The notes beneath the pieces were generated by a model that did not search any database, had not been told where the DNA came from, and worked only from the letters and a program-made list of their open reading frames with translations. Below, piece by piece: positions 1 through 64,000 of a stretch of 64,000 bases of DNA. This stretch comes from a virus (taxonomy: Duplodnaviria > Caudoviricetes): the IMG/VR virus record IMGVR_UViG_2890625426_000001, positions 3,802 through 67,801 of that record. One strand, written 5' to 3'. Numbering within the stretch: the first letter of the stretch is position 1; each line of letters begins with the position of its first letter. A program made the position numbers and the translations under genes.

Positions 1-3000
1 CTGGCCGCGGCCCCTGACCGTGGTGAGGCCGTACCCGAAGAGCCTGACCGTCGTGGAGCGGATGTAGCCGATGGCGCTGGTGGTCACCGTGCCCCGACCA
101 CGCAGCAGCAGTGCCGCTGCCTGGTCGCCCACCTGCAAGGACCCCCGTGCCCCGACCGTCGTCACGCCCCGTCCCCGCAACTGGACGGGGATGCGCAGCT
201 GACCGCGTCCGCTCATTTTTACGGTGCCAGTGCCGCGCAGGTAGGCCGTGAGGCGCGGGCGCCCCGACCCGGTGAGGGTCACCCTGCCCGTGCCGGCGAG
301 GGCGACGGCGTTGGGCGTGGCCGCCTTGTCGGTGTACCGCTGCATGAGTCCGGCCATGGTGGCCGAGGCCAGCGCGGCCAGGCCGGTGCCGAAGTAGGTC
401 TTGTCGGTGGTGCGCCGTGAGTACAGGTACTCCAGGCACGCCGAGGCGAAAGCCGAGTTGGACGGGTCGGCGAGGGAGGCCACACCGATGGCCTGGACGA
501 AGGCCAGGTTGTTGTAACTCTGCGTCGGCAGACCGTTCAGCTCGTACTCGGCCTTGAAGGCCGCGGGATCCCCGCCGGTCTGGCTGCGGGCGAAGGACGC
601 CAGCTTGTTAGCCGCCTTGCGCGCGAGCTCGTTGGCTACCGAGGGGAAGTTGAGGTACTCCAGCAGGACGCCCCAGGGGTGCCGGATGGCGTTATACGAC
701 CACTTGTAGGAGGCGCCGGGCACGACTTGGCCGGTCCGGGTGGACTCGTCGGGCACCATGCCGGTGGCGTAGGTGCGGTCGAAGTAGCCCTGGGCGATGG
801 GGTAGTTGGTCGCGATGAACGTCTCCCAGCGGGGGTCGCTGTCGAGGACCATGTACTCGCGCAGGTGGCCGGGGCGGAAGTAGTCGGCCATGTAGCGGTC
901 GTCGGTCTTGTTCCACTGGTCGCCGTTGAGCATCACGTGGGCCGGTGCCTGGTTGGCGGGCATGAACTCGTACGCCTTGATCGCGGCGGTCATGGCCTTG
1001 GCGGCGGCGGCGTAGTTGATCGCACCGTTGCTGCCGAAGATGCGGTCGGCGAAGATCAGACCAAGGGCGATGTCCTTGTCACCGTCGGTCGCTCCTCCCG
1101 AGCCGGTGACGTTGCCGTTCTTGTCGACCGACCAGTTCATCAGGCCGCGCACGTTGAGGTAGCGGCGGACGTAGGCCCACAGCGCGTCGAAGCGGCTCTT
1201 GGCGAGCGCGTCGTACACACCGGTAGGGAGCTGCGGGTTGCCGTAGATCGCGCAGAGGATGAGCGCGTAGCCCATGCCCTCGGACACCGTGCCCCCCTCG
1301 GTGCCTGCTGCTCCAGAGACGGGGTCGCGCTGGTCGGGGCGCTTGATGCGCATCTCACCGGGACGGCAGCCCTCGGTGGTCAGGCACAGGTCCATGAAGG
1401 CGTCGTAGATGGCCCGTGAGTACTGCCGTGCCTTGGTGACGCCCATGGACGGCGGGGCGGCGGCGTCGTACCAGTCCTTGACGATGGCTCCGGCGGTGCC
1501 CGGAGTGGGTGTCGTCGGGTTGCTCGGAGTGGTGCCCGAGTCCCGTGCGTAGATCGCCGCGGAGTCGATGGTCAGGTTGAAGGGCTGCGGGGTCGATGAC
1601 GTGCGCGCTGCGATGGGGGAGCCGGTGCCGAGCACCAGGGACATGTCCAGACCGAGCGCTCCCGCTGGCTGCTTCGAGGTGTCGCTCAGCTGCCAGGCCT
1701 TGCCTCCGTCGACGTAGAAGACGATGGCGGCGGGGGTCCACTCCACGGTGAGAGTGTGCTGCACGGTGAGGTCCAGCTGCACCGTCGACTGAGTCACCGT
1801 GGCATTGGTGTCCCGGACGTAGAAGATCACTTCGTCCGCTCCGCCGTCGCGGTGTGTGAACAGACCGATGGCGCCGTCGGCGTAGCTGGCGCTCTTCAGC
1901 TCGATCAGCGGTCCATAGCCCGGTCCCCGGTCGATCTTGGCCTTGACTTCCCAGCGGCCGTACTTCTGCAGGTTGGCTGTCTGGGTGAGGCCGCCGACGA
2001 AGTCGCCGGTGCCGATGACCTTGAGGGCGCCGTCGGCGACGATGGCGGCCTGCCCACCGGACACGGCGGGGGTGCTAATTACCGAGTTGCGGATGATGTG
2101 CTCCACTTGCGCGGGCCACACGGTGCCCGCGGGTGGCTCGGTGCCCAGGTCGGACGGGATCCAGTCGCCACCCTGGTTGTACGGGCCGTCGGACTCCCCG
2201 GGGACCTTGCACCAGATCCAGCCGTGACGGCGGCGGACGCCGTCCAGGCCGTTGGGGTTGTATCGAGATCGCGCGCCCAGGGCGATGCCGGAGGGGTTCT
2301 GCCAGTTCTGCGGGTTGGGTGGGGTCTTGGCGCCGTTGCGGGAGGTGTCGATGACGAAGCCGAGCTTGCCCTTGATCACCCCGTACTGGTTCTCCAGGAT
2401 GTCGATGGTGCCGTTGGCGTGCGCTTCGCAGTCCAGTGTCGGGCGGAAGTTCGAGATGTTTTCGTTGATGCCGTCGCAGTCGGCGACGCCGGCCTGGGCG
2501 AGCACGGCGGCCATGTCGGCGGACCCGAGCCACTGCGAGTGTCCGTTGTCGTGGTAGACGCGTGCGTTGATGCACTTCTGGCGAATGCGCGTCACCGTCC
2601 AGCGCATGAGGGTCATGCGCGCGTCGAACTCCGCTTGGCTGATGCGGCCCTCGCGGAGCATGCCGAGGACCTGCGGCAGACCGTCGGGCTCCAGCAGGAT
2701 GACGGTGTAGGCGTTGCCGATGGCGTCCAGCTGCTCGTCGATCCACTGCTTGTACTGCGCCTCGTTGGCGGCCCCGCCGGCCGCCGCGCCCCCGTAGTCG
2801 CGGCTGACGATGTTGTAGAAGATGAAGACGTTGCGCTGCCCCAGCGCTGTGGCCGCCTCCACGACGCGCCGCGTGATCCCGGACCCCAGCGGGATCCAGT
2901 CGACCGCGAGCCACTTGGCTCCCGGGGTGGCGACGATGTAGTCGACGCCCGACACGATGACGGGATCACTGAACTGACTGCGGATGGTGCCGACGGTGTT

Positions 3001-5037
3001 GTCCGGGTCCGCCCACAGGTGCCAGCCGTCGGTGGCCGGCTGACTGCTGCCACCCCCGGCGCCGTTGCTGTAGGGGCGCCAGCGGTTGGTGTTGAGCGAA
3101 GATCCGGTGAAGTCGTCGAAGTCGACGAGGGAGAAGCCGCTGGGCGCCGTGGGTGTGGTCGGCGTCGGAGTGGTGGGCTGCTCCACCTCCGGAATCGTCG
3201 GCGCCGTGGTGGTCCCGGCCAGTCCGGGCTGCATGATGCCCGCTGCCAGCATGGAGGCCATGGCGGCGGTGGAGACGCTGAAGTAGTTCTGCTCGTTGTC
3301 GTTGGCCAGCCAGGTCATCCCGTCGGCTGTCCACTGCGACAGGCTTGAGTCGGTCAGCCCACCGATCGTGTACGCCTGCATGTAGGTGGCGTTGATGTAC
3401 GGGGTGCCGTTGCCGCCGACGTAGGAGTAGTCCATGGCAGGTTCGGCCTGCTGGGCGGCCACGTTGCCGTTGGCGCGCTCCTTCTGCTTCGTCGCCAGGC
3501 GCATGGGCATGTTCTTGGCCAGTGCGTCAGTGTTGGGGCCGTTCCAGACATAGTCGGCCGTGATGCGCCAGGGGTAGCGCGTGTTGTTGTAGCCGAACTT
3601 GGCCTCGCCGCTGGGGGAGCCGTCTTCCTTGATGTCGGTCTGCAGACCGTAGGGGTTGGACTTCGCGCCGCTGTAGAAGGTGCCCAGCGCGAGCGGGAAG
3701 TTCCTGGCGATGATGTCCAGCCAGCGGGAGTCCCCCGTGTGCCGGTAGAACTCGCGGAACCAGCCCGGTGCGAAGTAGTCGGGGTAGTAGCTGTAGCCGA
3801 CGGACTCGTAGCCCCAGTAGTCACCGTTGACGTAGAGGTTGCCGCGACTGCTGTAGCTGAGCGGGATGATCTCCTTGGCGAGGATGGCGTTGATGTACTT
3901 CGTCGCCTCGGCGCCGTAGTCGATGCCCGTCGCGTTGCCCCACAGGCGCGAGGCCCACACGAGCGCGAGGGCGATGTCGAAGTCGCCGTCGCTGGCGCCG
4001 CCGCTGCCGCGCTTGGTGCCGTCGGGCCCGATGTACCAGTGCATCAGGCCGTTCTCGTCCAGGTAGTACTTCACGTATCGCCAGAAGCGGTCGAACCAGG
4101 TCTTGGCCTCAGGGTCGTAGATGCCGGACCCGAGTTGGGAGTTGCCGAAGCCGACGGTGGCGAGCATGCCGTAGCCCATGCCCTCGGACACCGTGCAGTT
4201 ACGGACGTTCTCACCCCCGAAGCCCTGATCGGGTGCGTAGACACGAGCCATGCCGGCGGTTGGGACGCCGCTGGTGGTCCAGGTGAAGGCCTTGAACTTG
4301 TCGTAGCGGTTGCGGGCCTGCTGGCGCAGCAGCGCGAGGCTGGCGTTGGGTCGGACGCCGTAGGGGTACCAGTCGGCCAGGGTGATCCCGGTGCCCGCTG
4401 CCCCGGAGCCTCCCGAAGACCCATCGGTGCTGCCGGTGGACCCGCCGCCAGTAGCGGTCACGGCGTTGTCCCACGTCGACACGCTCGCGTGCCGGGTGCC
4501 TGTCCACGCGTACGTGTTGCCCGGGGTGTTGATCGTTGGCGCTACGTCTGGGGTGTCCCCATCGAAGTAAGGCTGCACTGCCGTACCTGCAGAAAGCACG
4601 AAGTTGGTGAACCACACGCAGCCGTGGCTGGTGACGCCGTATGACCCGAGGCCGAAGCTGATCTCGATGCTCTGCCGAGACGACAGGGTGAAGGTGAGAG
4701 AGTCTCGCGTCCACGGCCGGTTGGCGGTGTAGTGGCGCTGGCCGTAGACGGTGGACGCTGTGTTGCGCACGTACAGGTGGCCGTTCTCCACCAGGCCGTT
4801 GGTCTGCGCCTCCCAGCGCAGGGTGTACGTGCCTGCATCAAGCTGGCCGCGGAAGACGAAGGCTCCGGCATCGCCGGACTGGCCGTCGTAGAAGAACAGC
4901 TTGTAGGTGGTGCCGCCGTTCGGCCCCTCGGTGGGTTGGCGCTCCAGCTTGAAGTTGTTGTTCCCGCCGTGAGTGACAAGACCGGCGAGGTTCAGGCCCG
5001 CCCTCGGGTTGGGGATGAGGTTACGGACAATTGGCAC
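1..5037 (-). CDS. Giant multi-glycoside-hydrolase tail fibre/virion protein (CBM-like, GH8, GH16-like split by GH6, GH8, RGxG-repeat region); 3' end beyond the window
   Basis: Hand translation from GTG at 5037 is open to position 1 (1679 codons). GH8 motifs occur twice: TVSEGMGYG/ASDGDFDIA at about 4190/3990 and TVSEGMGYA/ATDGDKDIA at about 1285/1090. GH6 motifs: LEPDGL, GHSQW, DTSRNG, KVPGESDG. GH16-like strands: DFDDFTGSSLNTNRW, KYGRWEVKAK, EWTPAAIVFYVDG. Pro/Thr linkers separate the domains. The gene directly follows the baseplate genes. Confidence 0.9.
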   Translation of the reverse strand, partial: MPIVRNLIPNPRAGLNLAGLVTHGGNNNFKLERQPTEGPNGGTTYKLFFYDGQSGDAGAFVFRGQLDAGTYTLRWEAQTNGLVENGHLYVRNTASTVYGQRHYTANRPWTRDSLTFTLSSRQSIEISFGLGSYGVTSHGCVWFTNFVLSAGTAVQPYFDGDTPDVAPTINTPGNTYAWTGTRHASVSTWDNAVTATGGGSTGSTDGSSGGSGAAGTGITLADWYPYGVRPNASLALLRQQARNRYDKFKAFTWTTSGVPTAGMARVYAPDQGFGGENVRNCTVSEGMGYGMLATVGFGNSQLGSGIYDPEAKTWFDRFWRYVKYYLDENGLMHWYIGPDGTKRGSGGASDGDFDIALALVWASRLWGNATGIDYGAEATKYINAILAKEIIPLSYSSRGNLYVNGDYWGYESVGYSYYPDYFAPGWFREFYRHTGDSRWLDIIARNFPLALGTFYSGAKSNPYGLQTDIKEDGSPSGEAKFGYNNTRYPWRITADYVWNGPNTDALAKNMPMRLATKQKERANGNVAAQQAEPAMDYSYVGGNGTPYINATYMQAYTIGGLTDSSLSQWTADGMTWLANDNEQNYFSVSTAAMASMLAAGIMQPGLAGTTTAPTIPEVEQPTTPTPTTPTAPSGFSLVDFDDFTGSSLNTNRWRPYSNGAGGGSSQPATDGWHLWADPDNTVGTIRSQFSDPVIVSGVDYIVATPGAKWLAVDWIPLGSGITRRVVEAATALGQRNVFIFYNIVSRDYGGAAAGGAANEAQYKQWIDEQLDAIGNAYTVILLEPDGLPQVLGMLREGRISQAEFDARMTLMRWTVTRIRQKCINARVYHDNGHSQWLGSADMAAVLAQAGVADCDGINENISNFRPTLDCEAHANGTIDILENQYGVIKGKLGFVIDTSRNGAKTPPNPQNWQNPSGIALGARSRYNPNGLDGVRRRHGWIWCKVPGESDGPYNQGGDWIPSDLGTEPPAGTVWPAQVEHIIRNSVISTPAVSGGQAAIVADGALKVIGTGDFVGGLTQTANLQKYGRWEVKAKIDRGPGYGPLIELKSASYADGAIGLFTHRDGGADEVIFYVRDTNATVTQSTVQLDLTVQHTLTVEWTPAAIVFYVDGGKAWQLSDTSKQPAGALGLDMSLVLGTGSPIAARTSSTPQPFNLTIDSAAIYARDSGTTPSNPTTPTPGTAGAIVKDWYDAAAPPSMGVTKARQYSRAIYDAFMDLCLTTEGCRPGEMRIKRPDQRDPVSGAAGTEGGTVSEGMGYALILCAIYGNPQLPTGVYDALAKSRFDALWAYVRRYLNVRGLMNWSVDKNGNVTGSGGATDGDKDIALGLIFADRIFGSNGAINYAAAAKAMTAAIKAYEFMPANQAPAHVMLNGDQWNKTDDRYMADYFRPGHLREYMVLDSDPRWETFIATNYPIAQGYFDRTYATGMVPDESTRTGQVVPGASYKWSYNAIRHPWGVLLEYLNFPSVANELARKAANKLASFARSQTGGDPAAFKAEYELNGLPTQSYNNLAFVQAIGVASLADPSNSAFASACLEYLYSRRTTDKTYFGTGLAALASATMAGLMQRYTDKAATPNAVALAGTGRVTLTGSGRPRLTAYLRGTGTVKMSGRGQLRIPVQLRGRGVTTVGARGSLQVGDQAAALLLRGRGTVTTSAIGYIRSTTVRLFGYGLTTVRGRGQ

Positions 5038-5047
5038 AGCGCCCCAA

Positions 5048-5452
5048 TTACTCCGACTCGAAGATCAGCGCGCCTGCAGGCCAGATCACCGGCTGGTTGG
5101 CCGGGATATCGATTCCCCCACCCGGGAAAAGGTGCGCTTCCAGGATGATGCCCGTGCCGGTCTGCGCCGTGTTGGTGCCCCATCCCTTGGCGTTGCCCCA
5201 GGAGGCCGTGCTGGTGCCCTGGTTGATGTCGCTGGTGTTAGCAACGAGGCCGGTGCCGTTGGGTGTCGGGAAGGCTGAGCTGACGTTGACGCGGTTGTAG
5301 CCGCCGCCGGCAACCTCCACGCCACCCGTTCCGTCTTCGTTGGGCATGACGGTAAAGATCATCAGCCAGGGGGTGATCGGCAGTGTGATGCTGAGCGGTT
5401 TTCCGAGGCGGAGCTTCAGGATTTCGTTCTCTAGGAAGTTGAGTGCAGACAC
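5048..5452 (-). CDS. Phage tail fibre/baseplate-associated protein
   Basis: Probable GTG start (VSALNFLENEILK...EVAGGGYNRV...ASWG...AGALIF), a pattern common in small phage tail-fibre adaptor proteins. Lies between baseplate J and the giant fibre gene. Confidence 0.7.
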   Translation of the reverse strand: MSALNFLENEILKLRLGKPLSITLPITPWLMIFTVMPNEDGTGGVEVAGGGYNRVNVSSAFPTPNGTGLVANTSDINQGTSTASWGNAKGWGTNTAQTGTGIILEAHLFPGGGIDIPANQPVIWPAGALIFESE

Positions 5453-5456
5453 GGGC

Positions 5457-6584
5457 TCAGCCTTGTTCGACGGTGATGTTGACGGTGCCAGCCTGCACAA
5501 GTGCGGCGACACCCTCCAGAAAGATGTTATCGGTGGGGTTCACGAGAGCATCGACATAGTCGACGCCCGGGACATTGGAAAGGAGCTGGACCAGCTCGTT
5601 GTAACGGACCACCACGTCCCAGTCCCATGAGGCGGGGCTGAGGTAGGAGCGCACAGCAGCAGCGGCGTCCGCGCGCACGGCCTCCACGTCGAAGCCGGGG
5701 AAGGCCTTCAGGGTGGCTGTCACATCGACCGTGGTGATCGACGGGTTGATCGCGTAGACGACGAAGTTGGCCTCTCGCTGTGACTCGAGCAGCGCAGTCA
5801 CGGCATTGCGGACGACCGTGCCGACCGGGTTCCCCGCAGGATCGACCACGGCGACCGAGATGGTCCGCTCGTTGTCCATCCGGCCGTTGGCCGGGCTGTA
5901 GCCGTCGATGGCGAAGGCGCGATCCACTCCCGGCACATCGAGCGCGAGCGTGGCGAAGTCTTGCGGAACGATGGGCCGCGGGGCCAGCAGCTTGAGGCGG
6001 GCCTGGAGGCGGTTGAGGTACTCGGCGTCGGTCTCCGCGTCCTCACCGCCCACCGGCAGGGTGGTCGATGTGACGGACTTGACGAAGGTCAGGGCGTCCA
6101 TGAGCTGCAGGGGCCCGATCGGCAGGTTGTTGTACGCCTCGCCCGGCTGGACCGACTCCACGTTGATGTACACCTGCGAGAAGCCCGCCGGCACCGTAGC
6201 GGTGCTGAGGGTGCGGAAGAAGGCGAAGGTGTTGTTGCCGAGCGCGTAGCCGATGAGGGTGCCACCGGGGATGGAGTACCCCGAGTCGTCGGTGACCTCC
6301 CAGCTGGTCCGCATCCGGGCGTACGCGGCGTCCACGGGCGGGACGTTGAGCATGGTGCGCCCGAAGTCCCGGTAGATGCTCCGCGGGACCCGGCTGGCCA
6401 CGTCTCGGTTCTCCGCGATGGCGCGGCAGATGACCTCGATCATGGCCACGTCGAGCTGCCCCTCACGGGGTACCCAATCGGGGAAGACCGCAGCCATCGC
6501 TTGCAGGGTGCGGGCCGCCAAGGCGCTGGAGTCGGTACTGAGGGCGGTGAAGGCGCCGTCGTCGCCTACGTCGATGTAGCTCAC
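5457..6584 (-). CDS. Baseplate J/gp47-like wedge protein
   Basis: GGEDAETDAEYLNRL, DFATLALDVPGVDRA and LLSNVPGVDYV motifs; synteny. Confidence 0.9.
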   Translation of the reverse strand: MSYIDVGDDGAFTALSTDSSALAARTLQAMAAVFPDWVPREGQLDVAMIEVICRAIAENRDVASRVPRSIYRDFGRTMLNVPPVDAAYARMRTSWEVTDDSGYSIPGGTLIGYALGNNTFAFFRTLSTATVPAGFSQVYINVESVQPGEAYNNLPIGPLQLMDALTFVKSVTSTTLPVGGEDAETDAEYLNRLQARLKLLAPRPIVPQDFATLALDVPGVDRAFAIDGYSPANGRMDNERTISVAVVDPAGNPVGTVVRNAVTALLESQREANFVVYAINPSITTVDVTATLKAFPGFDVEAVRADAAAAVRSYLSPASWDWDVVVRYNELVQLLSNVPGVDYVDALVNPTDNIFLEGVAALVQAGTVNITVEQG

Positions 6585-7057
6585 AGCTGGTCCCAGGTCA
6601 TGCCCATGTCGTTCCAGGTCAGGGTGCCCAACCCGTTCCAGGTGACGCCGACGGGCAGCGAGCCATCGTCTTCGCCGTCATCGGGGACGCTCGGCGTCGG
6701 GGTGGTGATGGCGATCCCTCCGCCTGGGGTGTCCAATACCTCGATCAGAGGCCGAACGCTGACGGTCACCCGCCGGATCGACGGGTCGATGGAGTCGACA
6801 GCGGAGTCCAGGGTCACCTCCGCCCGCGGCTCCCAGTCGCCGAGCTCGTTGGCGATGGTGTCCAGCGCTTCCTGCGCCGGAGCACCGAAGGCCATGTCGG
6901 GAATGCCGAATGTCGGTGCCTCCAGACGGTGCCCCTGGGGAGTGCCCATGTACGTGGCCACGCACTGGCTGATGTCCTCGTAGGAGTCCTGCTCCACCAC
7001 CGCAGCGCTGCCGCCGAGGCCTATCTGGAAAGGAACGCGCAGGTGAGGGATCGCCAT
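6581..7057 (-). CDS. Baseplate wedge GPW/gp25-like protein
   Basis: PF...GTPQGHRLEAPTFGI...WEPRAEV motif. Confidence 0.85.
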   Translation of the reverse strand: MAIPHLRVPFQIGLGGSAAVVEQDSYEDISQCVATYMGTPQGHRLEAPTFGIPDMAFGAPAQEALDTIANELGDWEPRAEVTLDSAVDSIDPSIRRVTVSVRPLIEVLDTPGGGIAITTPTPSVPDDGEDDGSLPVGVTWNGLGTLTWNDMGMTWDQL

Positions 7058-7061
7058 ACGG

Positions 7062-7340
7062 TCACGACTTTACTTGCCAGCCGATCAACCAGGCGGGATT
7101 GCTTTCGCTGCCGGTGAAGATGACCAGGCATTGGTCGCCGGGCTGAGGTGGCTGGTCGCTGCGAGTGAAGGGCATCGGGCCGAAGAAGAAGTCGGGAGAG
7201 AAGCCATCGAGCGTGACCCGCGCAGTCGTGGCGGTCACGTCCAAGACTGTTCCGGACACCGGGCCGATGGGTCGTGACCGCTTGCTCTTGTTGGCACCGC
7301 CGGACAGGTAGGTGGTGAAGGCATCGCCGAGGTCGCTCAT
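7062..7340 (-). CDS. Small baseplate spike/OB-fold protein
   Basis: GTVLDV...PQPGDQCLVIF...AWLIG resembles the gpV/gp5 N-terminal OB fold; synteny. Confidence 0.65.
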   Translation of the reverse strand: MSDLGDAFTTYLSGGANKSKRSRPIGPVSGTVLDVTATTARVTLDGFSPDFFFGPMPFTRSDQPPQPGDQCLVIFTGSESNPAWLIGWQVKS

Positions 7341-8821
7341 TCGCTCCCCAGAAGCAGTAGCGGAAGCGGGTTCACTGGCGACCCCAGCTTGCGGATCTCA
7401 AAATGCAAATGCACCCCAGTAGCGGTGCCGGTCTGCCCGGCACCGCCGATGATGTCGCCCTTCTTGACCGCCATGCCGTTGCGGCACCGGATCCGGTTCA
7501 GGTGCCCGTACCGGGTCTCGTAGACGAGCGGGCCTGCGGCCTTGGTGCCGTTGTGCTTGATGTAGACGACGTTGCCGTAGCCGCTTTGCTGGCCGGCGAA
7601 GGTCACCACGCCATCGTGGCTGGCCGTGACGGCCTGGTTGAGGCTGGCGTTGATGTCGATGCCCTGGTGCTGGGAGCTGGCGCCCTTGGTGGGGCTGGAG
7701 CGTGCACCGAAGCCCGAGTTGATGCGGTGGTCACCGCCGATGGGCCAGGCCCAGAAGTTGGAGGTCGGTGCTCCCGCACCCCCGGTGACGGTGGTCCCGG
7801 CGCCACCACCGGCCAGGTTGGCGAAGTAGTTGGCATCCAGGCCTGCCTCGGCCGCGCCTGCGGCTGGCTCGGGTGGCGGGTCAGGCTCGGGCAGCTCGGG
7901 CTCGGGGAACTTGATGGTGACCGAAGACTGCTCGGCGAACAGGTCGCGCTCGATCTGGGAGACGAACCACTTGCCGTCGGCGGGTCCGAGGTCGAACAGC
8001 TCCACGGTCGTGCCGGCGGGGGAGTCCCAGCGGCTGGTGATCAAGTCGTAGGTGCCCTCGGACATGGGCTTGCCCACGTCCCAGTCGAAGTTGACGAAGC
8101 CGATGCCTGCGGAGAACTCGCGCACGTCGTAGACGGCGGGACCATTGACGTAGGCGGAGTCCGGGCCGAGGTTGAGGGTGCCCTTGTCGACGTAGCACCG
8201 CCAGTTGATCTCGGCGAACCAGCGCTTGATCGCTGTCCAGGTGTCCTCACGGTTGTCGTCGGTGATCTCGGATGCCTTCTCCCGCGACGTGGCGGGTATC
8301 CGGGAGGCCCCACCGGAGAAGTAGTCCTCGACGATGCCCGAGGCAGGTTCGGAGCTGCTGGTCTCAGTGGCCACGGCGGTCAAGGTGCCGCGGGCTAGCT
8401 CGGTCTTGACCCGCTCGGTGTTGTTGTTCGACACCGCCACGACTGCCCACGGGATCTCGCTCATGAGCTCGCGCGCCGCCTCCACGCGGGTGACGCTGCC
8501 CGCGGCGAACTTCCGCGGCTCGTTGTGCCGACGCATCTCGGCAACCAGCAGGTCCTCCATGGTCAAGGTCAGGCTGTCACCGTCCTTGTCCACCCCGGCT
8601 AGCTCAAAGGAGTGGTCATCAACCTGCGCTGTGATGCGCTTGGAGAGCATCCCGGACTTCAGCAGCGTCCGCTCCGGGTCGAAGATCCGCAGGCTGAGCG
8701 TCGATGCTCCGTCCGTGGTGCGGGTCACCGAGGCGGACTCCACGTTGCGCCCGATGTCGGCGACCTGGCCGCCGTCGGCAATGAGCGTCATGCCGTCGGG
8801 TAGGAAGTTGAGGTCCTCCAT
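7337..8821 (-). CDS. Baseplate hub (gpD-like) fused to an M23 peptidoglycan endopeptidase
   Basis: C-terminal HQGIDI, GYGNVVYIKH, YGHL and TGVHLHFE M23 motifs; N-terminal hub-like region; Pro/Gly linker. Confidence 0.88.
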   Translation of the reverse strand: MEDLNFLPDGMTLIADGGQVADIGRNVESASVTRTTDGASTLSLRIFDPERTLLKSGMLSKRITAQVDDHSFELAGVDKDGDSLTLTMEDLLVAEMRRHNEPRKFAAGSVTRVEAARELMSEIPWAVVAVSNNNTERVKTELARGTLTAVATETSSSEPASGIVEDYFSGGASRIPATSREKASEITDDNREDTWTAIKRWFAEINWRCYVDKGTLNLGPDSAYVNGPAVYDVREFSAGIGFVNFDWDVGKPMSEGTYDLITSRWDSPAGTTVELFDLGPADGKWFVSQIERDLFAEQSSVTIKFPEPELPEPDPPPEPAAGAAEAGLDANYFANLAGGGAGTTVTGGAGAPTSNFWAWPIGGDHRINSGFGARSSPTKGASSQHQGIDINASLNQAVTASHDGVVTFAGQQSGYGNVVYIKHNGTKAAGPLVYETRYGHLNRIRCRNGMAVKKGDIIGGAGQTGTATGVHLHFEIRKLGSPVNPLPLLLLGSE

Positions 8822-9468
8822 CAGGCAGGCACCTTGAGGACTTGGCCCACCTTGAGGCTTCGCGGATCACGGACGCCCGACGCGTTGGCAATGTCCTGCC
8901 ACCGGGCTGAGGAGCCGTACATCTTCTGCGCGATGCCGCTCAGGGTGTCCCCGGCCTTCACGGTGTACGTGCGCTCCCCGCCCGACGATCCGGTCGATGC
9001 TGCCGCTGGCGGTGCTGCAGCTGCCGCGGGGGAGCTGTTGTGCACGACGACCTGAGGCGCGTTGTGCTGGCGGAAGGTCAGCGTCATGGACTGACGACAC
9101 CTTCGCCCGTCGTCGCGGTACTCGTCGTCGTCCTGGTACTCGATGCCCACAAGAATCCAGGCGAGGTCGGTGCGCTTGACGTTGGGGCCGGCGAGGCGCA
9201 GCACGTCGGGGATCTTGGGCGTGGGGATGCGCCGGTCCTCGATCAGCTTGATGATCGGCTCGATGTCGCCGTCGGGGTACTGGTCGATGGCCACGTCGAT
9301 GGTCTGCTCGAACAGCTCCACGCCCGAGAAGTGGGTGTAGGCGTACGTGCGGGGACGGTCGATAGAGTCCCACACGGCGCCGCCAGCACTGATGTACGGC
9401 GCTCGCTCGCCCAGGTCCACGGAGATGACGAACGGGCCAGTGGCCAGGAAGATGCCCAGCTTGCTCAT
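8821..9468 (-). CDS. Tail tube initiator-like protein with C-terminal LysM domain
   Basis: YTVKAGDTLSGIAQKMYGSSARWQDIANAS...LKVGQVLKVP is a LysM domain; follows the tape measure gene. Confidence 0.88.
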   Translation of the reverse strand: MSKLGIFLATGPFVISVDLGERAPYISAGGAVWDSIDRPRTYAYTHFSGVELFEQTIDVAIDQYPDGDIEPIIKLIEDRRIPTPKIPDVLRLAGPNVKRTDLAWILVGIEYQDDDEYRDDGRRCRQSMTLTFRQHNAPQVVVHNSSPAAAAAPPAAASTGSSGGERTYTVKAGDTLSGIAQKMYGSSARWQDIANASGVRDPRSLKVGQVLKVPA

Positions 9469-11159
9469 GCCCGGGCCAGCTTGCCCTTGATCTGACGGAC
9501 GATGATGTCTGCCGTCCGCTGCGCGTTGAGCACGTCGGAGCCGGATACCCGGATGGCGCCGTCTTCGAAGATGACCGAGGGACCCATGGGGGACGGGCCC
9601 TCGGGCAGGGGGTCGACACGGGCGCCCTTGGGCAGCGAAAGCAGCTCCGGGCCGCGCTCGCCGACCCAGCTCATGCCCGGCTTGCGGGTGATGCCGCCCT
9701 TGGCCTGACCCGGGTACAGCGGCTTGGCGCCGAAGAGGCTGCGCAGGTCGTTGCTGATGCCTTGGATAGCCTTGGGTGGCCCGCCGTCCTTGCCGGTAAC
9801 CGTGTCAACGGGGTTGGCCACGGCGTTGGCGGTGGCGCCGGCGAAGCCGACGACCCCAGAGACGATGTTCAGGATGCCCTTGACTTCGTCGAGGGTGTTG
9901 ACGACGCTATCCAGCAGCGGGTCGATGACCGGCTGCAAGGCCACAAGCAGGTCGGTGATCCCCCTGATGATGTCGACGGCGCCCACGAAGATGTCGAAGA
10001 TCTTGGGACCGGCGTCCTGAAGGAAGGGCCAGACCGTGCCCACCCACAGCGTCTTGACGTTGCCGACGATGTCCTGCACGTCCTCCCAGATGGAGACCAG
10101 CCGCCCACCTGAGCCGGTCCGGTCGTCCAGCAGGGACACGACGCTGTCGAAGCCGCCCTGGCGGTACATGAAGAGCATCTCGGCGCCGAGACCCTTGATC
10201 TGCGGGTAGGCACCCTTGGCGCGGGCGGTCAGCTTGACGATGCTCTTGCCGAGTCGGTCGAAGCCCTTCTCACCGATCCGGTTCACATCGGGCATCACGT
10301 CGCGTGCCAGGAAGTCGCGCATGGGTGTGAAGGCGGTCGCCATGCCCAGCTTGGCGCGCTCGCGGAAGTTGGCGATCTGGCCAAGGAAGGTCTTGGACTG
10401 GTTGTCCATCGCGTTCTGGAAGCGTGGGTCGTTGGCGAGGCCCTTGGTGATGATGTCGGCGGCCTGGGTGCCGGAGATGAGGCCGTTCTCGGCGTCCTTG
10501 CGGATCTGCGCGATGGTCCGACCCGAGGCTTGGGCGAGGTAGCCGTAGGCGTCCACGCTGGCGTCGGCCAGCTGCCCGATCTCCTCCAAGCTGAGGACGC
10601 CATTGCGGCGCATCTGCCCTAGGGCTCGCGCCATCGCCTGGATGCCCTCCTCCCCGGTGTTCAGGGCGGCAGCGGCGTTACCGAACGCCGTCAGGGTGGG
10701 GATCACGTCCTTGGCGTCGTAGCCCACGGCCATGAGGTACTGCGAGGTCTTCTGCAGGTTCTCTAGGTCGAACGGCGTCCTGAGCGCCATGGCTTGCAGC
10801 TGAGCCATGAACGCTTCGCCGGCCTGCGCCGACCCCAGCAGGGTGTTGAAGCCGACCTGCGCCTGCTCCATGGCGCCGGCAGTCTTCAGCCCGAAGACCG
10901 ACGCGGCGATACCCGCTGCTCCGAGAGCAGTGGCCGCTCCACCGACCGCCTGTGCGCCCGCTACGGCCCATCCGGCGACCTTGCCGAACGCTCCTCGAGC
11001 GCGGTCCAGGGCCGATGACGCACCGCCAGCACTGCGTGCGGCCCGGTCCGATTCCTGGCTGATGCGGTGGATGGCGGCGGCTGCGCGCTCGGCGTCGCGG
11101 CGGAACCGGGAAGCTTGTTCAAGGGTGAGCCGTACGCCTACTTCGTCGTTTTCAGCCAC
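9465..11159 (-). CDS. Tape measure protein
   Basis: Ala/Gly-rich helical protein with tape-measure domain (TPFDLENL...ARALGQM) and VGERGPELL C-terminal motif. Confidence 0.9.
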   Translation of the reverse strand: MAENDEVGVRLTLEQASRFRRDAERAAAAIHRISQESDRAARSAGGASSALDRARGAFGKVAGWAVAGAQAVGGAATALGAAGIAASVFGLKTAGAMEQAQVGFNTLLGSAQAGEAFMAQLQAMALRTPFDLENLQKTSQYLMAVGYDAKDVIPTLTAFGNAAAALNTGEEGIQAMARALGQMRRNGVLSLEEIGQLADASVDAYGYLAQASGRTIAQIRKDAENGLISGTQAADIITKGLANDPRFQNAMDNQSKTFLGQIANFRERAKLGMATAFTPMRDFLARDVMPDVNRIGEKGFDRLGKSIVKLTARAKGAYPQIKGLGAEMLFMYRQGGFDSVVSLLDDRTGSGGRLVSIWEDVQDIVGNVKTLWVGTVWPFLQDAGPKIFDIFVGAVDIIRGITDLLVALQPVIDPLLDSVVNTLDEVKGILNIVSGVVGFAGATANAVANPVDTVTGKDGGPPKAIQGISNDLRSLFGAKPLYPGQAKGGITRKPGMSWVGERGPELLSLPKGARVDPLPEGPSPMGPSVIFEDGAIRVSGSDVLNAQRTADIIVRQIKGKLARA

Positions 11160-11161
11160 AG

Positions 11162-11410
11162 CTAGCCCTTGCGCTTACCTTTGCCCCGGCGACTACCGCC
11201 AAAGACCCTGCCTACAGCATTGCCGACAGCGATCCCGATTGCATCGATCTCCTGCTGCCGCCGTTCGGAGTCCATCGCCAAGGCCTGCTCGATCACTTCG
11301 TTGAGGACGCGCACCTCATCGGCAGGTGCTTTGAGGTAGGTGAGGGGGTCGGCTCCCAGGATGAGCGCCACCGCTGCGGACTTGACCCCAGGGTGGCTGG
11401 CTATTCCCCC
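11162..11410 (-). CDS. Tail assembly chaperone, -1 frameshift extension (gpT-like part)
   Basis: The -1 frame from GGGGGAA (11404-11410) is open into the ORF MALILGADPL... Confidence 0.8.
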   Translation of the reverse strand, partial: GGIASHPGVKSAAVALILGADPLTYLKAPADEVRVLNEVIEQALAMDSERRQQEIDAIGIAVGNAVGRVFGGSRRGKGKRKG

Positions 11411-11895
11411 TGGTAGTCGTCCTCAAGGTCACGCAGCTCCAGGCCCGACCACTGCAGGAGCTGGGCAGCGTGTGCCATCAGGTCTCCGTCGATGACGAAG
11501 AGCGCTCGGCACACCGCGATGGCTCGGCGGTCCGCCACACCCAACATGACGGCCAGCTCCTGGCTGCCGAAGCGCAGCGGCTCGCCGTCCTCGCCCTCGG
11601 TCAGCTGGCGGCCGTCGTCAGTGGTGATGGTGATGCCGGTAGCGCAGGACACGAGGACCTGGGCGTTCGCGTCCAGAGCCGCCTCGGAACGCTTCTTCTT
11701 GCCCGCCTTGTTGGCCTCGCTGAGGCTGGAGCTGTGCTTGTCGATCTCGCTCCAGTCGGCAGGGCGGTAGGTCACGCTGATGCTCGGCGTACCCTTCTCG
11801 CCCCATCCCGGCACGTTGAGGGTCTTCTTCTTGGCTTCGACCAGCTTCTGACGCGCGCCGGCCAGGTCGGCGAAGACCGACGAGTCGGTGCCCAT
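11401..11895 (-). CDS. Tail assembly chaperone (gpG-like)
   Basis: Between tube and tape measure; ends CAG GGG GAA TAG. Confidence 0.85.
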   Translation of the reverse strand: MGTDSSVFADLAGARQKLVEAKKKTLNVPGWGEKGTPSISVTYRPADWSEIDKHSSSLSEANKAGKKKRSEAALDANAQVLVSCATGITITTDDGRQLTEGEDGEPLRFGSQELAVMLGVADRRAIAVCRALFVIDGDLMAHAAQLLQWSGLELRDLEDDYQGE

Positions 11896-12302
11896 CAGCC
11901 GACCGACCCGTCAACGGAGATCATGGCTTCCCACATCTCCACCTCGTTGCTGTCGGAGTCGACCTCGCCGGGAGTGACGCCCGAGAGAATGCCGGTGTAG
12001 ACCTCAGCGCGTCCGAAGGCGTTGCCATCCAGGTCCAGCGCTTGCTTGCTGATCACCACGCGCGCCTTGCCGACGCGGGAGTACATGTAGCGACGCAGCT
12101 CCACGTCGGCGTCCTCGTACGGCTTGCTCACCGTCACGTCCTCGGTCGACGACGGCGCGCCATAGGCGCGCTGGGGGCCCATGCCGCCGCGGCGGCGCTT
12201 GACCGGGTCGGAGGTGACGCCACTGCCCGTGAAGGTGTCGAAGGTGATCTGGCGTCCCTCACAGGACATGGTCACGAGGTACTGATCTTGACGGCCTGGC
12301 AT
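11895..12302 (-). CDS. Tail tube protein
   Basis: 135 aa, beta-rich, directly after the sheath gene. Confidence 0.8.
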   Translation of the reverse strand: MPGRQDQYLVTMSCEGRQITFDTFTGSGVTSDPVKRRRGGMGPQRAYGAPSSTEDVTVSKPYEDADVELRRYMYSRVGKARVVISKQALDLDGNAFGRAEVYTGILSGVTPGEVDSDSNEVEMWEAMISVDGSVG

Positions 12303-12316
12303 GCGTGTCCTTGGTG

Positions 12317-13759
12317 CTACAGCGCGATGTCAGCGCTGGTCTTGACGATCTCAATAACGACCAACTCGGCGGTGGGCGACATGCGCAGGCTGAGCACCGC
12401 GTGCAGCTCACCGTTGGCGATGGTGGTGGGGGTGTTGACCTGCTCGCCGACGTTGACCAGGTAGGCCTCGTCTGGCGTCTCGCCGAAGAGGGCGCCTTCG
12501 TTGTAGTAGCGCAGCAGGACACCGGAGAGCGCGCTGCCGAACTCGGCGAGCAGCTGGCCGCGGCCGTCGACCTGGCGGAAGAGGAAGGTCTCTGCCACCG
12601 TCTCGGCCTCCGCGGTGATGGCCATGCGTAGGCGCTGGTTGGCCAAAAAGCTCCAGGCGTAAGCATCGGTGCCCGGTTTGGCCAGGGTGCGGTAGCCGTA
12701 CAGCGTGACCCCTGCGGGCAGCTCGCGGAAGACGTTCAAGCCGTTGGTGTTCAGCGCCTCGCGCTCAGCGTCGGACCATCCGGACTGCGTCAGGCCGACG
12801 ACGTAGCGCGCACGCCCGCTGACGCCGGCCGCAGCGTTGTTGGCCGAGCGGGTCTGGTCGTTGCGGGCCATGAGCGCCGCGGCCATCGCCGTCGGGGGCA
12901 CCTGGCGGGTGGTGCCACCGAGCAGACCGGGAACGACATGCCAGGGACCGAAGAGGGCTGCGTATTCATCACCCTGCAGGCTCTGCGCCTCGGTGCCCGC
13001 CGCGGTCGCCGACGAGGTGTCCGTGTCGTCCAACAAGGCGATGCGGTTGTGCTCCTTGGCGTGCGTGCGCAGGGCACCGCGCGTGTTGGTGGAGGTGGCT
13101 CCGGGAATCCAGACTTGCCCCGGACCCAGGCCACGAGTGAAGCGTGCCAGGGCAGTGCCGCGCGTCACGTCGTCAACGGCTGCGTAGTCGTCGGCACCGC
13201 CGGTCATGTTGGCGGCTGCGACGACAGCCGGGTCCGCGCCGCTGGCACCGGTGGGCAGGCTGACCGCTGCCCAGCTGGAGCTGTTGGACCAGTTGATGGC
13301 GTCGGTCACGCTCGCCAGGGACGGGGAACGCTCCACGCCGAACTCCGGGTTAGCGATGACCAGCGCGAACTCACCCACGGCCGCGCCGGCCGTGACTGCC
13401 ACAGTGACGCCGTTCCACCATGCTCCGGCGTTCTTGGCATCGACCCGAAGCGACGGGTCACCGTCGGCGTCGTTGAGGGTGATGCCAGCGAGCGCTGCGG
13501 CCGGTCCTGCGACGCGCTGCACGTAGGCCGTGCTGCCACCCTCGCGGAAGTAGGTGTCCAGGGCATCCCACAGCAGCGACTCGGTGATGCGCGCCCCGAA
13601 GTATGTGCGGAACTCGGTCATGTTCCGGACCAGCTGCGGCGAGGTCAGGGAGCCGCGCTGGGCCGGCCCGACGACGAACGAGGTGCCGGTGTCGACACCG
13701 TTGCCGCGACCGGGGGACGAGGCCCGTGAGGTTACTTCGACGCCTGGACGTGGACTCAC
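12317..13759 (-). CDS. Contractile tail sheath protein
   Basis: PGVEV N-terminus; VPPTAMAAALMARND; LNTNGLNVF; LYGYRTL; YYNEGALFGETPDEAY; PTAELVVIEI. Confidence 0.93.
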   Translation of the reverse strand: MSPRPGVEVTSRASSPGRGNGVDTGTSFVVGPAQRGSLTSPQLVRNMTEFRTYFGARITESLLWDALDTYFREGGSTAYVQRVAGPAAALAGITLNDADGDPSLRVDAKNAGAWWNGVTVAVTAGAAVGEFALVIANPEFGVERSPSLASVTDAINWSNSSSWAAVSLPTGASGADPAVVAAANMTGGADDYAAVDDVTRGTALARFTRGLGPGQVWIPGATSTNTRGALRTHAKEHNRIALLDDTDTSSATAAGTEAQSLQGDEYAALFGPWHVVPGLLGGTTRQVPPTAMAAALMARNDQTRSANNAAAGVSGRARYVVGLTQSGWSDAEREALNTNGLNVFRELPAGVTLYGYRTLAKPGTDAYAWSFLANQRLRMAITAEAETVAETFLFRQVDGRGQLLAEFGSALSGVLLRYYNEGALFGETPDEAYLVNVGEQVNTPTTIANGELHAVLSLRMSPTAELVVIEIVKTSADIAL

Positions 13760-13932
13760 TTGGCGGCCTCCTTGCTCTTGGCCTTACCCGTGGTCGGTAC
13801 TTCGACCAGGGCGCCTGCTTCGATCTTGCGCGCGAGCTCGTCGCTGCGGTCGACATCAGCCGTCTGAGCGGTGCCCAACACCGGACCACCAGGGACATCT
13901 ACTGGATATGGGTGTGGGTTCTGCACCTTCAC
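13756..13932 (-). CDS. Small pre-sheath hypothetical protein (58 aa)
   Basis: MKVQNPHPYPVDVPGGPVLG...SKEAAK; GTGA overlaps with both neighbours; below the ORF-track cutoff. Confidence 0.7.
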   Translation of the reverse strand: MKVQNPHPYPVDVPGGPVLGTAQTADVDRSDELARKIEAGALVEVPTTGKAKSKEAAK

Positions 13933-14549
13933 AGAGGCTTCTTTCGCGTATGGATGTACGTAGCCGTGATGTCGACCAGCGGGTCGGGATCAACGTCGGG
14001 TTCTTGCAGGCCGGATCGAATATCGACGATGCCGTCCACGTGTACGCCTAGCGTAACCGTCGCGGCCCCCAAGGTGCGGGAATCCTCTGTCGGTGCATCG
14101 TCGTAGCTCTCGTCCAGCAGGTCGATCCCCGAGCTGATGCCTCGCTGGAGCACTCCCTCGCTGAGGTACGGCAGTGATTGGTGCTGCATCATGCATGCCC
14201 GCCCGGCGGCGGCGTACAGCTCCGCCAGCTCGCGTGTGGTCTCTCGGTCGTGGGACGCAACGACGAAGCCGACGCGGATGTCGAAGACGGCGTTCAGCGA
14301 CTTCGACTGGATGGTGGGTGACCCCAGGAAGCCGGGGGAGACCACGACCAGCGCAGGCAGCTGCTCGCCCGCCCAGTTGTCGACGAGGTCGCTCATGTGC
14401 CACGACTCGGGCGCCGGCAGGGCGTCCCGGGTACGCCCGGAGGCCTCGGCGATCTCGGCCAGGTAGGAGGGGAAGAAGGTCTGCAGCGTCGCGGTCACGT
14501 TGTGGCGGACGTTCGCGCCCGTGACGATGCGGCCGTAGGCGCTACTCAT
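13929..14549 (-). CDS. Tail terminator/completion protein
   Basis: Synteny; LPALVVV motif typical of tail terminators. Confidence 0.6.
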   Translation of the reverse strand: MSSAYGRIVTGANVRHNVTATLQTFFPSYLAEIAEASGRTRDALPAPESWHMSDLVDNWAGEQLPALVVVSPGFLGSPTIQSKSLNAVFDIRVGFVVASHDRETTRELAELYAAAGRACMMQHQSLPYLSEGVLQRGISSGIDLLDESYDDAPTEDSRTLGAATVTLGVHVDGIVDIRSGLQEPDVDPDPLVDITATYIHTRKKPL

Positions 14550-15021
14550 TGGGGTAGGACTCCACGACGTGGCGCTGCACCGTACGCAGCATGGACTGTT
14601 GCTGGCGGCGGGTCAGGTCGACCACCTTGCGCTGCGCCATCCGGCGGGTGCCTTCCTGGTGGAAGCGCGCCTTGGGGTCCTTGGTGCCCATGAAGATGGT
14701 CTTGCCGGCGTCTTCGACACGCAGGATCCCGTCGCTGCTCCTCTTGTTGGTCAGCGACTTCCTCAGGTCCTGCTTCTCTTGCAGGATGCGCAGCTGGCCG
14801 CGGACGCGGCGCTTGGACGCCAACGTCGACGGCTTCAACGGCGACCACCGGCCGCTGGCTCCGCTGGAGCCCTCAGTGTTGAACAGCGAGCGCTCGAAGC
14901 CGCGGAACTGATCGTACAGGTCGTCCTTGATCGGCGTCAGATCGAGCGCCACGTCAGGCCAGCGGCGTAGGTGGTACTCCACGTCCTCGATGCCGTCGGC
15001 GGAGAAGCGGAGAGCTACCAC
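14542..15021 (-). CDS. Virion morphogenesis/neck protein (P2 gpS-like)
   Basis: WSPLKPSTL...LRKSL...GTKDPKARFHQEGTRRM motif. Confidence 0.8.
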   Translation of the reverse strand: MVALRFSADGIEDVEYHLRRWPDVALDLTPIKDDLYDQFRGFERSLFNTEGSSGASGRWSPLKPSTLASKRRVRGQLRILQEKQDLRKSLTNKRSSDGILRVEDAGKTIFMGTKDPKARFHQEGTRRMAQRKVVDLTRRQQQSMLRTVQRHVVESYPNE

Positions 15022-15482
15022 CGGACTTGGCCGATGGGCTTGCAGTTGACCGGGAAGCCAAAGGCCGGGAGCTTGTAACCGTCCTCGCCGGTCGGGTCCT
15101 CCCCGGACTCCTCGGTGACCCGGGGCAGCGCCGCCTTGACGCCCTGGTCGTACAGCTCCTTGAGCCGGTCGTAGGGCGATGAGTCGGTCTGGATCTGCTC
15201 GGGGAAGTACGACAGCTCCACGGCCATGGCCGCGCGCAGGGCCACGAGCTCGGCTGCCGCTCCCTCCACGCCAGCCGGCACCGTGCCCCCGAGGGCCGCG
15301 CTGACCGTGGCCACTGCCCGGTCGATCAGCTGGGAGACGGCCTCAGCTGTCGGACGCGTGCGTGTCTGGTCTGCGGCCAGCTCGGACGTGAAGGTGCCCT
15401 GCTCCCTGCCGTTGCGGTCCTTGGTGCGCGCACGCAGGAGCGCTGCGACATCGGCCACCGTGGGTGCCCAGGTGACCGCCAC
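15015..15482 (-). CDS. Head-to-tail adaptor
   Basis: Synteny; WAPTVADV...TRPTAEAV...LRAAMAVELSYFPEQ typical of actinophage adaptors. Confidence 0.75.
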   Translation of the reverse strand: MAVTWAPTVADVAALLRARTKDRNGREQGTFTSELAADQTRTRPTAEAVSQLIDRAVATVSAALGGTVPAGVEGAAAELVALRAAMAVELSYFPEQIQTDSSPYDRLKELYDQGVKAALPRVTEESGEDPTGEDGYKLPAFGFPVNCKPIGQVRW

Positions 15483-15485
15483 GGA

Positions 15486-15935
15486 CTAGGCCTCGAGCAG
15501 CTTGGTGAGGCCTTCGACGACACCCTTGCGGGCGTCGTCTCCCTTGGCCTGCTCACGCGCCAGCAGGTCGGCTGCCTCGTCCTTGTGGTCCTCGGCGTAC
15601 GCCAGGACCTGACCGACGTTGCCGTCCAGTGGCTCAATCGTGCGGGTCGTCGGCGAGTCGATCGTCGCGCCTTCAGGGAGTGAGGTCAGCTCAGGACCAT
15701 GCTCCCCGGTCATGACACCGGAGGGGTACAGCGGGTCGATCACGGGTGGCTCTGCGGCCAGCGGGTCGATCGTGGCCGGCGTGTCGTCGTCGGTGACAAA
15801 GGCGCCGAGCTGGTCGCCTCGGGTCAGGTAGCGACCCTCGGGGATGTCGACCGTCTCACCCTTGCGAGCGGTGACGAAGGTGCCGTTCGCGTTGACGTAG
15901 CCGAAGTAGATCGACTTGATGGTGCGCTCGGGCAT
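15486..15935 (-). CDS. Hypothetical head-associated protein
   Basis: Coupled ORF after the capsid gene; C-terminal EQAKGDDARKGVV helix common in post-capsid proteins. Confidence 0.6.
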   Translation of the reverse strand: MPERTIKSIYFGYVNANGTFVTARKGETVDIPEGRYLTRGDQLGAFVTDDDTPATIDPLAAEPPVIDPLYPSGVMTGEHGPELTSLPEGATIDSPTTRTIEPLDGNVGQVLAYAEDHKDEAADLLAREQAKGDDARKGVVEGLTKLLEA

Positions 15936-16855
15936 CAGAGGCCGTCCACACCCGTCAACTGCAAGACGGCGTTGGGGTTGGTCACGTAGGCCACCGGACG
16001 CGTGTCGGTCTGGAACCAGGTCTCCTGGGTCTCCGGCTCACGCCACGACTCGGTGCTCAGCGCCTTCTCCACGCGGTACTCACCGACCTCGCCCGACGCA
16101 ACCAGGTAGGGCTTGCCCTGCGGAACGCGCGGGGAGACTCGGTAGCCGTTGGTGAAGCCGACCAGAGACAGCGCGTCACGAAGCTTTGCGGCTTCGTATT
16201 GGAAGAAGGCCAGCAGCGACAGCTCTTCGTTCTCGTTGATGAAGAGAGTGTCGTACGTGATGCCGGTCTCGTCGGTGATGGCCTGCTTGCGGGCGAGGGC
16301 CAAGTCGGCGATGGGCGTGTCACGCGGGCCCGTGGGGTTGGAGCCGTTCGGAATCGCGGTCGTCCAGTCGTTGCCCGGCACCTGGCGGCTGTGGGCGACA
16401 ACGGCGGCGTTGAGGATGGCGACGGTGTAGGCGTTGGTCGCACGGACGATGGTGTTGCTGACCTTGCGAGCGTGTCGCGTGATCAGCTGCACGTCGTTGC
16501 GCTCGCGCGCCTCGTCCGTGACGAAGAACTTGCCACCCCACTTCTTGGGGACAGCGACCTTGGGCTCGCCGCGGCTGGAGGTGAGGATCGGGAACTCTTC
16601 ACCGGGGGCGACGGCTTCAGCGTCACGGTCGGTGTAAAGGTCGTTGCCGTCGACTTCGTCGTACACCACAGCGCCACCGGATACGGCACCGGCGCGCGTG
16701 AAGACATCGTCGATGAAGAACAGGCTGGCGGTGAGGTCACGGACAAGTGCGGTGACGCGCGTCGGCTGGTTCGAGTAGGTGTCAACGGTGATGGCACCGT
16801 TGTTGACGGTCGGCGTACCCAAGGGGTGAGCGACGGTGTTCGGAAGTGTTGCCAT
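15935..16855 (-). CDS. Major capsid protein
   Basis: VAPGEEFP, KKWGGKFFVTDEARERN, YVTNPNAVLQLTGV; position after the decoration gene. Confidence 0.88.
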   Translation of the reverse strand: MATLPNTVAHPLGTPTVNNGAITVDTYSNQPTRVTALVRDLTASLFFIDDVFTRAGAVSGGAVVYDEVDGNDLYTDRDAEAVAPGEEFPILTSSRGEPKVAVPKKWGGKFFVTDEARERNDVQLITRHARKVSNTIVRATNAYTVAILNAAVVAHSRQVPGNDWTTAIPNGSNPTGPRDTPIADLALARKQAITDETGITYDTLFINENEELSLLAFFQYEAAKLRDALSLVGFTNGYRVSPRVPQGKPYLVASGEVGEYRVEKALSTESWREPETQETWFQTDTRPVAYVTNPNAVLQLTGVDGL

Positions 16856-16870
16856 GGAAGTTCAGTCCCC

Positions 16871-17308
16871 CTAGTACAGGCTGATCTGTGCGTCGGTGCC
16901 GGAAGCGGCAGCGGTGAGAGCGAAGCCGATGGCTACGCCCGTGTTCTTTGGACCGACCTGACCGTTCGTGGTCACTTCGACTTCCTGGAACGCGGTGATG
17001 TTGGCCGAGCAGGTGATGGGTACGACGTTGCCCGGGCCTCGGATGACGCCGACCATGCCGCCCTGGATGTCGGTGAGAGCAGCGTCCCACTTGGCGACGC
17101 CGAAGATGCGGCCACCGGCGTCAGCATGGCCGATGGAGACGTTGCCGGTCCCGACGCTGGTGGCGAGGGGGCCTGCGGCGCCGGGCGAGGTCTGGCGGTT
17201 GCCGCTGATCTTGACGCATCGCTTGCCGATGACGGCGGTAATGGCGATGGCCGTGAGGTCAGCGCCCGGGCGGTAGAAGGGGATGCACTCGTTCTGGATG
17301 GTGGGCAT
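16871..17308 (-). CDS. Capsid decoration/cement protein (DUF2190-like)
   Basis: FGVAKWDA...VPITC...EVEV...AIGFALTAA pattern; precedes the capsid gene. Confidence 0.75.
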   Translation of the reverse strand: MPTIQNECIPFYRPGADLTAIAITAVIGKRCVKISGNRQTSPGAAGPLATSVGTGNVSIGHADAGGRIFGVAKWDAALTDIQGGMVGVIRGPGNVVPITCSANITAFQEVEVTTNGQVGPKNTGVAIGFALTAAASGTDAQISLY

Positions 17309-17311
17309 GAC

Positions 17312-18781
17312 CTACGCCTCCTGGGCAGTCTTGAAGCGGTTGATGCGGGCGATCTCGCCAGGGGTGAGGCCCAACGTGGAGTACTGCTCGGCGGATGCGG
17401 CGATGTCTTCCTCGCCGGTACCGCCGTGGCCGCTTTCGCTGAGGTTGATCGTCTTGGGTAGCGAGGCGATGGTGGCCTTGGTGATCTCGTAGTTGTCGTC
17501 CAGCGCCTTGCGCCAGCCGGCTGAGACGCTGGGACCGAACTTGCCTTCGTTCATGGCTGCTGCGATCAACGCGTCCTTCTCGCCAGCCTCGATCTTCTCG
17601 CGCAGCTGGCGGCCACGGGAGACTTCGGCTTGCAACTCGGCGAGCGCGGCGGCGTCGACCGTGACGGTCTGCGGTGCCTCCACGTCGCCGTCCTTCTGCT
17701 GCGGGATGGTCACCGGAGCCGAGCCAGGAGCCGACGTGGGTGCCGGGGTGTCCTCGGGCGCCGGGTCGGTGTTGGAGGCGGTGGCGTCCTTGGCGGCAGC
17801 GAGAGCGTTCAGCGCCTCAGTGATCTGCTCGTCGGTTGCGCCCTCTTCGAGGCCCAGGGCCTTGAGGTGTTCAGGGTTCACTTGCTTTTCCTCACTGAGG
17901 TGAACTGGGTCGTTTGACCTATTGACATTGTTAGCACCCCGCGATTCCTCTTTGGTGGAATACACGACGACTGTGGTAGCTTCCGCTGCCGCGACTGCGC
18001 CCGAGTCCACGTCCTCGTAAACGATCCGTACCTTGACGGGATCGGAGAACGTGACCTCGTCACCACTAATGGAGTACGTCACACGGTTGAGCGAGGCGTC
18101 GCGCTCGTCGCTGATGATCAGTTGCGGCGGGTCGACGTGCATTTCCCGGATCCAGAGATCCCAGTCGGGGTTCTGCTCGTAGTAGGAGCGGCGTACGTCG
18201 TCGGTGGACACCGAGGCAGCCACGTCGTCGGAGTGCTTCTTGCGACCGAACATTGGCTTGTCGGGTCCCTTCTCCTCGCCAGCAGCGAGGTCGTCTGTCA
18301 CCTGGGCGGCTGCCACAAGGTCGAAGTCGTCGATGGAGTCAGCGGTGGCCAGCAGCTCGATATCGGCGAGCGTGGTCACGGCGGGGTAGGCGGTGCCCAG
18401 CAGGGCGACGCCCGTGAGCATGAAGTCGTGGACGGCGCCGGTCTGGGTCTTCGCTCCGAAGCGGCCCTCGATCGAGCGCCGGGGGTACAGGGTGCCCATG
18501 GCGTCGGCCAGCCAGGTGGGAACACCGACCAGGTCACCGATCAAGGTCATCCGGTCCTCGGACAGGCGCAGGTTGACGATGCGCCCCAGTGCCGGCTCCC
18601 CGTCGTTCAGCGTGGAGACGTGGCCGAGCTTGACGATCGGTGTGCGAACCGCAGAGTCGTCAGCCGCCGCGACAGCCGCAGCGAGGTGCTCGGGCGTGAA
18701 GGTGACATCGCCCGTAGAGGCGTGCCACTCCTCGCCCACCTCTACGAGCTCAACGCCCTTGACGACAGATACACCTGGCAT
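17312..18781 (-). CDS. Capsid maturation protease/scaffold (Mu I-like)
   Basis: VKLGH, PALGRI, YPRRSIEG, LTGVALLG..YPAV protease motifs; C-terminal scaffold with ALGLEEGATDEQI. Confidence 0.85.
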   Translation of the reverse strand: MPGVSVVKGVELVEVGEEWHASTGDVTFTPEHLAAAVAAADDSAVRTPIVKLGHVSTLNDGEPALGRIVNLRLSEDRMTLIGDLVGVPTWLADAMGTLYPRRSIEGRFGAKTQTGAVHDFMLTGVALLGTAYPAVTTLADIELLATADSIDDFDLVAAAQVTDDLAAGEEKGPDKPMFGRKKHSDDVAASVSTDDVRRSYYEQNPDWDLWIREMHVDPPQLIISDERDASLNRVTYSISGDEVTFSDPVKVRIVYEDVDSGAVAAAEATTVVVYSTKEESRGANNVNRSNDPVHLSEEKQVNPEHLKALGLEEGATDEQITEALNALAAAKDATASNTDPAPEDTPAPTSAPGSAPVTIPQQKDGDVEAPQTVTVDAAALAELQAEVSRGRQLREKIEAGEKDALIAAAMNEGKFGPSVSAGWRKALDDNYEITKATIASLPKTINLSESGHGGTGEEDIAASAEQYSTLGLTPGEIARINRFKTAQEA

Positions 18782-18842
18782 GCGTTATTCAGCGTAGGCG
18801 AGCCGACGTTGCACCAGGTGGACATGTCGCTACCGTGCGCGC

Positions 18843-19667
18843 GTGAGCAACACGCAACCCCCGTCTCGGTGGCGAGATGCGTTCAATGACTCCTTCGGCC
18901 CACCGATGATGTTCCGGCCCTTGACGCGCGAACAGTACAGAGACCTCGATCGGATTGCGGCTAATCCTGATGTCATGCGCCGCGTAGTGCAGACCTTCGC
19001 GTTCTGGCGACCGCGCGCTCGCAGGAGAGTATGGGTCAAGGTTATTGCATGGGGTTCCTTTGCCTTCGGCTACCTCCTATTTCTGGCCGGTGTCCCACTC
19101 CACAGTGGAGTCCTGTTACTGCTGGGCCTTGCGATTGTTGTGGCCGCGCTCGTCGCCTTGTTGACACTGTTCAGAACTCGCGAGGTCGCCTGGTATGAAG
19201 CCTTGGCCCAAACGCGCTATGCCATAGAGGGGTACGCCATTCTCCGCGACGAGGTTGCGGCTGGGTCAAGGCTGACCTGGGAGAAGAGAAAGGCACTCGC
19301 TTCCCGAGCCGCCTGGATCGCGGACTACTTACTCGGCGCGTTCCGTCCATATCGTTTCGGACGCGGTACCCCAACCGAGAAGTTCAATGCTCGCTACTTG
19401 AAGCTGGCTCGGGAGGCCGTGCGGTCCCTCGTGCCGATCGGCCTCGCCAGCAGCGACGCTAGCCAGCTGCAGGCTGTCCACGACGACTTGTGGCGGGTGC
19501 TCTTGCGTATCCACGAGCATGACCTGCTCAGCATTGCCGACATTCGCCGGCCAACTGACCAGCCACCGCCACCGTTCTCAATTAAGCCAGCGGATCTTGT
19601 GACGTTGGTCATTGGCTTGCTGACTATCGTCGCGACTGTCTTTGTCGGATGGCGATGGGGAGGCTGA
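18843..19667 (+). CDS. Counter-oriented membrane protein (moron)
   Basis: Two N-proximal hydrophobic helices and one C-terminal helix; visibly less GC-rich; opposite strand. Confidence 0.7.
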   Translation: MSNTQPPSRWRDAFNDSFGPPMMFRPLTREQYRDLDRIAANPDVMRRVVQTFAFWRPRARRRVWVKVIAWGSFAFGYLLFLAGVPLHSGVLLLLGLAIVVAALVALLTLFRTREVAWYEALAQTRYAIEGYAILRDEVAAGSRLTWEKRKALASRAAWIADYLLGAFRPYRFGRGTPTEKFNARYLKLAREAVRSLVPIGLASSDASQLQAVHDDLWRVLLRIHEHDLLSIADIRRPTDQPPPPFSIKPADLVTLVIGLLTIVATVFVGWRWGG

Positions 19668-19668
19668 G

Positions 19669-20010
19669 TCACCAGCCCATGAAGCGCGCGATCCATCCCC
19701 GCTTCGGCGGATTCGCTTTGCAATGATCAAGGGCTACCTTCGTTGACTCCCAGCGCGTCTTGTACTTGCCGCTGTCGTGGAAGGTGTGAGCTGTGCGGTG
19801 ACACCGCCGGCAGAGCGCTACAAGGTCGCCATCCCACTCGTGCCCGAGGCGTTCGTATGTGCGGTGGTGAAGGTCAAGACGACCCTTGAAGGAGCAGCCG
19901 CGGCAGTACGCGCCGTGCTTCTTCATCCACCGGGCTCGCCGCTTCTTCCACTCCTTCGAGCGCAAATAAAGATCCCGATACCAAGCGTTGTACTCGCGGC
20001 GTGGGGCCAT
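19669..20010 (-). CDS. HNH endonuclease
   Basis: YLRSKEW...CRGC...LDLHHRTY...LVALCRRCH. Confidence 0.85.
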   Translation of the reverse strand: MAPRREYNAWYRDLYLRSKEWKKRRARWMKKHGAYCRGCSFKGRLDLHHRTYERLGHEWDGDLVALCRRCHRTAHTFHDSGKYKTRWESTKVALDHCKANPPKRGWIARFMGW

Positions 20011-20075
20011 ATTCGGGGAAGGTTAGTCGGTGCGTACCTCTGGGCTTTTCATGCCTTTCCCCGTACCATTGACTT

Positions 20076-20468
20076 ATGGATGCCGGGGACTGGCTGGGGG
20101 CCATTGCCGCACTGGTCGGCGCCCTCGTCGGGGGAGGCGCGGCAGTATTCGCCGGCATGTACGCCGCCCGACGGGCCAGCCGCTCCGCGGTGCGTGGTGC
20201 CTCGGCAGACCTGATCGCACTCCTGCTGCAGTCCGATGACCCGGCTTTGCGCGCCAGGGGCAAGGAGCTGCTGTTCGGGTCCGTGGAGGACCTGGCCACC
20301 AGTCCCGATGTCCCTGAGGCCACCCGGCGGGCCGCAGCCAAGCAGCTGGCCGACGACGCCACCCGAAGCAGCGAGCTGGACCAGCTCTTGGATCGGGCGC
20401 GTAGCCTGATGAGTGAGGGAGACAGGATCGTGTTGCGACGACCTCAGGAGGGCCAGAGCGATGAGTGA
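20076..20468 (+). CDS. Hypothetical protein with N-terminal transmembrane helix
   Basis: ORF with hydrophobic N-terminus; overlaps the start of the next small ORF. Confidence 0.6.
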   Translation: MDAGDWLGAIAALVGALVGGGAAVFAGMYAARRASRSAVRGASADLIALLLQSDDPALRARGKELLFGSVEDLATSPDVPEATRRAAAKQLADDATRSSELDQLLDRARSLMSEGDRIVLRRPQEGQSDE

Positions 20469-20628
20469 GACCAGGTACCTCGATGCCGGACCCGAGGTGA
20501 TCGAGCTGGCCAAGACCCGCCTGGCGGCCTACCTGGCGGCTGGCATCAAGCCGGACCCCGCTCTCGTCGCTCTGGTGGAGGCTGCGAAGGCGAACGCCGA
20601 GGCGGATCGCCAGTTGGGCAGCGCGTAG
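20461..20628 (+). CDS. Small hypothetical protein
   Basis: MSETRYLDAGPEVIELAK...; ATG overlaps the upstream stop; GGAGGG upstream. Confidence 0.55.
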   Translation: MSETRYLDAGPEVIELAKTRLAAYLAAGIKPDPALVALVEAAKANAEADRQLGSA

Positions 20629-20653
20629 CCGCTCGCGTACGTAGGGTGCCCAT

Positions 20654-21461
20654 GTGGAGCCCAATGCTGCGCTGAAGGCCATCGAGACCTCCCTGCGCCT
20701 CGCCATCCGCGACGTGTATGGCAACGAGGGCTGGCTGCAGGTCAAGGGCGCACCGAGCCAGGAGAAGCTGCAGGAACGGCTGGACGCTGAAAGAGAAGCA
20801 GCGTGAAGCCGTGGTGGTCTCTCGCAACCTCCTTGATTACACGCACTACTTCGATTTGCAGGAAATCATCCTGAAGAACTGGCCTGACTTCAAGCCGGTC
20901 TTCGAAGAAAACGTGCGGATGAAGGGTTACTTCGACATCCTCGCCAGCGTGCGGAACGTCATCGGACACAGCCGCGATCTGGTCCCCTACGAGGCGGACC
21001 TGCTGTCGGGTGTGGCAGGGCACATTCGACAGATGGTCGCCATCTACCGGAGCAACGACGTGGCCGATCAGCACTACCCGAAGATCGAGAAGGTGTCAGA
21101 CAACTTCGGGCGGGAGGGTCACTTGTTCAACGACTCGCCCTACTTCCCCGACAAAGTCCGAGTGGAAGTCGGGCAGGTCATCACCTTCTCCTGCTCCGCT
21201 CAGCGCGCGCGAGACAAGGACATTCGGTGGCGGGTCTCAACCGAGAACAGTATGAGTTACAGCAGGGATTCTTGGCCTCACTGGATAGCCAGCAATGAAG
21301 AGGACATGGCCGTGATCACCTTCGAAGTGACCGAGGACCACGTCGGTGAGTCACTGCGTCTCTTCGTCGACATGGCATCCACCAGCAAGCACCATCGCTA
21401 CCAGCAGATCGACGACCAACGCTGGTTCGCCTACGCGGTCAACCCGCCCTACGACGCCTGA
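20654..21461 (+). pseudogene. Swt1-like HEPN RNase with a frameshift near 20790
   Basis: Frame A from GTG 20654 (MEPNAALKAIETSLRLAIRDVYG...WL) stops at 20806. Frame B continues LLDYTHYFDLQEIILKNWPDFKPVF...RNVIGHSR, containing the HEPN RxxxxH motif. Confidence 0.75.
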
Positions 21462-21465
21462 CCAG

Positions 21466-22272
21466 TCATGCGGCTAGCCCCCACACTCCCACCGAATCCC
21501 ACTTGATGATCTGCGTGGCATCCCCTGCTGGTGGCTGAGTCCCAGACTGCAAAGTCTCCGTCTGCAGCGCGCAGCGCATCGGGGTGTTGGGTACCCGACT
21601 GGTCGCTCGGCCCACCAGCTGACCGTCGACGAAGACGGCACAGTCGTTCGGCTTCCACTCGAGCACGATGTTGTGGGTCAGACCGTCGTTGACGTTGACG
21701 GGGTATGAGAAGACCTGCTGGTCCCCGGGGCCCGTGCCGTCCTGGTTGTGGTGGTTGAAGTGCGGCGCACCGCTGACCAGCTGACCTTCCATCCAGTCGA
21801 TCTCGCCGTCGCGTGGCCACACCTCGGACTTCGGCCACATGAGCCAAGCCGTGGTCCAGCCGGCCACCAGTGGGTAGACAGCCTGGTAGCCGAGCACCTC
21901 GTACCGCCCGTACAGCTGGCTCTTGGTGCCATCTTCCAGGAGCGGCTCGGGAGCCATGGCGACCACCAGGCCCGTCGATGGGTCTCGGTGTAGGCGGCCG
22001 GTGAACCGGCCGTTGACGACACTGAGGTTGGTGTTGCCGCCGTAGTGGTCACCATTGTTGACCCCGTACGGACCACCGTGGGTCGTCAGGTAGTTCTCCG
22101 GATACGTGCTGTGCGAGCTGCCGTAGGTCTGGAGGAACTGGCCCTCAGGTACGTCGACGTTGTAGTTCTCGTCACGGCGCAACCGCCACCCGGGCAGGTC
22201 CGTCCTCGCAGCTGGCGGGAGGATCAGCCGGCGTCCAGCGCTCCCGTACCTCGCGCGCTGGGTGAGTCTCAC
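21466..22272 (-). CDS. Glycoside hydrolase family 16 protein
   Basis: Intact catalytic motif WPRDGEIDWMEG; LYGRYEV; LEWKP...VFVDG. Probable GTG start at 22272 overlapping the upstream stop; no signal peptide. Confidence 0.85.
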   Translation of the reverse strand: MRLTQRARYGSAGRRLILPPAARTDLPGWRLRRDENYNVDVPEGQFLQTYGSSHSTYPENYLTTHGGPYGVNNGDHYGGNTNLSVVNGRFTGRLHRDPSTGLVVAMAPEPLLEDGTKSQLYGRYEVLGYQAVYPLVAGWTTAWLMWPKSEVWPRDGEIDWMEGQLVSGAPHFNHHNQDGTGPGDQQVFSYPVNVNDGLTHNIVLEWKPNDCAVFVDGQLVGRATSRVPNTPMRCALQTETLQSGTQPPAGDATQIIKWDSVGVWGLAA

Positions 22273-22616
22273 CGCATGTCCTGGCCGGCGACGAAGCCGA
22301 GCCAGTTGACTCCGTCGTAGATCATGGAGATGACATCGACCTTGCCCGCCCCGCTGGACAGAGTCGGCGCTGTCCCTCCTGACCAATCGACCGCGGTGGG
22401 CCAGGTGACCGTGCGCCCGCCGATACCGTCTTGGACCAAGACGAGCGTGAAGGACTTGCCAGTGACGGCCGCGGGGTAGGTCAGCGTGACGTTGCCGGTG
22501 AGGATGAGTCGGTGCAGGGTGGCGGTACCCACGTCAGGCACCGTGTAGGCGCCGGTGACTGAGGCCTGGGAATTGACCTTCTCAATGGCCGACACGGTGT
22601 TGGGGTCGTACGTCAT
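22269..22616 (-). CDS. Small fibre-domain protein
   Basis: LTGNVTL...LVLVQDGIGGRTVTWP...PTLS...DVISMIYDGVNW, a typical phage fibre C-terminal domain. Confidence 0.75.
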   Translation of the reverse strand: MTYDPNTVSAIEKVNSQASVTGAYTVPDVGTATLHRLILTGNVTLTYPAAVTGKSFTLVLVQDGIGGRTVTWPTAVDWSGGTAPTLSSGAGKVDVISMIYDGVNWLGFVAGQDMR

Positions 22617-24298
22617 TCGACGAACCAGTTGGTTCCGTCGGTGTACACGGATTTCGACCCGTTCTGCGTCGTAATCACCGCAGTCGCTGCCCCGTCGATG
22701 GTTCCACTGGCTGGGGAGAGGGTTACCGTTCCTGTGGTCAGGCTTTTGACCACCAGGGTTTCTCCTGGCGGATACGTCGCAGGCAGTGTGACTGTTCCGG
22801 TCGCCGTCATGTTGATCTTCCGGTCCGTAACGAGGGCCGTGTAGTTGCCCCCCTTGGTCTGGACGCCGCCGCCTTCAACCCCGAGGAACTGCTCGGGCCC
22901 GGTGGGGAAGCGGAGCACCATCGCGCCCAGACCGGCACCGTTGTCCTTGGCGTACATGCGTGCCTCCCCGGCCGCGGCCACGCCGGGAGCCGCGATCTTG
23001 CGCGGGAAGCGAATAAAGCCCTCCGGGGCGAACACGACGTTCTGGTTGTGGACGACGCTGGTGTTGGCTCCACCATCCGTAATGAGGCTGTTCGGGGTGA
23101 CGTTGCCACCGGTGCCGTAAAGGCCGTAGTCGATCCTCGGGTTCTCTACTAGCAGGTTGCGGCAGTCAGACCCGAGTACCAGTGCCTTGTTGGTCGTCGT
23201 GGTGCCATCGCCAGCGAAGTACCCACCACTGATGATCGGACTCTGCACGTATGAGTTGGCGCCAGCAGCGTTGAGTCCAATGCCCATGCTGTGTGCCCCA
23301 CCTGTGGAGTACCACTCACAGCCGTAGAAGGCGAAGCCGAACCCGGCGTCGATGCGTACGTCGTAGCCGCCGACCGTGGAGTTCTGCTCGAAGCGGCAGT
23401 TGACCAGGGTCAGACTGTTGTTCGTCGACAGCGTGTTGGAGTTGCGGACGGACCACAGTCCATAGCCCGTGGTCTTACCGACGCCGTTGCCGATGGCGAC
23501 GCACTTGTTCATGGTCCAGCCCGAGGGCGCGAGCTTGTATCCGCCCGAGCCGTTACCCGTGGCGTCGCAGTTCGTCATCATTCCGCTGATGGAGTTGGTG
23601 CCCGAGTGCTCGAAGCCCCAGCCCGTGTTGGAGATGCTCCGGACGTTGTTGAAGTTCAGCCCGTATGCGTACTCATCGTTGACGCCGCTGACGAAAGTCT
23701 CGCGCGCGTTGTAGACGCCGGATTTGCCGCAGTTGCGGATGACGAGGTTGTCGAAGGCGGAGTCCACGACGGACTGTGTGTAAATCCCATGGTCCCCGGT
23801 GCTCACCCCGATGAGTTCGAGGTTCCGCATCGAAAAGCCGGATACCTTGTTGTTGTTCGCTGGGCCGGCGCTAGCGCCTATCTTGCCCTTCACGGTCAGC
23901 AGGTTGCCCGTTGCGCCGGGCTTCTGCGACAGAATGGCGCGGCGCTTGGAGTCTCCGAAGATCGCTGGAGCTTGGTAGCCGTACGGGGCGCCTGAGACGG
24001 GTTGCGCCGCGTCGTTGGAGTAGTCCAGCGACAGGTTGGTCACCGTGAAGGTCGTCGGTGGGATGTAGACGGCTCGTCCGCTGGACTTGGCGTCGTTCAG
24101 CGCTTTCTGGATGGCGGCTGTGTCGTCAACGCCGTTGCCCACTGCACCCCAAGCCGGCCACATGACGTTGATTGGTAGATCGGACTGGTTGGCCTTGGCG
24201 AGCACGGCTGGGGTCTGGGCGACCTGATCAGCGCTCAGCCCTACGCCTGAGATGACCGAGCGTGAGCCGTCCGTGTTCTTGAAGCTGAGCGAGGTCAT
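22613..24298 (-). CDS. Pectate-lyase-like beta-helix spike/depolymerase
   Basis: GAVGNGVDDTAAIQKALN N-terminal motif; Asn/Gly/Cys-rich helix rungs; YTDGTNW C-terminus. Confidence 0.85.
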   Translation of the reverse strand: MTSLSFKNTDGSRSVISGVGLSADQVAQTPAVLAKANQSDLPINVMWPAWGAVGNGVDDTAAIQKALNDAKSSGRAVYIPPTTFTVTNLSLDYSNDAAQPVSGAPYGYQAPAIFGDSKRRAILSQKPGATGNLLTVKGKIGASAGPANNNKVSGFSMRNLELIGVSTGDHGIYTQSVVDSAFDNLVIRNCGKSGVYNARETFVSGVNDEYAYGLNFNNVRSISNTGWGFEHSGTNSISGMMTNCDATGNGSGGYKLAPSGWTMNKCVAIGNGVGKTTGYGLWSVRNSNTLSTNNSLTLVNCRFEQNSTVGGYDVRIDAGFGFAFYGCEWYSTGGAHSMGIGLNAAGANSYVQSPIISGGYFAGDGTTTTNKALVLGSDCRNLLVENPRIDYGLYGTGGNVTPNSLITDGGANTSVVHNQNVVFAPEGFIRFPRKIAAPGVAAAGEARMYAKDNGAGLGAMVLRFPTGPEQFLGVEGGGVQTKGGNYTALVTDRKINMTATGTVTLPATYPPGETLVVKSLTTGTVTLSPASGTIDGAATAVITTQNGSKSVYTDGTNWFVE

Positions 24299-24307
24299 CA
24301 GGTCTTC

Positions 24308-25942
24308 CTACTTCTGCATCCAGGTGGTGCCGTCGTAGACGAACTCGTAGACGGTGCGGCCTCCCGCGGCCGGTGCGGTGAACGGCGTGGAGAACCGGAA
24401 CTTGACGCCCCAGGTCACAGTACCCATGGCTCCCGACGAGCTGTTCGTGATGTCGACGGTCAGCACCGCGCCAGGGAACGCGTTGGACGGGTTGGTGATG
24501 GTGAAGGCGTTGCCGTCGGTGACGACGAGCCTCTTGTAGGCGCTGGACGATGCGTCGGGCGTGATCGTGGCGGCGTACACCAGGGTGCCGATGCCGTTCG
24601 GGAAGAGGAACGAACTCGTGTCCGAGAGGAGGGAGTATGCGCTGACGCTGGTCCCGGTGATGCGGTTGCCGAAGTACTGGTGGCCGCCAGCGGTGATGCT
24701 CTCCTTGATGCCGAACGTCGTCGTCTTGACCGTCTGGTCATCGGTGATGCGGTTGAGGCCGACGACGTTGTTCGTGCAGCCTGACAGGTTGATGCCTGGG
24801 TACTGCGGGCCGTCCTTCTGCTTGCCGACATTGCGGATGTTGTTGCCGACGATGACGTTGTCGTTGCCGGCGGACCAGATGCCCGAGTTCCACGCGCCGT
24901 CGACGGTGTTGTTGTTGCATGTTGAGTGCGCGCAGCTGACGCTGATGCCGTTGTCTTGGCTGTCGAACACGTCGTTGTGATCGATGGTGGCGTAGTCGCA
25001 GCCCGCGGTGAGGCCGATCGCTTCGAAGCCTGTGGTGGACGGCGCCATGCGGATCTTGTTGTTCGTAATGGTGGAGTGCGTCGGGAAGCCGGTACCGGCC
25101 GAGCCGTTGAGGCCAACGCCCATGCCACCCTTGATCCCGTCCATCTCGCAACGGTCGACGATGCACCAGGGCGAGTTGTCCTTGATGGTGACCCCGAAGC
25201 CCGTCTGCCCGTCATTGAGCCCGGTGTTGTCGATGCGACAGTCGAGCACCCGGCTGTAGGGGGTGCCGCTGATGCCCGTAAGCCCTTGGTAGACGATGCC
25301 AGCATCGCCCAGGTCGTGGATGTACAGGTCGCGGCAGGTGATGCGCGAGCCGTTGGTGACCTGGACACCCTTGAGCGATGCCGCCGCCGTGCCGAAGTTG
25401 CCGTCCAGTCCAAAGCCTTGGAGCGTCACGTTCTTGACCGCGGCGCCGGATGTGCCGAGGAACACCGCATTCGCTACGCCGGGGCCTGCTTTCACCGAAG
25501 TGAGGTAGCGGCCGAGGCTGAGGATCGTGATGTCACTGACGAGCGTCACTGCCGTGTTGAGCAGGTACGTGGCACCCACCGGGATCAGCACCGCACCCTT
25601 GACCGCCCCTGCTGCATTGATCGCTGCCTGGAACGCCGGGGAGTCGTTGGTGACCCCATCGCCCTTGGCGCCGTAGTCCCGGACGTTGAAAGCGAGATCG
25701 CTCTTCTTGAAGCCCAGCGCGTAGGAGAGGACCCCACCCGGGACATCGAGGGGGAGGGCAGAGGCGTCGTTGGGATCGAGAACGTAGGAGCCGGCTGGCG
25801 CGTCCGCGAAGGCGCCGAAGAAAATCCTGCCCGTCTGCGAGCCGGTCGCTACGAGCTTGCTGCCATCGGGGTTGTCACCCGTCGGACCGCCGGCTCCACC
25901 ACCGCCCTGCTGGGGTGGGCGCGTGATGGGTCCGAAGCCCAT
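24308..25942 (-). CDS. Pectate-lyase-like beta-helix spike/depolymerase
   Basis: FNVRDYGAKGDGVTNDSPAFQAAINAA; repeated IxNNxI/GI rungs; FVYDGTTW C-terminus. Confidence 0.9.
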   Translation of the reverse strand: MGFGPITRPPQQGGGGAGGPTGDNPDGSKLVATGSQTGRIFFGAFADAPAGSYVLDPNDASALPLDVPGGVLSYALGFKKSDLAFNVRDYGAKGDGVTNDSPAFQAAINAAGAVKGAVLIPVGATYLLNTAVTLVSDITILSLGRYLTSVKAGPGVANAVFLGTSGAAVKNVTLQGFGLDGNFGTAAASLKGVQVTNGSRITCRDLYIHDLGDAGIVYQGLTGISGTPYSRVLDCRIDNTGLNDGQTGFGVTIKDNSPWCIVDRCEMDGIKGGMGVGLNGSAGTGFPTHSTITNNKIRMAPSTTGFEAIGLTAGCDYATIDHNDVFDSQDNGISVSCAHSTCNNNTVDGAWNSGIWSAGNDNVIVGNNIRNVGKQKDGPQYPGINLSGCTNNVVGLNRITDDQTVKTTTFGIKESITAGGHQYFGNRITGTSVSAYSLLSDTSSFLFPNGIGTLVYAATITPDASSSAYKRLVVTDGNAFTITNPSNAFPGAVLTVDITNSSSGAMGTVTWGVKFRFSTPFTAPAAGGRTVYEFVYDGTTWMQK

Positions 25943-26223
25943 CAGTCGTCCTGCTTCAGCAGCGCGTAGGTGCTCATGACGCCCGAGGCGGTCCTGGCGT
26001 AAAGCGTGTCAGTTTTGTTCAAGTTGATAGCCATCGACTCGCCGGCCAGGAGCGGAAAACCCTTATCGGTCGCGTTCACATCCGATCCGCCCAGGTAAAT
26101 CGTCTGGTCGCCCGTGTTGCGAATGCTGTAACTCAGGCCTACGCGCGAACCTGTCTCATTCAAGAAGATCGCAGTGGGTGGAGTGCCGCTGGTGACCGAC
26201 CCAGTGCTCGCGGAGAACGCCAT
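25942..26223 (-). CDS. Small beta-sandwich structural protein
   Basis: MAFSASTGS...IRNTGDQTIYLGGSDV...GFPLLAGES; TAACCT 8 nt before the ATG. Confidence 0.7.
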   Translation of the reverse strand: MAFSASTGSVTSGTPPTAIFLNETGSRVGLSYSIRNTGDQTIYLGGSDVNATDKGFPLLAGESMAINLNKTDTLYARTASGVMSTYALLKQDD

Positions 26224-26300
26224 ATGCGTCCAGGTTAGCGACCAAACGCCGCGGCTTCGCGGACCTATGCACTCTCGTCGTCGGTCGATACCCTTGGGCA

Positions 26301-26891
26301 GTGGACTCCGAGAGCGAAGACTGGGCAGCGTATTTAGCCGATTGGGAAGTTGAAGATCTTGAGGTCGTTCTCCGCTTCTTAGTGTTCGCCTACGACAGGA
26401 ACATTGTCCAGATGCAAGAGGCGGACACGAGCAGTTCGATGTATCAGCTTCTATTTGACCGACGGATTCACTATAGGATTCTTTTGAGTTCCTGTCGCGC
26501 CGGGATTCGCGCAAAGCGGGGTCTGAATCTTAGGGATCCAGTCTCGCCTGCTGTCAAAGAGGTCCTGCAAGTCGATCTTTTTGATATGGCCGCTGGTGCC
26601 GTCGTTGGTCGGTACGTGGAGAAGCTGTTGGAGCAGGTGGAAGGCGTCATCTTGCGACCACACAAGAATATGGAGGCGCCGAATCCGCTAGCCGTTCGTG
26701 AAGCTGCGAGGTGGGCCGTCAACCGCGTGTACAGCGATGTCTTACCGGCGGGGTTGACACCCATCAGCGAAGCCATGGACCTGTCTCACTGGTTCGTGAC
26801 CTACGAGTACGACGGGTATCGGTACAGCGTGTGGAAGGACTTGACGAAGGACGACGGCCAAGCCTCCGTGCAACGAACCGTTGCTCCTTAG
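26301..26891 (+). CDS. Counter-oriented hypothetical protein (moron)
   Basis: 196-aa ORF, visibly lower GC, inserted within the fibre cluster. Confidence 0.6.
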   Translation: MDSESEDWAAYLADWEVEDLEVVLRFLVFAYDRNIVQMQEADTSSSMYQLLFDRRIHYRILLSSCRAGIRAKRGLNLRDPVSPAVKEVLQVDLFDMAAGAVVGRYVEKLLEQVEGVILRPHKNMEAPNPLAVREAARWAVNRVYSDVLPAGLTPISEAMDLSHWFVTYEYDGYRYSVWKDLTKDDGQASVQRTVAP

Positions 26892-27916
26892 TGGGAGCTG
26901 AGGTACATCGAGTTCAGCTCGGCCTCGTTCCCGGCCACCGTGGAGAACGCGGGATGCAGCGCCTCATGATCGCCGTTCCATGCCCGGTTGATCCACTCCA
27001 CCGTGTGCTGCACCGTCACCATGTTCGCCTGGGCGTCGACGACGTGGCACAGCAGGGAGATGACGCCCGGCCGGTTGACGCTGACCGTCGCAGTGCCGTC
27101 GACCGTCTCGAGCCTGACCTGGCCGCCGGGGATGCCGTCTTGCACCTCCCAGCTGTAGCCCACCGGGCCACCACCGGCTGCCGTGGCGGTCGTCGTGACG
27201 GTGACCGGCTTGCCGTACCACTGTGCCTGGTAGCTGTCCGCTGACACCGTCGGAGGGACCGGGGCAGGCACCACCGGCCCGATGAAGTCCAGTCCCGCGC
27301 GAGCGGCGAGGTCGTCGAAGACCACCCGCTCGTTGGCCGCTGGCGATGCCACGCCGATGCGGCAGTGCGTCGGGGTCCCGCGCAGGTTGTTGTTGGCCTG
27401 GCTGTCCGAGCGGGCCAGCAGGGCCATGGAGTCAGCGCCGTCGTACACCCGCAGGCTGACCTGGCCCGTCGACGCGCTGAAGGTGGCCGCCACTTCGATG
27501 CGCAGCCACCGTCCCGTGGGCAGGCTGGCGGTCTGGTGGATCTGGGAGCCGTTCTGCGAGCGCACGCGCAGCGTGCCGTCGGTGCGGTGCTCCAGGTCCA
27601 GGCAGCTGCCGTCGCCCGCGATGTACCACTGCACGATGCGGTGGTTGGTCGACGGGTCGGCCGGGAAGTAGACGTTGAGCCGCAGCACCTGACTCGCGTC
27701 GGCCGCGGCCCACTCCACGTAGCTCTGCGAGGCCACCGAGCGGTCGGTGGACACCTCCAGCGCCCGCCGGCCGTGCGCCACCAGCAGGTCCGTGCACAGC
27801 ACCGCGCAGCCGGTGGCCGTCTTGACGAGGTCGGTGAAGGGGTCCGGGGACGCTGAGGTCTCCAGGGTGATCGGCTCACCGGGACGGCAGGACTCGAGGT
27901 CGTTGGTGAAGCTCAC
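26888..27916 (-). CDS. Lectin/ConA-like jelly-roll plus Ig/PKD-like protein
   Basis: Probable GTG start 27916 (MSFTNDLES...); GRWLRIEV...VVFDDLAA; Pro linker then YSWEVQ Ig-like domain. Confidence 0.65.
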   Translation of the reverse strand: MSFTNDLESCRPGEPITLETSASPDPFTDLVKTATGCAVLCTDLLVAHGRRALEVSTDRSVASQSYVEWAAADASQVLRLNVYFPADPSTNHRIVQWYIAGDGSCLDLEHRTDGTLRVRSQNGSQIHQTASLPTGRWLRIEVAATFSASTGQVSLRVYDGADSMALLARSDSQANNNLRGTPTHCRIGVASPAANERVVFDDLAARAGLDFIGPVVPAPVPPTVSADSYQAQWYGKPVTVTTTATAAGGGPVGYSWEVQDGIPGGQVRLETVDGTATVSVNRPGVISLLCHVVDAQANMVTVQHTVEWINRAWNGDHEALHPAFSTVAGNEAELNSMYLSSH

Positions 27917-28758
27917 GCGAGGTAGCCCGGGGACACGTAGTGCGGCCCCGGGTTGGACGACACCGGCGAGCGCTTGCCGCCGGGGCAGCGCTTGACGCCG
28001 GTGCCCCAGTACGCGGCCTTGGCGTAGACGACCTGGCCGGGGTACTGCTTGGCCGGATTGGGTTTGAGCCACACGTCGTCGGTGACGATCATCGGGCGGT
28101 CCGAGCCGTCGGCGGCGCCCTCGGTGATCCACAACAGCGCGCCCGACTCGGAGCTGCCCTTGAGGTACATGCGGCTCAGGCGCCAGGTCCCCAGCGCGAC
28201 GGGGTCGAACTTGTGCGGGTCGGCGAAGATGCCTTGGTAGGTGGTCTGGCCGTAGACCCGGTCCGTGTACAGCTCGTACGGCCCGCGCCAAGTCTGGATC
28301 ACGTCGGCGTGGTTGCTGCCGAAGGAGCCCTTGACCTCACCCACCACCATGTTCTGCAGCACGACGCGGGTCTGCGGGTCCCCGAGGGTGTCGATGTTGA
28401 TGCCCTCGGTCAGGTAGCCCGACAGCGCCCAACCCTCCACGTGCACCGTGCGCGGCACCGCGCCTGAGGCGTTGCCCTTGATGAAGAGACCCCGGTTGCC
28501 GTTGGTAGCGCTGTAGACCGAGCCGAGGTCGACGCCGCCGCCGATGGCCACGACGTTGCGGCCCCCGTCGATGACGACCCCTCCGGACGCGGCCACCGGA
28601 GCCGGGCAGCGCAGGATGTAGTCCCTGGTCGGGTCCAGCCTGGGAGCACGGTTGGTGCTGGACAGCGTGATGGTGACCGGGTCCACCAGGGCCGGTGGGG
28701 CGTACTTCAGCTTGCCGTACTGGCTGAGGTCTCGGTGGCCGACGTGAGCGATGGGCAC
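27913..28758 (-). CDS. Beta-helix (pectin lyase-like) protein
   Basis: GGVVIDGGRNVVAIGG, TVHVEG, EGINI and HADVIQTW motifs; probable GTG start 28758. Confidence 0.7.
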   Translation of the reverse strand: MPIAHVGHRDLSQYGKLKYAPPALVDPVTITLSSTNRAPRLDPTRDYILRCPAPVAASGGVVIDGGRNVVAIGGGVDLGSVYSATNGNRGLFIKGNASGAVPRTVHVEGWALSGYLTEGINIDTLGDPQTRVVLQNMVVGEVKGSFGSNHADVIQTWRGPYELYTDRVYGQTTYQGIFADPHKFDPVALGTWRLSRMYLKGSSESGALLWITEGAADGSDRPMIVTDDVWLKPNPAKQYPGQVVYAKAAYWGTGVKRCPGGKRSPVSSNPGPHYVSPGYLA

Positions 28759-28759
28759 G

Positions 28760-29053
28760 TCAGTCCTCGGTCTCGATCCACACGTCCCGGCCGAGCCGGT
28801 CCACGGAGTCGACGGGGCCGACGATCCACCACAGGCCGTCCTCAAGGTCCGCTGGGCGGGCCGGGTAGCCCTTGGAGGCGTCGTAGGTGACCACCGTGTT
28901 GGTCGACGACACGGCCTTGATTGCCGCCACGTCGTCGATGAGCGAGTTGATCGCCGCCACCATGACCGCGGCCGACGTGTTGAGCTTGGGCCGCGTGGTG
29001 TCCCGTAGGACCTCGTCGCCCTGGATGACTTCGACGGTGATCTTGTTCGTCAT
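28760..29053 (-). CDS. Small fibre adaptor; N-terminus paralogous to that of 29050-30966
   Basis: VIQGDEVLRDTTRPKLNT...AINSLIDDVAAI; C-terminal YPARP...WWIVGP...DVW. Confidence 0.7.
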   Translation of the reverse strand: MTNKITVEVIQGDEVLRDTTRPKLNTSAAVMVAAINSLIDDVAAIKAVSSTNTVVTYDASKGYPARPADLEDGLWWIVGPVDSVDRLGRDVWIETED

Positions 29054-30966
29054 GGGCGGTAGTGGAAGAAGATCGAGGCGAAGTTCGCCGTGGTCGTGCC
29101 GTCTCCGCCGGAGCCCATGATGCGGATGAGCACGTCACCCTTGGCCGCGTCGGGCACCAGCGCCCAGTCGGCGTTGTTGCGGTAGCCCACGGAGTCGACG
29201 GTGAGGGTGGCCAGCTGCATCGAGGTCCAGCCCGTCGCCCCGGACAGGTCCGTGGTGTAGTCCACGCTGAGGCTGGCGCCGGCCGCTCCACCACCGAGGA
29301 CCTGGGCGGTCAGCTTGGCGAAGTTGGCCATGCGGGTGTCCATCTGCATGTAGAAAACCGACCCGAGGCTGCCGTTGCCGCCGAAGCGGGTGAAGGCCGA
29401 GGGGATGGCCCACGACTGGTTGGTGATGACCGGGACGCTACGGCCCTTGCCGGTGCGCTGGTCGGGGTAGCTGCGCACCTTGTCGGTGGGCGGGCCCTTC
29501 CAGAAGACCGTCTCGTCGCTGATGCGGACGATCTGGCTGTTGGTGCTGCTCAGGCCGCCAGTGAGGCCCCAGATGTGCCCGCCGGTGATGGACAGCTCGG
29601 TGGTGTAGGTGGCGAAGACCCCCCACCGGGGCTGCCAGACCTGGTTCTGCTGGTCGTCGTCCTCGACAGCCGTCATGACGCCCACCAGGTCGACCGCGCA
29701 CACCCGGTTGGAGGCGGTACCCCGCAGCGCGATGGCCGCGTACCCGCCGTCGCCCGCGCCGGTGTTCGGCCCGTCACGGCGGAAGTCACCGCCGACAATC
29801 GACACACGCGAGCGCGGCCCTGAAGCGGTGATGAGGACCCCGTCCTTGGCATTGCGGTCGGTGTAGCAATTGGTCAGGCTCACGCCGCCGTTGCCGCCAC
29901 CGATGATCCCACTGCCGGTGTTCCCACTGATGAGGAAGCCGTTCTCGTTGATGTTGTACGCCGCGATGCAGTTGGAGATGGGGAGCTGACCGGCGCCCTT
30001 GATGTAGAAGCCGCCGCCCTGGTTGGAGACGGCCAGGTTGTTGGTCAGGTAGGCGTCGGTGTAATTCTCCAGCCACCAGCCCCACTTGTCGTCCATGGCC
30101 GAGGTGCCGGCCGACCACGAGGAGCAGAAAGCGAAGCCGCCGCCACGGGGAAAGACCTGCCCCCGGCTGGACTGGTAGGGCAGCATCGCGACGTTGTGGC
30201 CCGAGGCCTGCAGGAAGGCCATCTGGTCGAACTTCCAGCCCTTGACCTCACCGAGCAGCGCCACCCCGTTGATGGGCGTGGCGCTCGTGCCGCTGCCGAT
30301 CTGCTTGGAGTTGCCGTCGATACTGAAGCTGCGGAAGAAGCAGTTGCCGGTCAGCACGTCGTCGTTCAGCTCACGGTCGACGCCGAGCAAGATGGCCTGA
30401 CCCTGGAAGCTGTTGAGCGGGCGGATCGAGCAGGGACCGGCGGTGCCGGTGTTGTACGTCCACCAGCCCGAGCCGGTGCCCATGATGCCCTGGCGCTCCT
30501 TGGTGGGCTGTACGGGGCGCGAGACACCCGCGATGCCGTCGTTGAGGGTGAGCAGGCCACCCTTGTCCAGCGCGTCGAAGGCCTCGTCGAAGCCGGGGGA
30601 GCAGTCCACGACTCCGTCCATGGCGTAGCCGAGGTCGTTGACCAGGTTGAGGGTGGACCAGTGCCGGCGCACCAGGTTCACCAGGAAGCCATTGGCGTCC
30701 TTATCGGCCTTGCCGTTGATGCGGGTGCTCAGCGCGGTGTCGGCCTGCGCTCGAGTCGTCGCCTCGGCGTCGATGCTGGCCTGCAGCTGCTCCTCGCCCA
30801 AGGTCGGTGGGGGAGTCTGCTGCATCGAGGCGACCACGTCGATCAGCTCGTTGACCGCGCTGCCGATCTGGGACACGTTGGTGTTGATGTCGTCACGGGA
30901 CTTGTCTCGGAGGCCGTCGCCGCCCTGGATGATCGTCAGCTGCGGCTTGTTGATCGTCGTCGCCAC
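29050..30966 (-). CDS. Beta-helix spike/depolymerase
   Basis: Probable GTG start 30966 at the portal stop; coiled-coil N-terminus; DLGYAMDGVVDCSPGF; rungs such as SIDGN, NGFLI, DGVLI. Confidence 0.8.
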   Translation of the reverse strand: MATTINKPQLTIIQGGDGLRDKSRDDINTNVSQIGSAVNELIDVVASMQQTPPPTLGEEQLQASIDAEATTRAQADTALSTRINGKADKDANGFLVNLVRRHWSTLNLVNDLGYAMDGVVDCSPGFDEAFDALDKGGLLTLNDGIAGVSRPVQPTKERQGIMGTGSGWWTYNTGTAGPCSIRPLNSFQGQAILLGVDRELNDDVLTGNCFFRSFSIDGNSKQIGSGTSATPINGVALLGEVKGWKFDQMAFLQASGHNVAMLPYQSSRGQVFPRGGGFAFCSSWSAGTSAMDDKWGWWLENYTDAYLTNNLAVSNQGGGFYIKGAGQLPISNCIAAYNINENGFLISGNTGSGIIGGGNGGVSLTNCYTDRNAKDGVLITASGPRSRVSIVGGDFRRDGPNTGAGDGGYAAIALRGTASNRVCAVDLVGVMTAVEDDDQQNQVWQPRWGVFATYTTELSITGGHIWGLTGGLSSTNSQIVRISDETVFWKGPPTDKVRSYPDQRTGKGRSVPVITNQSWAIPSAFTRFGGNGSLGSVFYMQMDTRMANFAKLTAQVLGGGAAGASLSVDYTTDLSGATGWTSMQLATLTVDSVGYRNNADWALVPDAAKGDVLIRIMGSGGDGTTTANFASIFFHYRP

Positions 30967-33083
30967 TACTGGCTGCTCTTCCGGTCGTAGCGACAGACGA
31001 TCGTGCCTCTGCAACGGCCCCGGCCCTTGCACTCTTTGTACCCGCCCGAGGGGTAGTCCTTCTCGGCAGCCGTCAGGCTGTCGTACTCCTTGCCGTCCCG
31101 AGCGGCGCACGCGGAGCAGGTGGCCGAGTCCAGCAGCTCGCTGGCGAAGACGGCGTCGGGCTCGTCCTGCTGGAAGGCGTAGAAGCGGGCGCTGTTCTGT
31201 GCTTGGGTCAGCGCGCCGCCCAGCTGCTCGCGTGGGTAGGCATCCGACAGCTCGTTGAGGTAGTCGGCCACCTCGGCGGCGATCTCGGCCGCGGCCAGGC
31301 CCCCGCCGGCACGGGCCAGAGCCTGCTGGCTGGCCGTGGTGCTGATGCTCTGGCTCATGACCGTGTCCAGCGCGTTGGCTCGGGACACGAGCGAGGTCAC
31401 CAGGGGAGTGATGTCCGGCCGCTCGATGATCACACCCTGTGCCGCGGCCTCGGCGATCGCCTGGTCCAGAGCTGCCTCGGCGACGGCCACCATGGCGTCG
31501 GTCAGCTGCACGGCGCCCGAGGCTGACGTGCGGATGGCGGCCAGCGCGGCGAGGTCGTTGGGGTCGATGCTGGCGATGACGGCCCGGAGGTCTTCGACCT
31601 GGGCGAACTTCACCTGAGTCAGCCAGTCGGCCAGCAGGCTGTCGACGGTGGTCGTGAAGGTCTTCTCCATGGCCTCGAAGTCGGTGCCTGCGGCGAGCTC
31701 CACATCCGAGGGGTCGCGATGGCCCACCGCCGGCGTCGGTGCCTCCGCAGCGCGCACCTCGATGCGCTCCCGGCGCCGTGGTCGTTCCTTGGCCTTGAGG
31801 TCGACCAGCTTGGGCGCGGCCAGGGGGTCCGGGTCGTCCGGGTCGACCTCGGGCATCTCCGGCAGCTGATAGCGGTCGCGCAGGAAGCCCTCGATCTCGT
31901 CGCCCGGGGTGATCAGCCCGGCCTGGGTCAGGGCGACCAGGTCGACGACCGAGGAGCTGTCGTCGTCGTCGCGGTCGTAGGCCAGCAGCGGGACCGGCCC
32001 GTCGGCGTTCGCGAAGTTGAGGTCGATGAGGTCCTCGACGACGTGCTCGTTGGTGATGTCGATGTACTCGTTGGCCAGGGCCTCCTGGGCCAGTAGGAAG
32101 AGGTCGGTGAAGGTCTCACCCAGCGCGCGTGAGCCGGTCTCGGTGGACCCAAGGTCCATGTACTGGCTCATGAACGACTTGGACATCTGCTGGTCGTGGT
32201 AGCGCAGCGTGTTGATCGCATCCGGGAGCGAGCCCTGCACACCCTGGAACGTCAGTGACGCTCCGTAGGGGAGTGCACCGCCAGCGGAGTCGCCAGCCCG
32301 GTAGGACTGGGCCAGCGCCGCGAGCATCTGCATCTCTTGCTGCGTGGCGTTCTCACCAGCGGTCGCGATGGGCACACCGGCGCCGTTGCGCTCGATGTTG
32401 ATCGCGTTGACCCGGATGACCCGGTCCTTGATGATCCAGTCCTTGTAGCACTTGCGCAGCACCGAGCGTCCCCGCCAGTTGCTGGCTTCCTGCTCGTGGA
32501 TGTAGGCCACCAGCTTGTCGACCGGGATGTAGGGCCCCTGGGCTGAGGAGATGATGCCGCCGCGGTGGTTTTGGTCGGGCCACTGGCGGATGCCCTTGAG
32601 GCCGCCGTCGCGCGCCACGTCGATCTCCGAGATGGTCAGCGGCATGCGAGGAGCCAGCTTGCGCAGCAGCAGCCGACCGGTCGCGGCGTCGTCGTTCTCG
32701 TAGCGGTAGACCTGCTCGAAGAACATGAAGCCGTAGATCAGGCTGAGCAGGGCGTTGGCCAAGTGCTTGTCGTGGCTGAAGCGGTCCCGGGTGCGTCCCT
32801 TGGGCTGCTCCGCGTCCTGCACGGGCAGGTTGAAGGCCGTGGCGACCAGGTCTACCCACTCGTCCGGTGCCCCGTTGGGGTCGATGTACCAGTGGTAGCG
32901 CCGGATGGGCAGGGTCTGGGCGAGCAGGAGGCCGGCGATCTGCGCGTCGTTGCGCATGGCGTTGTACACGGCGATGTCCGCTGGCGGGAGCAGCTCGGGG
33001 ACCGTCTCCAGGGTGTCCCCGAAGAACGACCAGGGCATCGAGCTGAGGTTGCCGTGTCCGACTTCGGTTGTTGGCTTGGGCAC
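30966..33083 (-). CDS. Portal protein (DUF935/Mu gp29-like) fused to a MuF-like minor head domain
   Basis: YNAMRNDAQI, YGFMFFEQV, GRSVLR, GSRALG portal motifs; C-terminal SELLDSATCSACAARDG...CKGRGRCRG. Confidence 0.88.
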   Translation of the reverse strand: MPKPTTEVGHGNLSSMPWSFFGDTLETVPELLPPADIAVYNAMRNDAQIAGLLLAQTLPIRRYHWYIDPNGAPDEWVDLVATAFNLPVQDAEQPKGRTRDRFSHDKHLANALLSLIYGFMFFEQVYRYENDDAATGRLLLRKLAPRMPLTISEIDVARDGGLKGIRQWPDQNHRGGIISSAQGPYIPVDKLVAYIHEQEASNWRGRSVLRKCYKDWIIKDRVIRVNAINIERNGAGVPIATAGENATQQEMQMLAALAQSYRAGDSAGGALPYGASLTFQGVQGSLPDAINTLRYHDQQMSKSFMSQYMDLGSTETGSRALGETFTDLFLLAQEALANEYIDITNEHVVEDLIDLNFANADGPVPLLAYDRDDDDSSSVVDLVALTQAGLITPGDEIEGFLRDRYQLPEMPEVDPDDPDPLAAPKLVDLKAKERPRRRERIEVRAAEAPTPAVGHRDPSDVELAAGTDFEAMEKTFTTTVDSLLADWLTQVKFAQVEDLRAVIASIDPNDLAALAAIRTSASGAVQLTDAMVAVAEAALDQAIAEAAAQGVIIERPDITPLVTSLVSRANALDTVMSQSISTTASQQALARAGGGLAAAEIAAEVADYLNELSDAYPREQLGGALTQAQNSARFYAFQQDEPDAVFASELLDSATCSACAARDGKEYDSLTAAEKDYPSGGYKECKGRGRCRGTIVCRYDRKSSQ

Positions 33084-33228
33084 GGCGGTTCCTTGATCAG
33101 CTTGCGACCAAGATCAGATTAGCTGGCCAGGTGCTCAGAGCGTGGGCATGGGACCGCTTCGACTGGACGAGTGGCTCGTGAACAGGGACCATGAACCACG
33201 GCACGTAGACACGACTGAGGAGGCGAAG

Positions 33229-33717
33229 ATGTTTCGTCGCAAGGTCAGGGCTCTACTCGCAGGTGCAGCTATCGTTCCGCTCGCGTTGATCGGCTCAGCC
33301 ACGTCAGCAAGCGCCGACGCCAGCGGCGGCAATTGTATATTCGCCAATCTTGGCAGCGGCGGCCAACCTCCGAAGATGTGTCTGCAGTTCAGCATCACGG
33401 GTGACGGCCTCAAGGTTGAGTTCGGCAAGATGAACGGCAACCCCTTCACCGGCTACAACCACACTGAGGCCAACCTCACAGTCGCGGGGACGATCTGCCA
33501 ACCGCGCATCGACTTGGTCTACATGGATCGCGCTGGCAACCCCTACTACAGGCACAACGGGCAAGAGGCGGGAGGGTGCTACATCGCCAGCCGCGAGTAC
33601 TGGGGCAGCTTCGACAGTCCCACGGCTTTCAATGCCCAGCCTGGCTGGGTCTGCGCTGACGTGATGAGCGCCGGGAAGTTCACCGGCCTCAGCGCCTGCC
33701 ACAACCTTCACGACTGA
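33229..33717 (+). CDS. Secreted cysteine-rich protein (moron)
   Basis: GAGGAG RBS; signal peptide MFRRKVRALLAGAAIVPLALIGSATSASA; six Cys in the mature part. Confidence 0.8.
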   Translation: MFRRKVRALLAGAAIVPLALIGSATSASADASGGNCIFANLGSGGQPPKMCLQFSITGDGLKVEFGKMNGNPFTGYNHTEANLTVAGTICQPRIDLVYMDRAGNPYYRHNGQEAGGCYIASREYWGSFDSPTAFNAQPGWVCADVMSAGKFTGLSACHNLHD

Positions 33718-33720
33718 GGG

Positions 33721-35286
33721 TCACCACTTACGATCGAGCAGGTCGCCCATGATCGTCTTGCGCTTGTGAGTTTCGACGTTCACGGTCTGACCGAAGCCCG
33801 CGGTGATCATGTTCCGGCCGTGGACCAGGGCGTCCAGGCGGTCAGGTGAGGGGCCGATGATGTCGGCCGTCGTGGTTTTGATCTGCTGCTCCAGCTGCGG
33901 GAAGTGACCGACGAAGCGGATGGTCTTCTGTCGGATGGCTTCCTGCAGCGACATGGCACGGTCGAACTTCGCCTTGCTGACCGTCCTGGACTTGCCTGCG
34001 TGTACCTCTCGGATAACCACGTCGGTGACCCCTGCGCGGTCCAGGGCGTGCTGCAGGGCCGACCGGATGGCGTCGTAGCCCTGGTTGTTCTCGTACCCGA
34101 TGACGCTGGCGCTGAAGGTGACAGCCGCCGCGACAGCCCGGTCTGCCCAGTCGTCGATCGGCAACCGGCAGGAGAGGTCGGCCAGCTGGTAGACCAGCCC
34201 ATCCGTGCCCAGGCGGAGCACCTGCATGCCGGTCTCGTCTGAGCTGGGGCTGTTGGACACCGCGGGGTCGATCATGACCAGCGAGCGCACGGTGCTGAAC
34301 TGCAGGTCCGGTCCCTCGGACACCCGGATGGCATCGAGCTCGTCGGCGGTGGCGATGGCACCCTCCACCGTGTTGACCTCGTGCTGCACCTCCGTCATGA
34401 AAGCCCGGGGGCCGATGTCGTTCAGCAGCGCCTCGTACGTCTCGATGCTGCCGCCGTCCCAGGTGGGGTCGCCGCTGGTGATGCGGTAGGTGCCGTCGGT
34501 GCGCATGTCGAAGGCGAAGTCGCGCAGGCCCGGGATGGGACCGATGACCGTGCGCCGGCGGAGGAAGTCGGCGCGCCCGTCGGCCAGGCGAGCGAAGATG
34601 CTGTCGGCGTGGATGAGGTTCTGCACCGCCAGGACCGCCACGTTGGTCGACCCGGCCGGGATGATGCCCTTGGTGATGATGTCGATCTTCTTGGCCGTCG
34701 TGCGGGGCGTGTCGGAGGCCTCGTCGATGTCGTCCAGCACGATGAGGTCAGGGCGCTGGTCCTCCACACGGATACCGCGGGCGGCGGTGTCCAGGCCGAG
34801 AGCGTCGACGGTGAAGCCCGTGGAGGTGCGCAGGCGGTTGCGGCGCCAGCCCTTGGCGTTGCCGAACTTGCCGACCAGGCGCTCACCCATCTCGGGGTAG
34901 TGCTCTTCGACGGTGCTGGACTCGAGCATCGCGCCGATGGTGGCGACGTGCTTGTCGGCCTGGTCCTGCGTCTCACACACGTACACGACGTACCGGCGGG
35001 TCTGCCGGACACCCAGGGCCACCACGCCGAGTTCGGCGGTCGTGGACTTGGCAGCACCACGGGCGAGGATGGCAACCATGGACGCTGGCCGGTCGTCGAT
35101 GCCGATGGCCCACAGCCAGCGCCAGATGGTGTGGTGGTGCTCGGCCAGGTCGTACTTGGCGTACCCCGCGAACATGGTGGCCAGCCAGGTCTCGTAGTCC
35201 TGCTCGATGGCCTGGCGTTCCTCGGTCAGCTCGGGCGAGAGGATGTCAGCAGCCACCCGCCAGATAGAGCGAGGGACGACGCTCAA
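33721..35286 (-). CDS. terL: Terminase large subunit
   Basis: Walker A RGAAKST, Walker B LIVLDD, nuclease motifs MIDPA and PDRLDAL; probable TTG start 35286. Confidence 0.9.
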   Translation of the reverse strand: MSVVPRSIWRVAADILSPELTEERQAIEQDYETWLATMFAGYAKYDLAEHHHTIWRWLWAIGIDDRPASMVAILARGAAKSTTAELGVVALGVRQTRRYVVYVCETQDQADKHVATIGAMLESSTVEEHYPEMGERLVGKFGNAKGWRRNRLRTSTGFTVDALGLDTAARGIRVEDQRPDLIVLDDIDEASDTPRTTAKKIDIITKGIIPAGSTNVAVLAVQNLIHADSIFARLADGRADFLRRRTVIGPIPGLRDFAFDMRTDGTYRITSGDPTWDGGSIETYEALLNDIGPRAFMTEVQHEVNTVEGAIATADELDAIRVSEGPDLQFSTVRSLVMIDPAVSNSPSSDETGMQVLRLGTDGLVYQLADLSCRLPIDDWADRAVAAAVTFSASVIGYENNQGYDAIRSALQHALDRAGVTDVVIREVHAGKSRTVSKAKFDRAMSLQEAIRQKTIRFVGHFPQLEQQIKTTTADIIGPSPDRLDALVHGRNMITAGFGQTVNVETHKRKTIMGDLLDRKW

Positions 35287-37169
35287 GGCTTGTCGGCCAC
35301 CCGCGGGATCGGCATGGAGACCCACTCGCCGTTGCGCTCCGTCCGAGCTGCCGTGACGACGTTGCTGCTCACCTTGTAGGTGCCCCGGGTGACGGCCACG
35401 GTGCCCTTGGTCAGCAGCCGGACGGTGGTCCATGCGAGCCAGCCGGCACCGACCAGGAGGCCGAGCGGCCAGCACAGCACCAGGACGATGAGGAAGAGCA
35501 GGAACTTGATCATGACTTGCCCAGCTTGACAGCCAGCGCCTCGGTGAAGTCGGACCATCGCTCGCCATCGATCAGCGCTTGCTCCAGGTCCGCCATCCAC
35601 GAGAACGCGTTGTCCACATCCTTCTGCAGCTGGACGATGTCATCGGCGTCGATCTCGGCCCGCTGCATCAGCTTGTCGATCACCCGGTAAGCACAGGCGG
35701 TGCGCTCGTGCTGCTGGGCAATCTCGTGATCCTTGCGGCCCAGCTCGCGGCGCAGCTGTGAGTTGCCCACACATGCGATGACGATGGCGACGACAGACAA
35801 GGCTGCGGCGAGGAAAGCAGTCAGTAGTGCAGCGGCCATCAGTCCTCCTCCGCCAGCTCTTGGGCCCGCTCGGCGACGGCCAGCTCTTCCTGCGCGACGG
35901 TCAGGTCGATGAACGGGTGGGGTTCGTTCGTGGCATCGAGCGTCTCCTGCGTCTTGGCCACGCGGCTCGCGAAGTCCTCGCGGTAGCGCTCCAGTACCTC
36001 AGCGATCGTCTTGCTGTCGAAGGCAGCTTGCTTGTTGGCCTGGGCGACCAGTGCCGCCGCCCGCTCTTCGAGGTTGGGTACGTCGATCATGAGTCCCACC
36101 GCCCGAAGGACTCACCGTGGTGGCACTCGCCCTTGCAGGGGTGCGTGAGCATGAGCTTCATGAAGGATCCTTGCTGGTCTCTGCTGATCTCGGGCTTGCT
36201 GAAGTGGATGAAGGTGCAGTCGCTCACCGTCAGCTGCGCCAACGGATTCGTCGGACGGATGTAGAGCATCAGGTAGCCGGCGGCATCCGAGTGGACCTCG
36301 AGCCGTACGTCGTGCATCTCGGGCACGCGGTCGACGGCTGCCTCCCCCCGCCACCTCATCGCGGCACTCCGAGGATGGTCATGGTCTCGTCCTGGCTCGT
36401 CGTGCTCTGGAACTGCCCGCCCCACTTCCTCGGGGCGTTGACGTACTGGGCCAGTGCCTCGTCGGTGTACTGCACATCGACCGTGCCGACCTGCTTGCCA
36501 TCGAGCTTGGCTGGCACCTCCTCGGTGAAGCATCCGAACAGCGCCATCTGCGCGTCCTTGAACCCTCGTCGGTACTCAGCCGGGTCGGCGTAGCCGTTGC
36601 CCTGCTTGCGGTAGGTGGCCTGACGGGTGGCGCCCGCTCGGTAGCCGTACTGGTAGCTGGTGGCTTTGGTCATCGCTGGCCCACCCAACGCTTGAACCGG
36701 CTCCACAGCCGGGTGTCCTCGGTGAACGCCACGCAGTGGCAGTCCTCGCCGTGGCAGCGGTAGTCGTTGAAGGTCGGGCGCTCCGGCTTTGAGTAGAGAC
36801 TGCCTGAGGTGATCCGTACCGCATAATGCGCGGCGCGAACGTGTCCGCATCGGCACGGGTCGTTACGGACCGACCATGGAGACACAACCCATGCTGTACC
36901 GACTCGTGCCTGGTGGGAGTGCTGAGAAGGACGCGGGTGCTCATGCGGAGGTGTCTCCGCCCACGTTGGAGCCAAGGGTCTCTCACTCATCGCGGCACCT
37001 CCGCCCACTTGGTGCCGCAGTGGCCGCACCACACCGTGGTCGTGGTGTGCTCGCCGGCGCCGTTGACGACCGAGAACGACTCGATCTGGTGGCCGTTCTG
37101 GCGGCAGTCGTCCAGGTGGACCCGGTCTACCTCCTCGGGTGTGGGGCGCTCCCTAAGAGGCATCGCCAT
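35283..37169 (-). other. Run of about 7 small translationally coupled phage hypothetical genes (two with TM helices, some with CxC/CxxC)
   Basis: ORFs 35283-35513, 35510-35839, 35839-~36091, 36087-~36359, 36356-~36673, 36670-~36990 and 36987-37169, with overlapping stops and starts. Confidence 0.65.
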
Positions 37170-37389
37170 CGACCACCTTCGGGTACAGGTGCTCCAGGGA
37201 GCCGGGCTGGACGCGTGCCTTGTCGACGAACGCGTCCACCTCGTCCTGCTTGAGCCGGATGACCCGGCCGAACTTGTAGGCGGGCACCTGGCCCTCGTCG
37301 ATGAGGCGGTAGAGCGTCCGCATGCCGATGCCCAGCTGCTCGGCGGCCTTTTTGGTGCTCGTCCACTGCGTTGTGGTGTCTTTCGTCAT
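37153..37389 (-). CDS. Excisionase-like HTH DNA-binding protein
   Basis: STKKAAEQLGIGMRTLYRLIDEGQVPAYKFGRVIRL. Confidence 0.88.
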   Translation of the reverse strand: MTKDTTTQWTSTKKAAEQLGIGMRTLYRLIDEGQVPAYKFGRVIRLKQDEVDAFVDKARVQPGSLEHLYPKVVDGDAS

Positions 37390-37469
37390 CGATCACGAAC
37401 ATAGTCGCCTTTCGCCGCGCTGTGTGCGAACGACGACGAAATGAGTCGAACGACCCATGCGCCAAGCGG

Positions 37470-38168
37470 GTGACGTGGCTGAAGCTGACGTACGACAGAG
37501 CCGATCATGTGCTCGTGAAGTACCTAGGCAAGCTCCAACTCGTCGACTGGTCAGTCGGCAGAAAGTCACTTCCCTACGGCGTGCAACACCTAGATGTCGC
37601 CGCATACTTTCTCGACGAGTTCGATGGGCACATGTATTACGCATTCACGCGAGGCAACGCTATTGGGTTGCGGCCAGGTGATAGCGACCAGGCCCGCACT
37701 CTTTACGACATCACGCAGATCATGAGTGCAGGATTGCCCTTTTCGGTTTACCGGCCATGTGATGCGATGCGTGATGGCTCCCTAATGCACGCTGGCGGAG
37801 AACTATGGGATGTTCCGGAGCGTGAGACTCTGTACCGCGAACATGGCAAGGACGCGCCCTACGTCATTGCGGCCGAGGCGCAACGCCTGAGGCAAGCGCG
37901 AGTGCGACGCGCAGCTAGGGCCAAGAAGAGCCTTCTGGTAGGCGGCCCCGAACATGAGTCTCCTGAATTCGCCCGCCGTGCCATCCCTAAGGACGTGAAG
38001 ATGTACGTCTGGCAGCGCGATGGCGGGGTGTGCCAGGAGTGCGGCTCCAACCGCGACCTGGAGTACGACCACATCATCCCGGTGTCCATGGGTGGCTCCA
38101 ACACCGAGCGCAACCTGCAGCTGCTCTGCGAGCCTTGCAACCGAAGTAAGGGCGCACAGCTCGCCTGA
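37470..38168 (+). CDS. HNH endonuclease with uncharacterised N-terminal domain (counter-oriented)
   Basis: RRAIP...VWQRDGGVCQECG...LEYDHIIPVSMGGSN...NLQLLCEPCN; start uncertain. Confidence 0.85.
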   Translation: MTWLKLTYDRADHVLVKYLGKLQLVDWSVGRKSLPYGVQHLDVAAYFLDEFDGHMYYAFTRGNAIGLRPGDSDQARTLYDITQIMSAGLPFSVYRPCDAMRDGSLMHAGGELWDVPERETLYREHGKDAPYVIAAEAQRLRQARVRRAARAKKSLLVGGPEHESPEFARRAIPKDVKMYVWQRDGGVCQECGSNRDLEYDHIIPVSMGGSNTERNLQLLCEPCNRSKGAQLA

Positions 38169-38253
38169 GCTATCCGAGTGATCGACGCTCTAGGCGGGTG
38201 CTCCGCTGCCCGACTACCTGTAGGTCCACGACGAATCGCGCAGGAGGTGCCGC

Positions 38254-38518
38254 CATGGCTCAGTGCCCGGGAAGCTACGAGCAGACCACGATCTACGACC
38301 TGTACCCGAACAACTACGGCGGCAACATTCAGGGCAACTGGGCCTGCCCTGCCTGCAACAAGACGGTGGGTGGCGACGCGGTCGTTGCCGACCCAGGCCG
38401 CATCCCCTTCCACACGGACGGTGCTGGCGAGTGGGTCGGCAAGCTGCTGTTCTTCCTGATCGGCACGGCGCTGATCATTGGCGCCATCTATGCATTCGCC
38501 GTCCAGGACATGAGCTGA
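38254..38518 (+). CDS. Small Zn-ribbon membrane-anchored protein
   Basis: AGGAGG RBS; MAQCPGS...CPAC...PFH; C-terminal TM helix. Confidence 0.7.
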
Positions 38519-38521
38519 GTC

Positions 38522-41500
38522 CTATAGGCCCATGTCTCCGCGCTTCTCGGGCAGTCCGATCGACTCTGGCTTCTGTGCCAGCACCAGGCGACCCAGGTCA
38601 CTCACGAGCCACACCGTGCAGCCGTTGCGCTTGGCGTCGGCCTTGACGATCAAGCTCCGCTGCTCCAGCTCCTTGCGGCGAGGCCGCTGACTGGACCCCT
38701 TCATCCGTAGCGCCTGCTCCAGCTCCAGGTCGGTAGCACCCGAGCGGGAGCGCTTGGCGATCAGCTCCAGCATGGCGAGGCGCTGGACTCCACTGCGTGG
38801 GGCGTTGCGCTCGCCGGCCTTCTGGCTGATCTCCTCCTTGCCCTCGATGAGTGCCGGTCCGAAGAGGTCGACCTGCTCGTAGCTTGGTGATGAACTCATG
38901 TGTTCTCCCATAGTCCGTACTTCGATGTGCTTGCTTCGATCTGTGCCACGGTCACGCGCGCCGGCACACCGGTACCGCGTGACGAGTCCTTGGCGATGCG
39001 GGCTGCGACGAGGATGTCCTCGAGTGCCTTGGCCTTCAGTGCGTTGGTCTGCTCTTCGCTGAGGGGCTGCACCACGCCCAGGGGCCGCGTCGTCATGGCC
39101 GCCAGTCCCTGATGAGTGCCTGCAGCTCCTCACCGCGGATCGGCTTGGCGAACTCGACGAAGTCGAACGGGTGCAACGTCAGGGCGCTTGCGTCAGCCAT
39201 GTCCGCACAGCGGTCCAGTGCCACGTCCAGCGTGTAGAAGCCGTGGATGGTCAGCTCGTCGAACTGGTTGAGGTAGGAGATCGCGTAGACGAACGGATCG
39301 CTCACAGCGCCGGTCCTTCCTCACGAGCATGCGCCTTTTCTGTGTTGATCGCCCCGTTGACGAGGCTGAGGCGAGCTTCGAACATGGAGCCTACGACCTC
39401 TGCCTCCCAGGCCATCAGCACGTTCCGAGGGTCCAACTCACGCCACCGGCGCATAGCCTCGGCCAACTGGGGCATCGCCGTCGATGCCAAGAGCGTCAAC
39501 ACCCGGGTGGCATCTCGTCCCTGAGGACGCTGCCACGGACGACAGGCCTTCTCCACCGCTGCGACGATCGTCAGGTCGTCGTCGACGCTGTCGATGATCT
39601 CGGCCTCAGTGCGCTTGAGTAATGAGGCGACGCTGGATGAGCTCATGACGCGTCGCGAGCCATGGCCTGGTTGGCGTCAAGGATGGCCAGGAACAACTGG
39701 TCGATCGGAAGGTGGTCGGACAGGATATCGATGACCGCGGAGACACCCAGCATCAGGCCGTTGTCGAAACTCATCAGCTCGCCCTGGGACAGGGGAGTGG
39801 TGCCCTTGGCTGCGAGGGCCGTCGTGAACTCGGATCGCTGACGTGCGTGGACGTGGCCTACGAAGCTCTCCAGGGCCTCCCTTGGAGCGCTCATGCTCAC
39901 CACCGCCTCTGGGTGACGCTGCCGCCAGCTTCGACGCATCCCTTGACCTTGCCGCAGTTCACAGACCCGCCAGCTGTCACGTTGCCGTCGACATTGAAGC
40001 AGCTCACCGACCCGACAGCATCGATTGAGCCACCTACGTCGGCGGCACTGACCGAGCCGTCGGCAGTGATACTGCCCGTGACGCCACGGGCCTCTACTGA
40101 CGCGGTGGAGTCCAGGTGGTCCAGGTTGCCCTCGATGATCACCCTGACGATGACGCCATCGGTCCTGTCGATGACCTTGCCGTCGATGGTGATGGTCGAC
40201 CCGTTGATCGAGACGCTGCTGCCCGCGTAGGTCTTGCCGTTGATCCGGACAGTCATGGCCATTCACCCCCGTCCTGAGGGACGATGACGTTGGGGGTCAA
40301 CGGCCCGGTCGTCAGGTTCCGCAGATCTACCGATGCCCAGGTAGTAGAGCCATCAGGGTGCAAGACCAGCTCGATGGTGCCGATGTCGTAAGAGCCGCGG
40401 AGTGTCGCATCGATCGTGAAGACGAGTGACTGGCCCTCCAGGCGCCGGGCGATCATGACTCCACCGCCTTGCTGACAGCGAAGGCACGGAACCAGGTGTT
40501 GGGGTTGCCCATGCTCTTCTGGTCTTCCTGCCAGGTGCGCCACTGCCGGCGCAGCTCGGCGCGCCCTGTCGGCGGCTCGGGGTACTTCACAGCCAGCTGC
40601 TCGATGCGCTGAGCACGGGCCTGCAGGTCTGCAGCACGCTTGAGCGCAGCGTGGGTGGTGCGCTGCATCGGGATGGTGTTGCCTTCGCTGAACATGTCAG
40701 TTCTCCTTGTCGTAGTGGAGGTCAACCAGAGCACGGGCAAGCGCGCTGGTAACGACTTCCTTGAATGAGTACGAGTCCTCCATGGCTTTGGCGAGCACGT
40801 CGGTCACAGAGTCATGGATCGCTGCCTGAAACGCCGTGTCCTCACGCACAAGGTCGCGAACGATGTCTTGCGCGGAGAGGTTGACCGCTCGCTCGTAGGC
40901 CTCGGTCAGAGGCGCCTTCGGCTTCGTGCCGTAGGCATACCTGTCAGACGGAGGGGGCGTCAGCAAGAACTCGATCGCCTGCTTGATCACAGTGTCGCGG
41001 CCGTCCTTGTCCAGCTGTGCCAGCACGCCCTCAGCTACGAGGGCCTTGATCTGGTCGTTGTCGATCTTCAGTTCCATGTCAGTTCTCCTTGAGTCGGTAC
41101 AGGTCGCCCTCGTAGGCGACGTGGTGTTCGGACGGGATGTCGTGGTCAGGGCGCCGGATGCGGTCGTGGGTGTGGACGCGCTCCATCCATGGCGGTACCT
41201 CACCGACCTTGACGATGGCGTAGCCCTCGGCTGCCACTGCATCGAGCACGTCCTTTGTGATCTCTGCAGTTTCCCTCTTCCAAGAGTGGGGCTCGTGTCG
41301 CATAGCGTCGATGTATGCCCACTCGGCAGTCCATCGCTCTCGGAAGCGCTCCATTGCCTTGAGTTCAGCGCTCACTCGCTCACCTGCGACAGTGGTACGC
41401 CTGCGGGCATCAGGTCGCTACCGGAGTTGGCCGGGAAGGCCAGCCACAGCTCGGTACTGATGCGGTAGTCGTCTTCGTGGTGGCAGCTGGGGCACTCGTA

Positions 41501-42938
41501 GTGAATGATGTCCACGTCACTGCTTTGGGTATCGAATTCTCCAGAGCCAACCCATGAGCGCTTGCAACCGGTACAGGTCCACTGCACAGCGTTGACGGTC
41601 ACTCGATGCCGTCTTGGTAGGCCCCTCACTCGCTCACCTCCGATGGGTGGGCACACGTGCTCGAGCGCCAGATCCAGTGCATGCCCTGCTGCCGGCACTC
41701 CGAGGCGCTCTGCACTTGGTAGGCCACGTAGGACACCAGGACGAAGCCGAGCATCCCGTAGAGGGCAATGACCATGGCGTTGATGAGGCGCTGACTCACG
41801 AGTCGCCCTCCAACAGCTCGCGCAGGGCCTGGCCTTCGATGCGCTGGCCACTGAACCGTCGGCTGATCAGGTCGTACGGGTGCAAGGCACGGATGCCCAG
41901 GCCTCCGTACATATCCTTGGCGTCCTCCAGCGTCGTTGGGGGCTCCGGGTGCACGTAGTCCTCGTGGTCCACCTCCACCGCGTACAGGGTCCGGGCCCTG
42001 CGCTCCTTGAGGAGGAGCTGGCCGATCTCCGTCATGCGTACGTGGTCGGGGACGGTGACGCCCTTGTTCACACCGGCCTGGATGGCTATCGCTTCCAGCT
42101 CGTCCCGTAGCTGTTCGATCTTGTCGGTCATGACTCGCTCCCCGGGAGGTTGTCGGACCGGGCCACCTGGTGCTGCTCGCCATCGCGGGCCGTGAGCTGC
42201 TCATGGCCGCGGATCCAGGCGTTGCGGTTGGACTCCAGTCGGAACTTCATGTTGGTGTCGCAGTCCTGGCACTGGGCGTAGAACTCGGCCGGCGTCATGG
42301 CTTGTCCACCGGATCAGGTCGGTCGGCCACGGGTTTGGGCAAGTAGTCGTAGGTAACGGAGAAGCCAGGAGGTGAAGAGACGTAGAAGCCCTCGTCGCGA
42401 GCACAGGGCGTCTGCTCGTGACGTTGAGAGTTTCTGACCAGACTGCCGGTACCCAGTACGCCAGCGATCGCTCCCTGTACGACTCCAGCCACTACGAAGA
42501 ACCAGCCGACGATGTCGAACTCGTCCGTGTCGTCTCTGACGAGCGTGGTGAACCCGAGATGCACAAGAACTATGGCGATGATCATCAGCCAGAGACCAGC
42601 CAAGAAGCGCGGCAAGTCCCTCATGCCTCGTCACCCACCACGTCATCGTCGTACGCGATGCGCAGGACCTGCTCGGCGATCTCGTGGATGTCCGTACCCG
42701 TGTGCTCCATGGTGTCCAGGTAGTCAGCCACCTGATCCAGGATGATGGAACGTTCCTCGGTCTCTAGGTGGTCGTTGACCCACTCGCGCGCCTCGTGGGA
42801 CACGTCAAGCACGATGAACAGCAGCGCTGTGCCAAAGAACACCCACGGAGGGGCGTCAGCCACGAAGAGGACTATGAGCGAGCCGACGACCACGAGGTCG
42901 ACAGCGATCTGTGTGGACGGTCGTATAAGGAATCTCAT
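38522..42938 (-). other. Run of about 15 small coupled phage genes, including a winged-helix-like protein (38522-38899) and a Gly/Val/Ser beta-repeat protein (39897-40262)
   Basis: Consecutive ATGA/GTGA overlaps; GATDLELEQAL...RPRRKEL; VxGSVxAxGSV repeats. Confidence 0.65.
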
Positions 42939-43141
42939 GGCCGCGCCTCGCCGGTCATCTTCACGCGAAGTGCTTCGACCTCGGCGCGACTGAAGCGGCG
43001 GTGACCGCCGAGAGTCTTCTTGGCCGACAACAGGCCCGAGCGGGACCAGCGGGAGACGGTCTTGGGGCTGACGTGAAAGAGCTCGGCGACTTCGCCGGGC
43101 ATCATTAGTTCGTCTTGAGTTATTGGTGACGTTTCGTCCAT
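42935..43141 (-). CDS. bldC: BldC-like MerR-family DNA-binding protein
   Basis: LMMPGEVAELFHVSPKTVSRWSRSGLLSAKKTLGGHRRF closely matches the BldC pattern TPxEVAxxFRVDPKTVTRWAxxGKLxxxRTLGGHRRY; 68 aa. Confidence 0.85.
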   Translation of the reverse strand: MDETSPITQDELMMPGEVAELFHVSPKTVSRWSRSGLLSAKKTLGGHRRFSRAEVEALRVKMTGEARP

Positions 43142-43282
43142 GTCTCGGACGTTAGTCGCGAATCATGGCCTTTGTGTCAATCAAGGCAAAAGATAGACCG
43201 AATGACCTAAGCGCTCACGTTGGCGTGTCCTGCCGTCTTCGAGTGTTCCCCATGGCATCCTCGACTCGTGCGACAGCAGAAG

Positions 43283-44233
43283 ATGACGACGTACTGGCAC
43301 TACACAGATGCCGGCGCGCTCGCGTCGATCCTCCAAACGAATGCCCTATGGGCTACCGCCGCGCAGTACCTCAACGATAGGGAAGAGGTTACGCATGGCC
43401 TCAACTTGTTGAAGTCGATCTGGCGCGAGGACCGGGACTCGGTTCTCCGCAGCGGCCGGATGCATCGCGAAGAGGCGGAGGATCGTTACAGTATCTCAAT
43501 AGGGCCCCTTACTGACGAGGTCGGGTACGTCGATAACATGCTTGGCGCCCTTGAGGCCAACCTCAAGGACCTGCCGTTATTCATCCTGTGTGCGTCGACC
43601 GCAGGTGACAGCTTGAGTCAGTGGCGAGCGTATGGTGCCGGGCAAGGCTATGCCGTTGCTATGGAATCAGCTGCTGGCGCTGTTCCGCTCGGCGTATTGG
43701 TGCCAGAGGCGCAATATGAACCGGCGGCTTCATCAATCTACCCAGCATGGCAGTCAGTCACCTATAACGACAGCGAGAAGCGAATGAAGATGCATTCGAC
43801 GTTAGTGAGAGCCCTCACGTGGGGCAGGGACGCGCATCTTGAAGAAGGGTCGGAGCTGCGGTCACTACTGACCTATCAAGACATTGCTACGTTGAAGCAC
43901 TCTGGCTTCGAGGACGAGCGCGAGGTTCGATTCATGGCCGCGCACCCTTCCCTTGACCAAGTATTCTCCGTGCGCGCCGGCCGGTACGGCCTGACGCCCT
44001 ACGTTCGCATTGGCGCTTGGCCGAGCGAGATGTTGGAAGAGAGATTCATCATGGAGCCCAGCCCATCCTTCCTTGCAACCACACCTGACGTGGGCGCGCC
44101 CTTGCCCATTACGGAAGTTCGGGTTGGTCCAAGCCCCCACATGGAGACAGCTGAACGAGGTTTACGGAGAGCTCTTGACCGATTTGGATACGGTCATGTC
44201 CGAACTTCGCTGAGTGCCATTCCTTATCGCTAA
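43283..44233 (+). CDS. DUF2971-family protein (putative defence moron)
   Basis: HYT...LWAT...LNDREE, DSLSQWRAYG, KHSGFEDEREVR, EVRVGP, SAIPYR; lower GC; counter-oriented. Confidence 0.85.
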   Translation: MTTYWHYTDAGALASILQTNALWATAAQYLNDREEVTHGLNLLKSIWREDRDSVLRSGRMHREEAEDRYSISIGPLTDEVGYVDNMLGALEANLKDLPLFILCASTAGDSLSQWRAYGAGQGYAVAMESAAGAVPLGVLVPEAQYEPAASSIYPAWQSVTYNDSEKRMKMHSTLVRALTWGRDAHLEEGSELRSLLTYQDIATLKHSGFEDEREVRFMAAHPSLDQVFSVRAGRYGLTPYVRIGAWPSEMLEERFIMEPSPSFLATTPDVGAPLPITEVRVGPSPHMETAERGLRRALDRFGYGHVRTSLSAIPYR

Positions 44234-44244
44234 CCTTGGATGAC

Positions 44245-44640
44245 CTACCTAGATTTCTTGGACCCCAGCCACCCCCTGCGGAAGAAATGAATGATAGGGG
44301 CCGCCAGCTGGTAGATAATTCCGGTGACGAAGGCGAGGACGATCAGCAGGTCGGCTCCGACCACGACGCTCGGCTCCACGACGTACCAGGGCGTGTCGAA
44401 GGGGTAGTAGTCCGGCGGCTGGACGGCCTTCACCTCATCGAGGGTGGTCCCGAGGAAGGCGAGGGAGATGAGCAGCATGACAAGGGCCAGGTTGCCGAAC
44501 GCCAGCAGCAGGCCCAGCACCGAGCTGACTATCGACAGGACAGCGAGGACCACAGTCAGCAGGACGACCGCCGTGATGCCTTTCACCGTCGCCAGCGCGC
44601 TCCGGCCCTCGCTCATGATCGGAGCGTAGGGGGACAGCAC
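44245..44640 (-). CDS. Membrane protein
   Basis: Three hydrophobic segments. Confidence 0.65.
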   Translation of the reverse strand: MLSPYAPIMSEGRSALATVKGITAVVLLTVVLAVLSIVSSVLGLLLAFGNLALVMLLISLAFLGTTLDEVKAVQPPDYYPFDTPWYVVEPSVVVGADLLIVLAFVTGIIYQLAAPIIHFFRRGWLGSKKSR

Positions 44641-45017
44641 AGGGCTCCGGAAGGCTTGAGATCAGTAGCCCATCCTGCGAGGCGGGTCGGCCCTGACGTA
44701 GGACAGCACGTCGCCCCGGTGGTCCAGCAGGGTGCCGATCACCGGGTTGGGGTCGTCGTCCCAGACGGTCGGCACGGCGGGGTAGTCCGGGTAGTACCAG
44801 TCGTCAGGGACGTACCGGGCCATCAGGCCTCGGTGATCTCTGCCTCAACGTCGGCGTACTCGCGGGCACAGACGGTCTCGGCCTCCTCGCGGTCGCGGAA
44901 CTCGTGTGCCCCTGCCCGGCCAGGGGTGGAGGACCAGTGGCCGGCGCGGCCGTAGGACAGCCATGAGGCGTAGCGGTCACCGATCTTGGCGATGTAGGGC
45001 ATGGACGGTCTCCTTGG

Positions 45018-45560
45018 TCAGGTGGCTGCTTCGAGCTGGAGCAGCGCAGTACGTACGAGCTGAGGGGCGAGGGAGCGCTGAGCCTTGGTCAGCTGCAGGC
45101 CGTCGAGGATGGTCTTGATGACCTGCGCCACGAGCTCGCCCTGGCGCTCAACGACGCGGACCTGGCGCTCGGCGACCCCGGCGTCCAGCGCCATCTTGGA
45201 GAAGCGGGCTGCCCGCTCGGTCCACTCGCCGTAGAGCTGCTGGTAGGCGATGAAGAGCTTGGTGTTGCCCTCGTCGGGGTCGATGTCCGCGATCTGCTCC
45301 TGCAGCCACGGGACGGCTCCCCAGGCGACCCGGATGGTCTTCATCAGCACCTCGAGCGGATCCCCGTCGGCCTCGGTGGCCATCGCCATGACCTGGCGAC
45401 GGGCTGCAGCCTTCACGTGGGTGGGGGAGTTTCCCCCATGGGTGCGACAGCGACCCTGGCCCTTGTGCTCGGTCCCCTTGCCGGCACCGTTGCGGCACTG
45501 GCTCCCGTCTTTCTTGACGAAGTCACACCGGGTGGGATCGAGGACAACGGGCTTGGTCAT
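45018..45560 (-). CDS. terS: Terminase small subunit-like protein (HGG zinc motif)
   Basis: C...KKDGSQC...RCRTHGGNSP followed by LYGEW...KMALDAGVAERQVRVVE, typical of actinophage TerS. Confidence 0.75.
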   Translation of the reverse strand: MTKPVVLDPTRCDFVKKDGSQCRNGAGKGTEHKGQGRCRTHGGNSPTHVKAAARRQVMAMATEADGDPLEVLMKTIRVAWGAVPWLQEQIADIDPDEGNTKLFIAYQQLYGEWTERAARFSKMALDAGVAERQVRVVERQGELVAQVIKTILDGLQLTKAQRSLAPQLVRTALLQLEAAT

Positions 45561-45572
45561 GACAGTGATGAA

Positions 45573-46052
45573 TCATAACGAGGTGTCATCTTCTGCATCA
45601 TGATGTCGTGCGTACGCGACGAGGTCGGAGCGCTGCTGCTTGATGAGCGCCACCTGGTCACGGATGATGCGGCTGGTCTCGCACTTTTCGTGGTCATTGC
45701 GGAAGCGCTCCAGGTTGTCGATCTTCCGCTGCACCTGGGTGGTGTCCTTGCGCAGCTGAGTCAGCTCGGCACGCTGGGTACGGATGATGTCCACGAAGAA
45801 GAGCCAGTCGTTAGCCTTGGCGACGTTGCAGCGGTTGCACGCGAGGACGTAGTTGTCGCTGCCGTCCTCCCCGCCCAGTGAGCGGGGGTTGACGTGATCG
45901 AGGGTGGCGTACCGCTCGTCCTTGCGGGGGACGTGCAGGAGCAGCTCGCGCTCGCAGTAGAAGCAAGTCCAGCCGTCGCGCTCGGCCACCTTGCGGACGG
46001 TGTCGGCGCGCAGCTCTACCTGCAGCTGCCCGATGGTCTTACGGCCGGCCAT
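45573..46052 (-). CDS. HNH endonuclease with coiled-coil tail
   Basis: RDGWTCFYC...TLDHVNPRSLGG...NYVLACNRCNVAK. Confidence 0.88.
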   Translation of the reverse strand: MAGRKTIGQLQVELRADTVRKVAERDGWTCFYCERELLLHVPRKDERYATLDHVNPRSLGGEDGSDNYVLACNRCNVAKANDWLFFVDIIRTQRAELTQLRKDTTQVQRKIDNLERFRNDHEKCETSRIIRDQVALIKQQRSDLVAYARHHDAEDDTSL

Positions 46053-46184
46053 CGCGTCGACGGAGGGTGTCGAAGTACAGGGACTGCTCGATCTCCCGGG
46101 TCAGGGCCTCACGGGCCACCTGGTCCCGGTCTTCCTCGGTGACGGTGCCGCAGGGCTGACAGCGGGGGATCTTGGTCCAGCGGC

Positions 46185-46832
46185 TCACTGGTCACCAGAG
46201 AAGTCAGCAGCCTTGACCTTCATCATGATGCGTCGCCCGGCGCGGTCCAGCAGCCCCGACGGTGGCGTGCCGACGAGGCCCTCAGCTTCGAAGTCACCCC
46301 ACTTGGAACGAAGGCCGTTATTGACCGTGTCGATGGCGTCCTGCACAGTGCCACGCATGACAACAGGGGTCGTGGGCACCCCCATCTTGGTAGCGATGTC
46401 CTCCACGTTGTCGCGCAACAGCCAGTAGTCACCCACCTGCACGTCGAACAGGGCGAAGGTCTTGGTGGGCGAGTAGGCGCCACCGCCCTTCTGGATGCCG
46501 GCGCCGAAGCCTTCACCGTGGAGGAGCGCTGTGCTGTCACCGAAGGTCTGCTCGAACAGTTCCTCGGTCAGTGTCGTGGTGAGGTGAGCGACCAGGTCGG
46601 CATGGAGCTGAGCTCGGGCGGTCCGGCCGCCAATGGTGACCTTGTGGCCGTCCCACAGGACGCGGATGTTCGTACCGTCGATCTTCTCGGTCCACAGCCA
46701 GGGGATACCAGCAAGGTCGGCGAACTCGGGTCGGCTCCACTCGCCGTGGATCACCTGGTTGCGGTTTGGGCCATCGGCGTGGCGTTTGAACGGACCATAG
46801 ATCTTCGGGTACTCGGGGAATGAGGTTTCCAT
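46185..46832 (-). CDS. RNA ligase (Rnl2-like adenylation domain)
   Basis: Nucleotidyltransferase motifs TEKIDGTN, HGEGFG, ALFDV, EGLVG and KVK. Confidence 0.88.
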   Translation of the reverse strand: METSFPEYPKIYGPFKRHADGPNRNQVIHGEWSRPEFADLAGIPWLWTEKIDGTNIRVLWDGHKVTIGGRTARAQLHADLVAHLTTTLTEELFEQTFGDSTALLHGEGFGAGIQKGGGAYSPTKTFALFDVQVGDYWLLRDNVEDIATKMGVPTTPVVMRGTVQDAIDTVNNGLRSKWGDFEAEGLVGTPPSGLLDRAGRRIMMKVKAADFSGDQ

Positions 46833-46839
46833 TCCCTTT

Positions 46840-46880
46840 GGTCTAGTCGCTGAGATCGACCGATGCCTTAGGTCATTCGG
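46840..46880 (-). promoter_or_regulatory. Bipartite promoter copy (RNA ligase)
   Basis: CCGAATGACCTA-23 nt-TAGACC-7 nt-ATG. Confidence 0.75.
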
Positions 46881-46910
46881 ACCAATTGATCGAGCGCTCC
46901 TTTAGATGGG

Positions 46911-47165
46911 TCAGTCTCCGAGCGACATGATGAACCACATCACGCAGGGAATGACGACGACGACCACGAGAAAAGCTAGGAAGAGGCGGAAGATGAATTC
47001 CGTGATCCAGGAGAAGAAGCGCTTGATGACGTTGGGTTTGCGGTAGTAACCGACGCCGCTGCGGGCTCTAGCAAGGCTGGCGTCCAGTCCCGCCTGGGCA
47101 TTCAGGCTTGTCTGGTAGCCTGCGCCGGCCCTTGCCTGCCCTTGCGGGGTGTGGTAGTCGGACAT
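46911..47165 (-). CDS. Small membrane protein
   Basis: GGAGG RBS; C-terminal TM helix. Confidence 0.65.
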   Translation of the reverse strand: MSDYHTPQGQARAGAGYQTSLNAQAGLDASLARARSGVGYYRKPNVIKRFFSWITEFIFRLFLAFLVVVVVIPCVMWFIMSLGD

Positions 47166-47311
47166 CTTTGGCCTCCACCTCCCGGCGACCCCTCATCGCC
47201 TCTGGAGTGAGGCTAGGCCATCCCAGACTCCGGCAGTAGCCCTTTGAGCTTCTGCTCGATGTGACCCAGCAACCACTGAGCCCTTGTGCGTAGACGTTGT
47301 GGACCGATCAA

Positions 47312-48682
47312 CTACTTCCCGACGGGCAATGCCAGAGGCTCCGGCGCCGCCTCGATGGCCTGCGTGACCTCCACGGTCTGGCGAGTGCCCCACCCGGTCT
47401 TCCAGCACGTGGCGATGGCGTAGATGCGCAGGGGCCGGAGCACCAGCGTCGACCAGGCCAGCGCGAGCGGGGTCATGGCGAAGGTGGCGAGTTGCCAGCG
47501 GAACGACACGTCGCTGCGGCGGATCGTCAGGTACTTCAGGGCAGTCAGGTAGCCCACCAGGCTGGAGAACACCAGAAGCATCGGCGCGAGCTCGTGGTTG
47601 ACGGCCGGCTGGTAGGCCAGCAGGTACACCAGCACGGTGCCGACAACGAAGTAGCTCACCCAGGACATGAAGTGCTCCCAGTACCCGAAGCTCACGATGG
47701 GCAGGTACTTGAAGCGCCAGATCGAGCGGATGGTCGACCCTCGCAGCCAGCGCAGCTGTTGACGGAGGTGGTGGCTCACCCGGGCCGGGAGCACCGTGAA
47801 CGCCAAGCTGGTGGGCTGCTGAACGGTACGACCCTTGAGGTAGGCGAAGAGCGTCAGCAGGCTGTCGTCGCTGAACTGCACACCGCGGCCCATGAAGGTC
47901 TCGTTCTCGTACGCCGGGATGGCCTCACGCACCACGTCGGCCCGGTAGACCGCGAAGCTGCCCGAGTTGACCAGGACCGAGCGCAGGCTGGAGAGCGCGC
48001 TGCGGACCGAGAGCTGGAAGACCAGGAACCACAGGTCGCTCAGGCGCGAGACGATGTTCTCCCGGGCGTTGCGGGCCACGCAGACCGCGGCCACCGAGGA
48101 CACTCGCTCGTCGGCGAAGGGCAGCATCGCCTCCTCGAGTGCGGTGGGGGAGAGCACCACGTCGGAGTCCATCGTGGCGAAGTAGTCGGCCTGGGTGTCG
48201 TTGGCGAAGGTCACGAGCTGGGCGCTGCGCTTGCCGCCGTTGGCCGCCTTGCGGACCCAGGAGCCCCTGATGCCCGCCTCGGTGGCCACGCCACGCCACC
48301 AGACCTTGACCTCCTCGTAGGACGCGGCGTCGGAGCAGTCGTCGACGACCTGGACGTAGTCCGGCCGGCGGGTCTGTGCTGCCAGGGAGGCAAGGACCTC
48401 ACGGACGATGGCCGGGTCCTCGTTGTACAGCGGGATGTTGAGGGTGACCCACTTGGCGTCGAGGACTGCCCGCTGGGCGTCGGTGGCCTTGTAGACCGGC
48501 TCCAGCCAGGCTAGGGACAGGTGCCAGATCAGCGAGCCGAACATGACGGCGAAGACGATCGACAGACCGTGGGGTGCGGTGCCGTAGCCCGCGAGGACGG
48601 CGAGGTGGTGGGTCGTCCACGCCAGGGCCACCAGCAGGAAAACACCCGCGAGCGGAAGGACGCGGCTGCGGGCGTAGGAGAC
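47312..48682 (-). CDS. Processive GT2 glycan synthase (hyaluronan synthase/NodC-like)
   Basis: IPLYNED, VDDCS, NGGKRSAQ, MDSD, SGSFAVYR, FSDD, QQLRW, WGTR; two N-terminal and several C-terminal TM helices; start uncertain (48682 or 48631). Confidence 0.9.
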   Translation of the reverse strand, partial: VSYARSRVLPLAGVFLLVALAWTTHHLAVLAGYGTAPHGLSIVFAVMFGSLIWHLSLAWLEPVYKATDAQRAVLDAKWVTLNIPLYNEDPAIVREVLASLAAQTRRPDYVQVVDDCSDAASYEEVKVWWRGVATEAGIRGSWVRKAANGGKRSAQLVTFANDTQADYFATMDSDVVLSPTALEEAMLPFADERVSSVAAVCVARNARENIVSRLSDLWFLVFQLSVRSALSSLRSVLVNSGSFAVYRADVVREAIPAYENETFMGRGVQFSDDSLLTLFAYLKGRTVQQPTSLAFTVLPARVSHHLRQQLRWLRGSTIRSIWRFKYLPIVSFGYWEHFMSWVSYFVVGTVLVYLLAYQPAVNHELAPMLLVFSSLVGYLTALKYLTIRRSDVSFRWQLATFAMTPLALAWSTLVLRPLRIYAIATCWKTGWGTRQTVEVTQAIEAAPEPLALPVGK

Positions 48683-48705
48683 GGAGGGGACTCCGTCGGG
48701 TAGAG

Positions 48706-48864
48706 CTAGGCCTGGGTCGCGCTCTTGCCGGACCGGAAGAAGGCCCGGATCGCCAAGGCCCCCGCTGCTACTGCCACCCCGCCCGCCAGAAGGAGCGCCC
48801 ATCCCGGAAGAATGGTCCCCCCGATGATGATGCCTGCGAAGGGGAGAGTTTTGCCGTAGTCCAT
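48706..48864 (-). CDS. Small membrane peptide (52 aa) preceding the GT2
   Basis: MDYGKTLPFAG, hydrophobic helix, basic tail RAFFRSGK. Confidence 0.75.
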   Translation of the reverse strand: MDYGKTLPFAGIIIGGTILPGWALLLAGGVAVAAGALAIRAFFRSGKSATQA

Positions 48865-49012
48865 GAATGAAGAGTAATGCAGCAAAGACCGCACAAACAA
48901 GGAAGGTGGCTGCAAGGTGACGAGCGTGGGTAATGGGTAATGAGGTGTCTGTAGGCATTGGCTCGATTTTGGCAGACCATTCGCGCTTGTTGCATGTCCC
49001 CGCCCCTACTCT

Positions 49013-50086
49013 TTGGCCATGGCAAGCCGTAACGAAATACTCAACAAGCTCCTCACCCTTGAAGGCCCGAAGCGCGACGCATTCACCCGGGCGACCTTCG
49101 ATTTGGGCATGTCCGACGACAAGACCGCCGCGGCCCTGGTCAGCGCCAGTGTGATCCTGCGCTTCTCCAGCACCTACCAGCAGGTGGTCAAGGACTGGGC
49201 GGCGGCGTTGGAAGCTGGGTCGGTGACCACACCCGCGACGACCTCGGAGCTGTACGTGGCCGAGGTGCTGGCCAAGTCCATGGGGCATGCCCGCCTGGCC
49301 GCGGTACCTCAAGCCGTGTGGGTCAACGGTCCGGGCGACATCGACAACGCCCGGCGAGTGGCTCAGGACGCCAAGAGCAAGGGTCAGATCCCGCAGTTCG
49401 TCGTCTACTGGGCCGTCAACCGCGACAACGGGCAGTACTCCGCTGGTGGAGCGCCCGACAGCGCGAGCTATCGCAGCTTCGTCGACTCGCTGGCAGTGGC
49501 CATCGGGGGGACCGGTGCTCTGATCAACCTGGAGCCCGACGCCCTGGTGCTCTTCAACGGCACCCCGTCGACGCGCTACGCCGACCTGGCCTACGCAGGC
49601 CGCGCCCTGCTTGCGGTCGGCGCCAAGGTCTTCCTGTCCGCCGGGCACTCCGACTGGCACAGCGTGGAGGAGATCAAGAAGCGAGCCGAGCAGGTCGGCA
49701 TGGCCAACTTCACCGGCTTCGCCCTTAACGACAGCAACTACCGGCCCATGAGCGAGATCGTCCCCTTCGGCGAGCGGTTGTGGTCGGCCACCAACAAGCC
49801 CTACATGGTCGACACCTCCCGCAACGGTGACAGCCCCATCCCGCTGCCCAAGACTTACTGGGACCCGGACTGGTGCAACGTCGCCAGCCGGCGCTTCGGG
49901 CTGGCGCCGCGCCTCGGCCCGGTAGCCGGGGGAGAGCACTGCTTCGGCGTGTGGTGGGTCAAGCACCCCGGCGAGAGCGACGGCACCTACAACGGCCTGA
50001 CAGGCAAGGTGAGCGATGCTCCGGGTGCCGGCCAGTGGTTCGAGGCCTACGCCGACGACATGGAGCGCAACTCGGGCTGGTCCTGA
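49013..50086 (+). CDS. Glycoside hydrolase family 6 (endo-beta-1,4-glucanase-like), no signal peptide
   Basis: NRDNGQYSAGG, LEPDAL, GHSDW, NDSNY, DTSRNG, WCN, KHPGESDG, AGQWF. Confidence 0.92.
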   Translation: MAMASRNEILNKLLTLEGPKRDAFTRATFDLGMSDDKTAAALVSASVILRFSSTYQQVVKDWAAALEAGSVTTPATTSELYVAEVLAKSMGHARLAAVPQAVWVNGPGDIDNARRVAQDAKSKGQIPQFVVYWAVNRDNGQYSAGGAPDSASYRSFVDSLAVAIGGTGALINLEPDALVLFNGTPSTRYADLAYAGRALLAVGAKVFLSAGHSDWHSVEEIKKRAEQVGMANFTGFALNDSNYRPMSEIVPFGERLWSATNKPYMVDTSRNGDSPIPLPKTYWDPDWCNVASRRFGLAPRLGPVAGGEHCFGVWWVKHPGESDGTYNGLTGKVSDAPGAGQWFEAYADDMERNSGWS

Positions 50087-50098
50087 CCCCGGACAGCA

Positions 50099-50132
50099 GA
50101 AAGGGCCAGGTCTCGGGGAACCTGGCCCTTTC
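50099..50132. terminator. Intrinsic (probably bidirectional) terminator
   Basis: GAAAGGGCCAGGT-loop-ACCTGGCCCTTTC hairpin between the convergent GH6 and lsr2 genes. Confidence 0.85.
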
Positions 50133-50171
50133 GCTATGCCTGACAGAGGGCCTCTAGACCCGTCTGCAATC

Positions 50172-50504
50172 CTACTTGGTAGCTGCGAGGTATTCCTGGA
50201 TGAGCGAGTTGGCAATGCGTCCGCGCTCGCTGACCTTCTTGCCGTTCTCCTCAGCCCACTTGCGCACTGCGGCGTTGTCGATCTTGTCCGCCGACACCGA
50301 CGAAGCGGCCGGACGACCGGGGCGCCGACCGCCGACCCTACGGGCGTGGTTGACGAAGACCTGCACCGACTCGCGCAGCTTCCGGGCGTTCTCTTCGCTC
50401 AGATCGATCTCATGGGTCACACCGTCAACAGCAAAGACGACAGTCTCTGCCGCCTCGGAGCCGTCGACATCGTCGATAAGGTTCTCCACCACACGCCTGG
50501 CCAT
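50172..50504 (-). CDS. lsr2: Lsr2 nucleoid-associated protein
   Basis: LIDDVDGSEAAETVVFAVDGVTHEIDLSEENARKL...VRKWAEENG..VSERGRI. Confidence 0.95.
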   Translation of the reverse strand: MARRVVENLIDDVDGSEAAETVVFAVDGVTHEIDLSEENARKLRESVQVFVNHARRVGGRRPGRPAASSVSADKIDNAAVRKWAEENGKKVSERGRIANSLIQEYLAATK

Positions 50505-50565
50505 AGGAGCAGCATGCCGTATGACCTGGGTAATCACCAAGACGGCGCGCCGGATATGGCTTTCC

Positions 50566-51809
50566 TTATGCGCCGAAGATCGCCGCGTGCACTGCTTCGA
50601 TGTGCTGCTCGGGGCGAGCATTGGGAAGAGCGAGCGCTTCCTTCACGTCTTCGATGTCGTTGTGGGCGTCCTTCAAGTCCGCCCGGTTGACTCGATGGAA
50701 GGTCAGAGCCTGCGCTAGTGCCTGCTCCACAGGGTCGTCCAGGTCCAACATGACTACTCGTTTGCGCGTCATGGCGCCCCTGCTCCCTTGTCGGCCTCTT
50801 GCATCTGCTGCAGCTGGCGCTTGCGCTCGGCGATGTTCTCCAGCGCCTGACGCTGCGCCTCCTCCTTGGTGCGACATTCGTTGGTGCGGAAGTGACACCA
50901 GAGCCACTCGTCGTTGACCTTCTTGCGCTTGATCTCTTGGCCCATGTGGATGCGGCCGCCGCAGGCGGGGCAGTCGGAGTTGCCGTAGGTGGAACGGACG
51001 ACGCCCTTGGGCCGGCTGTCGTCGGTCATGCCGGTTCGACCATGAACACGAACCGTGTGCCCACGAGAAAGTACCGGCAATCTTCCCAATACACGTGGCC
51101 ACAAGCTTTATCGACGATCTGGGGCAACACTTGCTTTACCATCTCTGCACTGTGACGCTCAACGAGACGCTGCATGCACTGCCCTATGGCGGTGGTGTCT
51201 GGGTCATCTGCAATCGCTCGGAACTCAGCCTGTGTCTCGGCTACTTCCTCCAACGTGGCACTGCCCGGTCGACTGATCTTCCACTTGCCGATCTTCATCG
51301 CTGTTCCTTGCTCTTTGCGCGGCGCTGCACTCGCTCCTCCACGAACGAGCGGAACGCGTGCGGGCGGTTTTTCTTGCCGCCGACCACCGTGAACGTCGCC
51401 ACCTGCTGGCCGTCCAGGACCCGCACCTCGATCTTGTTCACCACGGCGTCGAAGCCGTCGCGCTTGCCCGGCTGGCTGGGGCCGATGTGGACCGAGTCGC
51501 CCACCCGGTAGGTCGTGTTGCCGATGCGGTACTCGGCCACCGTGTCGCTCATGCCGCATCCTTGGGTGGCAGGTACCGGCCGTAGACCGTGTGCCGGTGC
51601 CCGGTCTGCCGAAGCTCGAACTGGAAGCCTGGGGCTGCGAACGCCTCAGTGCGCCCCTTGCGCGCGTCGTTGTACACGACGCGCGCTTGCTTTTCGCTCG
51701 GGTACCGGCCGACCACGTCCCACAGCTGTGGGTGGCTCCGCATGCGGGCTGCCAGGTGAATCAGGCGGTCGTAGTCACGTGGCTCGCGGCCACTGAGTTG
51801 CTGTTCCAT
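50566..51809 (-). other. Five small coupled hypothetical genes
   Basis: 50566-50772, 50769-~51029 (CPAC), 51026-51298, 51295-51552 (SH3-like) and 51549-51809. Confidence 0.65.
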
Positions 51810-51816
51810 ATCCACT

Positions 51817-51857
51817 GGTCTAGTCGCAGCAACTACGCCCGTCTGTAGGTCATCCGA
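51817..51857 (-). promoter_or_regulatory. Bipartite promoter copy
   Basis: TCGGATGACCTA-23 nt-TAGACC-7 nt-ATG(51809). Confidence 0.75.
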
Positions 51858-51862
51858 CCCAA

Positions 51863-52696
51863 TCAGACGCCGTAGGCGCCGCTTGCGAACTGGTCGTCGG
51901 TGTCGAAGTCGGACTCATCGCTGTTGCTCTCTTGCTCCGCCGCCAGAGCAAACTCGAGAGCTGCGTCGGCGTCCTCTTCCGTCTGCTCGGCTGGCTCGAT
52001 CTGCTCGTCCTCGGAGACACGGATGGGCATCAGCAGTCCGCGGCACTCACCGAGTGTGAAGCGGACCGCTCCCATGGAACCGTTGATCTCCAGTTGCACC
52101 GGCGCGCCGGGATAGTGGCTGCCGATCTTGGCGATGTCGCGAAGGAAGTCGGCGGACAGAGCCACACGGTCTGGCTCCCCGACCGGAGCCACCGCTGCGT
52201 CTACCTGCCGCCACTGCACGAACTCACTGTCCTCGACGAGCGGGCACTGCACGAGCTCGCGATCAGGCCACTCCATGCGCATGGCTCGGCCGTTCATGCC
52301 CTCCAGGGTGGCCTGGGCACTTTCGACGTTCGCAATCGAGAGCATCAGCTCGCCCTCGATGTCGGGATCCTCTTCGCGCTTGCGCCAGGCTCGGATCTGC
52401 TTCTCGATGAACTTCATCAGGCCGAGGCCGCGACCGTTGGCGTCCTTGACGATGTAGGACTCGTCTGGCGTCTCTTCGATCTCCGGCTGCGTCGGGTCGA
52501 AGGTGTCGTAGGGGACGAAGACGTGCGCCAGCATGTAGCTGTCGGTGGACACCAGGCGGACGCCGCGTCCGTGGAACACCTCCAGGTTCACCGTGCGATG
52601 GAGAGCGGGTCGGGCCGCGTCGTCGGACGCTGCGATGGAAACTGCCTGCCAAGCCTTGGCGAAGCTGAAGGCGGGAACGTCAGTACGGAAGGTCAT
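51863..52696 (-). CDS. DNA polymerase III beta-clamp-like protein (truncated DnaN-like)
   Basis: IAASDDAARPAL, LVSTDSYMLA, FVQWRQV and GLLMPIR mirror DnaN domain II/III motifs; acidic tail. Confidence 0.75.
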   Translation of the reverse strand: MTFRTDVPAFSFAKAWQAVSIAASDDAARPALHRTVNLEVFHGRGVRLVSTDSYMLAHVFVPYDTFDPTQPEIEETPDESYIVKDANGRGLGLMKFIEKQIRAWRKREEDPDIEGELMLSIANVESAQATLEGMNGRAMRMEWPDRELVQCPLVEDSEFVQWRQVDAAVAPVGEPDRVALSADFLRDIAKIGSHYPGAPVQLEINGSMGAVRFTLGECRGLLMPIRVSEDEQIEPAEQTEEDADAALEFALAAEQESNSDESDFDTDDQFASGAYGV

Positions 52697-52745
52697 GCTG
52701 GTCTTGCCTTTGTGTTGGGGAACGACGCGAGATTAGTCGGTTTGG

Positions 52746-52988
52746 TCACAGGCCGAGGTCGTTGTTCGAGCGCTTACCGCGGCCGGCGTTGGGTGTCGGC
52801 TTGTTGCGCTGGTGCTCGTTGAAGTTGGCGTTGGCGACTGCACGCCGAAGAGCCGCGTCGCGCTTCGTGTCGTCCTTGATGCGAGCAGCGTCCTGCAACT
52901 GCTTGCCGATCAACTTTGCTACTTCGTCGATTTTTGCTTGACGGCTCATGTCGATGAACTCCTTCAGTCGGTTAGGCGGGTGATACAT
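52746..52988 (-). CDS. Hypothetical protein
   Basis: ATG 6 nt after a TAGACC promoter box. Confidence 0.6.
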   Translation of the reverse strand: MYHPPNRLKEFIDMSRQAKIDEVAKLIGKQLQDAARIKDDTKRDAALRRAVANANFNEHQRNKPTPNAGRGKRSNNDLGL

Positions 52989-52994
52989 GGACCT

Positions 52995-53035
52995 GGTCTA
53001 ATCGGCAGAAGCGCGACAGTCTGTAGGTCATTAGG
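52995..53035 (-). promoter_or_regulatory. Bipartite promoter copy
   Basis: CCTAATGACCTA-23 nt-TAGACC-6 nt-ATG(52988). Confidence 0.75.
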
Positions 53036-53040
53036 CCCAA

Positions 53041-53295
53041 CTATTCAAAGGGGTTGCGACCATCGACGTACAAGAAACTGCCGGTCTGATGGTTGTGAGC
53101 GAAGTCGCGGATAAGCCAAAGAGGCGGCGCCGCGTCGCAGAACTTCACGAGGTCGTGAAGCGCTCCCATGACATCCAGATAGCTGTAGCCGTCGAACGAC
53201 TGCACCAGCTCTTGTTCCGTGTAGAAGATCAATTCGAACGGCTGCCAGCCAGCCTTCACGAAGGCAGCGCACTCCAGGGCCTCTTCCGGACTCAT
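53041..53295 (-). CDS. Hypothetical protein after the replication initiator (possible helicase-loader-inhibitor-like)
   Basis: MSPEEALECAAFVKAGWQ; coupled to the initiator gene; function inferred from synteny only. Confidence 0.5.
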   Translation of the reverse strand: MSPEEALECAAFVKAGWQPFELIFYTEQELVQSFDGYSYLDVMGALHDLVKFCDAAPPLWLIRDFAHNHQTGSFLYVDGRNPFE

Positions 53296-53816
53296 GCGTG
53301 GACCCCCTTCTCGCAGCCGCATGCAACAGCATTTCCGTCGTCGTCTAGCCGCCAGCCGCCTGCGCACTGATCGCAACCTTCTCGGGGAGGCTGAAAGCGC
53401 GCGGGCGACGGTTCTGAAGCCGTAGTTGTCCGGGATGCCTTGCCAGAGTTGTACGGATTTGGTCGAGAGTTGTCCGGACGGGTCCGTACTGACCCTTCTA
53501 CAGACCCTTCCTTTACTGACCCAGAGGGTTGTCCGGGATTTCCGTACAACCCCACGAGCACGCGGTACTGGTTGTATTGACCTGGACCTCGGCTGGTCGG
53601 ACGCTTGACTTCAAGCTCACCAAGCGCCTCTAGGCGTCGGATCGCTTCCACGACGGTGTCCTTGTTGCAGTTAGCCTTCAGGGCGAGTCGACGCATGCTG
53701 GGGAAGGCGTTACCGCCATCATCGTTCGCCTCGTCAGCGATTGCGAGCAGTATGAGCCGGTCGTTACCGGTGCTCTTTGAGTTGTGAAACACGCCGATCA
53801 TGCAGCCGATGCTCAT
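53292..53816 (-). CDS. Replication initiator-like HTH protein
   Basis: RLILLAIADEANDDG..AFPSMRRLA...TVVEAIRRLEALG..NQYRV; C-terminal CxxC..GW..CxC. Confidence 0.8.
   Translation of the reverse strand: MSIGCMIGVFHNSKSTGNDRLILLAIADEANDDGGNAFPSMRRLALKANCNKDTVVEAIRRLEALGELEVKRPTSRGPGQYNQYRVLVGLYGNPGQPSGSVKEGSVEGSVRTRPDNSRPNPYNSGKASRTTTASEPSPARFQPPREGCDQCAGGWRLDDDGNAVACGCEKGVHA
53425..53550. repeat. Iteron-like repeats GTTGT(C/A)CGG inside the initiator gene
   Basis: Direct copies at 53425, 53448, 53469 and 53528; inverted copy at 53542-53550. Confidence 0.7.
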
Positions 53817-53940
53817 GACGCGGTTCCTTCAGCAAAAGACCCCGGAAGGTTTTGCAATAGGGCGTTGTCCATGTAAGGATGCTCCTAAACAGTTAGATGT
53901 GATGATCCACTGTTTAGCCGCTGCAGTCCGGCGGATCAAG

Positions 53941-53973
53941 CAGAAGCCCCGTGACTCCCGTCCGGGGCTTCTG
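53941..53973. terminator. Hairpin (terminator or regulatory)
   Basis: CAGAAGCCCCG-11 nt-CGGGGCTTCTG, a perfect 11-bp stem in an intergenic gap. Confidence 0.6.
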
Positions 53974-54350
53974 TCACGTTCGGGGTAAGCAGGGGACAGC
54001 AAGGGCCAGCAGTGGATAATCCACGTTGTGCAATTCTCCGTCTCCGCTTCCCAAGCGTTCCGCGGCGGGTTACAACAGGGCCATGGACCTCCTCGGCGGA
54101 CCCCAACCGTGCGCGCTGACCCACGCCAACGAAAAGCAATGCCCACGCGCTGCTGTGGTGTCGGTCGTCGATTCCGAGGGCGTCTCGGCGTGGGGCTGTG
54201 AGGCTCATTCCCTACGTGCCCTGAACGCCACGGACGGCTCACGAATCGGTGGTGTTCGTGACTGGGCCGCGTGCCGGCGCCTGCTCAACGGCGAGTGGAA
54301 CCAGCGCGTCCCGAATTCGTATAGCTTTGCGCCGGAGCTGCAGCTCTAGG

Positions 54351-54390
54351 CCGAATGACCCATAGCGGAATAGTTCGAAGTAACTAGGCT
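54351..54390 (+). promoter_or_regulatory. Bipartite promoter copy
   Basis: CCGAATGACCCA-22 nt-TAGGCT upstream of the gene at 54417. Confidence 0.65.
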
Positions 54391-54416
54391 CCGGAGCGAG
54401 CCCTCAGGAGAGACCG

Positions 54417-54776
54417 ATGAACCTTGACCCCCGCAAGTCAGCCCTCGCCGCACGCATCAGCGAGCGCCTCGCCGAGCACCGTCGTGTCGGGCCCATCGTC
54501 GCGGAGGCGCGACGACTGGACATCGACGTACAGCGAGCCTCGTGGAACGAGGAGCCGGTCCCTGGTGAGCTGGAGCAGGTCACCCAGAACCGTGACGACT
54601 ACCTGGTCTTTCACCGCACGGACCTTGAGCAGTTCCGCGACATGCGGGACATCTACGAGCAGATCGACGCTGTGACCCCAGCAAGCATGCCAACGACAAC
54701 GGTGGCGGCGAAGCATGTCGTCGATCGCGAACCACACCGCCTGGATCACCGCTTTGGTGGCGGCATGCAGCTGTAG
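54417..54776 (+). CDS. Hypothetical protein, counter-oriented
   Basis: AGGAGA RBS; bipartite promoter upstream; followed by a GC hairpin and U-tract at about 54788-54824. Confidence 0.75.
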   Translation: MNLDPRKSALAARISERLAEHRRVGPIVAEARRLDIDVQRASWNEEPVPGELEQVTQNRDDYLVFHRTDLEQFRDMRDIYEQIDAVTPASMPTTTVAAKHVVDREPHRLDHRFGGGMQL

Positions 54777-54839
54777 TCAGCACAGCAAGAGCGCGGGCCA
54801 CCCCAGGGCCGCCCGCGCTCTTTTCATGTCTACAGACCC

Positions 54840-55301
54840 TTACAGCTCGAACAGTTCCAGCTGCTCCTGCTCTGCTTCCCTGGCGAGCCCAACCGCCAGT
54901 ACCTCGGTGGCTGCGTCGTGCAGCTCGATCGCGATCCGGCTACCGGCCTCCCAGTACGCCTGGTTCTCTGGGTCCTCGTAGTAACTGTGGGCGTCCCCGC
55001 CGGCCGCCACGGCGACCCAGGGGTTGGGTGGGCCGCCACGAGTAGCGTGGTCGACGTAGGCGGTCCAAGCGGCGTTGTAGCGCTCGAGGCCTTGCGTCGC
55101 GATGCCGTAGTGAATCACCTCTTGCACCTCGCGCCAGGTGATCGCGGCGCCGTTACCGAAGCGGATGCCCGCTTTCTCGGCCACGTACCAGGTGGAGCCT
55201 CCCTGGCAGGCTCGTTTCACGGCCTCGCCGAAGTCACCACGGAAGAATCGATGGACCTCGCCACTGAGCGCGGAGTGCAGCGCGCCCGCGGTCGGCTTCA
55301 T
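54840..55301 (-). CDS. Hypothetical protein
   Basis: MKPTAGALHS... coupled to the HNH gene. Confidence 0.6.
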   Translation of the reverse strand: MKPTAGALHSALSGEVHRFFRGDFGEAVKRACQGGSTWYVAEKAGIRFGNGAAITWREVQEVIHYGIATQGLERYNAAWTAYVDHATRGGPPNPWVAVAAGGDAHSYYEDPENQAYWEAGSRIAIELHDAATEVLAVGLAREAEQEQLELFEL

Positions 55302-55732
55302 AGGTCGCCCCGCTTGGCCGGCGACAGGTAGCCCAGGGCACGAGCCTCGGCCACGTTGTCGTGTATCCAGGAGTGGTGCACTCGGCACAGGTCCATGAGG
55401 TTGTCGGGGGAGTGGTCGTGACCCTGGCTCTGGCGGTTGATGTGATGCGCGTCGGAAGCGGGAGAACCGCAACGCCCAAGAGCACGTACGCCAAGGCCAT
55501 GCGGCAAGCCTGGATCTACTTCTACAAAGTGGATGAACTCACACCGTCCGCCGCTGCGCTTGCGGATGATCCCCTTGGAGGCCTCGAACCATGCGCGATC
55601 ATCCTGCTTGCGCTGGCTCTGCTCGCTCAGTGACTTGCGCCGTAGGGCTGTGCGCTTCAGCTGGCTCGCACCCTGCTTGAGGCCTGTCTTGGCCTTGAGC
55701 GCCGTCCGCCGTCTCAGGGGCGTCTTCTTCAC
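55298..55732 (-). CDS. HNH endonuclease
   Basis: KKTPLRRRTALK N-terminus; RSGGRCE...HHINRQSQG...NLMDLCRVHHSWIH. Confidence 0.8.
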   Translation of the reverse strand: MKKTPLRRRTALKAKTGLKQGASQLKRTALRRKSLSEQSQRKQDDRAWFEASKGIIRKRSGGRCEFIHFVEVDPGLPHGLGVRALGRCGSPASDAHHINRQSQGHDHSPDNLMDLCRVHHSWIHDNVAEARALGYLSPAKRGDL

Positions 55733-55876
55733 GGCCAGACCTTGTCGACGGGCTGCGGATCGTCGTTGACCCACAGCCAGGTGAGGGCCAGGACTGCCAG
55801 GGCGAAGGCGTAGCCCAGCCCAAGGGCCAAGACCCGGAGGTTGAGACTCCGGGTCTTGGCGGTGGGTAATGAGGGG

Positions 55877-56227
55877 TCACTCAGGCGGGGCATCGTGTAC
55901 TTCCTTGGGCAGTGGGTAGTTCAACAGATCACGACCCGCACGATGCAGAGCCACGATCCACTTCCGCTCTGCGGCATAGGCGTCCTTGCGGGTGCCCCAG
56001 AAGCGCTCAAGCTCCTTGATCGTCGGTCGACGGCCCGTAGCCAGTTGTTGCTTGACCCAGGCCGACCGCGCCGAACGCTTGCCTAGATCGCCGCGACAGT
56101 GCTCTTCGAGCCTGATTCCTAACGGGGCTGCCGTCTGTCCGACATACCGTTCCTCGCCAGAGTCTGGATCGCAGAGGGCATAGATCGTGTACTGCTGTGC
56201 GGCCGTGCTCGATCGCTGTCCGGTCAA
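55877..56227 (-). CDS. GIY-YIG nuclease
   Basis: IYALCDP...RYVGQT...RLEEH...AERKWI...LLN. Confidence 0.8.
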   Translation of the reverse strand: MTGQRSSTAAQQYTIYALCDPDSGEERYVGQTAAPLGIRLEEHCRGDLGKRSARSAWVKQQLATGRRPTIKELERFWGTRKDAYAAERKWIVALHRAGRDLLNYPLPKEVHDAPPE

Positions 56228-57294
56228 AATGGCTCCTCTCCCGGTCCTGGTGCCCAGGACTGCTTGCCAGCCTCGCTGCGCTCGTTGCCCTCCGCGCCGA
56301 CACCGCTTCGCTCCTCGGCTTGGCTGAAGGGGTAATCAACCACAACCTCGGCGTCAATGGGCTCGTCGTCACTACTGCGGTACGAAAGGACTAGGGCACG
56401 GACCGCTGACTCCTTGCGCGTGGGTACTGCAGTGGTCATGAAGTCGAATGTCCCCCGCCAGGCGGCCTTCAGCTCTTGCAGTTGATCATGCGCAAGGGTG
56501 TCGCAGATCCAGGGGAACAGGTTCACCGTGTCAGGAGCCGCGCCGGCCCCGATGGCGACCTGAGCTTGCGGCGGGGGAGGCGGTAGGGCGGTGGTGATGT
56601 CTCCACCGGCATCGAGCGCGGTCATCTGGCGCAGCGTCGAGCGCAGCTCCAGGACCGGCACAGGAAACTTCCGTGTCTCGCCGCCCTTGACCGACTGGCG
56701 TTGCTCTAGGCGCAGCGTGGCCGGGATGATCTGGCCCTGCGCGCGAGCAGCCGCAAGTACCTCCGCCGTACCGCCCAGCTCTTGGGCAGCGTTCCAGCCG
56801 TTGGAGCTGATCATCCACACGCCGAGGTCGGGCAGGTCCGGCAGCATCACGTTCAGCCGGGTCACTGGCTTGCAGGCGTTGCCCTTGCTGGCTAGTGCGT
56901 TGCGCTGCTCCTGGTCGAAGGGGCACTTGCAGGGGGTCTGGGTCAGCTGCTCGGTCTCGCCGTCGCAGCGGCGCTGGCAGCCACCCTTGGACCACATCTC
57001 CATCCACTGGCTGACCACGTTGTCGCCGGGCGGGACCATGACAGGCACCTCGGTGACACTGGTGACGACCTCGTGTGTGCTGTCGTTATTCAGCAGCACG
57101 ACGGCCTTGGCTTGACCGCCGAAGAGGTCAGCGACGGCCTGCGCGATGACGGCCGACTTGGTGGTGAAGCGGAAGGCCTCCAGCTTTGACGGACGCATGA
57201 TCTTCTTGCCGTTCTTGGTCACGCCTTCGACCTGCATGCCGATGCGGATCTCACCGATCTGACGACCACGACGTTGCAAGGTGTTGATCGGCAT
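56224..57294 (-). CDS. phiC31 gp3-like (recombination directionality factor family) protein
   Basis: GEIRIG, RPSKLEAFRFT, GCQRRCDG, CKPVTRLNVML, LGVW..SNGWNAA. Confidence 0.75.
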   Translation of the reverse strand: MPINTLQRRGRQIGEIRIGMQVEGVTKNGKKIMRPSKLEAFRFTTKSAVIAQAVADLFGGQAKAVVLLNNDSTHEVVTSVTEVPVMVPPGDNVVSQWMEMWSKGGCQRRCDGETEQLTQTPCKCPFDQEQRNALASKGNACKPVTRLNVMLPDLPDLGVWMISSNGWNAAQELGGTAEVLAAARAQGQIIPATLRLEQRQSVKGGETRKFPVPVLELRSTLRQMTALDAGGDITTALPPPPPQAQVAIGAGAAPDTVNLFPWICDTLAHDQLQELKAAWRGTFDFMTTAVPTRKESAVRALVLSYRSSDDEPIDAEVVVDYPFSQAEERSGVGAEGNERSEAGKQSWAPGPGEEPF

Positions 57295-58424
57295 CAGGCC
57301 ACCTCCGCCGCTTCGGTGAAGGACAGGCCATAGGCGGCCAGAGTCTCTTCGCACGGCACGATGGTCTTGTCGGCGATGCCCTTGAGCGCGAGCGCCTCGT
57401 CCCGCGTCAGGGCAGCGAGGTCGCTGATCGAGCGAAGGCCAGCCTTGACCAGCGCCGAGCGGGCACGGCCGAGGGCGTCGAGGTCCTCGATCAGGGGAAG
57501 GGGCTGGGAGCCGTCCGGCAGCGGTGGGTACCAGACCGTGCCGCCGAGCTTGGAGCCTGCTTCCTGCTGGTCACGGTAGGTCCGGTAAGCGTTGAGGAAG
57601 CGCTGGTACTCCGCGTCACCCGTCGGGACGACGAAGAGCTTGTACCCGCGGGCGTAGCTCTTGCGCAGGTGCACGACGGCGCAGAAGTCGACAGCAGGCA
57701 TGGCCTCCTTGTTGCCCAGGTGGTCCACCCACACCTCAGTGCAGCGGCGGTAGGCCTCCAGCTGTGCGCGCATGGTGCTGTACAGGTGCTTGCCGCACTT
57801 GAGGTCGAACAGGCCACGGGCGCCGCGTGTGGCCTTCCCGGGCAGCTGGACGTGAGGCAGGGTGCCGACGAGGTCCAGAGTGCCGGCGTAGCCTTCGGCC
57901 GGGTTGGCCACGGTGGCCTCTGCCAGCTCGGGATCAAGGTCGAAGTCGGTGTGGAAGTTGAGCAGCCCGTCGCTGATCTCATCGAGGTCGATCACTTCGC
58001 CGTCGACCTCGGCGTCGACCAGGTGGTGAGGGATGCTTGGGATCGGCAGGTCCAACAGCAAGGCCTCCAGCACATCGTGCTGGTAGGTGCCCATCTCGGA
58101 CGCCAGGTCACGGAGCCGCTTGGCCTCCGCCTTGACGAAGTCCACGAGGTCATCGCGGGTAGCGCCCTCGGCTTTCAGGGTGCCCAGGTAGTCGTGCTGG
58201 TCGATGGCGAACTCAGCCGTCAGGCGGGCGATCCACTCGCGAAGCTGTGCCTTCTCCTCGGTGGCGCCGAGCACCTTGGTAACCGAGTCCAGGACGACCT
58301 CGGGGTCTGCGGGATCGACGTAGACCCGGTTGTCGCCGTTGTCGAAACGGCCTATCACTCCATGTGCAGTTTTCAACTTGCTATCTTTCTTGGTGGTGAC
58401 GTTCAGCGCCCGGTCTTGCCGCAA
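57294..58424 (-). CDS. PD-(D/E)XK exonuclease with C-terminal HhH/alpha-CTD-like domain
   Basis: SVTKVL, GTYQH, YAGTLDL, FDLK, QLEAY; ALVKAGLRSISDL...LKGIADK; start uncertain. Confidence 0.82.
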   Translation of the reverse strand: MRQDRALNVTTKKDSKLKTAHGVIGRFDNGDNRVYVDPADPEVVLDSVTKVLGATEEKAQLREWIARLTAEFAIDQHDYLGTLKAEGATRDDLVDFVKAEAKRLRDLASEMGTYQHDVLEALLLDLPIPSIPHHLVDAEVDGEVIDLDEISDGLLNFHTDFDLDPELAEATVANPAEGYAGTLDLVGTLPHVQLPGKATRGARGLFDLKCGKHLYSTMRAQLEAYRRCTEVWVDHLGNKEAMPAVDFCAVVHLRKSYARGYKLFVVPTGDAEYQRFLNAYRTYRDQQEAGSKLGGTVWYPPLPDGSQPLPLIEDLDALGRARSALVKAGLRSISDLAALTRDEALALKGIADKTIVPCEETLAAYGLSFTEAAEVA

Positions 58425-58443
58425 GCAGGGCCGGGCGTTCTTG

Positions 58444-58689
58444 CTATTCGGGCTTACGGCCCTTGCCGGTAAGCAGCCAGACAGGCGAGACGCCGAGGAT
58501 TTCGGCGAGCGGCACGACGTTGTGGGCTTTCATGCCCCTACCCTCGCTCCACCCCTTCACCTGTTGGCCGGAAGTGTTGAGGCGCACGCCGATGTAGTTC
58601 CACGTCAGCTTCTTGGCTTCCGCCGCTGTTGCAATACGTGCGCCGATTTCTGCAGCTATTTCGTTGGGTACTGCCAGGGTGTTTCCCAT
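58444..58689 (-). CDS. XRE-family HTH regulator (Cro/CI-like)
   Basis: IGARI...LAEILGVSPVWLLTG; first gene of the leftward arm. Confidence 0.85.
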   Translation of the reverse strand: MGNTLAVPNEIAAEIGARIATAAEAKKLTWNYIGVRLNTSGQQVKGWSEGRGMKAHNVVPLAEILGVSPVWLLTGKGRKPE

Positions 58690-58845
58690 GCCTCTATTTC
58701 TAGTCCGCCCGTGCGACACATGCAAGGATTTTCTTTATGGTTTTTCTTCATGTTTTCCCTTGACGTTTCCTGTCGGGCGACTAATGTAAGAGACGTAAAG
58801 GAAACAGCGAGGGCCGCTACTCGTTCCCCCGGAGTAGCGGCCCTC
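58690..58845. promoter_or_regulatory. AT-rich divergent promoter region with a 5' leader hairpin
   Basis: Rightward TTGACG(58760)-16 nt-TAATGT(58782); leftward TTGCAT-17 nt-TAGAAA ahead of the XRE ATG; perfect 14-bp stem 58809-58845. Confidence 0.7.
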
Positions 58846-58874
58846 TAGCCAAAAGCAACTGTAAGGAGTTACTC

Positions 58875-59808
58875 ATGGCTTCATCATCATCTTACGTTCA
58901 ACCGCTCACCAAAGAGCAGGACGATTTTCTCCGCCAGGTGTGGCAGGACGCCCAGCCGTCACGGTGGAAGACCGGCGACGACTTCCCGACGTTCGTCGCC
59001 GACCTTATGGAGGGGTACGACAACCCCGGCATCACCCAGGACCAGCTGGACGAGTTCGTCACCGAGCTGGCCGAGGGGCTGCGCTGCAGTGGCTGCGCCA
59101 CCGACGAAGGCGTCAGCGAGGGCGGCGAGTGTGGCGAGTGCTCGCTGGATGGGGAAGGCTGATGTCCGAGCGGCTGCAGCTGTTCGTCATCGCCCACCCG
59201 GCTACCGAGGTGCGCGAGGTCAACGGAGACACCGAGCGCATCGACTCGATGATGTACCTGTCCAAGGCGGGTCAGAGCATCGAGCGGGGCAGCGCTGCCC
59301 CGCTCGGCCGGGGCTGGGTCGACGGCCTGGACTCGAGCGTCGAAGTCTTCGCGGGCACTTCCGCCCAGGCAGTCGCCGAGGGGTGCCGCTACCTCCTCAG
59401 CCTTTACGGCGGCGGGCGCCTCTTGGACTATCGACAGGCCCAAGCGCTAGACCAGAGGGAGAAGGCAGAACGACAGGCACTCGCTGACGAGTGGCTGCGC
59501 CTCGATGAGACGACCGACCAGTACAACCGCCGCACACGCGGCGAAGGATTCGAACTATGAAGGCAGCCCCCAACCCGGACGATCCCTCAAGACTGGACTT
59601 CCAGCACGAGGACGAGCGCTACTCCCTCTTCGCGCCTACCCAGCTGCGCCCCTGGTGGGTCGCGCAGAAGGGCGATGACAAGCGACCGCACTACGTTGAA
59701 TGGTCGCCCGGGGTCAACGAGCATCAGGCGATGCGCATGATCTTCCCCACACACGTACAACGAGCGTTCAGAGAGGCGCTCCAGCAGGACCAAGGATTGA
59801 CCTTCTAG
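58875..59808 (+). other. Three coupled hypothetical genes (58875-59162 with CxxC..CxxC; 59162-59560; 59557-59808)
   Basis: AAGGAG RBS; TGATG/ATGA overlaps. Confidence 0.7.
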
Positions 59809-61013
59809 TGACCCTTTACATCGGTAACGCAATCGACGACAGCGACTCGATCTTCAAGCTGGCCGTGCGCGACTGGTTCGCCCGTGAGTACAAGGTCACG
59901 TCAGACGACATCTACTCGATCCGGCTGGACGGTGAGTCCTGGAGCGAGATCACGATCGAACTCCGCAATGTCTTCTACTACGTGGCCCTGCGCGACGGGC
60001 GTACCTTCAACGGTGACAAGGAGTTCGGCGAGTTCCTGCGCCTGGTTGCTACGCCCGTGGCCTACCCCGAACCCCCACCAGCACGCCCCGAGCCCGCGGC
60101 CGTCGACAGTCGCGAGCGCATCGAGCAGCTGCACAAGCAGCTTGTCGAAGGGGTGACATCGTTCAGGACGGGCGAGGACTGGGCCAACTACATCCAGGCC
60201 GCCACGCGGATGTGGCGCTACAGCTCGCGGAACCAGGAGCTGCTGTTCGTGCAGCGGCCCGACGCCTCGTTGGTGTTCGGCTATCAGGCCTGGCGCAAGC
60301 ACGGCCGACAGGTACGCAAGGGCGAGAAGGGGATCGCCATCTGGGCGCCGATGACCTACCGGCTTAAGCCCGAGGAGGTCGCCAATACCGAAGACGCCGG
60401 CGCGAAGCAGCTGCGCGGCTTCAAGCTGGTCACCGTCTTCGACGTGAAGCAGACCGACAGTCTCGACGGGCGGCCGATCGCCGACCCCCGGCCGAAGCTG
60501 CTCACCGGCAACGCCCCCGCCGCCCTGCTCAAGGGTCTGACCAAGTACGCGCACGACATGGGCTACCCGGTCACCTACGAGGACATCGGCTGGCCCAGTA
60601 TCAACGGCTTCGCCAGCCCCGAGCCCAAGCGCATCGTCATCCAGGCACAGCGCGAGGCCATGCAGCAACTCAAGACACTGGTGCACGAGATCGCGCATGT
60701 GTCTCTTGGGCACATGGACCGGGTGCAGGAGTACCGGCGTCACCGCGGGCGCATGGAGGTAGAAGCCGAGTCCGTGGCCGCCATCGTGCTCGGCACCTGC
60801 GGCATCAACACCGACCAGTACTCGTGGCCCTACATCTCCTCATGGTCGAAGGGTGACCCGAAGGTCGTGCAGGAGACCGCCGCGGTGGTCATCGAACAGG
60901 CACACAAGTTGCTGTTAGCAGTGCCCGAGCTGGCAGCCGAGATCCGGACCGAACGCAACCAGCGCGACCACGGGCAAGTCGTCGCACGTGACCTGTCTAC
61001 GCCAGGACTTTGA
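59808..61013 (+). CDS. ardC: ArdC-like ssDNA-binding antirestriction protein with HExxH metallopeptidase-like domain
   Basis: YSSRNQELL, GYQAWRKHGRQVRKGEKGIAIWAP, VFDVKQT, LVHEIAH, EVEAESVA, YISSW; GTG start 59808. Confidence 0.85.
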   Translation: MTLYIGNAIDDSDSIFKLAVRDWFAREYKVTSDDIYSIRLDGESWSEITIELRNVFYYVALRDGRTFNGDKEFGEFLRLVATPVAYPEPPPARPEPAAVDSRERIEQLHKQLVEGVTSFRTGEDWANYIQAATRMWRYSSRNQELLFVQRPDASLVFGYQAWRKHGRQVRKGEKGIAIWAPMTYRLKPEEVANTEDAGAKQLRGFKLVTVFDVKQTDSLDGRPIADPRPKLLTGNAPAALLKGLTKYAHDMGYPVTYEDIGWPSINGFASPEPKRIVIQAQREAMQQLKTLVHEIAHVSLGHMDRVQEYRRHRGRMEVEAESVAAIVLGTCGINTDQYSWPYISSWSKGDPKVVQETAAVVIEQAHKLLLAVPELAAEIRTERNQRDHGQVVARDLSTPGL

Positions 61014-63007
61014 AAGGACCAGCAGTGAAGAACTTCTCAGAAGCCAACCAACGCGCCCTGCACTACGAGGACGCGTACAAGCTGCAGCGCGCCATCGACC
61101 TCCGGAAGACGCCGGATGACGAGTCCCCGGACCTGTCACAGGACGCTTTCGAGCGCCTGGAAACACACCTGATGGAGAACATCATGTTCCTGGGCCGCAG
61201 CTCGTACTGGCTGAAATACTACCGCGACATGGAAAAGCACCCGCTTGAGCGCGACGAACACCTCACCGCGTGAAATAGGCCGAATGACCTATGGATGGTG
61301 TCCTGATATGCGCCTAGTTTAAATGGCATGGAAGCCGCCGAAGAAACCCGATACATACCCACCATCGAGGCGTTCGCCTCTGAAATAATTCGCCTCGCAA
61401 ACGCCCTGCACGCTGCGCAGAAGCACCCCGACTACGACTACTCGATGACGTTCGAGGGCAACACCGCCCACACGTCTCGGGAGGGCTGGGAGCTGAACAA
61501 TGCCATCGGCAATGGCGGGCGCGTAACGAACGTGCACTCGAACTATCCAACCGCTCTCTACTGGCGGCGTCTGAAGGCGGAGCAGTGACCGACCTGTTTA
61601 GCACCCAGGAGGTGGCCATCATCCTCCACTGCACCAAAGCAGCCGCGCAGAAGCGGCTGCGGCGGGCAGGCCTGGAGCCGGCCAAGCAGGTGGGCCGCTA
61701 CAACCTCTGGACCCTGGCCCAGATCAACCAACTACGACAAGCACACAAGGAGCAGCAGTGAGCAAAGACCGCAAGATCATCCGCCCCGACCCAATACCGC
61801 ACCACCCATCTCAATATCGAACGACTCCTGCCCAAGTGGCCGAAGCACTCGCCAAGGCCGAGCGGCGCCGCGCGCAGGTCAAGAAGGGCATCGGCCCGGT
61901 ACAGCTGACCGACGCCAAGAGCAAGAGCCTGCGGGCCGCCCGGGAGCGCCGCTTCCGCGACGCAGGCGGGATGGGCTTGGCATGACAAACGACGAAGCAT
62001 TCGATCGATGGCTGCTCATTGACACCGACCCCCGGGTCAAGTCAACCTCTTTGTTCGACTCGCTGGACGCAGCACAGCAGGATGTAGAGAACATCTTTCT
62101 GCCGCCGTACGTCACCAAGGATCAGCAATGGCACCCCGCCATTCTCCGCGCCTCGTACACGATCGACACCGGAGAATGGAGTTTCATAGCGGAACCGCTG
62201 AAGCCTGTACCCGAGTACTGGGTTGAGTTACCCCTCACTCCGTCCGCAAACGCCGTCTATCCGTTGACGGCCGAAACAGTTCTCCGCAAGGACGAACCCG
62301 TTGTGGGCGCCATGTTCGTACGCGAGCCAAATGGGACGCTACGCATCCTCTCGGGCGACGAACGCGCAGAGGCGCTCAGGACATGGGATGCGATGTCATG
62401 AGCGGCCCTTCATCACCAGACCAGGCCCTCATCGACGCGACCGAGATCGTCTACGCACACCGCCGTGCCGGCGAGCTCGCAGCCGAGAAGGGCCGCGGCG
62501 TCACCACCATGAGCGTTCTTGATGACCTGGTCGCGTACTACAGCAAGGTCAAGGCGGATGCCGAGTCCGTGCGCGTGATCGAAGGCGCACGCAGCCTGGA
62601 GAAGCACGCGCGTGAGCTGCGCAGCCGCCCAGGACGCCGTGCAGTCGACCGCGGCATAGGGCGCGAGCTGTGACGCCTGCGGACGTGCTTGAGTAGGAAG
62701 CCCTCTACAAGATGCTTCGGTGGCTACCTGTGACCAGCTCTTCGCCGACTTCCGCCGCCTGGTGGCTGAGGACGCCCAAGCCTGGGAGGACCTTCTGCTC
62801 GCTGGCCGCGAGCACGGCAGGCAAAGCCTGCAGCACGAGGACGCCGACCAAGATCACATGGCAGCCCACGATGCCATGATCGCTTTCGCGGTTGTGCACG
62901 GTGAAGACCTGACGGCACACCTCGGAGCGGTCACCGAAGCGATCAAGGAGCGCCGCGCCGTGGAGGGCGACGACGATCGAGCGCCCTCCTATGGGTGGGG
63001 TGCTTGA
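61010..63007 (+). other. Run of small hypothetical genes including a MerR/Xis-like HTH protein (61585-61761)
   Basis: ORFs 61010-61273, 61328-61588, 61585-61761 (FSTQEVAIILH...VGRYNLWT), 61758-61985, 61982-62401, 62398-62673 and 62720-63007. Confidence 0.65.
61280..61320 (+). promoter_or_regulatory. Bipartite promoter copy
   Basis: CCGAATGACCTA-23 nt-TAGTTT-7 nt-ATG(61328). Confidence 0.75.
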
Positions 63008-63046
63008 GCCCTATCGCTGCGCAGGGTCGGTGTTGATACTGACCCT

Positions 63047-64000
63047 GTGGATGAGGCGACCCGGCTAGCGCTCGAGGCGCAACGCTTCTTGATCGTGTCT
63101 GCTGAAGAGAGGCGCGGGACGCTCCGCGATCACTTGTCCCCTGCGGAGCTGGAAGCTTCCTACGCCGACACCGAGAGCATGCGCATGCAGCTTGAGCAGC
63201 AGCTCAGAGAGCATGGACTCCGCCGCTCAGCGCCCCTGCGCGTCCCCGAGGGAGAGCCCTGGTACGAGCCCGACGATGGCCGCGGTCAAGCACCTCAGAC
63301 GGTGGATGCGCCGTCGCCGGCGCCCGATCGGGGCTCTCCTGGGATGGAAGTCGATGCCCCCTGGTTCGGGGACGCGGCCGATGAGCTTGATGGCTCGCGT
63401 CACGCCAGGGACGATCAGCGTCAAGGACCTCAGGATCCCGAGCATCGCCACGACGAAGGGCCGGACCAAGCCATGGCTGGTAAGACCGAGCGCGTCGACT
63501 CCACTCGCGCCGCCTACGAGCGCGCCCGCTACAGCGCCTACGAGGCCAAGCAGAGCGACGACCCCGACAGGATGCGCGCAGCTTGGGGGGAGCTGGCTCA
63601 GGCCGACCAGGCTTACCGGCAGGCCTGCATCGACCGCGTGGGCCCCGAAGACGCCGAAACCTTCCGGTCCATGGACCTCCAGCGCAGCCAGCAGGAGAGC
63701 AAGCGAGAGGTGGAGCGCCTCTACGGCAAGCTGCACGAGAACGATCAAGAGCTGTACGCCGAGGACGTGGAGCGCCTCGGCCACGCCCAGGACGAGCTGG
63801 CGATCAAGCAAGCCCCGCAGATGGATCTGGACGACCCCTATGTCTTCCGCATGACCCACTACGACGACGCCCCCAAGCCCGAGCCGACTCGCGCCGAGCG
63901 CTTGCGGGCGGCGATGGCGCGAGGCAAGGAGCGGCAAGCGCAGGAGCGGACGCATGAGCGGACCCAGGAGCGGGAGCGCGACATGGGCTACGACAGGTAG
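63047..64000 (+). CDS. Charged coiled-coil protein with plasmid Mob-like C-terminal tail
   Basis: 317-aa ORF ending ERTQERERDMGYDR. Confidence 0.7.
   Translation: MDEATRLALEAQRFLIVSAEERRGTLRDHLSPAELEASYADTESMRMQLEQQLREHGLRRSAPLRVPEGEPWYEPDDGRGQAPQTVDAPSPAPDRGSPGMEVDAPWFGDAADELDGSRHARDDQRQGPQDPEHRHDEGPDQAMAGKTERVDSTRAAYERARYSAYEAKQSDDPDRMRAAWGELAQADQAYRQACIDRVGPEDAETFRSMDLQRSQQESKREVERLYGKLHENDQELYAEDVERLGHAQDELAIKQAPQMDLDDPYVFRMTHYDDAPKPEPTRAERLRAAMARGKERQAQERTHERTQERERDMGYDR

Follow-up and report, generated by a model that had tools for sequence, protein, structure and literature searches.

A predicted baseplate wedge protein carrying a chain of cellulase-family domains in an actinobacterial prophage

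Described systems and the giant gene

Most known phage depolymerases are trimeric β-helix spikes, which, as would the protein described here, travel on the virion and strip polysaccharide from the host surface. The predicted arm of the present protein differs from these tailspikes in fold, oligomer logic and attachment alike; its enzyme folds would, by family, be the helical barrel of GH8 and the GH6 barrel. The nearest functional precedent is Erwinia amylovora phage S6: host cellulose is the (first) receptor of this phage, which encodes a GH48 (gp094) and a GH5 (gp095) glucanase, the latter active on carboxymethylcellulose (PMC9544554). The likeness consists in enzymes of β-1,4-glucanase families that are tied to infection through a β-glucan made by the host. 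S6 differs in being an N4-like podophage that infects a Gram-negative host and in employing other GH families, which are encoded as two separate proteins with neither a baseplate-wedge fusion nor a nested domain.

In actinobacteria, a GH6 enzyme that acts on the cell envelope, and not on food, is represented by CslZ of Streptomyces coelicolor, which belongs to the cellulose-like glycan system encoded by cslA-glxA-cslZ (PMC9040799). CslZ is a host lipoprotein, whereas the tail GH6 domain analyzed below is a predicted virion part. The structural counterparts of the protein's C-terminus, about 205 aa long, are P2 gpI and the small wedge subunits of Mu, pyocin R2 and the Streptomyces contractile injection system (CIS) (PDB 9ki1_b, 6u5b_0, 9gtp_A), with which it shares the fold, the position adjacent to Baseplate_J and, by a marginal score, the Pfam family Tail_P2_I. 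The giant protein differs from the P2 gpI-type subunits in having sugar-binding and glycoside-hydrolase modules, some 1690 residues in all, attached to the N-terminal side of this domain.

The giant gene lies inside a 75.4-kb element (prophage) that is integrated at a tRNA-Ser gene of a high-GC actinobacterium. In the window, that is, the whole stretch of 64,000 nucleotides that was analyzed, it appears as a minus-strand open reading frame that starts with GTG at position 5037 and runs without a stop to base 1 (1679 codons), as the original prediction had it. When the frame was followed to the left on the contig, 216 further codons preceded a stop, giving a total of 1895 aa (L007:107-5794) and adding the C-terminal gpI-type baseplate domain; an identical 1895-aa protein is called in the public record P0158. 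The GC content is 0.90 at third codon positions versus 0.52 at second positions, which indicates that this frame is coding, and the gene is missing from the default ORF list solely because it runs past the window edge.

Domain architecture and relatives of the giant protein

The domain boundaries and the Gly/Ser and Pro/Thr linkers that had been proposed for this protein agree with its translation, and the calls of two GH8 domains, a GH6 domain and a GH16-like domain hold: in the full-length protein, Pfam detects GH8 in two stretches and GH6, along with a weak GH16 match, all above the cut-off. The N-terminal module (residues 1-195; 4453..5037, on the minus strand, as are all segments of the protein) is a predicted CBM-like β-sandwich. 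A Pfam search of the giant protein gave no match for this module; its AF2 model is all-beta and has a mean pLDDT of 58, rising to 74-85 at residues 61-130, and its Foldseek matches include CBM4-2, the CBM4 of CelK and CBM16 (E 1e-6 to 1e-5) as well as CBM22. The Pfam family CBM_4_9 (PF02018) is present in the homologues P0052 (26.7 bits versus a cut-off of 25.9) and P0160, so that the CBM-like jelly roll predicted at this end is supported, at low model confidence. A Gly/Ser linker (residues 196-217; 4387..4452) connects this module to the first GH8 domain (residues 218-607; 3217..4386), which is followed by a Pro/Thr linker (residues 608-632; 3142..3216), the GH16-like and GH6 block, a second Pro/Thr linker (residues 1166-1182; 1492..1542), the second GH8 domain (residues 1183-1570; 328..1491) and a Gly/Arg-rich β-repeat spacer (residues 1571-1687; 1..327 in the window) that was modeled as short strands with low pLDDT. 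The gpI-type baseplate domain (residues ~1688-1895; L007:110-733 = G000:C111:30110-30733) lies to the left of the window.

The Pfam GH8 profile (PF01270) reaches 176 bits (cut-off 24; E 1.1e-51) over its two stretches. The best solved relatives of both domains, which are 34% identical to each other, are CelA of Clostridium thermocellum (1cem/1kwf) and the GH8 glucanase/chitosanases 5xd0, 7cju and 1v5c; in phmmer searches, domain 1 matches CelA (1kwf/1cem) with an E-value of 4e-30 and domain 2 matches 1kwf with 5.8e-33. When aligned to CelA, domain 1 retains the Glu of SEGMGYG and the DGDFD motif (DGDFDIA), and domain 2 retains the Glu of SEGMGY (SEGMGYA) and DGDKD (DGDKDIA); in GH8 enzymes the SEG Glu is the catalytic acid and DGDxD holds a subsite Asp. 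The SEG Glu, the Asp residues of DGDxD and a YN motif, the last also found in the solved GH8 enzymes 5xd0 and 7cju, are invariant across five aligned GH8-bearing sequences. The base of CelA is an Asp (in YDATR), whereas both GH8 domains of the giant protein carry Asn at this position, as do 5xd0 and 7cju. In the latter two enzymes the base presumably resides in an inserted Glu-bearing loop. This loop is short in domain 1, where a Glu (SGEAK) aligns with the Glu-rich loop region of the chitosanase 7cju, and is missing from domain 2, which accordingly has no evident base and, judging from the alignment, may be weak or inactive.

The GH6 domain (residues 670-985; 2083..3030) is recognized by Pfam PF01341 with 118 bits versus a cut-off of 27 (E 7e-34, residues 700-956) and by phmmer matches to 6fao (1.2e-35), Mycobacterium tuberculosis Cel6 (1up0, 3e-32) and T. 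fusca E2 (1tml, 2e-29). Aligned to 6fao, 1up0 and 1uoz, it keeps RD (SRDY), LLEPD, HDNGHS and GESDG, corresponding to the RD, EPD (acid), DxGH and ESDG Asp motifs to which we assign the catalytic roles in this family, and thus looks like a live enzyme. The aligned Cys positions of the GH6 family are replaced, which is consistent with a virion component that folds in the cytoplasm.

The GH16-like and GH6 block had been predicted as such, and both components are present; however, instead of the two standing side by side, the alignment to the relative P0033 places the GH6 domain within the GH16-like fold, as an insert. Residues 633-669 (3031..3141), for which a separate Pfam search found no family, align to residues 193-236 of P0033 and appear to supply the first strand or strands of the fold, and the rest of the P0033 GH16 domain resumes about 10 residues later, corresponding to the main body of the jelly roll (residues 986-1165; 1543..2082). 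The Pfam GH16 match (PF00722) is marginal, at 26 bits versus a cut-off of 22 (E 7.5e-6, residues 1007-1137), and the body weakly matches the β-1,3-glucanase 3atg, to which its motif region does not align. The GH16 catalytic motif is ExDxxE or ExDxE. At this site the giant protein has GAIGLF, compared with GEIDIE in P0033 and GEWDFVE in L108, two relatives that keep intact GH16 catalytic motifs; with ExDxxE lost, this module qualifies as a GH16-like fold rather than as an enzyme of that family and, by its sequence, is catalytically dead.

The closest homologue is encoded in an IMG/VR provirus (L106, ORF 6560-11008, 1482 aa; P0157, labeled 'endoglucanase' by JGI/IMG) and is 60% identical over residues 633-1895, with 55-56% identity in the N-terminal module. 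It shares the order of CBM-like head, GH16-like module with nested GH6, GH8, repeat spacer and gpI domain but lacks the first GH8, so that it has one GH8 where the giant protein has two; its single GH8 is 52% identical to domain 2, and the GH16-like modules of the two phages show 69% conservation. Judged by the sizes and order of the ORFs alone, the neighborhood layout matches as well. Further relatives with GH8 and/or GH16 cassettes come from metagenomes and IMG/VR and form a modular family with a common head and anchor (Nterm-GH16-gpI; Nterm-GH16-GH8-gpI; Nterm-GH8-gpI; Nterm-GH16L[GH6]-GH8-gpI), in which GH16, GH8 and GH6 cassettes appear to have been swapped and one enzyme is nested in the dead shell of another. 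Among 50,697 GenBank phage records, none contains the architecture of the giant protein. The novelty that had been claimed for it therefore stands with respect to these records but is tempered by the 60%-identical homologue and the small family in metagenomes and IMG/VR: by sequence comparison, this would be a variant of the virion-borne glycanase with a build not seen in described phages and with relatives in a few uncultured ones.

Conservation of the GH16-like module at 69% in spite of the lost motif suggests that it is retained for a non-catalytic role, and this could apply to the entire arm, in which case the enzyme folds would be chiefly lectin-like modules for receptor binding, with vestigial catalysis or none, and the arm would adhere multivalently to a glycan on the host surface. 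The CBM-like module at the beginning of the arm fits such a function, and so does the absence of the CelA-type base from both GH8 domains, with no evident substitute in domain 2. Nevertheless, we consider this reading improbable given that all four aligned Asp motifs of GH6 are kept, the GH8 acid Glu, the DGDxD Asp and the YN motif are invariant in the five aligned sequences, and relatives retain intact GH16 motifs.

The probable gpI-type anchor and the tail module

The C-terminal domain matches Tail_P2_I (PF09684) with 21.0 bits against a cut-off of 20.6 when residues 1560-1895 are searched alone, and with 17.7 bits in the full-length protein; in close relatives the same profile scores 27-33 bits. 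At E<=1e-3, 1581 relatives of this domain were found, and among the best 150 of these most are stand-alone proteins of about 200-210 aa. The AF2 model of the domain has pLDDT >90, and the 15 best Foldseek matches are, without exception, baseplate chains of contractile systems (E 4e-4 to 5.6e-2; TM by target 0.18-0.53), with 9gtp_A, 8kea_c, 9gb2_M, 9ki1_b and 6u5b_0 at the top; the matches include the S. coelicolor CIS, cyanophage A-1(L), phiCD508, phi812, Mu, diffocin and pyocin R2. In a profile search, the sequence match to solved baseplate chains is marginal (E 0.64). In Arthrobacter phage PrincessTrina (E 1e-9) and Gordonia phage DalanDe (E 4e-7), the gene that follows Baseplate_J encodes the same gpI domain.

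The genomic context agrees with this assignment. As had been predicted, the giant gene is located directly downstream of baseplate genes, in a tail module with the order sheath, tape measure protein, LysM, M23, gp25-like, Baseplate_J, Gp80-like, giant gene and collar/tail-fibre gene, in which all the following genes are on the minus strand. The giant gene starts 10 nt downstream of the small gene for a Gp80-like, fibre-associated protein (5048..5512; Pfam PF23140, E 1.8e-12), which itself follows the gene for Baseplate_J, the gp6-like wedge protein (5457..6584; PF04865, E 2e-23); the latter protein shares 29-33% identity with baseplate J proteins from Arthrobacter and Gordonia myophages. Farther upstream are genes for a gp25/gpW-like baseplate protein (6581..7057; GPW_gp25, E 8e-4, below cut-off), a protein of the tail hub region whose C-terminal part is an M23 peptidase, predicted to be a virion-associated wall peptidase (7337..8821; Pfam M23, E 3.5e-28; PHROG endolysin and peptidase families), a LysM tail protein (8821..9468; E 3.4e-12), the tape measure protein (9465..11159; TMP_3, E 4.6e-23) and the sheath of a contractile tail (12317..13759; Phage_sheath_1, E 1.3e-6, below cut-off). 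Together, the Pfam match, the 1581 relatives and the fold matches of the wedge domain lend strong indirect support to the proposal that the enzymes are displayed on the virion.

The reading we favor, with a probability of roughly 60%, is that the giant gene encodes a gpI-type wedge subunit (P2 gpI, T4 gp7-like) with a glycanase arm that cuts a β-glycan on the host surface. The particle of this contractile-tailed temperate phage would hold the protein by the baseplate domain of ~205 aa at its C-terminus, with the long arm in front: the CBM4/9-like head, GH8, the dead GH16-like module with GH6 in a loop, the second GH8 and the Gly/Arg-rich spacer, joined by flexible Gly/Ser and Pro/Thr linkers. 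Several sugar-cutting arms are probably present on each particle; at the usual wedge stoichiometry, with the protein present once in every wedge, a virion would have six. Upon contact, the CBM-like and GH16-like modules may grip a β-linked glycan of the host surface while GH6 and at least the first GH8 cleave its β-1,4 bonds; once the path is cleared, the baseplate would reach the wall, where the tail-hub M23 peptidase would act on peptidoglycan.

Such an organization suggests a second depolymerase design, in which a small universal wedge subunit anchors a linker-joined chain of cellulase-family domains. If the enzymes are active, they point to an unrecognized β-1,4-linked surface glycan, either a receptor or a barrier, in high-GC actinobacteria, and the protein would be a natural example of multi-enzyme virion display and a source of cysteine-poor GH6 and GH8 variants suited to cytoplasmic folding. 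A testable question is whether GH6 enzymes act on a cellulose-like glycan or on the peptidoglycan of actinobacterial envelopes.

The stand-alone GH6 gene, the host genome and the candidate substrates

In addition to the tail GH6, the element carries a stand-alone GH6 gene (49013..50086, plus strand; Pfam GH6, E 1.7e-32), as does the L106 provirus. In the phylogenetic tree, the solo GH6 falls in a clade separate from both the tail GH6 and the GH6 genes of bacteria; the tail and solo GH6 are each a deep clade common to both phages and distinct from the GH6 genes of the host genus, which suggests that neither was recently captured from that genus.

Downstream of the tail genes there is a holin-like gene, at a distance of about 50 kb from the solo GH6 gene, and an unannotated gene for a 293-aa protein, which could be a true endolysin, is located three genes ahead of it. 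The canonical endolysin families (amidase, GH25, GH19, transglycosylase, CHAP, NlpC/P60) were found in none of the scanned ORFs (60 plus further ORF sets), among which the tail M23 and LysM are the only wall-active Pfam matches. Given that Streptomyces CslZ degrades peptidoglycan in vitro, where a D120A variant was tested alongside (PMC9040799), the substrate of the arm could be the wall itself. GH6, and perhaps GH8, would then be hydrolases of peptidoglycan glycan strands, the arm a virion-associated lysin that thins the thick wall of the Gram-positive host around the baseplate, and the solo GH6 the endolysin or a part of it; the lack of a canonical endolysin match, the presence of a holin-like gene and the conservation of the solo GH6 in the related provirus are compatible with this. 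We regard it as unlikely, however. Peripheral arms borne by the wedge are usually receptor-binding proteins or depolymerases, whereas lysins of this kind usually reside in the hub, needle or tape measure, where an M23 peptidase is already present; among solved structures, the GH6 and GH8 domains are closest to endoglucanases and chitosanases; the solo GH6 is remote from the holin-like gene, near which the 293-aa protein could fill the endolysin role; and many ORFs of the element have no family, so that the missing endolysin match counts for little. Under the favored assignment of the arm to a surface β-glycan, the solo GH6 may act on that polymer from within the cell during release.

Divergent to the solo GH6 gene is a gene for a processive GT2 synthase with a QQLRW motif (47312-48640, minus strand). 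By description, this arrangement resembles that of CslZ, which is likewise divergently paired with a processive GT2 (PMC9040799). It is conceivable, if quite unlikely, that in the lysogen the GT2 synthase paired with the solo GH6 lays down a β-1,4-linked coat and that the GH6/GH8 arm on each baseplate wedge of virions of the same lineage cuts that coat, in a 'make and break' system; the coat would shield the lysogen, with the glycan as the lock and the arm as the key. As a bolder corollary, the GH6 pair might, like CslZ, also cleave peptidoglycan, and GH6 would then be a new phage lysin family. The L106 provirus record, a fragment (CheckV 73%), yielded no GT2.

The only GH6 and GH8 domains in the host genome are those in the 75.4-kb element; outside it there is no BcsZ- or CslZ-type hydrolase that would point to a cellulose system of the host. 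The substrate put forward in the original prediction, a CslA-type glucan or the cellulose of a biofilm, is speculative. The GlxA Pfam family gave no match in this genome, and the controls were equally blank, so that this result is uninformative. We know of no β-1,4-glucan from this host. As a query, the giant protein matched 18 of the 27 genomes of the same genus, and the matches listed fall in its GH6 part; free-standing GH6 thus appears to be common in the genus, which suggests a polysaccharide-rich habitat. Combined with the CBM, the Pro/Thr linkers and several GH domains, which is the build of secreted modular cellulases, this could mean that the enzymes target environmental polymers, such as plant or microbial cellulose or mixed-linkage glucan, and that the virion binds, or cuts its way through, biomass or biofilm matrix to reach its hosts. 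This seems very unlikely considering that the host strain lacks GH6 and GH8 genes apart from those of the element, the fusion to the baseplate wedge puts the enzymes at the face that contacts the cell, and the GH6 genes of the phages branch deeply and away from those of the genus.

The same element also encodes, in other genes, β-helix proteins; the contrast drawn in the original prediction, namely that the enzyme chain stands in place of β-helix spikes, is for this reason misleading.

Reading frame, enzyme-family domains and catalytic residues

The minus-strand frame that starts with a GTG codon at window position 5037 runs without a stop for 1679 codons to base 1 of the window (ORF listing with open ends) and has a continuous translation. 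The window corresponds to G000:C111:30758-94757. In the flanking DNA of the host contig C111, the frame extends leftwards for 216 further codons to a stop, which gives a protein of 1895 aa (P0002), equal in length to the public gene call P0158. The codon-position GC content of 0.61/0.52/0.90 marks this frame as coding, and the start, preceded by a GGGG run, lies 10 nt past the stop of the upstream gene. The original prediction of an unlisted minus-strand ORF of more than 1679 aa that continues beyond the window is thus borne out; the ORF track lacks the gene for no reason other than that it crosses the window edge. The domain coordinates proposed at that stage agree with the translation, as do the single Gly/Ser and the two Pro/Thr linkers.

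A Pfam search with the full-length protein detected GH8 in two stretches (best residues 244-519, E = 1.1e-51), GH6 (residues 700-956, E = 7e-34) and GH16 (residues 1007-1137, 26 bits against a cut-off of 22), so that the expected GH8 and GH6 profile matches are both present. No Pfam match was found for the N-terminal 215 aa or for the 81-aa segment 620-700. Among PDB sequences, the best match of both GH8 domains is C. thermocellum CelA (4e-30 and 5.8e-33), followed by the glucanase 5xd0 and the chitosanases 7cju and 1v5c; the tail GH6 matches 6fao (1.2e-35), M. tuberculosis Cel6 (1up0) and T. fusca E2 (1tml).

Residue roles and numbering follow the reference GH enzymes. In the alignment to solved GH8 structures, the Glu of SEGMGY and the DGDxDIA motif are kept in both GH8 domains, and the Asp of the CelA YDATR motif is replaced by Asn in both, as it is in 5xd0 and 7cju. 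Retention of the SEGMGY Glu implies that the acid is intact in both domains, though without the CelA-type base Asp. A Glu in the SGEAK sequence of domain 1 is aligned with the Glu-rich loop of 7cju; domain 2 has no corresponding loop in the alignment and could have little or no activity. The two domains are only 34% identical, whereas domain 2 shares 52% identity with the single GH8 of the closest homologue of the protein, which rules out a recent internal duplication. In the tail GH6, aligned to 6fao, 1up0 and 1uoz, the SRD, LLEPD, HDNGHS and GESDG motifs are kept, and the three aligned Cys positions of these enzymes are occupied by Y, Q and P, a loss that would fit cytoplasmic folding.

The GH16-like region is split. 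Residues 633-669, which resemble the first strand of the GH16/LamG fold, align with residues 193-236 (E = 6e-5) of P0033, a relative with an intact GH16 motif, and residues 1002-1137 align with residues 246-386 of the same protein (E = 4e-7). These two pieces are separated by about 10 residues in P0033 vs about 330 here, and the intervening part is the GH6 domain. The position of the GH16 motif, GEIDIE in P0033 and GEWDFVE in L108, the locus of another relative, reads GAIGLF in this protein, and the beta-1,3-glucanase 3atg fails to align across the motif region. Given the split alignment and the lost motif, the GH16-like fold is a predicted catalytically dead scaffold that holds the GH6 domain, inserted in one of its loops. 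Of the chain of cellulase-family enzymes originally proposed, the GH8, GH6 and GH16-like assignments therefore stand with Pfam support, and the reading of the GH16-like part as a further enzyme gives way to that of a dead fold with GH6 inside.

A probable baseplate domain and its gene neighborhood

The C-terminal region of the protein appears to be a baseplate domain. In the full-length search, Tail_P2_I (residues 1744-1847) scores 17.7 bits, below the Pfam cut-off of 20.6, whereas residues 1560-1895 alone exceed it (21.0). A full HMMER search, run against 1.84 billion representatives, retrieved 1581 relatives at E<=1e-3, including 146 at E<=1e-30. Of the best 150 among the 1581, the majority are about 200-210 aa long and match query positions of about 129-332. 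In an AF2 model of the C-terminus, built from an alignment of 76 of these relatives, pLDDT is >90 over the last ~205 residues and <55 over the preceding Gly/Arg-rich repeats. In the PDB, each of the best 15 Foldseek matches is a baseplate chain; the matches include the S. coelicolor contractile injection system (9gtp_A, 4e-4), the phages A-1(L) (a cyanophage), phiCD508, phi812, Bas63, PhiTE, XM1 and Mu (9ki1_b), diffocin, and pyocin R2 (6u5b_0). In solved baseplates, a wedge consists of two J-type subunits and one I-type subunit, and there are six wedges. We read the giant protein as a gpI-type wedge subunit with an enzyme arm, the gpI match being one at the level of the fold because of the high RMSD and the marginal profile-to-sequence similarity.

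The genomic context is that of a contractile tail. Upstream, on the same strand, lie in order the genes for the sheath, two small proteins, the tape measure, a LysM protein and a 494-aa protein that ends in an M23 peptidase, followed, toward the giant gene, by a 92-aa gene and the genes for a gp25-like protein, Baseplate_J and a Gp80-like protein; the head genes (portal, protease) are Mu-like. Downstream of the giant gene are a collar/tail-fibre gene and a putative lysis region on the minus strand (positions 16425-18640 of L005, a stretch of host DNA), which encodes proteins of 293 aa, 104 aa (phrog_4565), 118 aa (membrane) and 105 aa (holin-like, phrog_8269, E = 3e-7). This segment may be the lysis region; no recognized endolysin domain was found in it, and the 293-aa gene, three genes before the holin-like gene, has no PHROG or Pfam match, its product falling in a mostly viral Atlas cluster.

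Past the holin-like gene, a 980-aa TrwC relaxase with a helicase domain and a 639-aa TraG/TraD-type coupling protein of the type IV class are encoded on the minus strand (L005:11201-16199, corresponding to C111:21958-26956 of the host genome G000); then come an RDD protein and a tyrosine integrase adjoining tRNA-Ser(TGA), the integration site (L005:8716-8809). The last 24 bases of this tRNA are directly repeated at C111:94964-94987, at the far end of the element, which is therefore 75.4 kb long and contains the entire window; its GC content is 65% vs 75-77% in the flanking host DNA. The att-bounded element thus contains the relaxase and coupling-protein genes, flanked by the lysis-like genes on one side and the integrase gene on the other, and may be a phage-conjugative or mobilizable hybrid.

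Among the right-arm ORFs, one contains an ArdC N-terminal domain. The 60 further ORFs scanned, in window 18700-64000, include three HNH endonucleases, an RNA ligase, a Gp3-like recombination directionality factor, MerR/HTH regulators, an M78 peptidase and a GIY-YIG protein; one matches GH16 (E = 1e-4) and one Laminin_G. Two beta-helix (pectate-lyase-like/NosD) proteins are encoded on the minus strand at window 24308-25942 and 29050-31110, between the portal and capsid-protease genes, an odd position for spike-like genes.

Relatives in phages and uncultured viruses

Named phages contain little that resembles the giant protein. Of 50,697 GenBank phage records searched by tblastn with the whole protein, 3 match, all via the GH6 part and at 29-31% identity; each GH8 domain weakly matches one short unannotated record, and megablast of the giant gene against phages gave no match. 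The Baseplate_J relatives in phages are distant (<=33% identity; 93 records, 70 from Arthrobacter and 14 from Gordonia phages). The gene that follows Baseplate_J encodes a gpI-type domain at its end in PrincessTrina (E = 1e-9) and at its start in DalanDe (E = 4e-7), and its product in Bolt007, gp33, shows no significant similarity. Among 301 genomes of the host order, Baseplate_J matched in two, one being the source genome, and no near relatives were confirmed through Baseplate_J in genome contigs and viral contigs.

A search for proteins of near-equal length returned only the protein itself and unrelated GH8 proteins; it missed a true homologue, the cluster representative of which is a 340-aa fragment. 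This homologue, P0157 (1449 aa, annotated as 'endoglucanase'), was found in the cluster of the fragment P0008 and is 60% identical to the giant protein over residues 633-1895 and 55-56% identical in the N-terminal module. Like the giant protein, it contains a nested GH6 and a GH8; unlike it, it lacks the first GH8. In a 69-kb IMG/VR provirus, P0157 is represented by an ORF of 1482 aa, and the layout around it parallels the present locus in the sizes and order of the neighboring ORFs.

The best 150 gpI relatives include, besides the protein's own entry, 11 that are longer than 500 aa, of which all but P0153 were scanned. Pfam detected GH8 together with gpI in P0009 and P0012, and GH16 in P0033 and P0052; BLAST added a 40% identical GH8 in P0033 that Pfam does not list and, in P0012, P0033 and P0052, the N-terminal module that they share with the giant protein. 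Among 80 IMG/VR loci that encode a gpI relative, where the ORF, taken from its first start codon, has a median length of 241 aa, one has the chain of GH domains and one a head with GH16. A GH8 pattern scan yielded seven IMG/VR loci: the provirus of the homologue and six in which 28-29% identical GH8 domains end proteins of 780-2023 aa. Two examples on high-GC viral contigs are L196:2931-9002 and L192:5649-8975, where such domains end proteins of 2023 aa and ~1108 aa, respectively. PHROG 1696 ('major tail protein') matched GH8 domain 2, and the 2023-aa protein may be the kind of protein behind this PHROG.

The giant protein is the largest known member of a small modular family whose proteins start with a CBM-like head and end in a gpI anchor, with GH16, GH8 and GH6 cassettes in varying combination and a repeat spacer in between. 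The novelty originally implied for this architecture holds for the 50,697 GenBank phage records, in which it was not found, and is qualified by the homologue and the modular relatives among uncultured viruses and proteins. In the literature searched, we found no paper that describes a phage baseplate protein with GH8 or GH6 domains, although supplements may carry such annotations; literature matches for GH8 on phage tails concerned families 87 and 89, by prefix only, or phages named GH5/GH8, and the Douge paper, a match on actinobacteriophages, concerns a host hydrolase. Among the papers listed for cellulases in prophages and endoglucanases on baseplates, none was relevant.

Possible glycan targets, the solo GH6 and the host

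From its domain composition, the protein is a predicted virion-borne glycan hydrolase of an undescribed modular family. The CBM-like and dead GH16-like modules of the arm would bind a beta-linked glycan of the host surface, GH6 and at least the first GH8 would cut beta-1,4 bonds in this glycan, and the M23 peptidase of the hub region would then act on peptidoglycan. The nearest functional precedent is Erwinia phage S6, which uses host cellulose as a receptor and encodes GH48 and GH5 glucanases (PMC9544554).

The element encodes a second GH6 in a separate plus-strand gene (window 49013-50086; Pfam, E = 1.7e-32) that is 33% identical to the tail GH6; the related IMG/VR provirus also encodes a counterpart of it. 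The main rival explanation, that the tail and solo GH6 might act on the cell wall, draws on the GH6 CslZ of Streptomyces, which is paired with a GT2 and degrades peptidoglycan in vitro (PMC9040799), and on the scanned ORFs of the element, in which no canonical endolysin family was found. The enzyme arm, however, is peripheral on the baseplate, the hub region is already occupied by the M23 peptidase, and the unannotated 293-aa gene lies close to the holin-like gene; we favor the surface glycan as the predicted target of the arm.

All GH6 and GH8 domains of the source genome lie within the element. The whole protein matches 18 of the 27 same-genus genomes, almost only via the GH6 part, and neither GH8 region contains any of the matches listed. 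A tree of 15 sequences (two tail GH6, two solo GH6 and 11 host-genus GH6 genes) places the tail and solo pairs in separate, fully supported, long-branched clades apart from the genus genes, to be read with a warning of long branches. Recent capture of GH6 from the host genus was ruled out by these deep clades and by the lack of another GH6 in the host.

Divergent from the solo GH6 gene is a minus-strand gene for a processive-type GT2 (window 47312-48640), assigned by Pfam GT2 families, a QQLRW motif and membrane spans identified by eye; no copy of it was found in the record of the related provirus (73% complete). A search of the genome for PF07250 (GlxA family) was blank, as were its controls, and hence is uninformative. 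The host chromosome encodes a 515-aa GT2, 29% identical to the phage GT2 and with a weak chitin-synthase-like match; genes for two beta-helix proteins come after it, and a GGDEF protein is encoded close by (positions 8203-12931 of L200, which is G000:C110:15000-27946). This segment may be an exopolysaccharide locus, and the GT2 together with the two beta-helix proteins indicates that the host probably makes some exopolysaccharide.

Follow-up and report, generated by a model that had tools for sequence, protein, structure and literature searches.

Gene organization at the tail locus

The window, that is, the whole 64,000-nucleotide stretch of viral DNA that was analyzed, begins within a giant tail gene on the minus strand, whose start is a GTG at position 5037 (Table 1). 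The protein consists, in this order, of an N-terminal domain, a GH8 domain, the first strands of a GH16 domain, a GH6 domain, the rest of the GH16 domain, a second GH8 domain, repeats, and a tail domain that resembles P2 gpI. This C-terminal domain, of approximately 225 amino acids, lies beyond the window. Tail_P2_I (PF09684) scores 17.9 bits in P0002, the database call of the gene, which is under the Pfam cut-off of 20.6; in L004, the 70%-identical homologue on an IMG/VR contig, its score of 21.2 bits exceeds this value. P0002 starts at amino acid 246 and is probably too short, because the L004 ORF and the metagenome protein P0004 open with the same N-terminal domain. A Pfam scan of amino acids 1–240 of the giant protein gave zero matches at E 0.1. 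Both GH8 copies are members of PF01270 and carry SEGMGY and [ST]DGD motifs, which we take to be the catalytic motifs (TVSEGMGY and GASDGD in copy 1). The region of copy 2 also matches phrog_1696, annotated as "tail", with an E value of 1.2e-32.

The genes near the giant gene encode Baseplate_J, a Gp80 fibre, M23, tape measure, sheath, capsid and a Mu-type portal. We infer that the giant protein is attached to the baseplate of a contractile-tailed (myovirus-type) prophage. The prophage contig carries both of the GH8 and both of the GH6 domains of the 4.86-Mb host genome, and GH6 is also present in the window as a separate gene. A GT2 and a GH6 of the prophage stand as a pair at window positions 47315-50086.

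Table 1. Window coordinates of the giant tail gene, its modules and motifs, and two upstream genes
Feature	Amino acids	Window position	Strand	Basis or remark
Giant tail ORF		1-5037	-	part of one uninterrupted 1904-aa frame; runs off the window at the C-terminal side
N-terminal domain, ~200 aa	1-200	4438..5037	-	translation; without Pfam family
GH8 domain, copy 1	218-612	3202..4386	-	PF01270, E 1.5e-28, 100.3 bits, segment alone
Pro/Thr-rich linker	613-631	3145..3201	-	translation
GH16 N-piece (first two beta-strands and native b1-b2 loop)	632-664	3046..3144	-	custom profile positions 3-25
PSGFSLVDFDDFTGSSLNTNRWRPY, GH16 opening	632-656	3070-3144	-	
GH6 domain	665-985	2083..3045	-	PF01341, E 2e-35, profile positions 19-300 of 305
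GH16 C-piece (rest of jelly roll)	986-1166	1540..2082	-	custom profile positions 32-207, 101.6 bits, E 5.9e-33
VADGALKV		2017-2040	-	motif search of translation
KYGRWEVKAK		1936-1965	-	motif search of translation
GAIGLFTH, dead catalytic motif replacing GEIDxxE	1055-1062	1852..1875	-	relatives alignment
HTLTVEWTPAAIVFYVDG		1705-1758	-	motif search of translation
LTIDSAAIYA		1546-1575	-	motif search of translation
Pro/Thr-rich linker	1167-1183	1489..1539	-	translation
GH8 domain, copy 2	1184-1585	283..1488	-	PF01270, E 2.4e-24, 86.4 bits
Arg/Gly-rich short repeats	1586-1679	1..282	-	translation
Gp80-like fibre protein		5048-5512	-	PF23140, E 1.8e-12; upstream of giant ORF
Baseplate_J gene		5457-6584	-	PF04865, E 2e-23; two genes upstream of giant ORF

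GH6 between two pieces of a GH16 domain

A first-pass annotation of this DNA had described a whole GH6 domain placed inside a GH16 fold. The motifs that it quoted were all found where it had put them, within one uninterrupted minus-strand ORF, and the nesting is borne out by split profile matches, a gap of approximately 325 columns in a MAFFT alignment, an AlphaFold model and structure superposition. A Pfam scan of the full protein located GH6 at amino acids 700–956 (E 5.8e-34), and the domain matched the PDB chains 6fao_A (E 9.4e-36) and 1tml_A (E 1.8e-29). The residues D747, D785, D830 and D950 align with the 1tml chain residues D79, D117, D156 and D265 (T. fusca Cel6A numbering), the four conserved aspartates of GH6, and the four are also retained in L004 and P0004. 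The insert is a complete and, to judge from its sequence, apparently active beta-1,4-glucanase domain. GH6 stands alone in many proteins (for example P0009, of 285 amino acids). An intein-like or mobile insert was ruled out, as GH6 is an ordinary enzyme domain without such features.

The expected split GH16 matches on the two sides of GH6 were not obtained with the Pfam model, but they were obtained with a custom profile. Pfam GH16 (PF00722; laminarinase-type clade) matches amino acids 1007–1137 with 26.4 bits against a cut-off of 22, beginning at model position 23. The Pfam model begins after the first strand and is therefore unable to give a split match; in an ordinary host GH16 the Pfam match runs from amino acid 193 with the strand near amino acids 150–160, so the strand is omitted there too. 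The custom profile was built from 58 uninterrupted relatives only. It matches the protein twice, at positions 3–25 (amino acids 640–662) and 32–207 (amino acids 995–1165), and likewise matches P0004 twice (positions 1–25 and 36–207). The GH16 domain is thus not contiguous, with 321 residues interrupting it between profile positions 25 and 32, and the intact GH6 occupies precisely this surface loop.

The N-piece scores 4.8 bits within the full custom profile and is weak alone. For the N-terminal strand alone, a mini-profile was derived from 23 homologues of other genomes that lack the interruption, and all six-frame ORFs of the host genome (56,150 ORFs with 9.1 million residues) were searched with it. 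Only a host GH16 gene scored better than the N-piece (rank 2, E 1.1e-4, 23.6 bits), whose resemblance, on this profile comparison, exceeds chance. It aligns without a gap with the N-termini of 23 uninterrupted GH16 domains, in which F and W are invariant, and its identity to the uninterrupted homologues L032 and L035 is 53% and 51%, respectively, loop included. When MAFFT was given the segment together with L004 and 25 GH16 domains that have no interruption, it introduced unaided the single gap mentioned above in 25 of 25, with F18 and W28 invariant. The profile of this alignment (A5) matched solved GH16 beta-1,3-glucanases over the entire length (E 2.3e-39), with both the N-terminal strand and GEIDIME inside the match. 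Both flanks are accordingly homologous to one contiguous domain, and the insert is autonomous elsewhere. The "Gly/Ser hinge" of the first-pass annotation (YSNGAGGGSS) is present, but it belongs to GH16 itself as the native loop, for which the uninterrupted L032 has YSAGAGGGNS, and was not added as a linker.

The segment was modeled by AlphaFold2 with the A5 alignment. The pLDDT was 87–95 for segment residues 1–30 and 85–98 for residues 371–545, and the N-piece formed strands at residues 10–16 and 28–33. In the VIA-align superpositions, 208 residues (model 1..541) aligned with 8va4_A (Z 24.3, rmsd 2.4) and 211 residues (model 2..542) aligned with 3dgt_A (Z 23.1), in both cases more than the length of the C-piece (175). 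The best Foldseek matches were GH16 laminarinases (E 4e-12). The model, with a pLDDT of 85–98 and Z scores of 23–24, supports the earlier proposal that the flanking segments would form one jelly roll of GH16 fold, with the N-terminal strand included. A5 already holds uninterrupted GH16 rows across the gap, and hence the modeled docking of the N-piece depends on the alignment. The single-sequence AlphaFold2 model of amino acids 626–1180 was uninformative (pLDDT 36). Large parts of GH6 in the A5-based model had a pLDDT below 50. In mixed alignments of GH6-only and GH16-only homologues, MAFFT put the GH16 rows onto GH6 columns. These alignments were unusable, which left A5 with only two rows over GH6 and makes the model uninformative on the GH6–GH16 interface.

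Loss of the GH16 catalytic residues and the other nested copies

In the nested GH16, A1056, G1058 and T1061 stand in place of the E-x-D-x-x-E residues; across 57 relatives these positions are conserved as E (100%), D (96%) and E (100%). The nucleophile, the helper aspartate and the acid/base are all missing, in agreement with the first-pass view of a catalytically dead GH16. The domain is, by these substitutions, a GH16 homologue and a pseudo-enzyme, not a functional GH16. Among the 53 columns that are each at least 85% conserved in the 57 active-type relatives, 24 are altered, including W1048K, P1049S, R1067A, H1075R, W1093Q, Q1133S and D1135V. The changes at 1048, 1049, 1067 and 1075 are common to all three nested copies. 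The altered aromatic and charged residues (W1048, R1067, H1075, W1093 and others) are presumably of the type that lines the sugar cleft. The 29 columns that are kept constitute the structural core, including YGRWE, W1100, P1102 and DG1110–1111.

Only three nested genes were found. Besides the window gene, these are the gene of the IMG/VR contig, at 70% identity, and that of one metagenome protein, at 37%. The nested segment is covered by two of approximately 1.84 billion representative proteins, the third copy being that of the IMG/VR contig. The three genes align collinearly. The GH16 of the window gene is 67% and 38% identical to those of the other two, and the corresponding values for GH6 are 73% and 32%. 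GH16 is conserved like GH6 and is kept under selection, which makes the role of a holder plausible. The nested copies are a clade (support 0.954) within a larger clade (support 0.997) that also takes in P0153, P0007 and domain 1 of P0004, all of them tail-protein copies without interruption. As read from this tree, the insertion is of single origin. The tail proteins P0003, P0004, P0007 and L004 have differing orders of the GH6, GH8 and GH16 modules.

A search of genome contigs gave no further nested copies. Metagenome contigs yielded 175 pattern-matching stretches; 25 of these encode relatives, all of which cover only query residues 74–361, the GH6 part. Matches were present in 19 of 29 other same-family genomes, all GH6-only, and GenBank phages gave no DNA match, with protein matches in three records that were also GH6-only. 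In a word-index protein search at 923–2939 amino acids, only the protein itself and P0003 (GH6 and GH8, without GH16) were recovered.

Probable role of the pseudo-GH16 and comparison with known systems

We consider it probable that the giant protein is a baseplate glycosidase array in which GH6 is nested in a dead GH16 that is kept as its holder. GH6 is inserted in the GH16 loop that leads from the first pair of strands to the third, and the GH16 pieces (amino acids 632–664 and 986–1166) are predicted still to fold together as one sandwich. The dead GH16 may be retained as a rigid holder, with GH6 on two short connections of approximately 5–10 residues. The C-terminal gpI-like domain would anchor the protein on the baseplate wedge, and during adsorption GH8, GH6 and GH8 would then degrade a polysaccharide of beta-glucan type, either extracellular or on the surface of the actinobacterial host. 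The insertion likely arose once, in a tail-protein GH16 lineage. GH16 was probably duplicated before the insertion, a state still seen in P0004, and catalysis may thereby have come under relaxed selection.

The first-pass annotation had proposed a different role, that of a glycan-binding scaffold that positions GH6. As a lectin- or CBM-like module, the dead GH16 would capture the polysaccharide of the host and feed it to the inserted GH6 or position it there. The GH16 fold is intact and conserved, and pseudo-GH16 domains without catalytic residues serve as glucan sensors in the insect GNBP/bGRP proteins; K1048, S1049, A1067 and R1075, shared by all three nested copies, could even mark a newly selected surface. 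Yet the 24 altered columns, with the aromatic and charged positions W1048, W1093, R1067, H1075, Q1133 and D1135 among them, suggest that the ancestral binding cleft is largely dismantled. On these substitutions the glycan-binding claim is not supported, and we regard it as possible but unlikely. More probably, the domain serves as a structural holder that carries GH6 within a depolymerase of several enzymes. A composite machine is more doubtful still; in it, the remodelled GH16 cleft, with derived residues fixed in all three nested lineages, and the short double tether would form a new surface that guides the polysaccharide, or an allosteric clamp, and so align a host beta-glucan chain with the GH6 active site. 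If true, a phage baseplate would have evolved in nature what engineers have built by domain insertion.

Two readings give the GH16 pieces less weight. The remnant could be functionless, a mere long linker that was left by the recombination which brought in GH6 and is now decaying. Its lost catalytic residues, the many other conserved positions that have changed, and the free shuffling of modules among P0003, P0004, P0007 and L004 might suggest this. We hold this to be very unlikely, given that GH16 is kept in three lineages with overall identity down to 37%, is conserved to the same degree as GH6, and retains its core columns (29/53) and a confidently predicted model. The nesting itself could be spurious, with the 25-residue N-match arising by chance in a linker ahead of an N-truncated GH16, or with an assembly chimera. 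The low score of the N-piece in the full profile and the late start of the Pfam match would fit such a case. Against it stand the genome-wide E value of the N-strand profile, surpassed only by a genuine GH16, the same split in P0004 and L004 from independent sources, the 51–53% identity to uninterrupted N-strands with the loop included, and the omission of the N-strand by Pfam in the ordinary host GH16 too. This leaves it scarcely credible; the chimera is ruled out, as the arrangement occurs in three independent sources.

A glycoside hydrolase nested in the fold of another, dead one appears to be very rare, and no description of one was found in open-access papers and bioRxiv. Domain insertion is a known evolutionary route, and a modular build is familiar from phage tail depolymerases; the nesting adds a natural case, and an example of a pseudo-enzyme retained as architecture. 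It is also a natural test of the tolerance of a beta-jelly roll for a 321-residue insert, which to our knowledge was so far known only from the engineered GluXyn-1. For enzyme engineering, the b1-b2 loop of GH16 is indicated as a permissive insertion site. For phage biology, the predicted enzymes point to a beta-glucan-type surface polymer as a possible barrier or receptor in the host actinobacterial genus.

The insert of GluXyn-1 is reportedly a GH11 xylanase, and its host glucanase is said to stay active. GluXyn-1 is man-made, whereas the prophage protein is a natural nesting, with a GH6 insert and a dead GH16 host on a phage baseplate. The chain 1axk_B superposes on the GH16 part of our model with Z 15.9 (VIA-align). 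This Bacillus hybrid is reported to have a native-like fold (PDB 1axk; Ay, Gotz, Borriss & Heinemann 1998 PNAS 95:6613, cited in PMC11013033 and PMC4737653), and the likeness to the prophage protein is that of an autonomous glycoside hydrolase domain inside a GH16 jelly roll. In siphophages that infect lactic acid bacteria, the "evolved" Dit and Tal proteins are reported to carry CBMs in a baseplate beta-sandwich (PMC6669499, PMC7533335, PMC10688798; PDB 5ly8). The shared plan is a baseplate protein with a carbohydrate-directed domain within a beta-sandwich at the contact with the host surface. There, however, a non-catalytic CBM lies in the galectin-like domain of Dit and the phages are siphophages of Firmicutes, whereas here a full enzyme lies in a pseudo-GH16 and the gene belongs to a contractile-tail prophage of an actinobacterium.

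The solved GH16 laminarinases and beta-1,3-glucanases (for example 9voq, 3atg, 2hyk, 3dgt and 8va4) have a homologous fold across the whole domain, N-terminal strand included. These enzymes are contiguous and have E-x-D-x-x-E, whereas the window GH16 has the 321-residue interruption and has lost all three catalytic residues. Among related actinobacterial prophages, P0007 (Kocuria), P0003 and gp72 of Streptomyces phage Gilgamesh ("glycoside hydrolase") are large tail-associated proteins that draw on the same GH6/GH8/GH16 module set, but their domains are in tandem and not nested. Both glutamates are kept (DGEIRFFE) in the P0007 GH16, which is sister to the nested copies.

Nesting of the GH6 domain in a GH16 fold

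The window (G000:C111:30758-94757, from a 4.86-Mb actinobacterial assembly of 698 contigs and ~67% G+C) carries at positions 1-5037 of its minus strand a single open frame, which continues past the window start. The full frame of this giant ORF encodes 1904 aa, 1679 of them in the window (P0001). The first-pass annotation had read a whole GH6 domain into a dead GH16, and all of the motifs that it quoted lie where it had placed them. The GH6-in-GH16 arrangement proves to be a genuine domain insertion that is both rare and conserved, and the earlier interpretation is supported in part.

The Pfam GH16 model starts beyond the first strand of the fold and is thus unable to decide on the nesting. 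In an ordinary host GH16 (L003, 832-1932) the Pfam match begins at aa 193, with the N-terminal strand near aa 150-160. We gathered 66 uninterrupted GH16 relatives of P0007, a Kocuria tail glycosidase with the closest contiguous homologue of the window GH16. The resulting 58-row profile (57 relatives and the P0007 domain) was run against three large proteins. The split GH16 matches predicted to flank GH6 were seen in P0001, as two complementary segments: profile positions 3-25 at aa 640-662 (4.8 bits) and 32-207 at aa 995-1165 (101.6 bits, E 5.9e-33). The metagenome protein P0004 is split likewise (1-25 at 444-468; 36-207 at 784-945).

As the N-piece match is weak within the full profile, a dedicated control was performed. 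A mini-profile of the N-terminal strand alone was made from 23 uninterrupted homologues in other genomes, leaving out the window and the homologue on IMG/VR contig L004, and was searched against the whole host genome (56,150 six-frame ORFs with a 30-aa minimum, 9.14 million residues). A genuine host GH16 ranked first (E 6.7e-7) and aa 641-672 of the giant ORF ranked second (E 1.1e-4). The N-piece alignment has only single-column gaps in the window row, with F and W invariant, and the window N-piece is 53% and 51% identical to the uninterrupted homologues L032 and L035. What had been taken for a Gly/Ser hinge is the native GH16 loop (YSNGAGGGSS in the window vs YSAGAGGGNS in L032).

The 555-aa segment and the L004 homologue were then aligned in MAFFT with 25 GH16 domains from genome loci, none of them interrupted (alignment A5). 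A GH16 match is present in 83 of 301 genomes, a tally that includes three unpublished genomes, none of whose loci was used. MAFFT placed one ~325-column gap, exactly over GH6, in all 25 uninterrupted rows, and a repeat run agreed. The A5 profile matched solved GH16 beta-1,3-glucanases over the whole length (E 2.3e-39), N-terminal strand and GEIDIME included. The split matches, the second rank of the N-strand in the genome and the single gap place GH6 within the GH16 fold.

AlphaFold2 gave a pLDDT of 36 from the single sequence. With A5, segment residues 1-30 (pLDDT 87-95, strands at 10-16 and 28-33) and 371-545 (pLDDT 85-98) were modeled confidently; GH6 was poor, as only two rows cover it. 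GH16 enzymes topped the VIA-align search of 48,161 PDB representatives: 8va4_A (Z 24.3, rmsd 2.4 Å, 208 residues, model range 1..541) and 3dgt_A (Z 23.1, 211 residues, 2..542). Since the C-piece is just 175 residues long, these alignments must take in the N-piece. The best Foldseek matches were GH16 laminarinases (E 4e-12). The model thus agrees with the proposed assembly of both flanking pieces into one jelly roll, but A5 already holds contiguous GH16 rows across the gap, and the model speaks for compatibility rather than as independent proof.

Coordinates of the domains and genes discussed, as window positions or residues of P0001
Feature	Location	Strand	Remarks
GH8, two copies	P0001	-	Pfam E 1.5e-28 and 2.4e-24, segments scanned separately
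GH6	aa 700-956 of P0001	-	Pfam E 5.8e-34
GH16	aa 1007-1137 of P0001	-	Pfam 26.4 bits vs cut-off 22, profile positions 23-159 of 175
Arg/Gly-rich repeats	1-282	-	short, RGxGxVTT-like
Gp80-like fibre	5048-5512		neighbour of giant ORF
Baseplate_J	5457-6584		neighbour of giant ORF
Beta-helix protein	24308-25942	-	PF12708, PF13229
Beta-helix protein	29050-31110	-	weak Beta_helix match, 23.5 bits, under cut-off
Pair of membrane GT2 (548 aa) and stand-alone GH6	47315-50086		GT2: TIGR04242 118.7 bits, far under cut-off 550; Pfam GT2 families match
Stand-alone GH6	49013-50086	+	E 1.7e-32
Gp3-like recombination directionality factor	56224-57354
ArdC-N/M78 protein	59700-61013

Loss of catalytic residues and origin of the insertion

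The catalytic E, D and E of GH16 are conserved at 100%, 96% and 100% among the 57 active-type relatives. The window GH16 has A1056, G1058 and T1061 in their place, so that it is probably catalytically dead, as had been proposed. These positions read A, G, S in L004 and E, R, S in the nested copy of P0004. Of the 53 columns with at least 85% conservation in the relatives, 29 are kept and form the structural core (YGRWE, W1100, P1102, DG1110-1111). The 24 changed columns include W1048K, P1049S, R1067A, H1075R, W1093Q, Q1133S and D1135V, and the changes at 1048, 1049, 1067 and 1075 are common to all three nested copies. With so many family-conserved residues replaced, the sequence does not appear to support the glycan-binding role suggested for this domain. 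The GH6 is intact: D747, D785, D830 and D950 align to 79, 117, 156 and 265 of 1tml, the T. fusca endoglucanase E2 chain, in which these residues have functional roles.

A degenerate motif (AEIGLAA; Asp and second Glu gone) was also seen in two uninterrupted chromosomal GH16 (L040 and L043, genomes G031 and G300); pseudo-GH16 domains thus arise independently of insertion.

The segment has 2112 matches at E ≤0.001 among 1.84 billion representative proteins; apart from the protein itself, P0004 alone (1732 aa, 37% identity, E 8.3e-94) spans its full length. The L004 homologue (70% identity) is the third nested copy. No nested copy was found in the scan of genome contigs, in metagenome contigs (25/25 relatives GH6-only), in other genomes of the family (GH6-only matches in 19/29) or in GenBank phages. 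The three nested proteins align collinearly. Identities to L004 and P0004 are 67% and 38% for the GH16 C-piece and 73% and 32% for GH6; the C-piece is as conserved as GH6, which argues for comparable constraint on the pseudo-enzyme.

In a FastTree phylogeny (LG+gamma) of 88 GH16 C-pieces (176 profile columns, rows under 100 aligned residues dropped), the three nested copies group together (support 0.954). Their clade sits in a larger one (0.997) with the uninterrupted tail-protein domains of P0153, P0007 and P0004 (domain 1), as expected if GH6 was inserted once, in a GH16 lineage of phage tails. Directly ahead of its nested copy, P0004 has an intact GH16 (DGEIDLFE; full-length profile match, 213-429), suggesting that GH16 duplication came first, and insertion and decay after. 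Relatives carry the same modules shuffled in tandem: GH16-GH8-GH6 in P0007 and GH6-GH8 in P0003, a related tail glycosidase; L004 is without the first GH8.

The nearest precedent for a hydrolase within a GH16 jelly roll is the engineered GluXyn-1 (PDB 1axk), which also appeared in the VIA-align search and is reportedly the subject of a 1998 paper by Ay et al. The nearest natural precedent in phages is the 'evolved Dit/Tal' proteins, with CBMs inserted in baseplate sandwiches. Searches of the open-access PMC and bioRxiv literature gave no account of GH6 inserted in GH16 in nature, nor of tail proteins of this type. The insertion adds a further variant to kinds already known: modular phage depolymerases, domain insertion and pseudo-enzymes.

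Tail context and neighboring prophage genes

The genes adjoining the giant ORF are a contractile-tail module with Gp80-like fibre, Baseplate_J, M23 peptidase, tape measure, sheath, capsid and Mu-type portal genes. The C-terminus beyond the window, taken from the database copy P0002, shows a weak Tail_P2_I (P2 gpI) likeness (17.9 bits, under cut-off), and the L004 homologue scores 21.2 bits, over cut-off. This likeness and the tail-module neighbors together point to a putative baseplate-wedge protein carrying enzyme domains. All GH6 (2/2) and GH8 (2/2) domains of the genome are on this prophage contig.

The gpI-like C-terminus would hold the protein on the baseplate, and during adsorption GH8, GH6 and GH8 would cut an envelope polymer or extracellular polymer of beta-glucan type. 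The GH16 sandwich would act as a rigid mount that holds GH6 at two points. Both connections are short, ~5 residues from the native loop to the start of GH6 and ~9 from the end of the last GH6 helix to strand 3.

In the database, P0002 is called as a 1659-aa product that begins only at aa 246 of the giant ORF. The 245 aa left out (window 4303-5037 region) have homologues at the N-termini of both P0004 and the L004 ORF, and the true start is therefore probably the GTG at 5037, giving 1904 aa. The Arg/Gly-rich repeats follow the second GH8 and precede the gpI-like domain; L004 has another repeat (F[RT]DTG...) in their place (~9000-9400). This region may be a variable stalk.

Elsewhere in the prophage region, the membrane GT2 resembles NodC and processive beta-glycan synthases and is paired divergently with the stand-alone GH6. 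The pair could effect lysogenic conversion, acting on the type of surface glycan that the tail enzymes would cut. Two more right-handed beta-helix, pectate-lyase-like proteins are possible additional depolymerases or tailspikes. The Gp3-like factor and the ArdC-N/M78 protein lie far along the window, indicating that the mobile element covers most of its 64 kb.

Follow-up and report, generated by a model that had tools for sequence, protein, structure and literature searches.

A contractile-tail prophage in tRNA-Ser(TGA) with a relaxase and coupling-protein module and an ArdC-like gene between one pair of att sites

The window analysed here (64,000 nucleotides) corresponds to bases 30758-94757 of contig C111. 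A 75.5-kb temperate prophage with a contractile tail is integrated in tRNA-Ser(TGA), and the right-hand stretch of the window, positions 52746-64000 (the arm), forms its end next to attR. A mobilisation module lies at the other end of the same unit. Because there is one integrase, a module of the type found in integrative mobilisable elements (IMEs) and no sign of mating-pore genes, we consider it fairly probable, at somewhat better than even odds, that the element is a prophage-IME composite, in which one integrase would serve both the phage and the mobilisation module within a single att-bounded unit.

Boundaries of the element and its phage genes

The element is delimited by an exact direct repeat of 62 bp that corresponds to the 3' part of tRNA-Ser(TGA), with copies at contig positions 19505-19566 (attL, inside tRNA-Ser) and 94926-94987 (attR). 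GC content is ca. 0.65 between the repeats and 0.76-0.77 outside them; the host genome is 75% GC. No third copy of the repeat was found in the contig or the genome, the contig carries one tyrosine integrase, and serine recombinase PF07508 is absent from the genome. The whole 75.5-kb unit has this single integrase, one att core pair, and no internal att site. The attR copy starts 169 bp beyond the window end, and so to the right of the arm, where the initial annotation had looked for relaxase, coupling protein, oriT, ParA and Rep, there are only these 169 bp, attR and host DNA. Phage-plasmids P1 and N15, as treated in a part of PMC12282955, also combine phage and plasmid-type functions; in contrast, the present element is integrated in tRNA-Ser, and neither ParA, Rep nor other plasmid replication or partition genes were found in it. 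We therefore conclude that it is not a phage-plasmid, as had been proposed.

The host assembly is fragmented (698 contigs, marker completeness 99.9%) and C111 exceeds the next-longest contig more than twofold in length, as might be seen if DNA of a phage and of a mobilisable element, coming from different molecules, had been fused in assembly. Such an artefact is extremely improbable: host DNA flanks both ends, the tRNA-Ser is complete at one junction and represented by its 62-bp 3' part at the second, and strand and composition are uniform over the module-phage junction.

The late genes within the window were assigned with PHROGs:

1..35568, minus strand: late (structural) operon
5457-6584, minus strand: baseplate wedge
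9465-11159, minus strand: tape measure
11895-12302, minus strand: tube
12317-13759, minus strand: sheath (4.5e-41)
15935-16855, minus strand: major head (5.7e-65)
17312-18781, minus strand: protease (9.7e-95)
30966-33083, minus strand: portal (9.5e-71)
33721-35568, minus strand: TerL (1.1e-54)

The phage gene set between the mobilisation module and the arm is complete (head, tail-sheath and baseplate, by PHROGs). The late operon continues past the left edge of the window (contig 19505-30757) with tail fibre, holin, mobilisation module, integrase and attL, the module being located downstream of a hairpin that follows the holin gene. No relatives of the phage or of the composite were found in IMG/VR or species-representative scans. 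A search for TerL (E<=1e-30) with a strict first pass, so that zero is a floor, gave 0 matches among 300 further genomes of the order; among 29 genomes of the family, none yielded the relaxase.

The mobilisation module next to attL

The module comprises a tyrosine integrase, an excisionase-like HTH protein, a 107-aa protein (p107), an RDD membrane protein, a VirD4-like coupling protein and a MOBF relaxase-helicase. The relaxase matches TrwC (7e-30, 105 bits), the helicase family AAA_30 (5e-35) and NCBIfam MobF (100.5 bits, cut-off 100), and its YY and DPHLHVH motifs align with the TraI and TrwC relaxase structures. The coupling protein, of VirD4/TraG type, matches TraG-D_C (1.4e-13) and T4SS-DNA_transf (7.9e-12); it lacks an obvious membrane segment at the N-terminus and, by eye, has an atypical Walker A motif. 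Both proteins are single-copy in the genome, full-length and free of internal stops. Mating-pore ATPases (PF03135, PF12846) gave no matches in the element or in the genome (698 contigs, 99.9% marker completeness), and the element is therefore at most mobilisable, not conjugative. Of the conjugation genes predicted for this replicon, a relaxase and a coupling protein are present and a pore ATPase was not found; they adjoin attL, at the end opposite to the arm, rather than lying in or beside it. The suggested joining of a complete myovirus to transfer genes holds in that both are in the same mobile unit; no plasmid is attached to the arm.

The TrwC/TrwB pair of R388 has the same TrwC-type relaxase domain (Tyr, His-triad), an SF1B helicase, and an adjacent VirD4/TrwB-type ATPase gene. 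The element differs from R388 in that its relaxase is ca. 23% identical to plasmid MobF relaxases, no TrwA-like gene was identified in it, and it is integrated and phage-linked. The N-terminal 440 aa of the relaxase have matches in 920 of 72,556 plasmid records, and the whole protein in 9 of 50,697 phage records, all via the helicase part only (residues 439 onwards); the coupling protein was found in none of the 50,697 phage records and has no PHROG family. Relaxase and coupling protein are thus unusual for phages. Only two close relatives were found in 5.8 billion protein clusters and a metagenome scan. The only relative found for the module, metagenome locus L012, is not within a phage, and no phage genes were found near it. 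It keeps the order of relaxase (46% identity across ca. 920 residues), coupling protein (33%), p107 (29%) and excisionase-like protein (54%), with an internal stop codon in the relaxase. A 15-nt motif (14 of 15 positions identical) is located upstream of the relaxase gene in both loci. The module also has a candidate origin of transfer upstream of its relaxase.

That the L012 module exists without a phage would also fit two elements in tandem, i.e., a 7.5-kb IME (integrase to relaxase) beside a prophage or nested at its margin, the prophage having lost its own integrase and internal att site and the two being neighbours by accretion and forming no functional unit. A 19-nt direct repeat, GCTT.TGACCAGCGGTT.T, brackets exactly the integrase-mobilisation module, with one copy at contig position 19572, 5 nt from the attL core, and the other at 27055, in the relaxase-holin spacer; the module could accordingly be a separate nested element. 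The pattern occurs at just those two sites in the contig, but the match has an E value of 0.14 in its own search; the exact 12-nt core has one further genomic site, on contig C277. Moreover, the 62-bp repeats, with no third copy, enclose the whole 75 kb, and with a single integrase on the contig the phage part is unable to integrate or excise alone. There is no composition break at the junction (r = 0.83-0.90 for module versus phage parts and 0.84-0.92 among phage parts), although this measure is weak and does not separate L012 either. We judge a tandem to be quite unlikely.

Tandem and nested phage-ICE/IME structures are nevertheless documented (612 curated cases) by Huang et al. (Sci Adv 2026, PMC13651849), whose survey, judging from its abstract and two sections, also screened ICE/IME predictions abutting or overlapping prophages. 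In those ICE::Phage and Phage::ICE associations, as here, a prophage and a conjugation-derived element are joined at a tRNA-type att site, and co-mobilisation is possible. The authors call their cases tandems 'rather than a hybrid element'. In contrast to them, the conjugative partner in our element is only a relaxase and coupling-protein module with no pore genes, and there is one integrase, one att core pair and no internal att; the distinction rests on the abstract and those sections, and similar cases may be within data S2 of that paper. L012 resembles a plain iMOB element. The iMOB IMEs (those with a relaxase of their own), in the part of PMC11389934 devoted to them, are likewise equipped with integrase, excisionase, relaxase, a coupling protein of their own and a presumed oriT, with no mating-pore genes, whereas the att sites and integrase of our element serve a complete phage genome of ca. 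68 kb too.

The element may instead be an ordinary prophage with inert cargo, which we hold to be rather unlikely. Relaxase and coupling protein would then be passengers between integrase and lysis cassette, no longer used for transfer or recruited to a phage task, and the element would spread only as a virion. The position of the module, beyond the hairpin after the holin gene, is the usual one for accessory genes of temperate phages, no mating-pore genes were found in the genome, and the stop codon in the L012 relaxase indicates that decay occurs in this lineage. Yet both proteins are uninterrupted here, the relaxase motifs are intact, and the relaxase keeps 46% identity to that of L012 over ca. 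920 residues; mobilisable elements are, moreover, without their own pore by definition (PMC11389934, same part).

For the prophage-IME composite, we infer dual mobility, by virion and by mobilisation. Integrase and excisionase would excise a single 75-kb circle, in which the ArdC operon of the arm and the integrase/mobilisation module would adjoin across attP. This circle would leave the cell in a virion or, given a helper type IV secretion system, could exit as relaxase-piloted single-stranded DNA.

ArdC and the early operons of the arm

The arm holds part of a leftward early replication/recombination operon and a rightward operon of 12 genes. Functions below are from Pfam and PHROGs, and C-termini from ORF translations:

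50172..58424, minus strand: leftward early replication/recombination operon
50172-50621, minus strand: Lsr2
51863-52696, minus strand: clamp-like
52746-52988, minus strand: 80-aa ORF, C-terminus RSNNDLGL
53292-53816, minus strand: HTH_36 replication-initiator-like
54417..54776, plus strand: 119-aa ORF, C-terminus HRFGGGMQL, no family match
54840-55301, minus strand: 153-aa ORF, C-terminus QLELFEL
55298-55774, minus strand: HNH
55877-56227, minus strand: GIY-YIG
56224-57354, minus strand: Gp3-like
57294-58424, minus strand: Cas4-type exonuclease
58444..58725, minus strand: Cro/CI-type HTH regulator, first gene of the leftward operon (HTH_19, phrog_4, phrog_2328)
58726..58874, no strand: divergent intergenic region between the early operons, from gene layout
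58875..59162, plus strand: rightward gene 1, 95 aa, acidic, Cys-rich end, no family match
59162..59560, plus strand: gene 2, 132 aa, C-terminus RRTRGEGFEL
59557..59808, plus strand: gene 3, 83 aa, C-terminus QQDQGLTF
59808..61013, plus strand: ArdC-like antirestriction protein, 401 aa, GTG start
61025-61273, plus strand: gene 5 (ORF calls)
61328-61588, plus strand: gene 6 (ORF calls)
61585-61761, plus strand: gene 7, weak HTH_17/sigma70_r4 signal
61758-61985, plus strand: gene 8, C-terminus RDAGGMGLA, overlaps next ATG
61982-62401, plus strand: gene 9, no family match
62383-62673, plus strand: gene 10, C-terminus VDRGIGREL, no family match
62720-63007, plus strand: gene 11, C-terminus DRAPSYGWGA, no family match
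63047..64000, plus strand: gene 12 (ORF317), 317 aa, without homologues, last before attR

ORFs 54026-54349 and 54417-54776 form a small plus-strand islet convergent on 54840-55301, from which it is separated by a 17-nt inverted repeat (54787-54822). The match of the regulator to HTH_19 (4e-4) is under the Pfam cut-off, and it also matches 'transcriptional repressor' PHROGs (phrog_4, 2.6e-6; phrog_2328, 9.6e-6). A sigma-70 consensus scan of 58726..58874 gave no match; the gene layout suggests that promoters and operators are located there. The rightward operon consists of small genes without detected homologues surrounding the ArdC-type gene.

The presence of ArdC in the arm, claimed in the initial annotation, was borne out by matches to ArdcN (39.6 bits, cut-off 22.6), Peptidase_M78 (29.6 bits, cut-off 22) and phrog_7245 'anti-restriction protein' (4.9e-17), and the translation contains an HEIAH motif. 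The frame is open from 59700, upstream of the GTG at 59808. The protein combines ArdcN, an ssDNA-binding domain, with an HExxH metalloprotease domain and probably acts against restriction; made on entry, it would shield incoming DNA. The same two domains, ArdcN being N-terminal, make up ArdC of R388 (IncW; PMC7213743, 6sna/6i89). Sequence similarity to the solved R388 protein is, however, only remote (E 0.004), the element's ArdC carries an extra N-terminal extension of ca. 100 residues that no homologue covers, and its gene is in a phage early operon, not in a plasmid leading region. As a plasmid hallmark ArdC stands up well: tblastn matches were obtained in 2149 of 72,556 plasmid records versus 11 of 50,697 phage records, and ArdC-like proteins encoded on actinobacterial plasmids are its closest relatives (36-39% identity). 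The phage records include Gordonia phages of ca. 135 kb, which would fit an ordinary prophage in which ArdC serves phage infection only.

C-terminal tails

In the initial annotation the arm was read as a conjugative leading region, with a charged C-terminal tail common to many of its proteins that would send them through type IV secretion into recipient cells. That the unit has a relaxase and a coupling protein is compatible with this, and C-terminal signals are documented for VirB/D4 substrates, MobA and TrwC (PMC10025392, in part). The reading is nonetheless very improbable. No pore genes were found, and the arm does not adjoin the candidate oriT on the leading side; if oriT lies on the upstream side of the relaxase gene and transfer has the polarity of R388, the arm would come in late and hence be no leading region. 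The ArdC of R388 is reported to act when expressed in the recipient and to be required there, not in the donor, which does not point to protein delivery.

All nine quoted C-termini, including RDLSTPGL of ArdC and ERERDMGYDR of ORF317, are genuine ORF ends at the positions given for them. Their proposed consensus, [RD]-x-G-x-[GE]-L within the last 10 residues, occurs in none of the 24 genes with ends in 52746-64000, none of the 75 other element genes, and 1 of 2955 host ORFs. A loose pattern, [RD].{0,4}G.{0,3}L.{0,1}$, was found in 7/24 arm genes versus 5/75 other element genes (Fisher 0.0075), with a background of 76/2955 host ORFs (2.6%) and 2.6% of internal windows, and a terminal Leu in 8/24, 9/75 and 149/2955, respectively; both features were chosen after viewing the tails, which inflates the p-values. 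In an unsupervised BLOSUM test anchored at the C-terminus, counts of high-scoring pairs among the 99 element genes did not differ significantly from those in random sets of 99 host C-termini (P 0.12-0.76), similarity exceeding the internal-window null only. Over the last 20 residues, the tails do not differ from host C-termini in Arg content (mean R 2.17 versus 2.22) or net charge. In four tails (59560, 59808, 61985 and the HNH gene) the G/E/R residues derive from the ribosome-binding site of the next gene: codons GAA GGA in the gene 2 tail double as the Shine-Dalgarno site of gene 3, which starts at an overlapping ATG and whose CAAGGA is 11 nt ahead of the ArdC start. The loose motif was found in 0 of 21 tails in the ArdC neighbourhood of a Janibacter plasmid. 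The proposal that many unrelated proteins share a tail thus fails against host C-termini, its enrichment being limited to features picked post hoc. We conclude that the shared tail is mostly after-the-fact selection, along with a few tails whose codons also supply the ribosome-binding site of the following gene.

One shared tail is real, that of the relaxase and ORF317. ORF317 is complete, its TAG falling exactly on the window end. Homology links its last 36 residues (TRAERLRAAMARGKERQAQERTHERTQERERDMGYDR) to the C-terminus of the relaxase (...RERSREIGYDL), a protein outside the stretch covered by the initial annotation, with a tail of 30-36 residues in common. The two tails are reciprocal best matches, end to end, among 3054 proteins (E 5.6e-4; 0.002-0.004 when composition-adjusted; pairwise 1e-4). 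Both are Arg/Glu-rich, and the score may be partly compositional. The patterns [IMLVF]-G-[YF]-[DE]-x at the end and R-x-R-x-x-G-[YF]-[DE]-x, derived from the tails they then matched, occur in 3 of 45,278 whole-genome frames, all in the element. The closest relaxase homologue (P0002) lacks the tail, and no homologues of ORF317 were found. At the DNA level the tails differ by ca. 31% (counted by eye) with the peptide retained, which suggests selection on the protein and speaks against an ordinary prophage in which the common tail is a relic or a compositional coincidence.

This one solid resemblance among the tails, as judged from alignment, is a candidate docking signal; in the composite, the relaxase/ORF317 tail would dock at the coupling protein and so direct recruitment. 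The portion of PMC10025392 on such signals describes Arg-rich C-termini as signals of VirB/D4 substrates and, for some systems, relaxases (MobA, TrwC) that are recruited through their C-termini. Like the signals of Agrobacterium VirB/D4 substrates, the relaxase tail is Arg-rich (RPRVRERSR at the extreme C-terminus, with Arg alternating), and a second protein of the element bears a homologous tail. These systems have no consensus in common with the element tails, and the arm tails, as a set, are not more basic than those of the host.

An element integrated in a tRNA-Ser gene and its phage part

Contig C111 (95,153 bp) belongs to a genome of 4.86 Mb in 698 contigs, with a GC content of 75.4%, and the window corresponds to contig positions 30758-94757. 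Along the contig, GC content is 0.76-0.77 in the first ca. 19 kb, and ca. 0.65 from ca. 20 kb to the end. A complete tRNA-Ser(TGA) gene is present at contig positions 19473-19566, and its 62-bp 3' end (19505-19566) is repeated exactly at 94926-94987 (window 64169-64230). This right copy lies 169 bp beyond the window end and is followed by high-GC, host-like DNA; a third copy was not found in the contig or the genome. Based on the repeat pair, the tRNA gene, and the GC step, we conclude that attL and attR delimit an integrated element 75,483 bp long, and that window positions 52746-64000 (hereafter, the arm) are its attR-proximal end. The initial annotation had considered the arm part of a phage-plasmid or ICE hybrid, and recommended a search for conjugation and replication genes to the right of it. 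What lies there is attR and chromosome. The phage-plasmid reading was not supported, as host DNA flanks the integrated element on both sides of its tRNA-Ser site, and no ParA or Rep family was detected in Pfam and PHROGs scans of its ORFs.

The presence of a complete myovirus, also proposed initially, was confirmed. The late operon occupies the first 35.6 kb of the window, continues leftward past the window edge, and contains, according to PHROGs, genes for terminase, portal, protease, scaffold, major head protein, sheath, tube, tape measure, baseplate, fibres, and holin. Having structural and lysis genes, an integrase, and att sites, the element is classified by its sequence as a temperate contractile-tail prophage. 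A single tyrosine integrase is encoded on C111, and the genome contains no PF07508 serine recombinase; the phage part is therefore left without other means of integration. A 1895-aa tail-associated protein is encoded by window positions 1-5037 together with contig positions 30107-30757, and its sole PHROG match is to a part of a 2079-residue "major tail protein" family. The prophage also carries genes for a membrane family-2 glycosyltransferase (47312-48760, minus strand) and a family-6 glycoside hydrolase (49013-50086, plus strand), possible surface-polysaccharide conversion genes. A 967-aa ORF listed at 47312-50215 is the glycosyltransferase frame, over-extended.

Searches for relatives yielded little. 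No phage DNA related to the arm was found by megablast, and a tblastn search of phages with TerL returned remote matches only, each covering at most 58% of the query and all below 35% identity. A search of 300 further genomes belonging to the order gave no TerL match (a result of a stricter first look, to be taken as a floor), the relaxase was not found in 29 genomes of the family, and IMG/VR and species-representative scans likewise gave no relative of either the phage or the composite.

The mobilisation module and a candidate origin of transfer

The mobilisation module adjoins attL, outside the window, and all its genes lie, like the late operon, on the minus strand.

Genes of the mobilisation module (contig coordinates)
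19691-20779, minus strand: tyrosine integrase
20789-20995, minus strand: excisionase-family HTH protein
within the module, minus strand: 107-aa protein (p107)
within the module, minus strand: RDD membrane protein
21958-23877, minus strand: VirD4/TraG-type coupling protein, 639 aa (Pfam)
24014-26956, minus strand: relaxase-helicase, 980 aa (Pfam)

The relaxase (P0001) matches the TrwC domain PF08751 (7e-30, 105 bits versus a cut-off of 25), AAA_30 in its helicase part (5.2e-35, 121 bits), and the NCBIfam MobF family NF041492 (100.5 bits versus a cut-off of 100). Its YY (residues 17-18) and DPHLHVH align with YY and DPDLHTH of the solved pCU1 TraI (3l6t), and the R388 TrwC structure 1omh is also matched (E 1.4e-6). 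We take the aligned residues to be the catalytic tyrosine pair and histidine triad. With the TrwC domain, these motifs, and an SF1B helicase, the protein is assigned on sequence criteria to MOBF. In the coupling protein, TraG-D_C (1.4e-13, 51.3 bits), T4SS-DNA_transf (7.9e-12, 45.2 bits), and TrwB_AAD_bind (1.3e-5, 24.7 bits) all exceed their cut-offs, and the NCBIfam VirD4-like CD1115 family is matched at 1.2e-17, below its cut-off. Inspection by eye for an N-terminal membrane anchor and a canonical Walker A motif revealed DLGKTS and LLYALDE, and no hydrophobic stretch at the N-terminus.

Each of the two genes occurs once in the genome, and neither is of a kind usually seen in phages. No PHROG family was matched at 1e-5 by the TrwC part of the relaxase or by any part of the coupling protein, and the coupling protein matched none of 50,697 phage records. 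The relaxase matched nine of these records, in every case by the helicase part (residues 439 onwards) only. The relaxase domain was matched in no phage record, versus 920 of 72,556 plasmid records in a search with the N-terminal 440 residues. Of these plasmids, 872 are typed conjugative; the query is thus able to find remote relaxases.

No match to a VirB4-type ATPase (PF03135, PF12846) was found in the whole genome, and no mating-pore family among the element ORFs in Pfam (29 + 49) or PHROGs (29 + 74) scans. FtsK-family matches were to long multi-domain genes located elsewhere. In the absence of a VirB4-type ATPase, we conclude that the element is mobilisable at most, and is not a self-transmissible ICE. 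It has the integrase, relaxase, and att repeats of an integrative mobilisable element and no pore genes, with an origin of transfer that is a candidate only. The initial expectation of conjugation genes on the replicon was thus borne out for a relaxase and a VirD4-like coupling protein, located at the attL end, and failed for a VirB4-type ATPase.

Whether the phage and the module form one unit was considered next to two alternatives. A phage-ICE tandem formed by accretion is unlikely, because only two 62-bp cores, flanking the whole element, and one integrase are present on the contig, so that an internal att copy and separate recombination modules are absent. Alternatively, the module could be a separable, nested element, of which a 19-nt direct repeat would be the trace. 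The repeat, GCTT.TGACCAGCGGTT.T, is 17/19 identical between contig positions 19572-19590 and 27055-27073 (1572-1590 and 9055-9073 of locus L002); one copy is separated by 5 nt from the attL core and the other is in the 223-bp spacer between the relaxase and holin genes, so that the module is bracketed exactly. The pattern occurs at these two sites only on the contig, and its exact 12-nt core has one further genomic copy, on contig C277. A module without phage genes does exist: the only retrievable relative, the 9973-bp metagenome contig L012, encodes in order a relaxase (46% identity), a coupling protein (33%), p107 (29%), and the excisionase-like protein (54%). On either side of these genes are found an IS481 transposase, an unrelated integrase, a CHAT protein, and host-like genes. 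However, the 19-nt repeat may be due to chance (E 0.14 in its own search), the 62-bp cores enclose everything with none in between, there is one integrase, and strand and composition are unbroken across the element. Tetranucleotide composition did not separate the module, the phage, and L012, and is unable to tell capture from accretion. The two 19-nt copies could also be binding sites of the excisionase-like protein, which may bind both and thereby link excision with expression of the relaxase. Our reading is that a whole integrase-excisionase-mobilisation module was captured by the phage, or the phage by the module, and that both are now excised as a single unit.

A 15-nt motif, AAGC[G/T]CTGAGCGTCT, is found upstream of both homologous relaxase genes, at contig positions 27032-27046 (minus strand), 8 nt from the second 19-nt copy, and at L012 positions 3494-3508 (14/15 identical, E 0.014). 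On this basis, the relaxase-holin spacer is a candidate origin of transfer, and the motif a candidate nic or origin element. The L012 relaxase gene is split by an in-frame TAG at 5227-5229 into 572-aa and 376-aa pieces.

ArdC, ORF317, and possible routes of transfer

The arm contains a rightward operon and part of a divergent leftward operon.

Operons of the arm (window coordinates)
58444-58725, minus strand: Cro/CI-type HTH gene heading the leftward operon
58875-64000, plus strand: rightward operon of twelve closely packed genes

The leftward operon encodes a Cas4-type exonuclease, a Gp3-like protein, GIY-YIG and HNH nucleases, an HTH_36 replication-initiator-like protein, a clamp-like protein, and Lsr2. 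The Gp3-like, "recombination directionality factor-like" protein (56224-57354, minus strand; PF18897, 9.4e-49) presumably has another role, the tyrosine integrase being the only recombinase of the element. A 153-aa protein (54840-55301, minus strand) ends in EQEQLELFEL, which we take to resemble the QLxLF sliding-clamp-binding motif; the gene of the clamp-like protein (51863-52696, minus strand; phrog_947, 3.5e-7, partial) lies 2 kb away. A promoter motif shared between the arm and the phage, as initially reported, was not recovered. Just one 48-nt direct repeat pair was found (51815-51862 and 52993-53040, 73% identity). Its members occupy two spacers between genes of the leftward operon and share a 13-nt core, GTCTGTAGGTCAT, which has two exact copies in the window. 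This pair may be the motif that was meant. Scans for sigma-70 promoters and terminators were at chance level.

In the rightward operon, a family signal was obtained with Pfam, PHROGs, and NCBIfam for only two of the twelve genes, the ArdC-like gene and one with a weak HTH match. The ArdC-like protein starts with GTG at 59808 and contains the ArdcN domain PF08401 (7.2e-10, 39.6 bits versus a cut-off of 22.6) and a Peptidase_M78 domain (29.6 bits versus a cut-off of 22), with HEIAH in the translation; HExxH is given as the ArdC active-site motif in PMC7213743. Both domains of the ArdC antirestriction family are thus present, and antirestriction activity is putative. The solved R388 ArdC is matched weakly (E 0.004); that protein is described in PMC7213743 as binding ssDNA and being required in the recipient. 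The view that ArdC marks plasmids was borne out quantitatively, with tblastn matches in 2149 of 72,556 plasmid records versus 11 of 50,697 phage records, the latter including the ca. 135-kb Gordonia phages RedWattleHog and Stormageddon. The best plasmid matches are actinobacterial (36-39% identity). The first ca. 100 residues (window 59808-60110) are not covered by plasmid or phage homologues, all matches starting at residues 100-119. At the DNA level, no similarity of the arm to plasmids was found except for a 141-bp match within ArdC.

The last gene of the operon, ORF317 (63047-64000, the TAG stop being the last three bases of the window), shares its C-terminus with the relaxase. When the last 50 residues of each element protein were compared with all element proteins, the top hit overall was relaxase versus ORF317, with 17/36 identical residues reaching to within one residue of both C-termini. 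The two are reciprocal best hits among 3054 element and host proteins (E 5.6e-4 unadjusted, 0.002-0.004 composition-adjusted), the next hits in this set having E values of 0.02-0.06. In pairwise comparison E is 1e-4, and the rest of the two proteins does not align. The tail patterns [IMLVF]-G-[YF]-[DE]-x (end) or R-x-R-x-x-G-[YF]-[DE]-x, formulated post hoc, occur in 3 of 45,278 genome frames, all in the element: the relaxase, ORF317, and gene 2 (59162-59560), whose tail is partly ribosome-binding-site-coded. The relaxase and ORF317 tails differ at about one-third of nucleotides (counted by eye) with the peptide kept. The L012 relaxase has a loosely similar acidic-hydrophobic-Gly ending (...ERAEQEVGMSR); the closest relaxase homologue, P0002, ends in ...SFGPSW, without the tail. 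A HMMER search of 1.84 billion representatives with ORF317 returned only itself, and its protein-atlas look-alikes, which all scored below 0.9, were set aside. The relaxase tail contains RPRVRERSR, and C-terminal Arg-rich signals of VirB/D4 substrates, as well as recruitment of MobA and TrwC through their C-termini in some systems, are reviewed in PMC10025392. By analogy with these signals, we propose that the shared tail could be a docking signal for the coupling protein.

These features allow a broader reading, which we consider unlikely. The element would be a myovirus with its own relaxase, coupling protein, and origin of transfer inside an att-bounded genome, spreading as a virion or, with a helper T4SS, as relaxase-piloted single-stranded DNA; ArdC would guard entry, and ORF317, with its copy of the relaxase docking tail, would be recruited by the coupling protein, together with the relaxase.

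As to the most likely mode of action of the element, integrase and excisionase would free a circle of 75 kb and so bring ORF317 and the ArdC operon next to attP, the integrase, excisionase, coupling protein, and relaxase. The early operon would replicate the circle, and packaging would follow. Alternatively, in the presence of a helper T4SS, the relaxase would nick the spacer upstream of its own gene and pilot single-stranded DNA through the helper's pore via the element's own coupling protein. ArdC, made early after entry, would relieve restriction. Should the R388 polarity hold here, the relaxase operon would enter last and the arm late, and the arm would hence not be a leading region by position, contrary to the initial annotation.

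Conjugative transfer of streptococcal prophages has reportedly been described by Huang et al. in 2023 (ISME J). Integrated elements that are mobilisable and encode a relaxase of their own are a known class (PMC11389934). A 2026 survey that screened for ICE/IME-prophage adjacency contains 612 curated cases of phage-ICE tandems and nested forms and describes phage-ICE associations as tandems, not hybrids (PMC13651849). In contrast to the tandems described there, the phage and the relaxase/coupling-protein module of our element have one integrase and one att pair. No prophage with its own relaxase and coupling protein was found in the literature searched and the papers cited here. New relative to known phage-ICE cases are the single integrase, the single att pair, and the presence of only a relaxase and a coupling protein. 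The most original feature is that a phage protein carries a relaxase-like tail. If the unit moves both ways, phage host range would no longer limit where the prophage goes, and the tail would offer a recruitment signal that can be tested directly, in a system of Gram-positive type. Recruitment signals are poorly defined in such systems. If it does not, the element is still a clean case of module capture at a phage accessory-gene site.

C-terminal tails across the arm

The initial annotation quoted nine C-termini from the arm as similar and suggested that many unrelated proteins share a tail. All nine are true ORF ends. The tails were analysed in a set of 99 element genes, curated by third-position GC and by hand, with 2955 host ORFs as a control. 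The literal motif [RD]-x-G-x-[GE]-L was found in none of 24 arm genes, none of 75 other element genes, and 1 of 2955 host ORFs. Two patterns fitted post hoc to the very tails being counted gave higher numbers: a loose motif (7/24 arm genes, 5/75 others, 76/2955 host ORFs, and 2.6% of internal windows) and terminal Leu (8/24, 9/75, and 149/2955, respectively). Unsupervised BLOSUM62 scoring of all pairs of C-terminus-anchored 6-8-mers revealed no excess of high-scoring pairs relative to host C-termini drawn at random in sets of 99 (P 0.12-0.76), an excess being seen only over internal windows. The last 20 residues matched host C-termini in Arg count and net charge, and none of 21 tails encoded around the ArdC gene of a Janibacter plasmid carried the loose motif. 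Thus, the shared tail holds for the relaxase-ORF317 pair and is not established for the arm proteins at large, nor is a common T4SS translocation signal across them.

A DNA-level repeat behind the tails was rejected, no shared DNA motif being seen. With their G/E/R codons, four tails (59560, 59808, 61985, and the HNH gene at 55298-55774) encode the Shine-Dalgarno site of an overlapping next gene. Ribosome-binding-site coding was rejected as a general cause of the tails, because the loose motif is present in 5/56 translationally coupled versus 7/43 uncoupled genes and is therefore not predicted by coupling; Gly occurs in the last five residues in 22/56 versus 24/43, respectively. A modest residual excess, not accounted for by coupling, is seen in the terminal Leu of the arm (8/24 versus 5% in the host) and in Gly four residues from the end (7/24 versus 12% in the host).
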